A DNA stretch of 48,816 nucleotides, filler included, from Sphacelaria rigidula (taxonomy: Eukaryota): the NCBI GenBank assembly GCA_964200075.2. It is 2 parts of 2 records of this genome, joined end to end, with 100 filler letters (N's around TTAATTAATTAA, not from the genome) between each part and the next. Parts side by side here need not be neighbours in the genome. Positions count along the whole stretch, not along the records: positions 24,466 to 48,816 come from CAXNAA020000208.1; 1 more part is not named here. The stretch is one strand, 5' to 3'. The notes under the pieces were generated by a model. The model was not told where the DNA came from. It saw nothing but the letters and a program-made list of their open reading frames with translations, and did not search any database. The position numbers and the translations under genes were made by a program. Positions 1 through 48,816 of this stretch are shown piece after piece. Every line of letters starts with the position of its first letter. Position 1 is the stretch's first letter.

Positions 1-256
1 TAGTAGTGAAGAACGGTACTCCAGAAAAACTAAAGAAATAGGACAACTACGAATTCTTAAAACTTCTGCTGCTGACTACTATAGTGCCGGTTGATGACTA
101 CTGCGGTTATTCGAGAGGTACAACCCGAGATGTAAGTCATGTTACTTTTTTTTTTTTCCAGGCGAATTCCCGGGGCGAAGGGTGAACGTAGATTGGCTTG
201 TACGTGGGATCACACTGAAATCCAGAGATTCACAACGTCATTTAGTATGGCCGTAG

Positions 257-555
257 CGCTCCGATGGTGTAATGGTCCAGTTGTCACCATTAGGATGGGG
301 AGAACGTGCGTTCGAGTCCCGATGCGTTGTTTTTTTCTTCAAAGTATCTGATTTCCACCATCGAATGCGTGAGTACGTGAATGAACAGAAAGTAGTTGAC
401 GAAGTTTGTTCAACGAGGGAGTTGACGCAATGAAGGAGTGCTGACCCAATCCTCGATACTAGAATGCAAGTCGTGTAGTGGGGACAGCCGGGTTGATCCC
501 TTGAGACCACGGACTTGTCTCAAGGAAGAGGAGGGGTCAAAGTGCGACAAATACG
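257..555 (+). mobile_element. tRNA-derived SINE-like element, copy 1
   Basis: Pol III A box TGGTGTAATGG (265-275), B box GTTCGAGTCC (310-319), no closing acceptor stem; ~300 bp alignable by eye with 45501-45800. Confidence 0.65.
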
Positions 556-913
556 AAGAAAAAGATACAACATGGTACAGGTGCCAACCTCCTGGTTCGT
601 ACACTATCGAGTTATCTTCTCTTCTTTGCAGGGTGCTGACACCCCCCGAATGTTGCGTCTTACGCACACCGAAACATATTCGTGCTGCTTCATGGCATCA
701 TATCTATACTTGTAGTACGGCACCATAATACATATATACCACTCCCAAGCCTCAGAGAGTCATCGCCTAGGGGTAGTGTGCACTGTGTTTGTACGGTACT
801 GCGATAAACACGTGTTTTGTCACACATCTCACGGGTGTTGCTGCACGATTTTGTCGTCGTCGTCGTTTTCGATTTTTTGTTTATCGCGTTAAATGTTTTC
901 GTCTCCCCTGCAG

Positions 914-1046
914 GTTCTTGGCGGATGGTTCGGACGCGGAGGGAGACGAGAAGCAGCTCTGGAACCTGCCCCTGCTATACACCACATCGGCTGCCCCCAA
1001 GGAGACGAAGCTTGAAATGATGGCGGGAGAGACGCACACCCTAAAG
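914..1046 (+). CDS. aminopeptidase exon (FLADGSDAEG...ETHTLK)
   Basis: Acceptor ctgcag|, donor AAG|gttaga, open frame. Confidence 0.85.
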
Positions 1047-4000
1047 GTTAGACTGTCAGCTTCAGACGTGTATAATGGTCGTATTCCAGTACATTCTTTT
1101 GCCCCGTGATTATTTCGGATTTTTGAACCGGGTGCTGGCGTCAACCGTTGAAGAATGCGGAGAATGGAGATGCAATCCTGACCGCTTCTCTGAGTTGAAG
1201 GCTTGTGCGGTCGTTATTCGATGCGTGGGAAGCACGGGGAGTAGTATGATGCCGCTATGTTTTCAGCAGTTGATGTCTCGACCGTGGCACATCAATTGGT
1301 GTACTACGAATTCCATTGTGGTCACAAGATGGAGATACCCAAGGAATATGTAGGAAAAGGCTTGCCGAAATAAACTCGAGAACATGAGATGGCGAATGGG
1401 AAGAGGAGCAGTCAAAAATATGTACAAAGATGTACGTGAGACTGGAAAATAGTCCTTTGCCGGCCCTGCAGAAAAATACTGTCTGACATGGAGTGTACGA
1501 TGCTTACGGACACAAAAGGCAGCTTCAGCGCAACGGTAATGGTTGGCCGTGACGAGGACGAAATCTGTCGTGCAATTCGATATTCAACAGGTGTATTTCA
1601 ACCCCCAAAGTAGTCGCTCTTCAGTGAGTTCGTGTGTGTCAATACGGGCGTTCGATATTTGCCTTTCGGATACATGTGCGAGGTGTTTTGCAGTAACAAC
1701 CCCAACAAAATTCTTGTAACTTTCAGTGAGTTGAAGGTCGTGGGCTTGTTGCGTCTGAATCGGAACTCGGATACATGGCGCACATACGCAAATATGAGAT
1801 TGGCTTGTTCTATCACGGACCAGTGACTGAACACAACAGTGAATCAGCGAAAACCGTCCCGTGCAAAAATGATTTGGTTGGATTGGGATGGAACAGGTGG
1901 AGCTGAAGAACGAGTCGGACTGGATCAAGATCAACGCGGGTCAACACACCCTGATGCGCGTGCTGTACACGCCCGAGATGATCCGCCGCCTCGAAGTGGG
2001 CATCCAAGACCTCACCATGGTGCCGGAGGTGAAGTGAATGCAACAACGTACTTATGGGTATGTGCTGATCGTTTGGCACTTCTTTGGTTTTCTTGCGGGC
2101 ACCCCCGCGGTCGTCAAGGCCGAAGTCTCGGCATACCCCCAGCTGATGGGGGTCACTTAATGTGAAGTACGATCATGGCCGAGCGTTTAAAATCGGCACC
2201 CGGCCAAAATTGAGGATCCGTTGAAAATCAGGCGGAGACCCAAAACATTGGACATCCCGTGTTTTACCGTACTGCAGCATAAACAGACCCATAGTCTCTC
2301 TCATGTGCTGTAGCTGTCATTGTACTGTGGTTTGTTCGGATCTTGCGAACACTGAAAACTGTTTGGTCTCCGCTTGGAATATTGTCGTTGTGGTCGTCTG
2401 TGTAGAAAATGATGTTAGTCGGCATGCAGCGCTGTCCATACACTGACTGTTGAAAACGTCATGGTGTGTTGGTTGTTTCGTCTTCCGTCAAACGAACAAA
2501 ACGCCGCCCACACCCATCATGTGTATGCTGTAGTTGTCGCTGTGTTCTGGTGCGTTTGAATCCTCTAAGAACATCGTTTGATGTGCGCTGCTGTATTGCG
2601 GCCGTGTTCGGGTCTGCACAGAATCGGGGTGCAAGCAGAAGTGCTGTTGAAAAAAAACACGAGACGACTGTGAAGTTGTTCGCTGTGTCGTCTTTGGTAC
2701 TTCAGTTGCAGTCGGGTGCTGTGATCGGGAAGACACACAAGGCGGGTGTCTGCAGGTTGAGGCACACAAATTGAGCCAGTACGGACTATACTGTATCTTC
2801 AGTGAATAATGGTCGCAACTGTCTGTCTCAAAGCAGCGCAACGTGTGGGTCAATCAAAGCCATTGTGTAACTCATACGCATATCGTAGCTCTCATGTGAT
2901 TGATGGAAAATCCCCCCATTTTTGTGCTTTGAAACGATCTGATGGATCCCAAAGTGCCGCAACTCATATTCTTTGTCCTTTACCTGTGGGAGGGTATGCC
3001 AAAAGCTCGCGTGCCCGTTTGTTACACGCATCTAATAAAAAAAAAACGTATTCAGGCAGGAAATTTCGTCAAGACGCCAAATCCGAGGTGCCTTTTGCAA
3101 TGTTGACCCTGCGTTCACTGTAAAAAAAACATTTTTCCTTGAGAGATTCCCAACTCGGGGTATTTTAAGATGGTTCATAAAAAAGGCATCCCGAAAATCG
3201 CAGCCACCGAATCAATTTGCAGAGGAGATACTTGCGGCCGAGTCGGGTGTAGTCCGGGTTTGCACACGCCGAATGACGTTTCAGGACTTGGACCGATGGG
3301 CCCTGATCAATCCATTTGAACTGAGACCCACTTGCGGGCTGATGTTGCCCCGCTTATGTTTTGGTCGCTTCTATCCGTTCGGGGCCACGTGAAGAGTCGA
3401 AAATTTAGTGCATGGCACGTACGACTGTATAGAAACCATCTTCATGGGGAGTTTCGGCCCACGTTTCAAGAGGTAGGATAATAGCCGTCCTTGGGGGTGG
3501 TATCCACCATTTTGTCATGTCGCAAACGACGGGTGGCGTCCTTCACTATCCTTGAGTTAGATATGAAGGGTGTCCATGTATTGATAATACCTCTCATCAC
3601 GCGTATAGGAGCATCACGTGCACCCGGGTGAGGGTGTTTCAGGTGGAAATATGCTCATTCCATCGTCGGGGAGGAGGGCAAGGGTGTTATCAAATCAGCA
3701 AGAGGGATGGATGTACACGTTCCAGTGACCACTGGCGTGTTTAGGGGCGTCGCCATTTGTACCTTTACCAGGCTCTGACAGTAAACTCTAAAACCAAGAG
3801 TATTTGGGGAGGGAATGACGTGGTACCTACCGGCGGGTGTCTTCAGCCTCTTGAAGGCAAGCAACAGGTACCACTCGTCTGGGTAGATTGGAGGCTTCCT
3901 AACGTTACCGGTCACGTGTTGAGATTAATTGTTCTCCGGCTGTAAATGGCTAGTACGTGGGATAACACTCCCTTCCCGCTGAAATTGTAGTGGGGGGGCG

Positions 4001-5664
4001 GGATGAGTTTATTTTGTCTCCGGGAAAAGGGATGCGGGGGAGAAGGAACCACAAAGCAGTAGCGTGAGGTGAGTACGTTCCAATAATACTTCCCGTGTGT
4101 TCAGGGGCATCTCCGTTTGTCTGTAACCACATGCACCTAGCCTAAAACGGTAGATAACACATCCGTTGTGTTTGGGTAGGGGGTAGAATGATTGTATCCT
4201 CAGGTGGGGAGAAACGGGGGGTGGGAGATTAGTGCTTCAGATATCCCGAAAACGTTTTCCATGCTTTCATGCTTTTCATGCTTGAGGGTTGCCGTTCGCA
4301 CGCCATAGGCCGAAACAGCGAATACCACCCCCAAATTCAAGGTAGAAACCACCGCCAGGGGATGTTTTTTTTCTTGGCACCTGTGCCACCCCCCCCCACC
4401 CCCCCCCCCCCCCCTCTCCTCCTCTCCTCACCTTCCTCCACCTACCATCATGCGTTATCTATCCATTTTTTGGCCCTTGATGAGCCTTCTGACGTGTTGA
4501 ATGCGAAAACCTAAAAACCGCTGCCTCGAAGATCGCAAACGTACTCTTGGGTGCGTTGAGAATTAAAAATTGTATTTACAGCGGGTCAGTTAAAGTGCGA
4601 CAATCAAAAATATGGAATACGTTCGAGACATGTCATGCGATCAAGAGGTACTGTTATGAGAAGATCTACCCTTTCCTCGCTTTTAAATTTCATGCCCTTT
4701 TCGACAGGAAAACAGGAATAGGACAATGATCTGCTGAAACGTTCAGCCTGTACACATGCCCCTGACTTTCGATGAGGGGCTTTGCAGCTCACGTGCTTCA
4801 GTTTTTTTTTCTCCAGCCGCCATAGACAGGTGTCTGTGCGTCCTTATAGCAGCACGTTACCCTCTCTCACACCCGCCCCATCATGAGCGTGGCCGACATT
4901 AGCATGGAACTGGCGCGACTACCCGCTGACATGGGCGAGATATCAATCTTGCAACCATTGTGTGTGTACGTGTTTCAAGATATTGAAATGACGAGTCGTT
5001 AAGGTGTACAGTAGCGGTAACAGGGGAACGTGCCAGGCGGGCCAGAAATCATCTGCAAAATCGATGGGTAAAGTGTTTGCAGGTTTCAGTTATCATGTTA
5101 CTCTGAGGTCGAACTGGTAACCGAACGATGTGGCTATTTTCATTTAAAAATGAATGAGGAAAACGTCAGACCGAATGGTGGATGATCAACAACCGATTTA
5201 CCTCTACTCGTTGCGAAGGCTGTGTACTCATTACCCTCACTCGCCTTGAAATCTTCATCAAGCGCGCTCTGCACGTCGACTACGGAGACGAATGTCGTAC
5301 TTGTTACCCGATCTCCCTCCTGCTTCTCGTTTCCGACCGTCTCATCCCGTTGCCCAGCCGCCGGCGATCTATTTGCGTCTTGTGCGCTAATTATATTCCA
5401 ACTTGTTTTCCTCGTGTTGTTTTGATGTATTATCCCCACACCCCCTGTCGTGTACCTGTGAAGGACCGCGCTAGCATCGTGTCCGATGCGTACGCTCTGG
5501 TAAAGGGCGGCAAAATGACGGCGGATGTGCTGGTGAGGCTCCTGGCAGCGTACAAGAAGGAGAACAACAGCACGGTCTGGAAGGCTGTTGCTGCTGTACT
5601 ATTGGGTCTTGAAAAGGTAGGTTGAAGGTGGGTACCGAAGAGGGGAGGGGGAGGCAGTTGCTGC

Positions 5665-5710
<46 letters not shown>

Positions 5711-8700
5711 GGTTTGTTGTTGGTTTGTTGGGTTGTTGATTGGTTGATTTTGGTACCGACTTTTATGGTGTTGCTGTTCTGTTGTGTAGCTACTGCTACC
5801 ACCCCTGCTGCTGCTCGCGGCCATGCTACGTATGCGGTCCTGTATTCAGTATAAAAACCGTTATTCGAAACGTCAAATCATCTGAACATCAACTTGAGGT
5901 ACTTTGCGTATCCTCCCTCCCACCCTCTCCTCGTCGTCTCCTTCTCGCCAATGCTCTCGCACGACTTGACCGCTGTGCACGACAGGTGCTCAAGGCCGAC
6001 GAAAATATGTACTCGAACTTCTGCAAAATGGCGGCCGAATTGTTGGCTCCAGTCGCGGCCAGCGTTGGGTGGGAACCTCAGGACACAGACGGGCACTCGG
6101 GCAAGCTGCTACGAGCCACCATCATCGAGCTTCTCGCAACGTGGGTACATGTCCGTAGGGCATGTAGATACGGAGGGCTCGGGGGGGTAGGACGTGAGGG
6201 AGGGAAGTGGAATGTGGAAAGGCGGTTAGCTTGTATCTCGTGGGTTGGGAATGAGTCTCGCATTAGTCGGGAGTCCGCGGTTCGAGGTTGGGAGGTTTGG
6301 TTTGGCTGGTTGGTTGAGTTGATTTTGCCCCTGTAGCTGATGATGATAACGTTCCGCCCCACCCCGCCCCGACCCAGATTTTCTTCGGATTCCAAGCAAG
6401 TGCAGAGCGAGGCGAAAGCTCGATTCGATGCACACGTCGAGAACCCCAAGGAGGGCAAGGCTCTGCCCTCTGAGTATGCCGTGCCGGTGTACAAGATCGT
6501 GCTCAAGTCGGGCGGACAGGCGGAGTTTGACCAGGTGAGATTACTTGAGTTGGTGATGGGTCCATGGGCAGAAGAAGATGGGTGTGTGTACCCGTGTTGG
6601 ATAAACGGAAACACTCCCTGTGGGAAACTCGAGAGAACGGACGATGAAAGGAAACCCAACTTTTCCGGGAAACGTATTTGTCATGGTTTTTGTTTCTCAG
6701 TTTGCTTCGTCTATTTTTCTTGTCTCTGTGATTTTTTCTACAGTTCCTTGTATTCGGCGAGTTGTTTTTTCCGTTTTGTTTAACTCGAGTTACGTTCATT
6801 TTGTGGATAATGACCAATCACGGCTGGGTCCCTCGGGGTGTAGTCAACGTGCGACAAACAGTCTGTCAATCAGTCAATCAATCACGAATCAATACATTTT
6901 CCGGGTTGGGGCCGTGATTTGCTAGGAGGGGTCACGTTGGGGGTAGCGTGGCGGAGCTGAGGAGTAGGTGAGTGGGGGGAGGGTGGTACACCTAAAGGAG
7001 TATCACTCGTCCTGCCAGCGTTTCGTAGGTCTAAGCAGGGGAGCTTTGCAGTCCTGTACAAGAGGCGCTGGTGTCCGATATTCGCAACATGATGTGGTGA
7101 GATGTTGTATCCGGCCCATCATTATTCTGAGGAAATCTTTTGGCCGGATCGAGTCGCAAGGTGCTGCACCCTGTTGACTTTTTTGTCGAGTGATCTGCCG
7201 TCTCGTGTGTTGAATTGCAATCTCGTCTTGTCTTTTTTATGGGCGGTCGTTTCATCTTTGGATCTTGCCTTCACTTTTACTTCGTTCCTAGAAGAAAGGA
7301 GAAAACCTGACCCAACACTTTCCCCGCAAGCGGGTTCGTTTCCCGATTACCCGGAGGCTCGGCCAGACTGCCTCAGGGCAGCCATGTGGGGTAGGCGCCT
7401 CGAGCGTCGGCAAGCTTTTCTCGAAGCAGTGTGGGGATCCGACCCACTAAAACCCACTTGGCGCAGTGCACGCGCCCGCCGCCATACTCTTATAAGGTTC
7501 GACCCTAGTTGCGTTCACTGTTGTGCTGCTCTGCTTGGTGTGATGACCTCAACGCCATACTTGCGTGGTGGTGGTAGTGGTGTGTGTGTGTGTGTGTGTA
7601 ATTCATGTGCACCATGTCCATGTGTGTTTTGGAGTGGATGCTCTTGATTCGATTGACTAAAATCATTCGATAGACTGTCACACATCAAGTGTTGCCCGAG
7701 AGACCCAGCCGTGGTCATTGTTCACAAGACAGACGGGCCCAAGGTAAAACAAAGCGGAAAGGCTCGCTGAAAAGACAAATATGGGGAAAATAGGCAAGAT
7801 AGAACAAACAAACGGAGTGAGAGAGTCCAAGAACAAGGAAAAAGAAACAACAAACAGAATAAAATAAAAAAAGGAAATGAGGGAGGAGAACTAGGAACAA
7901 AATAGAAGAAACAAAACCAGAAAAAAAAGGCCTGTAGTTTGTATACGTACGCCACTGCTGGCATCATTATTTCATTTTCATCTAATATATATATTTTTTC
8001 TTGTTGTGATTCTTGAATCAAACCCACGTTATTTTGTTTTGAATGCGCTATCGTGTTGCGTGTGTAGGTTCCCTCCGCTGGCGTGTGTGGGTCTGTGTGT
8101 GGGTGTTCCTTGACGCCGTGCCCTACGCGAAGTCATCGTTTGTCATAGACTTTGAGAGGTGTGTTGTGGCGTAGCATGATGTGCATGTTACATGTCGCCG
8201 AGCCTGATGCGACGTCCTCAATTACGTGGGCGTATTGTCGCTTTTGTGGTTTTTGCGCGTGCGTGCTCTGCAGCTGATGACCCTGCTGGATCTCTGCGAG
8301 ACCCAGGCGGAGCGGAAGATGATATACCTCTCTATCGGCTCCTGCCCGACGGAGGCCCTAAAACGGCAGGTGCTGGAGTGGTCTGTGTCGTCGGTCAAGC
8401 TTCAGGATTTCTTCTACCCGCTCGGCAGGTGACGAACAATGTGTAGTGGACGATGACGATATAGTACCGAAAAGCAACGAGTAAAATGGCAACAAGACGT
8501 ACAGTGCGTGTTTCCTTCGCTTTCCAACAAGGTTTACGCGAAGTACGAGGTGTTTGCATGGATCGCAAGCTTCGTTTTTTTCGTTTTTTCATTTTTTCGT
8601 TTTCTCCGTTATGTCTGTGCGCCTAAAAAAAGATGGCTCTTTACTCTTCAGTAGTTTCTTTAGGCCAGCGAAAGGATTTCGAAGGGCTAGCAGGGGTTAG

Positions 8701-11700
8701 AGTTAGTAGTAAGAAAGAAACACGAGACGATACCTCAAGGGCACCTGGGGCAGCGCGCACATAGCCCTGATGTTCATCCCTGGATAGCGGGTAGACTAGC
8801 AAGTGCCGTCGGTATTTCCTCTATCTTACTACCTTGCACTCAACTGTGCCGAAGTGCAGGTGAGTAGCTAACCGCACCATCGTCGTCCTCAAAGTCCATG
8901 ACATGGTCTTCGAACGCAGACATCACCATGTTGAAACTCTCGAAAGCTACACTATTTCAATTCATTCACTTTGCAACGAGCCAGTGATGGTCGGATGGTA
9001 TTTATTCTGATTTTGTGTTTTGTTCACGTCTTGTTTTGGTTCACATTACGAGGGAGATCGAGTTGTTCCGAAAAATGAGGTGTGGTCAACGAGCTTCAAG
9101 CTTGCCGCACGCAGACAATCATGGACACGCGATCTTTTTTTGCTTCCCTCAACAGAGCGTGTGACGCGGACACCAGGCGTACCCCCGTGTGATGTGAACG
9201 AAGTAATGCTGTGGTGTAACTTGATTCAGCAGAGACTATTGTGCTCTGCCCCACGTCGCTTCAGTTGTTTCCGGTTCTGTTTTGGCGACAGCAGTAGTGC
9301 AGTCCACTTGGCAGGCAACTTGGTAAGTAGAGTATATCTCTTAGCATGGACTTACCATACTTTCCCGTTCGTGTACCATGATCTGAGAATCAAGGCAGTC
9401 AACATAGATCGATATATTCAGTTTCCCCCACTTCATCCCACGGTTGATTGGTTGATTGATTGATTTATGGATTCATTGATTTATGGATTCATTGATTCAT
9501 TGATTCATTGATCCATTGATTGGTTGATTGGTTGATTGGTTGTCGCACTTCAACTGATTCCCTAGGGATCGAGCCGTGGTAACACGATAGACGGCCCCGA
9601 GATGAAACAAAATAAAACACTCGGTGAAAAAGAAGAAAAATAGAAACATGTGGCAGACAAACAAAATATACTAAGAAAATACAAATGAAAAAAAGGAACA
9701 TGGGAAACAAAGGGAGGACAAGAAAAGAAGAAACAAAACCCCTAGAAATAGCCGGCCTCTGCAACATGGGTTCGCTTGAAAGGTCTTGCGCAGAAACCAC
9801 ACCCATGCGCAAAGGAAATGAAGAAAAGCCGTGGCAACAGATTGCGGCTAATCTTTTTCGACGTCACTATTGTGGGTACGGAGCTCTCATCCACGGACGG
9901 GCGGTTACGAAGATATAACCGAATTAACGGGGTCGCCGCCAACCTCACACGCTTTTCATTATCATTCACATGCGTGTGCACGCAGTGTATCGTCCTCGGG
10001 AAAGCTGGGGCAGGACTTGACTTGGGAGTTCTTCCAGGCGAACTTCGAGCGTATCAAGGGCATGTTGGGTAAGGCGTCGCCGTCCCTCATGGATGCGGTG
10101 ATCTTGTACAGCTGCGGGGGCTTCACGGAGGAGAGCAAGATGAAAGAGGCAAGCATTTTATTATTTTACGATGTTTTTTTTTAAATGCGTTGTTCCCTTG
10201 TGGCTGGTTTGGTTTGTTCTCTTCTCTAGGGACGGAACAGTTGATGATGGATGGTAAGGTCTTGAAACATGGGGTTCGCCGGGTATGTTGGAAGATGACA
10301 TATGCTCATGTGAATGATCCAGCGTATGAGTATGCATAGACACATAGTGTCGCGTCGCGATCGTTCTTCCGTCGTCTGTGGCTCTAGTAGCGTAACCTTT
10401 TCTCGCTCGTTCATTTTTTGTTGTTGTTGTTGTTGTATCACTCTCGTTGCGTGCCGTCTGGTATCGGTTTTTGCCCACTTATTGTACTCACACGCTGATC
10501 AACGCAGGCGTTGACAACCCGTTGTTGAGTCTCAAGTGATGTTGAGATTCTCGGTACCTCGAAAACGCGTTCTTTCTTCAGTTTTCGACGCCATCACCGT
10601 TACCCGACGTACTTGTATCGCAAGCGTTCTCTTCCGTTTTTGGGCACACCTTCAACACCCCCCTTTCCTCGGGACGAGTCCCTCGTCCATGACAATCTGC
10701 CGTTCGCGGCAAATTCATATCGATTCTCCGCCCTTCATCACCCATCCCCCCCATGATGGTGGAAAACCTCAACCCCGCGCAAATCGGGTGATCGTACTAC
10801 GTAGTGTTCGATCGTTGAACAGCGAGCGTCGCCTCGGAACAGTTTCATTGGTTGACAGTCGAGGGACACCGGGGGTTTCCAGTGGGGGGAGGGGGGGTGG
10901 ACATGGGTGACGGGGGCCTGTTCGTAGAACAGCCGAAAAGCTCAACACGTGAACCATGTGTGTTCAGAAGTTTCCCACGGAAAATTATAAGTCGGGAACG
11001 AGGCCGAAGAGGAACGGAGTGACCATCGTGACCAATGACGGCTATCAAAATGGTCACTTTGTTCTCTACAGGTGGACTACAGGTGGACTACTGCGCTGTC
11101 TAGCCGTATTTTTCATTTGGTCACGGCAATTAAATAATAGATTTCATGGGCACACATAACTTGCGTTTACTCTGCCCGTGGTCCATGCCGCCTGCTAGAC
11201 CCCTCATGTGTTGCCAGCATAGCTTCATAGTCTGTAGTGCTGTTGTGTAAACACTAATCAGAGACATCAGCAGCATGCAGTAGATTGTGTTTAGTGAGGA
11301 GCGATGGCACGCTCACTATTTCTTGTCGTTGTATCCAGCGAGGACATCTGCATGCAATAGCTACACGGTCATGATCGGCCAGGGGTTGCCGGGGACTATT
11401 TTGTATGTATATACATGCCCAACGTACACATGAATATGACAGAAGGCGTTCTGTGTGGCGAAAAAAGAGCTGTCCGGAACCCCAAATGTGGCATAGTCCA
11501 TCTCAGTCCACCTGCGGGGGAGTCGCTATCTGAGGGTTAAATGATGAGACACCCATGAGGCAGTGTAACCCGTGGCTGTCTCCCTCGTCGTGGCCGCTGC
11601 TGCCGCTGTCTAAACACCCTGATACTAGAGAATGAGGGGACTCATTCGAGGCTGTGATCCATACGTAATATAACCAGCACGCTTCGGGCCGAACAATCTT

Positions 11701-14509
11701 AGCAGGAAGCGGCTCATCCTTGATGCGACTCGCTGAACGCATCACGGCGCTCCGCGCTTGGTGATTGATTGCGAGCCTGGTCTGGCGATAACCCGGCGTG
11801 CTCCGTCCCGGCATTTGTAGGGATACGAGGTCAATGGTCTTACACCATGCCATACAATATCATGAGTACCCCCCTGATCCCATCGAGTGGGAATACGGTT
11901 GGTTTGAAATCGATGCAGAGGGAGTTAGTTCACAAGAGGAGAAGTAAAGGCGTGTGTATTTAAACTCGAGAACAGAAAGGAAGCAGAGGTATACGAACTG
12001 GTGAATTAGTTGAAGGGGAGAGGGAGTGATCACCAAGCTGTTTATGTTATATCATTGGATCTGGGAAAACACGTGCACACTGAAGAGGTGGAGGGAGGGA
12101 ATCGTAGTAAACCTTTTCAAGAAAGGAGACAAGGCAGACGCAGGGAATGATAGGGGGGCAACGCTCTTAAGCACCATAGACAAAACATTATGTAAGACTT
12201 TGAGTGATAGAACGGGAACAAATGCTGGAAAATGAAGGTAGGATCACTTCTGGGCAAGCAGGATTTAGACCAAACCGTAGGTGCGTAGACCATGGGTACA
12301 CACTAGGTAAGACTACGCAAGGTAAGATAAACTTGGGGTTAACAACGTACTGCTCATTTCTAGACGTACGGAAGGCCTATGACACAGTTTGGAGAAATGG
12401 GCTGTGAAAAAGCGGAGGAAAACTGGGATCAGAGGAAAAGTATGAAGAGTGGCGACTAAGATGACAGAATGTAGGGGAAGTGCCATTATGCTAGGTCGGG
12501 AAATAGTGATGTACGTTGATACTTTACCATGAGTTGCACAAGGATGTACGTTATCACCCACCTAATTCAAGGTATAAACTGATGATATGATAGTAGCAGT
12601 AGAAGCAGCAGAGCAAGGCGTCAAGGTGAGGGAAGATGCGGTGTCGGGGTTGATGTTGGCGGATGATTTCGTGGGGATACCAAAAATACCAGAAGGGTTG
12701 CAAAGACAGACAGCGCTCTAGAATACACTCAAAAATGGGAATGTAGAGCGAATGGAAGCAAATGCGCGGTAGTTAGACGTAAAAAAGATAAGGAGAATCC
12801 GTTAGATTTCAAATGGAAGTGGGGGGAAGAGGAATTTCCAATCGTGGATCGGAGTACATACAATGGCGAAGAGATATAAAAGCTGTTGTCATGGACAAAG
12901 TAAAAGAAAAAAAAGCAGATATAGGCAGGACGGACGTGATTCCAAGAGAGTCGCACCTGGACACTAGGATTGAGAGGTGTAATCTAATGAACGAGATTGT
13001 ACCAACTCTTGAATATGCAGAAGAAATATGAGGAGGGAACGCGAAGTTGGTGAAGCATCTGTGACTGGAACACTACAGATGATGGGAGCTAAGAAATTAA
13101 TCGGGTGCACGAAGACGACAAATAATATAGTATTGAGAGCAGCATCGGGAATGTAACCACTTGAAACAAATACGAAGCCTGAAAATATTGACATGACAAT
13201 ATGAAGTAAGAAACAAATCGAGGAACATATTTTCAGCAATGGTTGGTAAGACTATATGGAAGGAAGTAGCAAACGGGCAGACTGGAATAAGGTAGAATAG
13301 CGTACTCGACAAAGTATGGAAGGATACAGGAAAAACCAGGACAAGATGACCTCCATGGGTGAAAGTAGGCGGTACAAGACAAGGGTAAGAGACATGATAG
13401 AAACAGGGAAGAAATAAACGCTGCGACGCAACGCAGACGAGGAAGAGCACCTGTTGATATACGGGGGGTTCAGAGAAGGTATAGGGATGAAAGCCTATCT
13501 GGCATGACCGAACGAATCTCGCGAAAAAGTTGAAAGTTTGATTTGGAATGGGGGACCTACACGCGCCTAAAAGAAAAGGAGGTGTACCAGTAGTCAGGTG
13601 GAGGAGGATGTTGATGCGCAGAATTGCCCCTGTGGCAAATCAATAGTCATATAATGGGAGAATCTGAATTATTCAAGGGGGAACGGGACGTGTGAGAGGG
13701 GGGAAATTTGGGTGGAAAAGAAGGTAGCATGAATTCGCATCGTGTAATGAATTATAGCGAAAAAACGGTCGCTATACTAGCAGATGGTAGTTACAGGCGG
13801 CGAAACAGGAAGAGCATAGGTTATGTAAAGGGTTTAATGTAACGTACGTAAAAAACGTAAAAAGTGCCTTGATGTTGGAGGTGTCTCTCCACGAGGAGTA
13901 GCAACGGTGCGCTGACTCTGAAGGGATGCATGCTCAATGATGACTTGAATTCACTTGAAGCAAGCGAGTAATCAACTCCTGCCCCCGCCCTGTGCGCCTT
14001 TTATGTAGACTTTTGTAATCATTTGTCACCCAGAAATCTATTTTGTTGTCTTTCAGTGTACATACCACAGTCTATCACGAAGAACTTGCTCTGAAGTTCA
14101 TCTTGGAGCTACATGCTTCATCGTGGACATTGATTGTGTAACCCATCCCCCCCCCCCCCCCCCCCCCAAATCCCCCCGCCCGGGGGGAACCCCGCCTTCC
14201 CCCCCCAATGGGACGCAATTAACCTTTAACTCCGGAAGTTCACGTTCAGGTCTCGCATTGATATCATGTGCCTACTGGTCTCTCTTTCTCTTCCCCTTCC
14301 CCGTGTCCGCCGCTTCGCCGAACATCGATTGACCTGTCCCGGACATGTAAATCCAGGTCAAGAAGTTCTTCGATGACCACCCGATGCCCAACAACGAACG
14401 CAAGTTGTCGCAAATGCTGGAGACGATGGCGATCAACGTGCGCTTCTTCGAGACCATGGCAGCTTCCCCGCTGTCGACAGACGAGTTCTGGCAGTCGCTC
14501 AAGGTCTGA
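914..14509 (+). CDS. M1-family (puromycin-sensitive-like) aminopeptidase, 3' part (ERAP1-like C-terminal region); 5' exons lie upstream of the window
   Basis: Phase-consistent exons 914-1046, 1897-2028, 5464-5616, 5986-6140, 6378-6534, 8274-8428, 9986-10148 and 14357-14509 (TGA). Translation includes WNLPL, DWIKINAGQHTLMRVLY, EDRASIVSDAYAL, VGWEPQDTDGHSGKLLRATII, VKLQDFFYP, LTWEFFQANFERI and VKKFFDDHP, typical of PSA/APM1 C-terminal halves. The catalytic HEXXH/GAMEN motifs are not in the window. Confidence 0.9.
1897..2028 (+). CDS. aminopeptidase exon (VELKNESDWIKINAGQH...MVPE)
   Basis: Acceptor aacag|, donor GAG|gtgaag, 44 codons. Confidence 0.88.
5464..5616 (+). CDS. aminopeptidase exon (DRASIVSDAYAL...LGLEK)
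   Basis: Acceptor gaag|, donor AAG|gtaggt, 51 codons. Confidence 0.88.
5657..5750 (+). repeat. (GTT)n microsatellite and degenerate extension in an intron
   Basis: Direct reading; source of the spurious poly-N/poly-T ORFs on the minus strand. Confidence 0.95.
5986..6140 (+). CDS. aminopeptidase exon (VLKADENMY...IIELLAT)
   Basis: Acceptor gacag|, donor AC|gtgggt; phase 2 matches the next exon. Confidence 0.88.
6378..6534 (+). CDS. aminopeptidase exon (FSSDSKQVQ...AEFDQ)
   Basis: Acceptor cccag|, donor CAG|gtgaga. Confidence 0.88.
6640..6893 (+). mobile_element. Short interspersed repeat with (CAAT)n tail, copy A
   Basis: T-rich body, then CACGGCTGGGTCCCTCGGGG..GTGCGACAA and a CAATCAGTCAATCAATCA tail; homologous to copies B-E. 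Confidence 0.6.
7645..7930 (-). mobile_element. Short interspersed repeat with (CAAT)n tail, copy B
   Basis: GACCCAGCCGTGGTCA core followed by an A-rich body on +. Confidence 0.6.
8274..8428 (+). CDS. aminopeptidase exon (LMTLLDLCET...FFYPLG)
   Basis: Acceptor ctgcag|, donor CAG|gtgacg. Confidence 0.88.
9443..9790 (-). mobile_element. Short interspersed repeat with long (CAAT)n-type tail, copy C
   Basis: (GATT/GGTT)n 9443-9540, TTGTCGCACTT..AGGGATCGAGCCGTGGTAACAC, A-rich body, GAAATAGCCGGCCTCTGC. Confidence 0.65.
9986..10148 (+). CDS. aminopeptidase exon (VSSSGKLGQDLTWEFF...KMKE), ending at a GC donor
   Basis: Acceptor cgcag|; GAG|gcaagc is the only strong in-phase donor before the stop at 10182. 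Confidence 0.83.
11752..11880 (-). repeat. Dispersed repeat, inverted copy of 25550-25680
   Basis: Shared GCCGGGACGGAGCACGCCG...CTCGCA.TCAATCACCAAGCGCG. Confidence 0.65.
11900..13970 (+). mobile_element. Decayed, 5'-truncated non-LTR retrotransposon (LINE) RT region inside the last aminopeptidase intron
   Basis: WREGIVVNLFKKGDKADAGNDRGATLLS, GQAGFRPNRRCVDH, FLDVRKAYDTVWRNGL, QGCTLSP and LMLADD; many stops and frameshifts. Confidence 0.9.
14357..14509 (+). CDS. aminopeptidase terminal exon (VKKFFDDHPMP...WQSLKV*)
   Basis: Acceptor atccag|, 50 codons plus TGA; matches the PSA C-terminus pattern V..FF..HP....ER...Q.LE. Confidence 0.88.
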   Translation, partial: VKKFFDDHPMPNNERKLSQMLETMAINVRFFETMAASPLSTDEFWQSLKV

Positions 14510-15589
14510 GCCAGCTGAGGGCGTTTCGATGTGCGGAGCAAGACGTATACGAACAGGCACGAGCGGCAGTCAAGTGTGTTGCTCGTGTCTGTATTTTCGC
14601 TCTTGTGCCGCAAACAGGAATCTGAAGCCTTGAGATGATCTCCTGTAGACGTTTTCTGTTTGTTGGCATCATTCGTCTTCTGTTGTTCTAGTCTCTCTTC
14701 TCTCTCATGAGTTGTTCGGAGATTCGGTGGAGTCCATGCCGTGAATTTTCGTCGAAGTCTTGCCCGAATTTGTTTCCGCTCTTCCTCGCTTGTCGTTGGC
14801 GGTATCCACGGTGTATTATATATGGGGCTGGTGTTACCGGACAAAGAAGAGTGAGAGAAAGAGTGCATGAGGGCGTGGTCGAGCTTTGTTCTTCGGGCGC
14901 TGAAGGCGTTCGTTCGTCGGAATAGATACTGCAGAGGGTGTGTGTTGGATTCTGAGCCGTACTTTATTTGTCACGATGGTGAAGCTTTTGTTCTTCGAAA
15001 GCAATGAATTTGGTGACAAACCAACAGTTGACGAGATCGAAAAATCCGATGTTGGTTCTGTAGGATGTCGTTTTTAGCTTCCTTCTTTTTCCGCCCAAAA
15101 CTTGTTCGCGTCGGTGGCCGTTTCGGGACTATGGTGGTTCTGTGCAGGAAGGCCCTTGTGCCACTGTATTACAGTCGTGTTCGTATCGTCGAAGCAACAT
15201 AATGAAGTACCTTTCGCGCGCTCCCTCCCTGCGAAATTCAGCGGATGTACTCTGGCAGCTGAAACCCAACGTGATCCGTGCGAGGGCGGTTCTTTGAGAT
15301 GATGACCGACGACCCGAACTTTGGTTCACGAGTGAAACCCGATTTTGCACATGAGGCAATACATAAATTTAGGCGCTTACGGAGAAAAACGTGTGACGCT
15401 TCGCAGGAGGTATACCACGCAGGAATTGCTGAGAATGTACGGAGGGTGCTATAAGGTGCTATCGCCAATAAATGCTGTTGATGCTGGTAATCCTCTTTTT
15501 TCGCCTTCAGGTTGCCCATTCAGCGTAAGTCGCTCGCTATTTTATGTATGGCTACGAGCTGGTTCATGCTCATCACCCTAAAAACAATC

Positions 15590-16300
15590 ATCGGCAAAAC
15601 CTCACGCCGTTTGAAGGAGTTAGACTCTGAGATTTTGCTCAAATTTTCTATGAGTTCTCGTGCAACTCCCGAAGATCGAGTTTTTTTTCCTTCCAACTTT
15701 GTGACGTTTTTCACCGTTTTCGGGGGTCCCAACTTTCTCGGGGAAACTTCGAGCCAGTCGGACCCCCGTAAAACGGCACATATGTATTAAACAAACCTCG
15801 TTCATCAAACCTCGTTCATCCAAAGTTGCGGAATGAGCCATGATGTAGCTATGCAAAATTTCGGGGTCTAACTCCTTCAAACGACGTGAGGTTTTTCGTG
15901 TTTGTGCGATGAATTCTGCCGTGCCCCAGTAAAACCGCAAACTCCTTGATTTTAGTGCGAAAATGGCGCTTTTGGGCCTATTTTGACGTGAACATGAGAA
16001 TTCAAGCACTAGTTCATCGAGTTTCGCCACGAAAGTTTATGGCTCCTTAGGTTATTCGGCGACAGCTCGTTTGCGAAAAAATAAGAAAAAATTAACTGCC
16101 GGTTCTCTGCGGTCCCACAATGCAGACTAATTCGAAAAACGACTTGGATCCCGTGATACCCCTCGAGAACGATAAGAAATTCAAGAAGTAAAAACACCTC
16201 GTCCATCGCAACATGCGTAATGATCCATAGCATATTCGTTCAAATCTTGAGAGTCTAACTCCAACTATCTGCGTGAAGCTTTGCGCATTTGTGCGAGGAC
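15590..16300. mobile_element. Non-autonomous DNA-element remnant with internal inverted and direct repeats
   Basis: 15596-15638 is inverted to 15853-15896 (AAAACCTCACGYCGTTTGAAGGAGTTAGAC); 16193-16297 is a diverged direct copy of 15806-15910. Confidence 0.55.
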
Positions 16301-16357
16301 GTGAGCTTGAAACGTGCAACTCTCAACTACTTGGTTTTAGCATAGGGAGGGATGCTA

Positions 16358-16591
16358 CGGTAGGGGTGCACATATATTTTCTGAGGTTTAAATTGTTAGG
16401 AGCCCTTTATCTCATCCAAAACACGTCTTATGAAATATGTGAGAGTACCCTAGGATTACTAGTCCAACGTGTTAGGGGTGTCCCAAATGAATTCGCAAAC
16501 GGAGGTGCCCTGACCCATGTTCTTGTGCATCTAGAATTTTCAGGAGCCCCTGAACCAGACAAGATTTCGCGCAAAAAGTGCACCCCTACCC
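16358..16591. mobile_element. MITE, Tc1/mariner-type
   Basis: TIRs CGGTAGGGGTGCAC / GTGCACCCCTACCC, flanked by TA on both sides. Confidence 0.65.
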
Positions 16592-16739
16592 TAGCATTGC
16601 TCTAAAAACGTTTTTTTAGCGAATTTAAGGTCAAGACAATGAAAATTTTATCATGTTTCGAGGCTCTCGACCAAACTTTGTACATGTGCTCCTTGGACTG
16701 TTCCGGAACGCGTCGTATTAATAAAAAACAGTACACTGG

Positions 16740-17000
16740 TAAAGAACCAATTTTGGGGAATTTTGGGTGTCCGAACGGACGCCAAAACGGTTACGAAATT
16801 GTTTTTTGACCTAGGACCGCAACACTTCGGTGATCGAAATCCAAATTTCTATGGCGTGTAGCAGTTGTCAATCCTTATCAGTAGCAGGTGAAAAAATGGA
16901 ACCATATTTCGAAGATTTGGTTTAGATGCGAAGATTTTATTTCTCTGGGTTTCTCATCCCCAATAACGGATCCATCCGCAATTTGTAAGATCCCGTGTTT
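16740..17000 (+). mobile_element. Terminal segment of a TIR DNA-element family
   Basis: Diverged direct copy at 24565-24805; its end (ATTTGTAAGATCCCGTGTT) matches the inverted arms at 40611-40696 and 41470-41555. Confidence 0.6.
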
Positions 17001-17009
17001 TGAGTGCAA

Positions 17010-20000
17010 GATGCGTGTGAAGCAGGGGTGCTCTGGGGCATCACGTCGTGTCAATGGCTCAACAAGTGCCAACTCATGTGCAGAGAGTCTTTGCTCGTTT
17101 GGAGCATAAAAAGAGCACAACCACCCCGCCGCAATTGGTTGCTGCGATATAAAAGCATGCTGAGCATGCGGCAGGCACTTGCCACTGTCGGGGCCGGGTC
17201 GGCCATTACGCGCGCGATTGCCCAATGTCTTCCTGTGGAAAGTCTGAGCAGTCTCATGCCGCGCGCCATAAGCATCGTCAGCATAAGGGCAAAATGCGAG
17301 GTAATCGGGGTGGCGGCGGCGGATCCTTCGGCGGTGGAGGGTCGCAGTCGAGTTCTAAGCAGCAGCAGGGGCAGCGGCGTCAGCATGTGTCTGGTTCTGT
17401 GTCCGGCGCCGCTGTAGGTGCTGCTGCTCCGCAACGGGCGGTGCAGCTGGGACCGACTTTTACAATGTCGAACACTGCGCCGGCGCCGGTGGTGGCGCCG
17501 GTGGCGACACCAGCAGCAGCGCCAGGCTCGACGCCTGCTGACGCGCTGGTCGGAGGTTCGCCAAATTCTCGGTCTGCTGGCTGGGGGTCATACCCACCGG
17601 CGGTGCCATTTGAACCTGCCGCGGTGTCTTCGCCTGCGCAGCTTGCGCAGCCGTGGCGTCAAGTAGGATTAGCGGCGCATCGGTCGGCACATAAAGTGCC
17701 AGTGGAGTTCGCGCACAGGTACGTTCCTGCGGAGCTGTGTCTTCCAAATCAATGGGAGCGTGGAGCCATTGCGGTTCGGGCTACGTGGGATTCTGGCGCC
17801 CACTTGACGGGTCATGTGAGTCTATCGGTACAGATTGTAGAGGTGTTGGAGTGCCTTCTCCCGGGTGTGCTGCTGCGCAAAGCGTTCGCTTGGGGTGTGG
17901 TAGGCGGTCACCGCGTCGGGTCAGCATGTTTTCGTCACAGAGCGTACTGTTCCGCTGCAGGTGACTTTCACGACTTCCTGGGGGGCGGCGTCGTTGCCTC
18001 CGATCTCGTTTGCGATCATGCCGGGGTAGGCTGACGTCATTCTTCTGGGGTTGCTGATGCTTCAGGATCTTGGAGTCGACGCTCGGCGGTTGTGAGACTC
18101 CATGAAGACGCGGATGTCTCCGCCTGACCCACGCTTGGAGACGCCCGCCTTTTGGGCGATCGTCGCGCGAGCTTGTCGGTGGATGCTTTTCAGGAGGCTG
18201 GGGGGCAGGTGACCGAGGACCGGGATGCGGTTGTGGAACGCTCGGTAGAGCGCGGCCCGCAGATGTTCATGGACCCGGCGAAAGAGGAGTCCGCTCGGAA
18301 GGTCGCGCTGGAGGCGAGCATGACGGATGCTGTGGCGAAAGACCTCAGCGTCCCAAAAGCGGAACGCCTGCGCCGCATATTGCATCGCCGCGTCAACGCG
18401 TTTCCTTGTGCGCTGCGGGGTGACCCCCTGCGCGCGTGGAGCCCATACGTGTTCAGCTGAAACCTGGGGCATCCGCGGTGAAGGCGAAGCCGCGGCGGTA
18501 CGATCCGGTGAAGCCGAGTTGGTTGGCGTCATGCTTGGCGGCTCTTTTGGCGCTTGGGTTGGTAGTCCGGAACCTGCAGGCGGTATGGTCCAGTCCGGCG
18601 ATGGTGGTTTCCAAGAAAGACTCGTTCCGCCTGGTAAGCGACTACAAGGCTGTAAATGATCAGGTTGAGAAATCGCCGGGTGTGATGCCCAACCAAGATT
18701 CGGACATGCGTGATCTCTCAAGTGCTTGTTTGTTTGGCAAGTTGGACCTCCTCCAAGATCACTGGCAGATGCTGTTGGCAGAGAAGGCGCAGGAGATTTT
18801 CACAATCACGAGCCCGCTAGGCTTGTTTCCCCCGAAGCGAGTGCCGCGAGGCGTGTTGAATGCCACGGCATATTTATCAAAGCATCATGACTGAACTGCT
18901 TGTCGGCTTGAAATGCAAGATATGGGTGGATGATGTGTTTTTTTTTCGCGGACACGAAATACGAACTTTAAGAAACGCTTGATGCTATCTTGGCTCGCTT
19001 AGAGAATGTTGGTTTGTTTGCGGCGGCGCACAAATGCACTTTCTTCGCCAGTGAACTCGTATGGTGTGGGAAAGTGTACTCACACGGACTCGTACCTCAT
19101 TACCCTGTCAGATTGCAAGGCTCGTCTGACATGCAGCGCCCGGAGATGGCCGTAAAACTCATGCAATTCTTGTAGGCCGTGAATTGGCTGCGTACCTCGT
19201 TGCCGCGTATGGCAGAAACAGTCGCTCCCTTCGGGTTTTTCCTCGGAGAACTCATGGCGGGTGCTGCGAGGCGGACGAAGCGTGTTACAAAAAATTGCGC
19301 TATTCCGACTGCATCGTGGACGGAGGGCAGGTTGCAGGCGTGGGCGGCAGCGAAGGATCTGGTAGCTCACGCCGTGACGTTATTCCATCCTCGTCCTGAT
19401 CGTCAGGTGCTTATATTTCCGGATGCATCTGAGTGTCATTGGGGTAGTTTCGGTATGCAGGTGCGTAAGCTGAAATGCAAAGACGCCTGCGGGTTGAGGA
19501 TATGACGCATGAACCGCTGGCTTTCCTCAGTGGTAATTTCAAGGGTTCGCAGTTGCGTTGGGCCACAATTGATAAGGAAGGTTTTGCTATCGTAAGCACT
19601 TTTCGTCATTTGGAGCATCTTCTGTGGGATGGCGTGCACATTTTCACGGATCACCGAAATCTCGTGTATATTTGCAACCCGGAAGCGGCGTTACGTCTGT
19701 GTCGAAAGCATTGGCACAACGTTTGGAGGGCTGGAAAGCTGTTCTTGGCCAGTACCGTTACTCGATTTGCCACATTTCAGGTGACAGTAATGCGTGGGGT
19801 GACTTACTTGCGCGTTGGGTGAATATTCCGGCTTTGCCTGTGCGGGCTGTGGCTGTGTATGGTCCGTGTGAACCTGATGACTCGATGCCGTCCAAATCTG
19901 TTGTCCGCCAAGCGCAACGAAAAGACCTTGGGGCCGAAGATGCGGACGTGCAATCTTTCGAGTCGGACGTTAGTACTGCTATCTTGGACAATGCAGGTCT

Positions 20001-21776
20001 GTTTCGTGTGCATGTGCTTTGCCGACACGTTTTATGGGTTACGAGTTCTGACAAGCAGTTGCAGGTACGTCTGATGATTTGCGCGCACATGCGCGACGCC
20101 GCGCATCGTGGTGTGGCTGCGACGCTCGTGCGCGTGCAAGAGTTTTGCGCCTGACAGGGGATAGGAACTCATGTGCGCGAATTTGTCCGCCAGTGTCTTC
20201 ACCGTGCTGACTCGAGGGCGGGCGATGTTGTTCCCCGCCCGCTCGGGGAAACGGTCCATGGGACCACGCCGAATGAAGTCGTTCATTTCGACTTTTTGTA
20301 TCTGGGCGAGAGTCGCCCGCTAGCTTCCCAAGGTTTGTCGGAGGATGTAGGGTTTCGATACATTTAGATGATCATCATGGATGATTTGCGCAACTTCGTG
20401 ACTCTAGAACCAGAGGGAGTGTGTACTGCTGAATCGACTGGTGCATCTTTGCTGAATTGATACACAAAGTTGGGGGTGCCGCGTGTGTGGTCGAGTGATA
20501 CCGCCACGCATTTCAAGAATGCGATCTTGGCTTGATTGCGCAAGGCCTTGCGCGTTGATCACCAGTTTGTGGTGGTGTATTCTCCGTGGTCTGACGGCAC
20601 GTGCGAACGCATGGTCAAGGAAGTAGTCCGTGCTCTTCGCTCTATTCTTCTCGAGCAGCGTAGAGCGGTTTCCGAGTGGGTGGACGCGTTCCCTGAGGTG
20701 CAACGGACGTTCAATACAGCGTATCGTCGTCGTTACAATAGTACGCCATACCACGTGATGTTTGGTCGTGCCCCTCGGACGTCTTTCTCGGTGCTGGCGT
20801 CTTCGTCGTCGGCGGAATGAAAATGTGATGTTTTGGACGATGTTCAAATTTAGCGTGCACTGCAAGGAGTCTTGGGCTTGCAAGAACGTTTCCACGTTTA
20901 AGTTCAGGAACGTGTTGCCGGTGAACGTGCGCGTAGACATGAGGGGTCCTCTTCGGGGCTGAAACTGTCGAATTTTGAGGTAGGCGACTATGTCTTGTAT
21001 GCACGCGTGCGTCGTCTGGGTTTTACGCCCAAGTTGATGGCGACGTGGATTGGTCTGTGGACAGTGGTTGGTGCTCAGCACCCGCACGTGTTTGAGATTC
21101 AGAGCATTGTTTCGGGTCGTGTTCACATCGCCCATGTAGCTCGTTTGCGGTTTTTGCATACTCGCAGCTTAATGTCGCGGCTGACGTTAAGGACGTGTTT
21201 CAGCATGCTTTCAATCAGGGGCAATTTCAGATGGCTAGTATTGCCCGAGTGGCAGAAGCAGACGATCGTTCGTTGATCGTGTTGGTCGACTGGGTTGGTT
21301 TCAAAGTTAAGGAGCGTACGTGGGAGCCCTACAAGGGTACTTTTGAGGACGCTCCGGAATTTCTTACGAAGGAGTTGCGTAAATTGCACGTGACTCGTGC
21401 CGTTGCTGTTCGCATTACGAGTGAGTTTGGTATTCAGTTGTGACTTACTCATCGTTCTGGCTTGTTCTATGTGTCGAGCGTGTCGATCGATTTTCGTCCA
21501 ACGCGCTTTGGGGGTGCTGTGACGAAATTACGCCATTACGTTGAGTTGGTAGGTATGATCCGGATAATGACTAGGGGCACGGGGATTATGGAGGGTTCTG
21601 GATGATGACCGGGGACACGGAGATGGTACCTGCAGGTCTAGAAAAGCTGGTCCCTTGGAAGGTCAATCCATCATAATGATATGTTTTGAAGGCCGACAAC
21701 TTAAACTGAGGCCAGTAAGACCGGGGAGTCCCTCAACAGCAGTGATCCACCAGTCCCTCTTCTGGTTGGCGTCACA
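17010..21776 (+). mobile_element. Degenerate Ty3/Gypsy LTR retrotransposon with chromodomain, 5'-truncated
   Basis: Domain order: gag zinc knuckle CHCRGRVGHYARDC (17180-17221), protease ATWDSGA, RT (WSSPAMVV..FRLVSDY, WVDD 18923-18934), RNase H (DASECHWG, WATIDKEGFAIV, FTDHRNL), integrase (HMRDAAHRG..CLH, VHFDFLY, SPWSDGTCERM), chromodomain-like VDWVGF..RTWEP (21195-21443), PPT, 3' LTR. Multiple stops and frameshifts. Confidence 0.93.
21518..21776 (+). repeat. 3' LTR of the Gypsy element
   Basis: Starts TGTGACG directly after the G-rich PPT (TTTGGGGGTGC) and ends CGTCACA, giving 7-bp inverted termini. Confidence 0.7.
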
Positions 21777-22339
21777 GTAACCCAGATTACCAATCCTGGC
21801 GGTCACAGGGTTAGTATTCCGAAGGGTCAGTCGTTGGGTATATAACACGAATCAAAGAAACCAACACGCCTTTTCAAGAAACTGTGACGGGTGGGTCCGC
21901 TACACTTGCGATCAACGCAGCATACCCTGGGCAATAAATCACAGGGGCAAAAGTGCACTGCGTACCGTACCAGTCTGGGCCGAAATATAAGCAGGATTTG
22001 GAAAAACCGAAATATGAGCCTAATATGGATGGACCGCCCTAGAATGACTGTAGAGCAGTTCTACACGCGTAAAAGTGTTCAACTATGCAATTGAGGTAAA
22101 GTTAGGGTTAGGCAGGTCCCCTGGGTGACCCGGGGACGCCATACTAGCGTCCCCGGTTTCCCCTGAATTCCCCTGAATTCCCCTGGGATTTCAAGTGCAA
22201 TCATCACACAGTGCCCTCCTGCTAGTGCACTCTTGGCCAAAACGCCGCACGTACTAGCGCGCGCCATACAATGGTGCGCGGTACATCATACACGGCGTAC
22301 ATAAGAGATTTCGTTGCTCAAGAGGCCCTCGGAGCACAC

Positions 22340-22520
22340 GAGATGAACGGTAAAATCTCCGCGCATCGCTTTAGGCCCTCCTTCACCAATTTGCCACTGT
22401 TGCTGCCCTTGAGGAGCTCCTCCATCAAGGCGCGTCTCTCATTGTCATTGAAATTCTTTCTGGACACCTTCTCAGCAGTGCCTCCAGCAACGAACATGTT
22501 CATCAGCAGACCGGAAGGCG
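22340..22520 (-). mobile_element. Mariner-like transposase N-terminal remnant
   Basis: RKNFNDNERRALMEELLKGSNSGKLVKEGLKRCA resembles the N-terminus of plant/stramenopile DD39D mariner transposases; judged by eye. Confidence 0.5.
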
Positions 22521-22564
22521 TTTTCCGGGTGATTATCGCATGAGAGCTCTAACTACCCCTGCTG

Positions 22565-23430
22565 GCTGCCGGAGTTGACGTGTTGAGATGGAGAAGAAGG
22601 GTGCAGGGCTTGCTATTGGGGGAGTCAGTCGAGGTTGGTACCCGTTGTCCCCCTGTTATTGCACGCGTGAGAGGGTAGGTGGGGATAGCAGAGGGCTGGC
22701 TGGTGGCTAAAATGGAGGTTGGGATTTGGTGGTGCCGTACGGAAGGTACTCCGTATGCGACCCACAATGGAATACTGCATGGCGGGCGGAATTGATGTAT
22801 GGAGATGGGGAAGGAGAGGGTATATAGGGCTTGCTTACTGAGGAGGTAGAGGTGGGATCTGTTGTTACCCTGGTGATGTGCACATGAGAGGGCAGGTGGG
22901 GATGGAAAAACGCTGGCTCGTGAAGGAAGTCGAGGTTTTCTTTGTGTGGCGCCGTCAGTGAGGAACTCCATACATGGCCTATAGTATGCCGCGTGGCGGG
23001 CGGAATGGACTTCTAAGGGTGGGAAAAAGGGGAAGATACAGGGCTTGCTCGTGAGGGAAGTCCAAGTTGGGATGCGTTGTCACCGTGGTAGTGCACGCGT
23101 GGGAGGGTAGGTGGGGAAGGAAGAGGGCTGGCTTGTGGGGGGGGGAGATTGAGATTAATTGGCGCCGCGATTGAGGTACTACGAGTATGACCTAGGATAT
23201 GCCGCGTGGCGGGCGGCGTTGATGCATGGAAGTGGGGAAGGGGGGGGGCAGAGCTTGCTTTTTGGGGGAGTCGAGGTTGGGATAAATCGTGGAGGAAATC
23301 AACGTTGGGAATTGGTGACGCCGTGAGTGAGATACTTCATATGTGACCCACCATGGTATGCCGCGTGGCGGGGAGGATTGACGTCTGGAGGTGAGGAAGG
23401 GGGGAAAATGCTGCTTGCTTGTTTGGAGAG
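22565..23430 (+). repeat. Diverged G-rich tandem repeat, ~215-bp unit, ~4 copies
   Basis: GCAC..GAGGG(T/C)AGGTGGGGA at 22661, 22880 and 23093; GGCGGG(C/A)GG at ~22781, 22996, 23207 and 23367. Confidence 0.8.
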
Positions 23431-23885
23431 CAATCTATTTTTCAAAACCTATCGTTGGCGCCCCTGGCTGTCTATAGGTGCTCCCGGGAGCAATCGATTG
23501 TTGACGGCAATGCCCATATTGGTAGATACCAAAAAATGCATTGTTGGCGGCAGAGGCTACCGATAGACGGCTCACAAATCCATTGATGGCGGTAATAGGT
23601 ATTGATGGATAAGTCACTTAATCTATTGACGACGGCAATGACTATCGATGGATGGCTCACCAAACCTATTGATTACGGCAATGGCTATCGATGTATACAA
23701 CCCAGAATCTATTGCGGTACACGATGCCCATCGATGGCGAGTGATCTTTCTCTATTGCAGTTGCCAGAGGCTATCGACCGACTATTACAACATCTATTGT
23801 CCCTTGCAATACATATCGATAGATGCGTTTCACTATCTATCGTGTTTGATAATATTTATCGATATATTTTTCCCCCGTGTCTACT
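23430..23885. repeat. ATCGAT/CTATCGAT-rich low-complexity repeat block
   Basis: Many ATCGAT, CTATTGA and GGCAATG motifs at short irregular spacing. Confidence 0.6.
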
Positions 23886-23899
23886 GCTGAAGCAATGAA

Positions 23900-24320
23900 C
23901 TATTATTGTGTCCATTGTCCAGAGTGTGTATATCTTTCTTCTTTCTGGCAGGTCTAGGTCCCCCACCCGAGATCGTAGTTTCAGATTTTTTGCAGCGTCC
24001 ATTGGGTCACTCACGCAAATATGCTTTCATCCCTATCCCCTCTCTCAACCACCCGTATATCTCCAGGTGTTCTTCCTCGTCTACTTTGCGTCTGAGCGCT
24101 CCTTTTCCCCTTATTTCAATAATATCTCTTACTTTTGCCTCGTACCCCGCGCCTTCATCTATGGACAGTATTTCGTCTTGGCTTCCGCCTATCTCCTTCC
24201 ACACTTGCTCGACTTCTTTATCCCACCTTACTCCAGCCTGTCCTTTCATAATCTTCTTCCATACTGCCCTATCAACTATAGCTGGCAACCTCTTTCTCTG
24301 CATAACAACAAATTGTGCGA
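23900..24320 (-). mobile_element. LINE 3' fragment, same family as 11900-13970
   Basis: RLPAIVDRAVWKK..GQAGVRWD..EEHLEIYGWLREGIGMKAYL aligns with the decayed 13220-13590 segment. Confidence 0.8.
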
Positions 24321-24365
24321 ATTAAGGTTTAACTCCGAGATAAGGTTCGAGCCTAAAACAGTGCT

Positions 24366-24465
24366 NNNNNNNNNNNNNNNNNNNNNNNNNNNNNNNNNNN
24401 NNNNNNNNNTTAATTAATTAANNNNNNNNNNNNNNNNNNNNNNNNNNNNNNNNNNNNNNNNNNNN
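24366..24465. other. Artificial assembly gap linker (44 N + TTAATTAATTAA + 44 N)
   Basis: Exactly 100 bp, with a six-frame stop palindrome at 24410-24421. Confidence 0.95.
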
Positions 24466-24509
24466 TACCAATGTACCGCGCAGATATCGGGGCGGCTTTT
24501 AATGTGAAG

Positions 24510-24510
<1 letters not shown>

Positions 24511-24540
<30 letters not shown>
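24511..24540 (+). repeat. (CAA)n microsatellite
   Basis: Direct reading. Confidence 0.9.
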
Positions 24541-24542
<2 letters not shown>

Positions 24543-25549
24543 ACCGAAATGTTGTGGTCGTACGGGAAAACCCAATTTCGGGGAATTTCGGCGATCCGAT
24601 CGGATCACCTGAATTCCCCGAAATTGTTTCTTCATTTGGGATCCCAATATTTCGGTTATTGACATCCAAATTTTTAGGACATGTAGCAGTTATAATTAGC
24701 TACCAGTAGTAGGTAAAGGAATGGAACCATATTTCGAAGATTTAGTGTCGATACGAAGATTTTAATCCTCCGGGTTCTCATCCTCAATGAAAATCTCCAT
24801 CCTCAACATAGATGAACGGCTGTTTGGGAACGAAATACCCTGCCGAGGGTAGTTTATCCTCGAGAGGATGAAAATCGCGATAGACGATTTTTATGTGGGT
24901 AGCCGAATGGCCGCGTGTGCGCGTGTGCAACAACAGCACGACCACTGCTGCCGACACACACACCATCGGGGGTTGTGAATGCAGTAGCTTACTCCACCGT
25001 TCGGTGCGATGCCGCTATGTTGCCCGCAGTGGATGCGCTGGTGATGCATCTCTCTCCAAACAGACAACGAGTTCGCCATCAAAACCGCCGGGCGGCCACA
25101 CAGCTGCGCCATCATTTCAACAGCGCCGCGGCACCTTCGTGCCAAACTTCTCTCTTCTGCGCGCTCTGATATTATATTGTCTATACACATCAATACCCTT
25201 TAATGTTTTTTCAATGCGAGGCGTTATACAAGTGACGACTGAAAAAAAAGTGGGTCCTACACTTTAATCAAGTTGTTGTGCGCATCAATGCACGGGTTAC
25301 TCTATGGGCGCGTCGCCAGTTTGCGTGTTGGTGGGGTGTTCAGATCATCGCATGTTTTGTGTTTCGCAGTCACACTGGACCACATCTTGGATCGGTTCCT
25401 GGTTGTCGTACACTCTGTGACTTCAATTTTTCAACACGGGATTCCTTAAAGTACGAATGTTTTTTCTTTGGGGTGAACCTCGGTCTGTCGATAATATATT
25501 TCTGGGCACCTAGACCTCAAGATTGAAAAATTCGAGTTTTGAAGGGGGG

Positions 25550-25680
25550 GGGAGGGGGTGTACTCATGATCATGCATGTCATAGTCATCAGGTCATTAAC
25601 CTCGCAACCCCAAAAAAGCCGGGACGGAGCACGCCGAGTTTCCGCCGGACCGGACTCGCACTCAATCACCAAGCGCGAGG
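25550..25680 (+). repeat. Dispersed repeat, homologous to 11752-11880
   Basis: Same shared core as 11752-11880. Confidence 0.65.
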
Positions 25681-27717
25681 GAGGGGGGAGGGGGCAGGGG
25701 TGGACGCACCCACCCTGACACCCAGCCTCACCCTGACACCCAGCCTCTTGTCCCCTGTAGTTTTTTGCCGAGGCGTTGTTGGCGAATGCGGTCAGCTGCC
25801 GTGTACAGAGATCCTTGGCATGCACACCGCTGAGATGACGGACATACCACCCCTCCAAGCTCGTCACCTACTATGATAACATTTATGAGATCGTGTTCCG
25901 TGTCATGTGTCTCGACTACCCACCACTAATAGTCATCCGGGCAAATTTCGCGAGGCGTGAGATAATGTTGCTGCTTTGGCTACAGACTGTTGTCGCTACC
26001 ATGCGCTCGTGTATTGTACATAAATATGTGTAAGCGTTGCCGTCATCCGAGGTCATCGGGACAGGGCGGGCAAGGAGCAGAAGCAAATATACGAACCTCG
26101 CAAAGCCCGCCAGACTTCTCGGTTTTTGTCGGTGATTGTTGATCATTTATTTTCAACAATTTCAACAAAAAATTCAAAAAAGCACAAAAAAATCACAAAA
26201 TAATGGCACAAGTCGAAAAAATTCTCTCCGGGAGGGGGGGCTCCGTGTCCGAAACGTTTATCTCAACAGAACCATAAACACCGAAATATTCTGGAAGATA
26301 AAATGCAAGTGCACTAGAGCTCTACCCGGTCGTGATGTGTGACCTCACTCATCCTGAACGAAAAAACTATTTCCAATTTGTTAGTATCGAGTTAACAGTG
26401 AATCTGAGTAGTTACAACAGCAGTTTTCTGTCTGGGAATATCCAAAGGTCGAAATTGTTCGATTTAACGGCATTGTATTAAATGCGGGTGGATTTGTTGT
26501 GTGGATGGACACAACGGCACAACACGGCGGGAGAGTGTACTAGCATTGTCATTCCGAACGATTTTCGATACTTTTTAAGGTTCTTCAGGTTCATCGTCAA
26601 AAAAAGATCCACCCTCACTTTTTTCAAATGCCGGGTTTCTGGCGTGAAGACGAAAAATAACGTGAAATAATGTGATGGTCAAGCAACACCGAGGGTCCTC
26701 CCCAATGTGGGGCGACCAAATACCTACAGGTGGATCATCTGGTCCCATTCCTATCCGACATCCTGACACCGGTTGAAGTACCAACTCTTCCGCAAAAGGC
26801 GTCTCGTTCACGACGCGTACTGGCGCATGGTTGCGCGTTTGCCGCTCGACGCTCCCGCCTGGTTCAGGTTCGGCTGTTGTAGTTGCTCTTCGAGCAGGCC
26901 TTTGACCGTCGAATCCATGAACGATTGATTGTTGGCTCGAAGGTCTGAGAACAATGAATAACTAAGGGTGCTGGAACGGAACAACGCCAGTATGACGCGG
27001 CAATGAATGCCTCCTGTCTCCAAGTCTGGGCGGCTATGTTTGTACGGGCCCTTGACCGAGTCCGATTTGATTTTTGTTTTTGTTGGTGCCTTCTTGAACA
27101 CGTTTTGGGTTCTAACGAAACATATTCTTGACAGTCGGCGCATGACCTACGCGGCCGAACAGCCGCTGAAAAACAGTCGATCCGAAAATGGCCGTATTTC
27201 ACCCCCTGTCCGGGACGAAGAAAAAAAAGTTGAAAAAAACGTTAAAACTCTTCTTTTTCAGAGGCTAGCTACGCCTTGTCCAACACCACTTTCCTCACGT
27301 CATAACTTGTGTGTAACACGAGAACGGCAAAAATCAGCAGAATCTGGCTAAATCGGGAATCGACGCGGCAAAAGTTGCGTCAATTTTGGCCAAATATTGT
27401 GCTCACAGCAAACTCTACTGAAGTATTGTTGGAGTTTTGCTCGTTCTATGAGCATCTCCATAATTTCGTCTCTTCACCGATCCTAGCTATGGCATCGTGA
27501 GCGCCTCCGTTCGGAAGATACGACCTGCACCCATCAACCACCCAGACGTGCGGGACAGAGGAAGTACGGATACAACTGCATACATCGACGAACAAATATG
27601 GTGGTCGCGCACATCATGAGGTTTTCACCGAGTGGAGGGGAATGATCCGAAAGCAGTAATCGCTGAGAAGCACTATATATTGTGCATAAGGGCAGTGCCC
27701 ACTCTCCTACATTCACA

Positions 27718-30350
27718 TCACTGGACAGTTGCATCTTTGTCCACCTCGGGATTAAAGTCTTCCTCTCGTATTGGAACAACAACCGTCCGTACGTCATCGC
27801 CTTCCCACCAAGGCAGCGACGCTGCACCCGCTACCACCTCCACCGCCCCCTGTCCCCCTACACTGTCACTCTCGTCATATACGTCACTTTTCTTCATATC
27901 TCGGTTCACAGGTTCCTGACTGCCAGCTGCAATCGTATTCCCCACGTCGGTTGCCAGTTCTCGCGCTTCAGTCGCAGCAACATTACCGCCGTTTTTCCCC
28001 CCAGAGTGTGCAAAAGTTCGTTGATCGCCTCCTCTATTCTGCATTATTCGAGTTGAATCTTCCCCTGCTGACTCATCGTCCGAAATAGGTATGCCCCCGA
28101 GGTTCAATGTGTTCAATGTGCTCCGCGGTGTCTCACGCTGTGCATACCCTTGAACCGCTCGTGTTGCTGCGGTATAGGAAACATCGCTGAGTGCGTTGTT
28201 CGAATCGCGATGTGCACAATTTAGCTGTGCTCTTGCCCATGCGATTGCCATGTCTGCGACGTGTTTCTGCAAATCATCGTGAGGAAACAAGGCCGCTTGA
28301 TACTGAGGACCCCAGTCATTTCCCTGCCTGCACGATGGAACCAAGAGAACGAAATGGTAGCATTTAGTATCCAGATACTGTCGAAGCGCTACTCATGTTT
28401 AGTTAAGATGGCAGCGCAACGACGAAATCACCGTAACAAAGCATGAGTACGCAATCGATCTTCTTTGAGGGTTTGTTCCATCATAGTCCTAGCGATAAAG
28501 TTCATCGCCCAAATAAGCGACGGTATATTCCAAGCATAATCGCACATCACCGACAATATTCGCCAGTTTCATGAAGTGTGAATGAAGATGAGAAGCTGTC
28601 CGTTCGACAAGCCTTTCCATTTTACGTCGAACCATGATCACGTCCGCATGCAAGACTATTTTCTATGGAGACCAATCCAGAATCTGGCAGGGCCCCAATC
28701 TGTGCCACCTCGGGGGGATTCAGGTTCGCAAAACCCAGATCCGTGTGTACCCCATTATGGCTTCACAGATTTGTTGGAATAGTTCAGTACACGGAGGGTC
28801 ATTTTCTGCAGGGATGTTGTATCACGGTGAAGCCGAAGAACAGGCAAGCAGCGAAGCATCCCTCAAGAGCAGCGCCGTACCGTAGTACCCTAGTGAACAG
28901 TGCAGTGCAGTACACCCTACCACCACAGAACACGATAATGCATTGTGGCAATACATTATGGTACAGTCGGTTTTGCGAGAACAGTGCACAGTGTGCGAGA
29001 AGAGTTCACGAGTGCAGTGCCATTCATCACCGTCAACACTACTTATCCGCTTGTCGAACCCCGTGCGAAGCTGCTCCAGCAACCGGCGCTGGCAGGCACT
29101 ATTACGAGACTGTCTGCTGCTGCGATTGCAAAAATATCAAACATCTGTTGTCCTGTCACCGTACTTCACTGTGCGCACGTCACTTCCTACAGATTCGGGA
29201 GACCTCGACTTTTCCATAATCTGCGCTCAGATTCGGGGAAACCCGTTCCCAAATCGTAACAGACGAGTCTGAGCTTCCCCGATTTGAGCCAAATTGGGGG
29301 CCATAATAGGCGTTTCCCGATTTGAGTTGCCTCGATCTGCGTACAGATCGAGTTTTGTGACTGCCGTAAAACATGGTCTAACTCTTTGATAACTCTTCGT
29401 GAATGGGACCCCAAATAAGCGTTTAGGGGGCAATATCACGCAGCAAAAGCACAAACCGCCCGAACAACGCACAACAAGTACATTCCGGGAACCAGCGTTG
29501 TGTCTCGCGAGATTTTGAGACACGGCGACATCTACCAAACCTGGGCATAGATCAAAACGTTCCACATGGCCATAACAACAACAGGGAGATATGATACTAG
29601 GTGGTAATCCAAGAGCGGTTGTACACGGCTTATCAGAGCCATGTTGCTGAATACTTGAGCTCTCACTGTACCGCATTCTCACCTGTCGCCGGTAGTGGGG
29701 TCGTGCATGTCGAAAAACCGCCGCGTCAGGGACTCGTACGAAACGACAACAGGATCAAAACCCACCCTCACTGCTTCTATGCGTCCTGCAAGGCCAGCGC
29801 AACAAGGAATGGAAATCGATTTAAATGGACTTCGGCGTGGATTTCAGTGTTGCGATTCGGAAACCTGGACACGCGTTTCGTGTGGATGTAGTGGGAACAC
29901 GGGGGATATGGTATCTCTCCACATAACTTCGATCACCCATGCGTTGATATTGCCTCAGCCGGATGCATGAAGGTAAGGGCAGGCGAAGAATGGTATCAAA
30001 GCTATAGCTCGTCATCATTGTCAATTGGACGGTTCGTACAATGGACAAGCGCAAGGGAATGTAACATTTGCCTTCAAAAGTTGTCAAGGGCGACTTTTCA
30101 ACAACCTCGGAGCACTACGTTCGTGACTAAGTGGGAGCCTCAAAGTCAGTAACACATTCTCGGGACAAACAGAACTCGGTTTGCGATGACCAACAAGCGC
30201 TTTCCCTGGGACGCATGGAACATTGCTCGATAACCTTGGGCTCACCGACATAGCCACAGTAGGCCTCATGAACTCCTGCAGAGGATAGCATGTCGTCTCG
30301 CACGTGCCAGAAGCATCCGCCAGCAAAGGTTGCTGTTTCTAGCTCGATAG
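27718..30350 (-). CDS. msrA: MsrA (PMSR) domain exons 30350-30246, 29785-29683, 28327-27718
   Basis: [11 protein letters not shown] (catalytic GCFW), [25 protein letters not shown] and [15 protein letters not shown]; canonical AG/GT boundaries, in phase with the MsrB exons. Confidence 0.88.
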
Positions 30351-33300
30351 CTGCCACATGCGAAAGAAAAGGAATCGTGCTTTGAGCAAGCAAATGCTCT
30401 TATCCACCGTTGACTGAACGGTCGACGAGGGAAAGGGACTGCTGAACCTCTCTCGCGATAAAAAATAAAAGAAAGCACCGCAGAAGGAAGGTGAAGAATC
30501 AAAACAAATAAAAAAGAAAACGAATCGTGTGTTGATCTTCCTCCTGTATGATCCCGGCTGGTGCACCCACATATTCCGAAAGGTGTAGACTGGCGTCCAG
30601 AATAGATGGGATGACAACACACACACCGTTGAACTATACTTGGTCTGATCCACACTGAAAGAAACCGAGCGGATCCATTGTGAATGCCCGCGATACCTCG
30701 AAAAAGGGGGTTTGAAGTTGCATTCACGCGGTCGCACTGGAAGAATCGCTGCGCTTCACTCTACCTTGCAAGGCTTGACCAAAGGAACCCAGGTCCTCTA
30801 CAGAAACGGTCGGCCGATGAATAGGTCGACATTCCAATGGGAGTGAAACCCGTGGAGGAACGTACTTAAGCGCAGATCGGTTGATGCAAAATCTGCGTGC
30901 ACGGCAAGAGACCAGAGCAAACACATGGGCCGCACGCGAGGAGAACAGGGTAGATTCTCTCACTTGGGATCATTTCCGCCCGAGAAGTACGCAGATCAAC
31001 ATGGATAGCGAAGTGAGCGGGGTCAGTAGAATTCATGACGCTGGCAAAATGTGAAGTACCCCCTCACATTCGTGAGTAGTGATTTGTCATCACTGCTAAC
31101 GTGATATTATTGCATGAGTAAAGGGTGACGCCGAGGTACATGTGCCGGAAACTCACAGGTTTCTACATGACCTTGTCACTGCCGGGCACAGGAGAGGTCA
31201 GCCAGGCAAGAAGACGAAAGCAGATTCTGTGTAAGACAATCGGCATCTTACCCTTGGAAAGCTGCTGACGGTTACAACATGCTTGGCGTTCACAGGTGCG
31301 CACCCTGCTTCGTGGCTGTTATACCTCTGAACATTGGGACCTGGACCGTCGTTAAACACATGCCCCAGGTGAGCCCCGCTCCTTGCGCACAAAACCTCCG
31401 TACGCCTCAATGGCCCTTCCTCCTCCCGTAAGATCTGAAAATGACAAGGCGGCCAAGATCGGACGCAGCAACGTCTTCCAGATCACGGACGATATCCTCA
31501 CTTTCGGTAGTTTCGATCTTTAAAACGGAGTATTCAGTCAACGCATCTCCAGAAGTACTGGGGATCTTTCTGATGGCAACAAGATCCCATTTCCACAGTG
31601 GAAATCCGAAGATGCAAGCATTTCGGACGAAGTCACAAACATGTCCACTAGTGACCACGAACGAGTAAGGAGCATGAGACTGACTTCAGTCATTAACATG
31701 TGTCATGGGTTTCCGGGTATTGGCGGTCGAAACAAAGTAGACGCCGCATGGTCTTCTCAGAAGTGGGGAGTCTGGGTTGCATCAACTGACTAGGAATGTT
31801 ACGGTAAAAATACGGATGTGCGGGGGGGAAACGGACGAAAAGAGCCAAAATTCACCGAATAGTGAACGTTGCAGCCAATGGGTCTGTCGAGTTCTCGAAA
31901 ACTCGATTACTTTAAGGGGTTTCAGCGCCTACCGTGACTACGGTATAATATTTTTCAACAACTGCAGGAGGGCGGTGGCGTGCAGGCATCGCCGGTGCGC
32001 CATATGACACAATACGCGACGTGTTGAGCAGAAGAGATTCGCCACAACAGTGTGGGCGTCAGCGCTGTATTGTACTGTTTGGATGTGAATCAAATCCAAA
32101 ACTGATGTAGTTGTTATGCAAACGTGGACGGGTAGTGCAGTACAGGAGCAGGCATGGCTGGGGGGCGACGCGGTAGAGCCGAGCTATACTCTTGCGCAAT
32201 GAGGGGAACGACTCGATATACCGTGGTGATTTCTTTCTTGACTCAATCAAGAAGGCGCCAAGAAGCGCTGAAGCTCGAACTCTGTCTGCGTAGGTCATCT
32301 GGTAAGCTTCTGGGATCGGCGGCAAACCTATCGACTCTCTGAAAGTTCCTATCGTATTGGATCTTCAAAAAGGTACAAGTGTCCATGAGGCGACGGGTAT
32401 ATCTCTCTACTCCCACCGCCCCGCCGCCCGTAGCCTGTACAGAGGACAAGGATAGGACCTGAAGGTCTCTTTCGTTTGACCTCCCGCATACAGGGAATGG
32501 CATCCACCACTTTGGCGAGAGTGGTGTCTCAAGAGCTCTTGAGCGTCGAATACACACCTTATGTGAAATAATATTTTGCCGGAGATTTTGCCGGAGAGAT
32601 GGCATTTGCCAACTTATTTTTGAAACATGTGTCGACTTCAGGAGGGCAGTGAAACATGGAATAAAGACAGCCACACACAATGACATCACTGCAGAGCACC
32701 TCCTTGGGGGGCATGTAAGTCAAGCTTCTCCCAGCGAAGGCCCTCAAGATAATGTCGAGGAAAACTGCAGGACACACGATGGCGAACACTGGAGGACACA
32801 CGATTGCGCAATGTTTTTGTGGCAAGGCTGTACCTCATGCAGATATATCTCTTCTCAATGCACACCGCGTTGGCGCTACTCTTTATAAGTGACTATTCGA
32901 ACAAACGGAAGTCACCGGCTTCATAGGTACGGGTAGGTATGTAGTAATTGATCTGAAATTGGGCTGTTTTTCGTTGTTTTCGACCATCCTTGTACGGGTT
33001 ATATTCAGGATTTTTGGTGGATACACGTACGCTACCCAAGCCATATTTTCCGCAGAGAACTGAAACAAATGCATTCTTTGGGTATTTCGTTGTGTAGGCC
33101 TAGTCTGGGCTTCATTTCCCTTCATCAGCTTACTACAGCCCGGGACAGAAGCAGCAAGGCAGCTAGAAAAATGATATGCAGCCAGCATCGATAATATTTT
33201 CACAAGCACAGTCATGAAACAAGCGTACGATCTACCTTCGAAAGGAGGCGGCGCTTTAGCACACGGGGTTGCACATGCAAGAGGTATACATGTTTTTGTC

Positions 33301-36300
33301 AGCTGTTTTGATGTCCCGAGTGAAGAGTGCTCGATTATCTTCGCCACTGCATCTCTCAACAACTTTTTTTATCGCGGTACCGACTATATTTGTGAGACAA
33401 TATACGCCAACCCTGGCCAGCCGGTGGCCATCGCGTGGGTGATGTCTGTACGGCACCGATCACAACACGAGCCATCCTGGGAAACAGCACGACAGCCAAC
33501 AAGAGGGAGCCAACAGCGTTGATGCGGCACAAGTCCTTATTTCGAGGTTGTTCCGCCCGGGCAGCACGAAACAACATACAACGACAACAACACCATCGTG
33601 TCTCGTGCCCCTTATCCTAAGTCGTGCATGGATGCAGGAGCAAGCGAAGGGCAAATGAAGACTGTCATGTCAACCCCAGCCACCGCAACCATACCGCGGG
33701 CACGGCAACGCTGAAAGCGAAATAACCCGTGTAACCGCTTGTGCGGCCGCGGTTGTCCTGAGTATCATCTCACCACCGCACTGTACTGTACTGTACTGTA
33801 CCACGGCTGCGGGACCCAGAAGGTCGGGAAACCCATGTGTGACGGAGGACATACTAGAAGTCGATTTTGATCATATAATGTTTTACATAATATGGAGAGA
33901 CTGGAAAATAATAATGATAATAATGATGATGATGATGATGATAATAATAATAATTGATTATTTGAAGTTAGTGTTTTTGTTACACGAAATAACCCGTACC
34001 TATGAAACCACTGCCAAACGGATATTTTCCGGTTGAAAGCAGTGTTAAGTTTTTCGAGCCATGATGACTTTATCCCGATGAACGTTCAATACCTACACTC
34101 GGAGATTGGTGAAAAGATCAAAGTGCCCCAAAACTATCCGAAGGGAAAACCATTTCAAAAATAAGCTTTGAACCACTTTCTGACTAAGCGATCATCAAGC
34201 TCCATGACACACAGCCCCAGATCCTGGCTCCGTGCTACAATGGCGCGAACAACTTAATCACGATCATTCTGGTCAACAGCCATCAAGACATACTTCTTGT
34301 AACTTCTAGCTGCTGATTCCGCTGCCACCGAGAAACTGTAAAATACCAACAAATGGGTAATAACGCCTCCACGAAAACAGATCATCACCCCTTATTGCCC
34401 CGACAACACGGATTTGGAAGGATTTCCTGTGGTCGACCTGTTCTTTCATTAAATGTCTACCGATTTCAGCACGTTTGACTGGAAATGGCCAATACGCTGC
34501 TGAAATTCCCCGAATGAGAGGATTATTTGCTTGAACGTTCAGCTCTGTACACTGAGAGCTTTCAGCTCTGTATTTCAGGAGGTCTTATGGTGGCAGATAT
34601 GACACTGCTACAACCTGCTCGGGAATTGATTATTCTACCCAGGGCGTTGCAATGCTCAGATACAAAGTGTACTCTGCGTCGTATTTGTACGAAGTGGACC
34701 ACAATGTTCACTGCGCTTTGTGCGCGAGAGAGGCCGCTTTTGCCGCAAAATTCCCCGTCTGCTGCCTATTATCGCTTTTCCGCACGAACTGATCATCGCC
34801 GAGAACGGCTCTCAACTGCCGGAAATTCTGCATCTGAGAAGCATAGCAGCATCTGATTTTTGTCGAACATAAACGCGAAACACTCCATAATCAAGACCGC
34901 CACGTATCATAGCAGAGAAAGGGAGACAGACCCTGCATGCGCTTCTGGGTGTACTGTGGAGATTACCCTTAGCATGGGCATACACAAAGCACTTCAGTGA
35001 ACATGGAGTTAAATGAGAGAAATAATTTTCTTGCGGAACCTTTATCCCCGTGAACCTTCCGATCATTCCGGCGGGTATATTTTTAACAATTCGCACCCGC
35101 CTTGAGCACCTCCTGAAGCAACCCGCAACTCGAATGGTGACGGACGCTCGAGTAGAGCAGCACGCGTAGTACCCTAGAAGCGCGAAACAACGACGGAAGC
35201 GTGTGCCATGTTGGTGTCCGGCAGTTGCCTGATCATCGTTTCTGCGGCTAGACGGAAAACTGTTCTCACCACATGGTCAGGATGAACGGGCCGCCAGAAT
35301 CCAGGCCAACCACTGCGCGGGGCGCCTATCGGCAGCACTCCATGCTCGGGGAGAAAAAGCGGAAGGCCGCCTAATGCGCAAACATATACTCCACCGTCAT
35401 GTGAAGCAGGGCCTGCCGATGTCGCTACCTGTGCACCGCTTGTCCCATCATCTCCCATCATCTCTACTCCTAGTCCTTTAGACATATCGGGAGCATCTGT
35501 TCCACCTTCCAGCAGCACATGGACCTGGCGCAGTGCGACGCAGTCCGACCATCGAATGTATCGAGTGTGTGAGAAGATCTTTAAACAGACGTCACGATGG
35601 CTCAGGGTCGAGTAAACCGCACAAAGATGCTTCGATGCGGGGGGTCATGGGTATCAACGAGGTGCCACATCGTGCGCTCGAGGGCCGTGTGAAGGTACGA
35701 TGTACGCTCGCATGACACTTGACCACCCACCAGGGCATTCGAAATGGATCAACGCGCTAATTTGTTTGACCCAACGATGCACCAACAGCAACGAACTCGG
35801 TGGGAAGCAATGAACTTGCATATTTCGGAAAAATCGCATAACATGTCTACTGGTACGACGGAGGCGTTTTGAATTTTTCTTGCCTGGTTTGCTGTGAGCG
35901 AGAGAGCTGCCGTAGAAACCTCCTCGTCCGTCATGCGCTTCAACGAGTATCCCAGTGGGGACAGGGCCGGTACATCACTGCCGTCCTCGGAGTGCTGCTC
36001 TATTGAAATATATATTGCACAGCAAACAAGCGATACATATGCCACTGAGGCTTCCCGAAACAGCACACTCGACACGAGTTTTACTCATTTCAAATGTGTC
36101 CAGGAAGATAACACAGAACCGGAGTAGCCGTGAATCGAACCTCGACCGCAAGGTCCTGCGATAGCTGCGTACATCCAAGCTGTATTCCTAAATTGACACG
36201 ATTTGCCACAAGAAAACTGAGGATATGGTGTACTGGATCATGATCTCATAGACATGTGCTCAAATGGGGCATACTCATCCACACAGTACTGCCGGCTGAA

Positions 36301-38680
36301 GTCACACGTTACGTCGCCAACATGGTACGTTTGTAATTTTGCGGCACCAACCACTGCAGAGCGAGCAAGACACTTTAGAGATGGTCACTTTCTAGTTTTC
36401 CTTGCTCCTTCTCTTGTCATTTTTATATTTTTTTTCGAAGTCTACTGCTTGTTCTACCTTTTCCTGTATTTCCTTCACGTTTCTTCAGTGAGTGTTGCAG
36501 TTTTGTTTAGCCTCGGGTACGCTTATCATGTAACCACGACTGGATCCCTGGAAGATGAATCAAAGTGCGACAATAAATCAAACTACTTAAACTGAACTTT
36601 GCCATCCTCGGCTCCGGGCTTGCGTCAGCGCTTGTATCTGGGACAACTGCAAACTAATAATATTACAAAGTATGTGCTTCTGGGGTTGGGTCACAGGGTG
36701 GGAGCACAGGCGGGCGTCATGGAGAAAAATTCTGTATCATACACACTGAAAACGGCGGACCCTCTCATGCTATCCCGTACCTCTGGCCCTTTCCCATGGG
36801 GGTTTCTCAGTCAGTTGAAAGGAGTACTTCGGCTCGGACTCGTCCTCAGACAAGAAGTTCCAGCCGCGGGTGTCCAGCAACTGGCACACAGGAAGACTCC
36901 GGGAAGCGACAAGGAAATTAAGGAGGCGCGTTTACTAGCATTTCGTCAATAGTGTCTACACCAGGTCAAGGTCAGTAGTGCACGGAGCTCGAGTACACGC
37001 GCCTGGCAAGTCAGCGTCGTGTGTTTAAAAGGAGAAGCGAACCCGGTAGCACTTGTCGCTCTAGTGCAAACATGTAGTACAGGACGCGTCGGATCGGTAC
37101 GCCGTAGTTTGATTGATTTGATCGGACAAATGCCGAGATAGCCCCCCCCACAAAAAGTGCACCGGAGAACGTCCGACAAACCGGCTGCGATCCCACGATT
37201 GGGCTCGTTTGCAGCAATTTCGCCCACGTGAGAGGCGTGTAGCAGTCCGAAATCAGCTGTAACTCCCAAACGAGTCGCGTCGTGCAGCACGAAACCAGCT
37301 CTGACGGCATATATGATCATCGCCTCCTTGCACTTTTTTGGCCGATTCGGGTGGGGAGGCTACAGTATCTCGGCAGCAGTCATCGGTTGATTACACTTTG
37401 ACCGACACACTCAGGGATCCAGCCGTGGTCACATAATAGACTGACTTACCCGAGACAACAAGACTGAAACGCTCGCTGAGGAAGAAAGAAGAAACAGACA
37501 ACGTAGAAAATAACAATAAAGTGGGCTAAGGAAAAGAAGAAGAGGGAGAAAAATAGGAAAACAGAAATGGCCGGCCTCTGCCACGTAGCTACGGTGGAAA
37601 AGAACCAAGTTTCACCACCATAAGATCAGCTGACGTCCTCAGCCGTCACATCGCACCACAACGGGAGGTCCCGTAGGCTATTCGACAGTGCCAGTATCCC
37701 CTACATTAGCTACATTGCGATGGAGGTGAGCAGTGTGACAAAAATCAATCGAATTCGACGGGCCAATTTCACCAGTGGTGCCACTGGAGCAACGCGCAAA
37801 ACAAACAGTACAATAGCAACCGTGTCGCCTCTGGTGGAAAAGGGCAGAACAAAAATTGGGAGGATCGCACTTGGCTGAAATTGAAAGCTACAACACCTTG
37901 TACATACCTGTTCGTAGGAAGTTCCAGCGGAGGGATCTATCCAGCAAGGAGCGTCCTCCGACCCTAGCATCTTTTCGAGCCCGAGGGGAGAAGCAGGCGC
38001 GAAACAAGGGGACCGGGGGAAGCACGACCGAACAACAGAAGACGACCGGACGTGAGAAAGTGAAGTATCATAGTACCCCAGAGAGCTTTTGAGTTTATCG
38101 AACGTTGTCGCGGAATCAGCTTTACGGTAGACGAACACACTGCGATCGAAATATCCACTTTGCAACAGCTCCGCTTCAAAAAACGACGACTGTCCAGCGG
38201 AGGGTATTGGTTCAAAGCGTGTCTTATGGGTCAGGAACACCTTAAATTTGGCATGGAAAAACGAAAAGGAGGGCTATCGGGGCGTCCTCCGGTGAGGAAT
38301 GTTGATACGCATACGAACTATCAAATGTGGGATTCTATTTTCGTTTGCTCTAATGGGGTGTTTGGAACCTTTTTGAACATCCCAGAAGATCGCTGGTAGA
38401 CATACAGTCCCGCTGCGCCCGCCTCTTCACACGCCTCCACCAGACTTGAACCAACGTATCCCCCGGCATCGAACACAGTATCACCCTTGGATAATGTGTC
38501 TTGCAAACTTGCACCGTGCCTTTCCATGTCTATTTCTCGTATCATAAACCCTTGGCTAGACAAAATGCGGACGAGAGTTTCTCCTCTCCCAAGAGCGGTG
38601 GTGCCATCTCCAAGTATGAGTAGTGCCTTGCGCGGTACTGCTTGGGGAGTGTGGTTCTGCGAGTCACCGCCTTCCTGCAT
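27718..38680 (-). CDS. msrBA: Putative multidomain protein: NAD(P)-binding/atypical SDR-like region + MsrB + MsrA (peptide methionine sulfoxide reductase fusion), ~725 aa
   Basis: Exons (minus strand): 38680-38369, 38240-38077, 37963-37908, 37300-37182, 36880-36781, 35999-35884, 35524-35270, 31434-31325, 30892-30765, 30350-30246, 29785-29683, 28327-27718. Total 2178 nt, all phases consistent, no internal stop. Exons from 36880 downward are well supported; 38240-37182 and the start codon are the most parsimonious of several options. Confidence 0.7.
28660..29390 (+). mobile_element. Non-autonomous interspersed element in the last Msr intron
   Basis: Homologous, in inverted orientation, to 46255-47140 (e.g. 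TTATCCGCTTGTC.AACCCCGTGC, GAGACTGTCT.CTGCTGC..TTGCAAAAATATCAAAC). Confidence 0.7.
30765..35999 (-). CDS. msrB: MsrB (SelR) domain exons 35999-35884, 35524-35270, 31434-31325, 30892-30765
   Basis: [60 protein letters not shown] and [11 protein letters not shown] (catalytic RxCIN Cys present). Confidence 0.9.
32910..34014. mobile_element. Putative non-autonomous hAT-like TIR element in an MsrB intron
   Basis: Perfect 15-bp inverted repeat TTCATAGGTACGGGT (32920-32934) / ACCCGTACCTATGAA (33992-34006); 8-bp direct repeat CAAACGGA at 32902-32909 and 34015-34022. Confidence 0.5.
33908..33953 (+). repeat. Compound (ATA)n/(ATG)n microsatellite
   Basis: Direct reading. Confidence 0.9.
36370..36585 (+). 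mobile_element. Short interspersed repeat, copy D
   Basis: T-rich body, then TAACCACGACTGGATCCCTG..CAAAGTGCGACAATAAATCA. Confidence 0.58.
36781..38680 (-). CDS. N-terminal region of the Msr gene: degenerate Rossmann/NAD-dependent epimerase (atypical SDR)-like
   Basis: [28 protein letters not shown] (beta1-alphaA-like), DTVFDAGG...[28 protein letters not shown] and LLDTRGW...EPKYSF (resembling the SDR C-terminal LGWEPKYS). Similarity judged by eye only. Confidence 0.45.
37385..37590 (-). mobile_element. Short interspersed repeat, copy E
   Basis: CAGGGATCCAGCCGTGGTCAC, A-rich body, GAAATGGCCGGCCTCTGC (as in copy C). Confidence 0.6.
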
Positions 38681-40610
38681 CGTGTTCAGCCTGCAGTATA
38701 CGCGCATGGGACGACAAGACGTTTTTCAGCTCACATCTGAAGCGGTATACATATTAGAAAACATAGATGGTGACGGTCAGAGTGTGTACTGTGCTCTGAA
38801 AAGGTCGTGTTGTACTATTCAATTCTCGACAGAGTCGGCGATGTCTGCGGCGGCTCAAGGCCAGCGTTATTGGACGGTGAACTCACGCGGGAGAAGGGAG
38901 AGATATGCAGTAGGCATACTTCCGGTCATGTCACAGGCTTCCGTGGCTTAGGGGCATGAAAGACGGCCTGAGAAGCCTGCGCTGCGTTCAAGGTACAGTA
39001 TGATCTCATTCAAGCGTTTGGTGTAGACAACTGAAACGAACATCAAAACCTTGACGTCTGCGGTAACCACGCTGCCGAGTGTTGTCCAATCGGAAAGATA
39101 CATTCCAATTTTGGGATGTACTCCAGGAGTGAAGGGTTTCCTTGCCTCGGGAAACTCGACGTTGCAGCGGCACGACTGGGGTGTCTTCCGCCGCACACCC
39201 CTTTCACGGCGTGTAGTTGGTTGCCCAAGAGGTGCACAACGTGATACGGATTCCAACGGTTTCCCGAGTCAAATCAAAGTGCTTCGATCCTGACACGTAT
39301 ACGCGCCGCTCCTGAGCGCAAAAACCGCCCTACAGAGCTGACTCGGGTAGAACGAAATAGCAGTCGATCTCGACCTGGAGCTCCGCTATCCCCACCGTAA
39401 GCTGCACCCACGATACAATTTCTTCGAGCCATGGACCCAAGGGCTATGCTTCATGCAGTGCGAGATGCGGTGGCACAGTCAGACAGATGGGGGTCTGACA
39501 TACGATGGGGAGGTGCGTCGACTTCTTGACAGAAAAAAAAAGTGCGAGCTTCGAGGATTCGATCTCCGCCCACGCGGTCTTGTAGGCAACAATCCGAACT
39601 CGTGGTGGCACAACATTGGCACATATGTGACACTCAGATATCGACAATCGAGATGGAAGAACCTTCAAATCTCCGTGTACCATGTGCGCCATATCTTCAT
39701 AACCAGAACGGCATTGAATTGTCTGACTACAGTTATCATGCTAGTTGAGGGGATGTCATCGCGGTTATAGTCGAATCGACTGCTGGCACATACGCTCTCT
39801 TTGCCGTGCTAAACGTACTCTTACAGAAGAAGAGCTCGGAGATGAATCCCTTCAATCTCTCACGCCCGTTCACGTCAACGAACGGCCTCTAGTATACAAT
39901 TATACGTTCCGGATCAGCACCTGGCAGGCCGATACTTGACCCCATACATTCGGCAACATGCCCTGAGCAAAGCTGCGAATTTCACGTGACAGATTTTTCG
40001 GAGAGTGATTATAGTTTTTAATGGCTACACGGTGTTCTTTCTGTGTCCATGTACATCCACTCTTGGGAACGGCCGCACCCGACTTCCATTTCTGCCGAGC
40101 AGCTTCGGGCCGAGGGCAGACCACCATAAACAAAAATGTGTAGCATGAAGTTTCGTCTGGAAATTTGCTCAAAGCGCCCCAAACACACCTCAGCCGCTCC
40201 CACCGTCTGCGTCGAAACGCATTGATACAAGTTGGCGCACATTAGGTGCCGTCTGTAGCGAGCGGTTCTACGTCAAAGTCGCCGTTCTGACGGGTACCTT
40301 GTGGGTTTCGAAGCTTGTCGAAGCAGGCATTTCCACCCAGGCCAGGGACGGCGGAATAGTAAAAAATAAACAAACGGATCGTTCCCAACGATTTTCACGT
40401 GCACAGCAAGCTCCCACATGACCATCTTTGAACCAGACAGCAAGAAAAGAAAACATCCCGTTATCTTTTTTCCACCAGGCGCCGGCTTCATACATATGGG
40501 GCCTCATATACATTATAGAAATACTCAAAAGAAAAATCAAAGTCCAAATTGACAAATCATAGTCCGAATTGAAAACGAAACCGTGAGAGCGCGATGTTAA
40601 GATTGACATT

Positions 40611-41555
40611 AAACACGGGATTTTACAAATTGGGGATGGGTTTGTCATTGAGGACGAACCCTGGAAAGCTTCTTACGCATCGAAATATTTTCGAAAACAA
40701 GATGCGAATGCACTCTACGGCCGTGATGTGCGGCTTTGATCCCCCCTATTCAGAAAATACATCTTCAATTTGAATGATCTCGTGTTCTTAGTAGATTTAG
40801 ATGAATAAGTACTTCCTCTGTCCCATAAGAAAAGGTACCTAAATTCGTACGGGCCCTTAACGCTGTCCGATCGTTTTTTTTTTTAATGACCTCTACGGTG
40901 TTTTTTGGGTCAAGAAAGTGTGTTTAAAATTTGCAGCTCGTGCTTGAACCATGCCGCCGAACGGCTGCACAAAAAAGTAGACGGCCCAAAATGGCCGTTT
41001 TTCGCCCCTTTTCGAGGGGGAAAAAAGTGTCGATTTTTTATTTGATTTTTTTTTATCGCGTGGGTCTTCCTGGTAGCAAGCCCTAATGAAGGCGGGGGCG
41101 ATTGATTTTTTATTTTATCGACACTTTTTTTCCCCTCGGAAAGGGGCAAAAAGCGGCCATTTGGGAGCCGACTACTTTTTTTTCAGCCGTTCGATGGCAT
41201 GGTTCAAGCACGAGCTTCAAATTTTATACACATTTCCTTAGCCCAAAAATACCGTGGAGCTCATTGAAAAAAAAAAACAGACATCGTTAAGGACCCGTAC
41301 AAATTTAGGTACCTTTACTTATGGGACAGAGGAAGTAACAGTTTGCGTGCCGGAATCACCTGAAGACGACATTGTTCGGTACAAAACCCCCGTATTGCAC
41401 CAATTTCAGATGACGTTTTTCAGGATGAGTGAGACCACACACAACGGGCGGAGAGAGCAGGTGTATTTTTTTCCGAAAATATTTCGATGCGTATGAAGCT
41501 TCCCAAGGTTCATTCTCAATAAAGAATACATACCCAATTTGTAAAATCCCGTGTT
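40611..41555. mobile_element. Outer TIR element hosting a nested MITE
   Basis: ~85-bp inverted arms AACACGGGATTTTACAAATTGGG...CGCATCGAAATATTTTCG (40611-40696) and 41470-41555. Confidence 0.65.
40812..41335. mobile_element. Stowaway-like MITE (Tc1/mariner)
   Basis: TA|CTTCCTCTGTCCCATAA...TTATGGGACAGAGGAAG|TA, with ~220-bp imperfect inverted arms. Confidence 0.88.
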
Positions 41556-41859
41556 ATTGCTCATACGCGGCCCACATTGTATACCAGTGATCGAGAGTGA
41601 ATACACTATATCCCAGTAGTTCATTGTTTCACACTAAAACCGAGTAATTCACGTTAGTGGAAATCTCCAGAAAACTAAAGCTGTCAGTACGCTTCAAAGC
41701 ATTTTGGATATAATCCCTGCGAAAACATAGGGACCATCCCGGAACATCAGTGCGAATTCCGGCGCCAATGATCGACCACCACCATGATGGTGGTAAGCCC
41801 ACTGCAGGAGATGGGACAGGGGAAACATTTTCCACAAAAACACGTGCTTCATCGACCTG

Positions 41860-42950
41860 CAGAACCTCTACGACTGCGTAGACTGCACGCTGCTGTGAGA
41901 AGTGCTTGCCTGGTCAGGAGTCCCGCCGCGAACGATCACATCATCCATATGTTTCACCAACGGCATATGAACTCAGGTATAGCTGGATGATGTACTATCA
42001 GCGTGAATCCACGTCTGCGAGGGACTCAGAGAATTCGTCCTCGCCATTGTTCAACATCTTCGGCGCAGCCCTGCTCGACGTGATCGTGCAGCGGTTCGGG
42101 GTAGACTCAGCCATCGTCTCAGACTTGGTATTTCCGGATGATGCGCCAAACGGTGACGAAAAAACTCTGGAATAGACGCCGCTGAAGCAGGTGCGGTGCG
42201 CGATTTGGGCAATGTTATGTGCGGATGAAGCAGGCATAGTCTCGATGTCCACAACTGGGCTTCCTAGAATGATGGCCGTGGTAGTAATGGCCTATCAGGA
42301 TACCGAATTGACGGTATCGGAGAGTGAGACAGAGTCCATGCGCCTGTGGTCAGTACGCAGCTCTGGCGAGACCGCCCTGCTCATCAGCGCGGCGGGCCAA
42401 CAATACAAGCAGGCGGCCAAATTTGTCTACGTTGGTGATGCTGACAGTACGGATGCAACTATATCCATCGAAATCGACTGCCACATCAGTGCTGCGTGGG
42501 TACGCCTTCGAAAGTACACCTCCTACCTCTACGATCGACCTAATGCCCAGCTATCTCTGAAACTCCGGCTGCTTACAGCGGAGGTGGTGGCAACTATGTT
42601 GTACCGATGTGCCACGTGGACGGTGCGCTCGGAAGACTTCGAGATTTTGCACGCTGCACACCAGAAGCGTTTTCTGCGAGTGGTTAGATGCCGTAGGAAG
42701 GAGCAAAATGGTTGTCAGACTCGTACCGAAATATGCTCGAGATGACCAAATGCGAAAACGCATCGTGCTCAGACGGTTAGCCGCACAAGGGCCCACGGAG
42801 ACTGGTCGCCCGCGAAACACCGGGAGGACCACCCTCAGGAAAGCCTACATGCGCTAGAGCCTCTCCCACGCGAAAAAGCACGGCTTTTAGAAGATGTTTC
42901 CGGGCCAGTCCCGCCATTTTCAGGGTGTGAATCACCGTCCATTTCTCTTC
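41860..42950 (+). mobile_element. Decayed LINE (RTE-like) reverse transcriptase fragment
   Basis: SPLFNIF, WAMLCADEAGIVS (degenerate YADD), FVYVG, LKLRLL.AEVV.TMLY.CATW; internal stops. Confidence 0.82.
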
Positions 42951-43370
42951 ATGGCTCTCGTGTGCGTAGGCAACAGGATGATCATGGTTTTACTATGGTA
43001 TAATTCCACAACGGCAGTGATACATGGCTTGCAAGCACGTTGTATGAAAAGCTCTACTCCATTACTTGCTTGTACGAGGTCTCAGTGCAAAAATTGAAAT
43101 TGAACAGGGTTACCGCGCCTCAAATATTCCTCTTCGCATCTTGGCTGGTCCGTTTCCACATAAGAACCGATTTTCGACAGAAAAACGCGATTTCCTTGTT
43201 CATTTTTGAGTCGATTCCCATCGAATTTTGACACGATGTACAAGAAGTATGTGCAAACACCCCATTTTTTCCCGGTGTTTTTCCTTTCCCTTTTCGTCAA
43301 TTATCAGTCACGGGAAAAAACCAGAACATTTCTTCTAGCAATAAATCGCGAATAATTCGGAAAAGATATT

Positions 43371-44727
43371 CACCACTCATCATGTGCCGGACACGCACCG
43401 GCATTTGTTTGTTGCGTTGTTTCGACGTAGACCGAACACGGCCCGACATCACGGGACTGGAACGGACACAAAAGCTGAGGGTTTGAGGGATCAAAGTAGA
43501 TCGAGCCACGTCGCGTCCGCGAGAAGTATACAGGACGATGAAACCTACCTCCTATAGGATGGATTGTCAAAGAAAACACGAGCACACAGCAGCAACTGTC
43601 TAGGTCGTGGCGATCCGACGGTGTAACGGTGATTGATTACGACATGATTGTTCCAATGAATGCAAACACAAGCGCCCAACCGCCCACACTCACAACAGGA
43701 GCAGCATAGTGCAGTGTGCACAGCACATCGTGGTCAAATAGCGCGTCCACGCTTACAATCTGTCTGTGTAGGTTGACCGGGATGGATGTTGCGTCGACCC
43801 CGGTCAATGTTTACAGTCAAGATGTACGCGCCGAGATGTACGAGGATGATTCACTTTTTTGTACTAGTCGGGGGTAAATAATGCGATGCGTCGCCCCGGG
43901 TCAGCGGTGCCGCTGCTTTTGCTGTCCTTTAGTATACCTTAAAATCTCGGACGTATATGTTTCCAATTGCTCACATACGGAAAGATCCAACAGTGTTGTC
44001 GAGAACTGTTTCTGGTTGGTGAACCGTCACAGGGCGTTTGAATTTCTTGCCTTACATTGGAATTTGGACAACAGATAAAAATCAGTTGCCAAGGGACATT
44101 GTGGGAACGTCACAAGAGCTTCGACAGTTCTTTACAAGTATTTTTCCCCTTCGCTGTTTTTTCACTTCGCCCTCGCGAAATCGAGATTGGGCCATACCGT
44201 TGTCTGTTGCCTGATGTACAGACAGCAGTATTGTACAGTATAGACACAATCATCTATATTTACGTTGAATCGGCGACTACATTTTTATTGTAAGAATTGA
44301 CTGGGATGGACATATCACCCCGCCGGTCAACCGACACAGACAGACTAAGCGTGGACGCGCTGTTTGACCATGTTGTGCTGTGCACACTGCACTGTGCTGC
44401 TGCTATGAGTCTGGACGGTCGGGTGCTTGTGTTTGCATTTCACTGAAACAATCAAGTCGTGATCAATTTCCGGTACACCGTCGAATCGCCACCACCTAGA
44501 TAGCTGCTGCTGCTTGCTTATGTTTTCTTCAACAATCCATCCTAGAGAAGATAAGTTCCATCGTCCTGGATACTTCTCACGGACTTGACGCAGTCTAGAC
44601 TGCTCTGGTCTCTCAAAGCCTCAGCTTTGTGCCGGCTCCAGTCCCGTGATATCGGGCCGTGTTCGGTCTACGTCGAAACGATGCAACAAACAAATGCCAG
44701 TGCGTATCTGGCACATGATGAGTAGTA
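43371..44727. mobile_element. Foldback-type element with ~470-bp inverted arms
   Basis: 43371-~43850 aligns inversely with ~44250-44727 (e.g. TTTCGACGTAGACCGAACACGGCCCGA.ATCACGGGACTGGA); termini CACCACTCATCATGTGCC / GGCACATGATGAGTAGTA. Confidence 0.88.
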
Positions 44728-44778
44728 GCAATCTAGCCTTCCCCTGATCTCAGCCATCGCACCTCCAGGGGGGCCTCA

Positions 44779-44968
44779 GGCCGTGTCTTATCAAATTGTT
44801 TTCGTGTCGAAAACGTGCGGTCGAATTGGATTCGCTCGTTTCTAATTCTTCCACGCTACTGATTTTCTGAGATGGTTGAGAACATGAATGCCGTGGACGT
44901 ATCAGGCACGAGCAAATTTGATTCCACCGTACGTTTTCGAGTCGAACACAATTTGATGAGGCACGGCC
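44779..44968. mobile_element. Tourist-like MITE (PIF/Harbinger)
   Basis: TCA|GGCCGTGTCTTATCAAATTG...CAATTTGATGAGGCACGGCC|TCA; 3-bp TSD; nearly fully palindromic 190 bp. Confidence 0.82.
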
Positions 44969-45500
44969 TCAGCCGTTCCACCTGGAGGGGGGCGAAAGGT
45001 ACCTTTAACTGGCACTATATCCGCCAATATTTTGCACAATTTTGACGTGAGTTTGTTCCCATAGAAATATCCCGTTCCCCGCCTTCAGGATCGCGTGTTA
45101 TATGATATATGTGACCGCTAGAAGGTGATATATCGGCCTCTGAAGTCCAAGATAGATACACCTGTCTTTATCAGGTGATACATGGTGATATCGGATGTAC
45201 CAGGTGATATATCCGACGTATCGGCTTGTATTAGGTGAAATATGTGACCCAGTACACGCAATGTGCCTGACGCCTGGTGCGCACACAACGAGGCGCACAA
45301 GAAGAGGTCTGTGTATCATATTTTTTTGTTGTCATGCGGTTTTCACTCGCGATAAGGCGGACGGACGCGCCTTCGGCCGCGGCTTCAAGCGGGCTACAGC
45401 AGCTGTCACCTTCGACAGCGGCCAGCGCCGACACCAATCCCCAGCGGCCTTTGACCACGGCCAGCACTGTCGCTGACAGTGGAACAACAACAGGCCGCCG

Positions 45501-45800
45501 CGCCCCGGTGATCTAATGGCCCAACTGACGTCATTAGGGTGGAAAGAGGGCAGGTTCAGTTCCCGCCAGATGTGTTTGAGTTTTTTCTTCCAAATATCTG
45601 ATTTCTGCCAAAAAAAGCGTACGGACGTGAGTAGACACAAACAGTTTGACTGAGTTTTTTCGACTAGAGTTGATACGATGCGGGAGCACTGATTCAATCC
45701 GCGAAACCAGAATGCTAGGCGTGTTCCGGGGAGAGATAAGTTAACCATTTGAACCCACGGACTTGTCCCGAGGAAGGGGAGGGATTGGAGGTGTGACGAC
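45501..45800 (+). mobile_element. tRNA-derived SINE-like element, copy 2
   Basis: TGATCTAATGG (45509-45519) and GGTTCAGTTCC (45553-45563); body shares TTTTTTCTTC..TATCTGATTTC and CCACGGACTTGTC..AGGAAG with copy 1. Confidence 0.62.
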
Positions 45801-46254
45801 AAAATGATGGGTATCTGATCTGGTACCTCGTACTCCGTGTACCGACGGTAAGTGCTACATACACATCCTCGAGGTGCCTACGAGTAATCGCAATGCTACT
45901 GTTGTCCGCACTTCACAAAGATGAAACATGCAATATCACCTCGCGGAGCAGGTACTCTTGCTGGAGCCATTAGCAAAACTACTAGTGTGGCACAGGTCCC
46001 AACCGCTAGTATGTATCATTAGATATCAGGTGGCATATTGCGAAATATATATATATATGATGATGTACAACATGACCACACCCGTTACAATATGTTGTGA
46101 ATAGTCACAGGAAAATTATATTGTACTGCGTAAAAATGAAGGCCTATTGCAACTACTGTCCACAATGTGATCATATACCTTGAACATCACAATAATAGCG
46201 ATGCGTTGAAAAATGGCCGTGATACGAAGTTGACTACCGGCACATCATTTTAAT

Positions 46255-47140
46255 GAGTTAGACCCACTTTTATGGCAAGCACGAACCTCAATTTCTTTAA
46301 AATTGGGGGAGGGGAAATCGGGTAACGCATTGTATGGACACGGATTTGGACCAAATCGGGAGCGAAAAAATCGGGGGGTCGTCATCTCGGAACGGTTTCC
46401 CCCGATTTTTCGAAAAAAACGGGGGAACTGGGTCCGAGATCGTGACTCCCCCCGATTTTTTTGAGGTGACGTAGGTGCATCGACGTACAATGCTAGAGTA
46501 CGAGGCGTTTGATATTTTTGCAACGGCAGCAGGAGACAGTCTCGTGACAGCACAGGACGTGCCTACTGCCCGCCCCAGCTGCTGAAGCAACTTGGCACGG
46601 GGTTTGACAAGCGGATAATAAGTGCTGACGCCGTACCCTGCGACGATAGTGATATTTTATGCCGCGCTGCGCTGCCATATGTATCACTATAACGAACGCT
46701 ACTGTACTCTTCAAGCTGTTGTCGCTGTACCTGAGGGGTGATGTACGGCTTTACACCACTGAACTCTGCTCGCGTACTGTTAGTTCTCTGTTCTCGTTTT
46801 TTCGCAATACCGGCTGTGCCACCACATGGCATTATCATGTACTGTACTGATGTAGTGTCCTGCACTGTACTTCCATAGGGTACCCATGTACGACACTGTA
46901 CTCGAAGGATTTTTTACCGCCTGCCAGCTCTTCGACTTCATGCACGAGTACGCAGTACCACGCTCACGCAGAAAATGACCGTCTGTGTACAGAACCAGTT
47001 CACAAATCTGTGATACTGTACCGTCTGTGCCATAAAACGGTCCCCCCGATTTTGAGTCAATGAATTTGAGTCCCCCCGGTTTTGAAAAAATCGGGTTCTC
47101 AAAAACATCGAGATTCGTTGCCGTAAACGTGGGTATTAGT
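46255..47140 (-). mobile_element. Second copy of the same element, with imperfect inverted termini
   Basis: Homology to 28660-29390; ends ACCCACTTTTATGGCAAGCACGAACCTC / GAGATTCGTTGCCGTAAACGTGGGT. Confidence 0.68.
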
Positions 47141-47515
47141 CTGCTTTCTGGAGGGGTATATATAGATACTAAAGCATATACACCCCTGTTTCTGAAGTGT
47201 TAACGGGCTCTATCGATGCCGCGAAAATCAGAGGACTGGCACTTTTTCACGCGTCAGACAGATCATGACCCGTCCGAAAACTACTTCCTTTCAGCGTATT
47301 GATGCGGATCATGATCCAGATCATTTCTCCCCCCTTTCCATGTTTTCTCCCTACAACGCCGGACGCCGAGCACGCGGAGTATGGCGAAGTTTGCGCTTTG
47401 GCTTTCTCTGACTCCGCGCCACATTTTTGTTGCGTTTTTGGAGCAACGAATCCGAGAGTGCCCTTTGATTAATTATTTCTGACGGATCATGATCTGTGGA
47501 CTATCGACGTGTGCA

Positions 47516-47753
47516 CTTTTTCTTCTGAATCGGCACACTTCGTTCCGAAACGACACTTATTGAACCGATACTTGGCTCTTGAGATGGCGACCTGGTGGCG
47601 CGGATCCACCCCAGCATGGAAATACATGTTCATGATCGGCTTCGGCGGCTTTGCCAAAAACCCATCAGGTGACCATCTTCGGATCGGGCGGCAGAACCGA
47701 AAGTCTCGAATGCAACCATCTTTGAACTTGGGCAAAAGTCTCACATGAACATC
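47516..47753 (-). CDS. Possible exon of an unidentified gene extending to the right
   Basis: Pyrimidine tract plus ttcaag| acceptor, open frame DVHVRLLPKFKDGCIRDFRFCRPIRRWSPDG...DSEEK, possible |gtgcac donor; no recognisable domain. Confidence 0.3.
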
Positions 47754-48816
47754 CTTGAAACAGACGGCAAAAATGAGCACTTTACATGACCATCATTGAA
47801 CCAGACAGAAAAACTGAATCTAAAAATCTGAAATGATCATCGTCACCGGTGAGGGACACGGACACGTGACGGACACGTGAAAATGGCACGCGTACAATAA
47901 CGTTGGTCATATGAAAGTCTTATCTTCCTCATATTGCTGAAAAGGCTCCGCACAATAAGTACCACACATGAGGCCTCCATCTACTTCAACCCGTTCAACA
48001 CAAGTCAGTGACGAATTACTGTGTACAACAACAGTCAGTACCGTCGTAGCATGCACAGCGATACACAGTATGCAAAGCAACATACTAGGGAGAATAGACT
48101 AGCGCTCGTGAAGTTGAATGCGCAATCGCGCATTTACACCGCCTGAAAGCACGAAAGTTATGTGTCGGCTGACCTTTCTACTGCACTAGCCCGCATTGCT
48201 CCGTGGTGGTGCACGGTAGTAGTTGAAGTGGAGTGCCGCCGCCGCGGCAGTGGTCTCATGGAGAGGGAAGGGCAGCTCTCCACGCGGTGGAGCCTTGTAC
48301 CAAGAGTCCTGAACCCACATAGGACGCCGGGTGCAACGAATGAAACTAAGCATGGTGCGGATACTACATTCATCGTACTGCACATGGTGCCAACACCGCG
48401 TTTAAATGGCGTATGGGACAGTCACTCATCATTTTGGAGGACATATGCCACCAGGATCGCGTACGCCATATCTGCACAGATGAAGTTGTTCAGACCCGTA
48501 GCCATGCCCCATAATGATCATGATCATGATGGTGATGTGTGTATGTGTGTGCAGTCGCGACACGATACTTTACGTGGCGCATACTGATCGCACGTAGTAG
48601 TAGGTCAGAACTGGCCGATTGCCATGCCGATCCAAGGGGACGCATCGTCATAAGGGGAAGTAGACCAACCCCACGCCCCAACTTCCTCGCCACCCTCCCC
48701 CCCCCGTCCGGAATTGCTCACGAAAATATTATCATGCACTTTTGCATCAAAATGGCATTGCACCCCAACCCACCATGCCCAACAGTGGAGAGCGACTATG
48801 TCGTGTGTACACAAAA

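Follow-up and report, generated by a model that had tools for sequence, protein, structure and literature searches.

The literature consulted on MsrA/B fusions describes bacterial ones. The bacterial bifunctional MsrB/A (NCBIfam PRK05550) has the same B-then-A order as the algal family described here and is the best NCBIfam match for its members, and Neisseria PilB (Trx-like domain–MsrA–MsrB) resembles that family in having three domains, an additional one standing N-terminal to its Msr pair. In plant plastids, the 1-Cys enzyme MSRB1 is an MsrB that lacks a resolving Cys and faces a recycling problem (PMC6162775).

We analyzed a window of 48,816 nucleotides (two joined records, filler included) from Sphacelaria rigidula. 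RNA-type contigs and the NCBI model P0001 define a minus-strand gene of 11 exons encoding a 707-aa protein, in the order plastid-type presequence, N-terminal domain of ~140 aa (N-domain), MsrB, and MsrA (Table 1). On PRK05550, the algal family members scanned score below the cut-off of 330 bits (P0002, partial, 146; P0141, 177; P0033, 192); the family also adds the presequence and N-domain and has altered active-site loops. The order of the Msr halves is opposite to that of PilB, and the algal N-domain, unlike the PilB extension, cannot be a disulfide relay because it contains neither CxxC nor a conserved Cys. Plant MSRB1 resembles the algal protein in being a plastid 1-Cys MsrB (plastid location predicted for the alga) with the same recycling problem (PMC6162775), but it is a single domain, whereas the algal MsrB is fused and has no zinc CxxC motifs. 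Two B–A fusions without an N-domain (P0005 and P0008) have the S-x-[LS]GY[DS]L leader and the zinc-free GxY...GGLPLF type in common with this family. The earlier note on this DNA did not recognize the N-domain–MsrB–MsrA architecture from described proteins, and we likewise found no published description.

Table 1. Exons, introns, and one excluded segment of the Sphacelaria gene, by position in the window.
Feature	Position	Strand	Content or evidence
Exon 1	48174..48385	−	aa 1–71; P0001 maps 100%; missed in the earlier note
Exon 2	38369..38690	−	aa 71–178; alpha/beta core of N-domain
Intron	38368-37971	−	joint in 4/4 runs
90-codon extension of the earlier note	37971..38240	−	open frame, yet intronic
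Exon 3	37908..37970	−	aa 179–199; conserved P-x-W and E of N-domain
Intron 3	36881..37907	−	contigs also read through (retention or pre-mRNA)
Exon 4	36781..36880	−	aa 200–233; conserved acidic/aromatic end of N-domain, GW-x-FL...E
Intron	36780-36000	−	joint in 4/4 runs
Exon 5	35884..35999	−	aa 233–271; linker and S-x-LGY leader of MsrB; GC donor
Intron	35883-35525	−	joint in 4/4 runs
Exon 6	35270..35524	−	aa 272–356; MsrB first half, Thr280, Trp344; SelR match
Intron	35269-31435	−	joint in 4/4 runs
Exon 7	31325..31434	−	aa 357–393; MsrB His378, His381, Asp385; SelR E 4.9e-9
Intron	31324-30893	−	joint in 4/4 runs
Exon 8	30765..30892	−	aa 393–436; MsrB R393-F-C395-I-N397 and B–A linker
Intron	30764-30351	−	joint in 4/4 runs
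Exon 9	30246..30350	−	aa 436–471; MsrA GCFW (Cys448), extra Cys467; PMSR match
Intron	30245-29786	−	joint (30245-29784) in 4/4 runs
Exon 10	29683..29785	−	aa 471–505; MsrA Glu474 (=Glu94), Asp499 (=Asp129)
Intron	29682-28328	−	joint in 4/4 runs
Exon 11, coding part	27718..28327	−	aa 505–707; Tyr514 (=Tyr134), helix, Cys542

The single spliced frame proposed in the earlier note, running from an N-terminal region through MsrB to MsrA, is borne out by Pfam SelR and PMSR matches in the exons; translation of the spliced model is open throughout, with one stop at its end. Eight of the ten introns were seen as joints in all four RNA runs (two studies), both joints of exon 7 among them, and the intron 35883-35525 is of the GC-AG type. 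The joints 48174 to 38690 and 37908 to 36880 are based on contig break points at exactly those sites and on P0001. The first is also supported by ~250 extra letters upstream in three listed contigs (upstream of 38692). Neither is among the 15 RNA-contig joints listed, with 42 more unlisted, and the first falls beyond the stretch to which the contigs were aligned. For exon 3, the joint 38369-37970 occurs in 4/4 runs and a contig break at 37908 in 3/4, and for exon 4 the joint 36781-35999 occurs in 4/4; P0001 agrees in both cases. The gene start in P0001, at 48385, lies 9.5 kb upstream of the one first proposed, and 3' UTR contigs extend to 27158-27262.

One part of the original exon chain was lost. 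The fusion stood, but 38240-37971 is intronic, and the exons downstream of 38369 are 37970-37908 and then 36880-36781. The excluded segment was skipped in all four runs, with the depth left there at most 0–14% of joint depth. Its insertion splits the family-profile match from 46.6 bits into 6.5 and 31.3, and taken alone its score against the N-domain profile is −1.3 bits, a value reached by 72 of 287 reported shuffles. With these codons removed, the supposed ~250-aa N-terminal region contracts to the ~140-aa domain.

Could the upstream exons belong to a separate or non-productive transcript, leaving the fusion a modeling artifact? None of the contigs listed spans exon 3 to exon 4 or the whole transcript, contigs cross intron 3, and the NCBI model stops short of MsrA, all of which would suit such a reading. 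It is nevertheless extremely unlikely, as exons 3 and 4 each encode part of a conserved N-domain motif, all four runs connect exon 4 with the MsrB exons, a single contig covers 37158 to 31325, and the three domains occur together in the same polypeptide in dozens of homologues. The full-length product of the fused gene may be a minority because many contigs use an alternative donor at 31252 (27–63% of joint depth, both joints in 4/4 runs) or read through intron 3. Use of donor 31252 causes a frameshift and a stop ahead of the MsrB catalytic Cys, giving a 425-aa form; reading through intron 3, which contains a high-copy repeat at about 37140-37330, would bring a stop at 37712. The NCBI model of the gene is the truncated isoform, lacking the catalytic Cys as well as the entire MsrA.

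The MsrB half (SelR, PF01641, E 1.4e-16 for P0001; best Foldseek matches MsrB, E 1.7e-9) keeps the catalytic set R393-F-C395-I-N397, H378, H381, and T280, as judged against a reference set of RxCxN with His100, His103, Thr26, and Asn119. A resolving Cys and two zinc CxxC pairs are usual in MsrB, though not universal. In the Sphacelaria MsrB the zinc pairs are absent and Ser occupies the resolving position (that of CGW), where Cys was found in 0/52 MsrB domains of the family. By its residues, this MsrB is a 1-Cys, zinc-free subtype. The missing resolving Cys and zinc sites make it likely to need outside thioredoxin or glutaredoxin, and the N-domain likewise offers no CxxC, so the idea of a self-contained repair module did not survive. 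Across the family, the catalytic Cys is present in 51/52 domains and both His in 52/52. Because the RxCxN Arg is retained in only 8/52, most diatom-type domains lacking it, MsrB can be proposed as the working half for the brown-algal lineage but not for the family.

The MsrA half (PMSR, PF01625), 77% identical to that of Ascophyllum, keeps C448, W450, E474, D499, and Y514 (GCFW, Glu94, Asp129, and Tyr134). It has lost Tyr82, His186, and Tyr189 (the last two in E. coli numbering), and exon 11 ends in a low-complexity tail without an EEYHQ-like motif. The deletion of the Tyr82 segment is seen in two brown algae, Sphacelaria and Ascophyllum; in Sphacelaria, exon 9 joins exon 10 directly (4/4 runs). 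Secure repair of both Met-SO epimers, as first envisaged, is therefore not supported by the brown-algal MsrA. Diatom-type members show the opposite pattern, with a near-canonical MsrA and an altered MsrB.

The family-wide changes, GCFWH in 36/45, Glu27 to Asp in 39/52, and Tyr189 retained in 9/45, together with one altered half per lineage, would fit a reader of Met-sulfoxide, or a scaffold, with little catalysis, which binds oxidized clients or relays oxidation through cysteines instead of efficiently turning over substrate. Elsewhere in the Sphacelaria genome MsrA and MsrB are also encoded by separate genes of more canonical type; these also fit, and they leave room for the fusion as a specialized copy. 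We consider a reader or scaffold fairly unlikely, given that both catalytic cysteines and the general acids (His103 and Glu94) are kept almost without exception and that no residue of the canonical set is missing from the brown-algal MsrB. Very unlikely is a role as a plastid enzyme reducing DMSO to DMS in marine algae, with remodeled sites fitted to small sulfoxides. Putative eukaryotic DMSO reductases are Msr enzymes, and DMSO production has been modeled in chloroplasts (PMC11801556); the named members come from algae whose plastids are red-derived, and the changes to pocket residues are themselves conserved. This case is circumstantial, however: ordinary MsrA genes in the genome could serve, and the sulfoxide-oxygen subsite is incomplete in the brown-algal MsrA.

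Exon 1 encodes a signal-peptide-like hydrophobic stretch ending VLCG|F, followed by an R/S/T-rich transit-like peptide; the reference for complex plastids is a bipartite ASAFAP-type presequence with a signal peptide, Phe at +1, and a transit peptide. By a simple hydrophobicity heuristic, a signal-like stretch occurs in 46/56 N-termini compared to 67/330 internal control segments, and [ASGC]F follows it in 29/56 members and in the Sphacelaria protein. Its predicted presequence makes the protein likely plastid-targeted.

The N-domain matches no Pfam family and no profile in any library tested. Its structure model (pTM 0.43) has a core of ~100 aa with five strands within aa 91–181 (91–97, 119–125, 142–145, and 165–170, and a hairpin at 175–181) and a conserved tail, 191–240, at a pLDDT of only 60–71. 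As modeled, it folds as a small generic, doubly wound alpha/beta domain, with a beta-alpha-beta start that has a glycine loop, G98-x-G100-x-x-A103. Flavodoxin-like, periplasmic-binding-protein type I, and resolvase-type domains show 8–18% identity to it, with scores near the common-fold background, such that their function is not transferable.

The earlier note was right about a Rossmann-like look of the fold, whereas its assignment to the SDRs is not supported by motifs, strand number, or length. SDRs are marked by GxxxGxG or GxxGxxG, YxxxK, and a ~250-aa Rossmann domain with six to seven parallel strands; YxxxK can be missing in atypical members. Compared with atypical or extended SDRs (NmrA, NAD_binding_10, and RmlD), the N-domain has a shorter five-strand core and no SDR profile match; of the profiles expected from the 725-aa model, SelR and PMSR were found and NAD(P)-binding was not. 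YxxxK is absent from the Sphacelaria N-domain, with no conserved Tyr/Lys pair across the family and chance occurrences somewhere in 23/76 N-domain slices. On inspection, this protein's loop also lacks GxxxGxG. The loop is not family-conserved, with GxGxxG or GxxGxxG in 0/68 N-domain heads and GxGxx[GAS] in 5/71 members, including Sphacelaria. Part of the SDR look arose because the 90 intronic codons were included.

Brown algae, diatoms, and haptophytes all have members of the N-domain family. Named members are Sphacelaria, Seminavis, and Diacronema, with Ascophyllum as a partial B–A protein. An N-domain-only profile found 31 longer proteins, with SelR in 31/31 and SelR plus PMSR in 28/31. Among 160 fetched proteins (a redundant set), 126 contain the N-domain and 86 the MsrB His motif, and all 71 GCFW-bearing proteins have the order N-domain, MsrB, MsrA. 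The architecture is thus widespread in algae, with annotated Msr halves but an unannotated N-domain. In pelagophytes, its fusion partner is instead an oxygenase of the PhyH type; two clusters show this (P0130; P0136, 53 members), and their N-domains score 46–47 bits on a profile built without them.

The residues conserved in the N-domain are of structural, aromatic, or acidic kinds and include neither Cys nor His (Cys occurs only at 158 and 187, both unconserved), and the protein has no thioredoxin profile match. The middle of the core varies in length (48–63 aa in 7 members, ≤45 aa in 63/70). Together with the PhyH fusion, these features suggest that the N-domain is probably a non-catalytic adaptor and not a dehydrogenase that binds NAD(P); 2-oxoglutarate/Fe oxygenases use no NAD(P). 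The idea of the earlier note stripped of its SDR label, a shortened Rossmann-type sensor of dinucleotides that adjusts both Msr halves to the NADP(H) status of the plastid, is unlikely, although the GxGxx[AS] loop and acidic residue after strand 2 in brown-algal members would be compatible with nucleotide binding.

From the observed exon structure, domain order, residue inventory, and family, we infer as the best explanation, and a reasonably probable one, a three-domain plastid-imported protein in which MsrB reduces Met-R-SO with outside recharge and the N-domain serves as adaptor. The bipartite presequence would carry it to the stroma, where Cys395, with His378, His381, Thr280, and Asn397, would attack the sulfoxide to give a sulfenic acid. 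Lacking a resolving Cys, the enzyme would be reset by glutaredoxin/glutathione or thioredoxin, as plant 1-Cys MSRBs are. The remodeled MsrA, retaining Cys448, Glu474, and Tyr514, would probably have lowered or altered activity, possibly recycled via Cys467 or Cys542. The conserved aromatic/acidic end of the N-domain would bring the enzyme to a client or place, a role reused in the pelagophyte oxygenases.

Overall, we regard the protein as a known kind of enzyme with an undescribed mobile domain. More tentatively, the N-domain might serve in the plastids of red-lineage algae as a mobile adaptor, directing redox enzymes (MsrB–MsrA in most lineages, in pelagophytes a 2-oxoglutarate oxygenase) to a client or site that they share. 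The Msr halves might then be reciprocally specialized, with MsrB remaining canonical in brown algae and in haptophytes and MsrA doing so in diatoms, and their dedicated substrate could be DMSO or one particular photosynthetic protein. These results point to a eukaryotic MsrB–MsrA fusion family across brown algae, diatoms, and haptophytes that is likely plastid-targeted. It is a natural experiment in which a fused enzyme retains a canonical form in only one of its halves, a candidate for testing algal DMSO reduction, and a target for knockout and enzymology on how major primary producers of the sea repair photo-oxidized proteins.

The fusion gene lies on contig C208 of a 244 Mb genome assembled in 27,214 contigs. 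Pfam matches in its minus-strand exon frames place SelR (MsrB) ahead of PMSR (MsrA), and P0001, an NCBI protein of 425 aa that carries the label Sphacelaria rigidula, matches the window at 100%. RNA-type contigs from four of the eight available runs (X1, X2, X3, and X8; two studies) were aligned to window positions 26500-42500, and 15 of 57 joints were inspected; the RNA nature of these contigs is an automatic guess, with GT-AG and GC-AG joints present. Eight of the ten introns in the final model occur in all four runs. We infer the remaining two joints (37908 to 36880, and 48174 to exon 2). Contigs of X1, X3, and X8 break exactly one k-mer overlap away from donor 37908 and acceptor 36880, a junction that P0001 also uses, while three contigs among those listed carry ~250 extra letters upstream of 38692, consistent with the first exon of P0001 (48385-48174). 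The 11-exon chain encodes 707 aa with a single stop, and 393 residues are identical to P0001. Domain order, shared introns, and this chain bear out the earlier proposal of one spliced minus-strand frame running from an N-terminal region through MsrB to MsrA; an artefactual fusion is hardly credible.

Features of the fusion gene and the rest of the window
Feature	Position	Strand	Evidence or remark
SelR matches	35177-35644, 31201-31482	minus	Pfam
PMSR matches	30130-30399, 29682-29843, 27721-28392	minus	Pfam
Introns, first four in 4/4 runs	38368-37971, 36780-36000, 35883-35525, 35269-31435	minus	RNA-type contigs; 35883-35525 (exons 5/6) is GC-AG
Introns, last four in 4/4 runs	31324-30893, 30764-30351, 30245-29786, 29682-28328	minus	RNA-type contigs
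Intronic repeats	~30410-30626, 37140-37330, 28940-29070		very high contig coverage, with bins reaching 21,000, 2,200, and 650, respectively
N gap with TTAATTAATTAA spacer	24366-24465		between C207 and C208; genes to its left not necessarily genomic neighbours
M1-type aminopeptidase exons	5158-6780	plus	ERAP1_C matches, best E 7e-10
Broken LTR-retroelement remains	17153-20817	plus	zinc knuckle, RT-RNase H, weak integrase matches

The exon chain starting from 38240 in the earlier note did not hold, as 37971-38240 is left out by splicing in all four runs (residual depth 14%, 0%, 5%, and 5% of joint depth). A profile of the N-domain, the ~140-aa region ahead of MsrB, made without brown algae matches in one piece at 46.6 bits, versus 6.5 and 31.3 bits with this segment inserted. 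The SDR appearance of the earlier model is owed partly to these 90 codons. Two additional RNA forms argue against a simple transcript picture. An alternative donor at 31252 (window 31252-31324) accounts for 37%, 63%, 33%, and 27% of joint depth in the four runs; the resulting frameshift leads to a stop at codon 426, ahead of the Cys395 codon, removing the MsrB catalytic Cys and the entire MsrA. This isoform is the NCBI-annotated form (P0001) and could reflect putative regulated unproductive splicing. Intron 36881-37907 is also covered by read-through contigs at depth similar to that of exons. Because contig depth is a poor measure, the isoforms are left unranked. The intronic repeats are apparently high-copy, transcribed elements.

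Residues 72-395 of P0001 retrieved 14 proteins, including a partial Ascophyllum orthologue and three sharing the N-terminal region. A profile of that region alone, built from four sequences, found 31 longer proteins (four being seeds or their cluster representatives), all with SelR and 28 with PMSR as well. Against 1.84 billion representatives, the N-domain profile gave 62 matches: 30 with SelR, two with PhyH, and 27 short pieces to which Pfam assigns no family at its cut-off; of these pieces, 10 extend into MsrB-leader-like motifs. Three repeat-rich matches among the 62 were rejected as false positives. Named members come from Seminavis robusta and Diacronema lutheri, with a PhyH fusion in Pelagophyceae sp. 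CCMP2097; lineage labels such as "diatom-type" are assigned by likeness. In the Sphacelaria genome, the N-domain was found at this locus only; MsrA and MsrB also exist there as separate genes, whose motifs are closer to canonical. P0130 and the P0136 cluster (53 members), pelagophyte-type proteins with signal-like N-termini, join the domain to a PhyH-family 2-oxoglutarate/Fe oxygenase, and these N-domains score 46-47 bits on a profile made without PhyH fusions. P0084 (D. lutheri, 944 aa), a family member joined to Peptidase_C13, is probably two merged gene models, because P0031 and P0085 carry its halves separately.

In favour of the SDR/Rossmann identity previously suggested for the N-terminus, the Sphacelaria protein has a G98-x-G100-x-x-A103 loop, acidic character where strand 2 ends, and below-threshold Sacchrp_dh_NADP matches. 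It was not sustained, as five of 71 members have such a loop (four brown-algal-type), none of 68 has GxGxxG/GxxGxxG, and YxxxK is absent from the Sphacelaria N-domain; a dinucleotide sensor is quite unlikely. Measured between landmarks, the middle helix-strand-helix reaches 48-63 aa in seven members and is short in 63 of 70, and the best-conserved positions (Y167, G174, P186, E198, G205, W206, F208, L209, and E215; 86-97% of 76 sequences) do not appear catalytic. From the variable loop and middle, these positions, and the PhyH fusions, we infer a putative binding or targeting module. A D-x-D-A-A-N...Y-x-P-x-W tail is extra in most diatom-type members and short or divergent in brown-algal, haptophyte-type, and PhyH-fused ones, a distribution that reflects a few lineage-level events and is not proof of co-evolution. 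Hairpin residue 175 is Met in 83% of 76 members; speculatively, Met175 could serve the fused reductases as an internal sensor of oxidation.

Residue roles in the Msr halves follow the consulted portions of PMC2713860, PMC6210582, PMC8417374, and bioRxiv 2021.02.26.433065 (section 3.2). The Sphacelaria MsrB has Thr280, Trp344, His378, His381, Asp385, and R393-F-C395-I-N397, but lacks both a resolving Cys and the zinc CxxC. Across 52 family rows, the catalytic Cys is present in 51, both His in 52, a resolving Cys in 0, and RxCxN in 8. The MsrA has Cys448-Phe-Trp, Glu474, Asp499, and Tyr514; the Tyr82 segment is deleted, with a direct joint in all four runs, and His186/Tyr189 have no counterpart. 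Of 45 GCFW rows, 41 retain Tyr82, and the four lacking it are the two brown algae and two truncated rows. At position 186, 35 rows carry His and five haptophyte-type rows carry Gln. The altered brown-algal MsrA is not decaying, because 75 of 98 residues are identical between Sphacelaria and Ascophyllum; the corresponding figures are 52 of 64 for MsrB, 16 of 34 for the linker, and 23 of 171 for the tail. The two species share an extra Cys467 and a Cys near 542, which we guess to be recycling cysteines. A non-catalytic reader is an unlikely description of the fusion protein, and a DMSO reductase (consulted sections of PMC11801556) a very unlikely one.

Among known systems, PRK05550, a bacterial B-then-A fusion, comes closest; PilB differs in domain order and has a thioredoxin domain. 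The Sphacelaria protein is predicted to work like an MsrB/A fusion rather than an SDR fusion. Family members carry plain MsrA or MsrB names in database entries, and no account of this architecture was found in the literature searched, including the accessible parts of PMC7539508, PMC5139114, PMC6627142, and bioRxiv 2020.01.24.918219; subscription papers or supplements could hold one.

The first exon reads as a putative signal peptide, Phe, and transit peptide, the Phe-type presequence motif concept being that of PMC5462543 (sections consulted). Signal-like stretches occur in 46 of 56 members versus 67 of 330 controls, followed by a small residue and Phe in 29 of 56. Based on this presequence and the stretches across the family, a plastid enzyme is proposed. 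Its MsrB half would reduce Met-R-SO and be reset from outside, as described for plant Msrs that have a single catalytic Cys (PMC6162775, in the part consulted); activity of its MsrA half would be lowered or changed, and the N-domain would select the client or place. We consider this predicted combination, of a plastid location, a working and externally reset MsrB, a reduced or changed MsrA, and an N-domain choosing client or place, reasonably probable.
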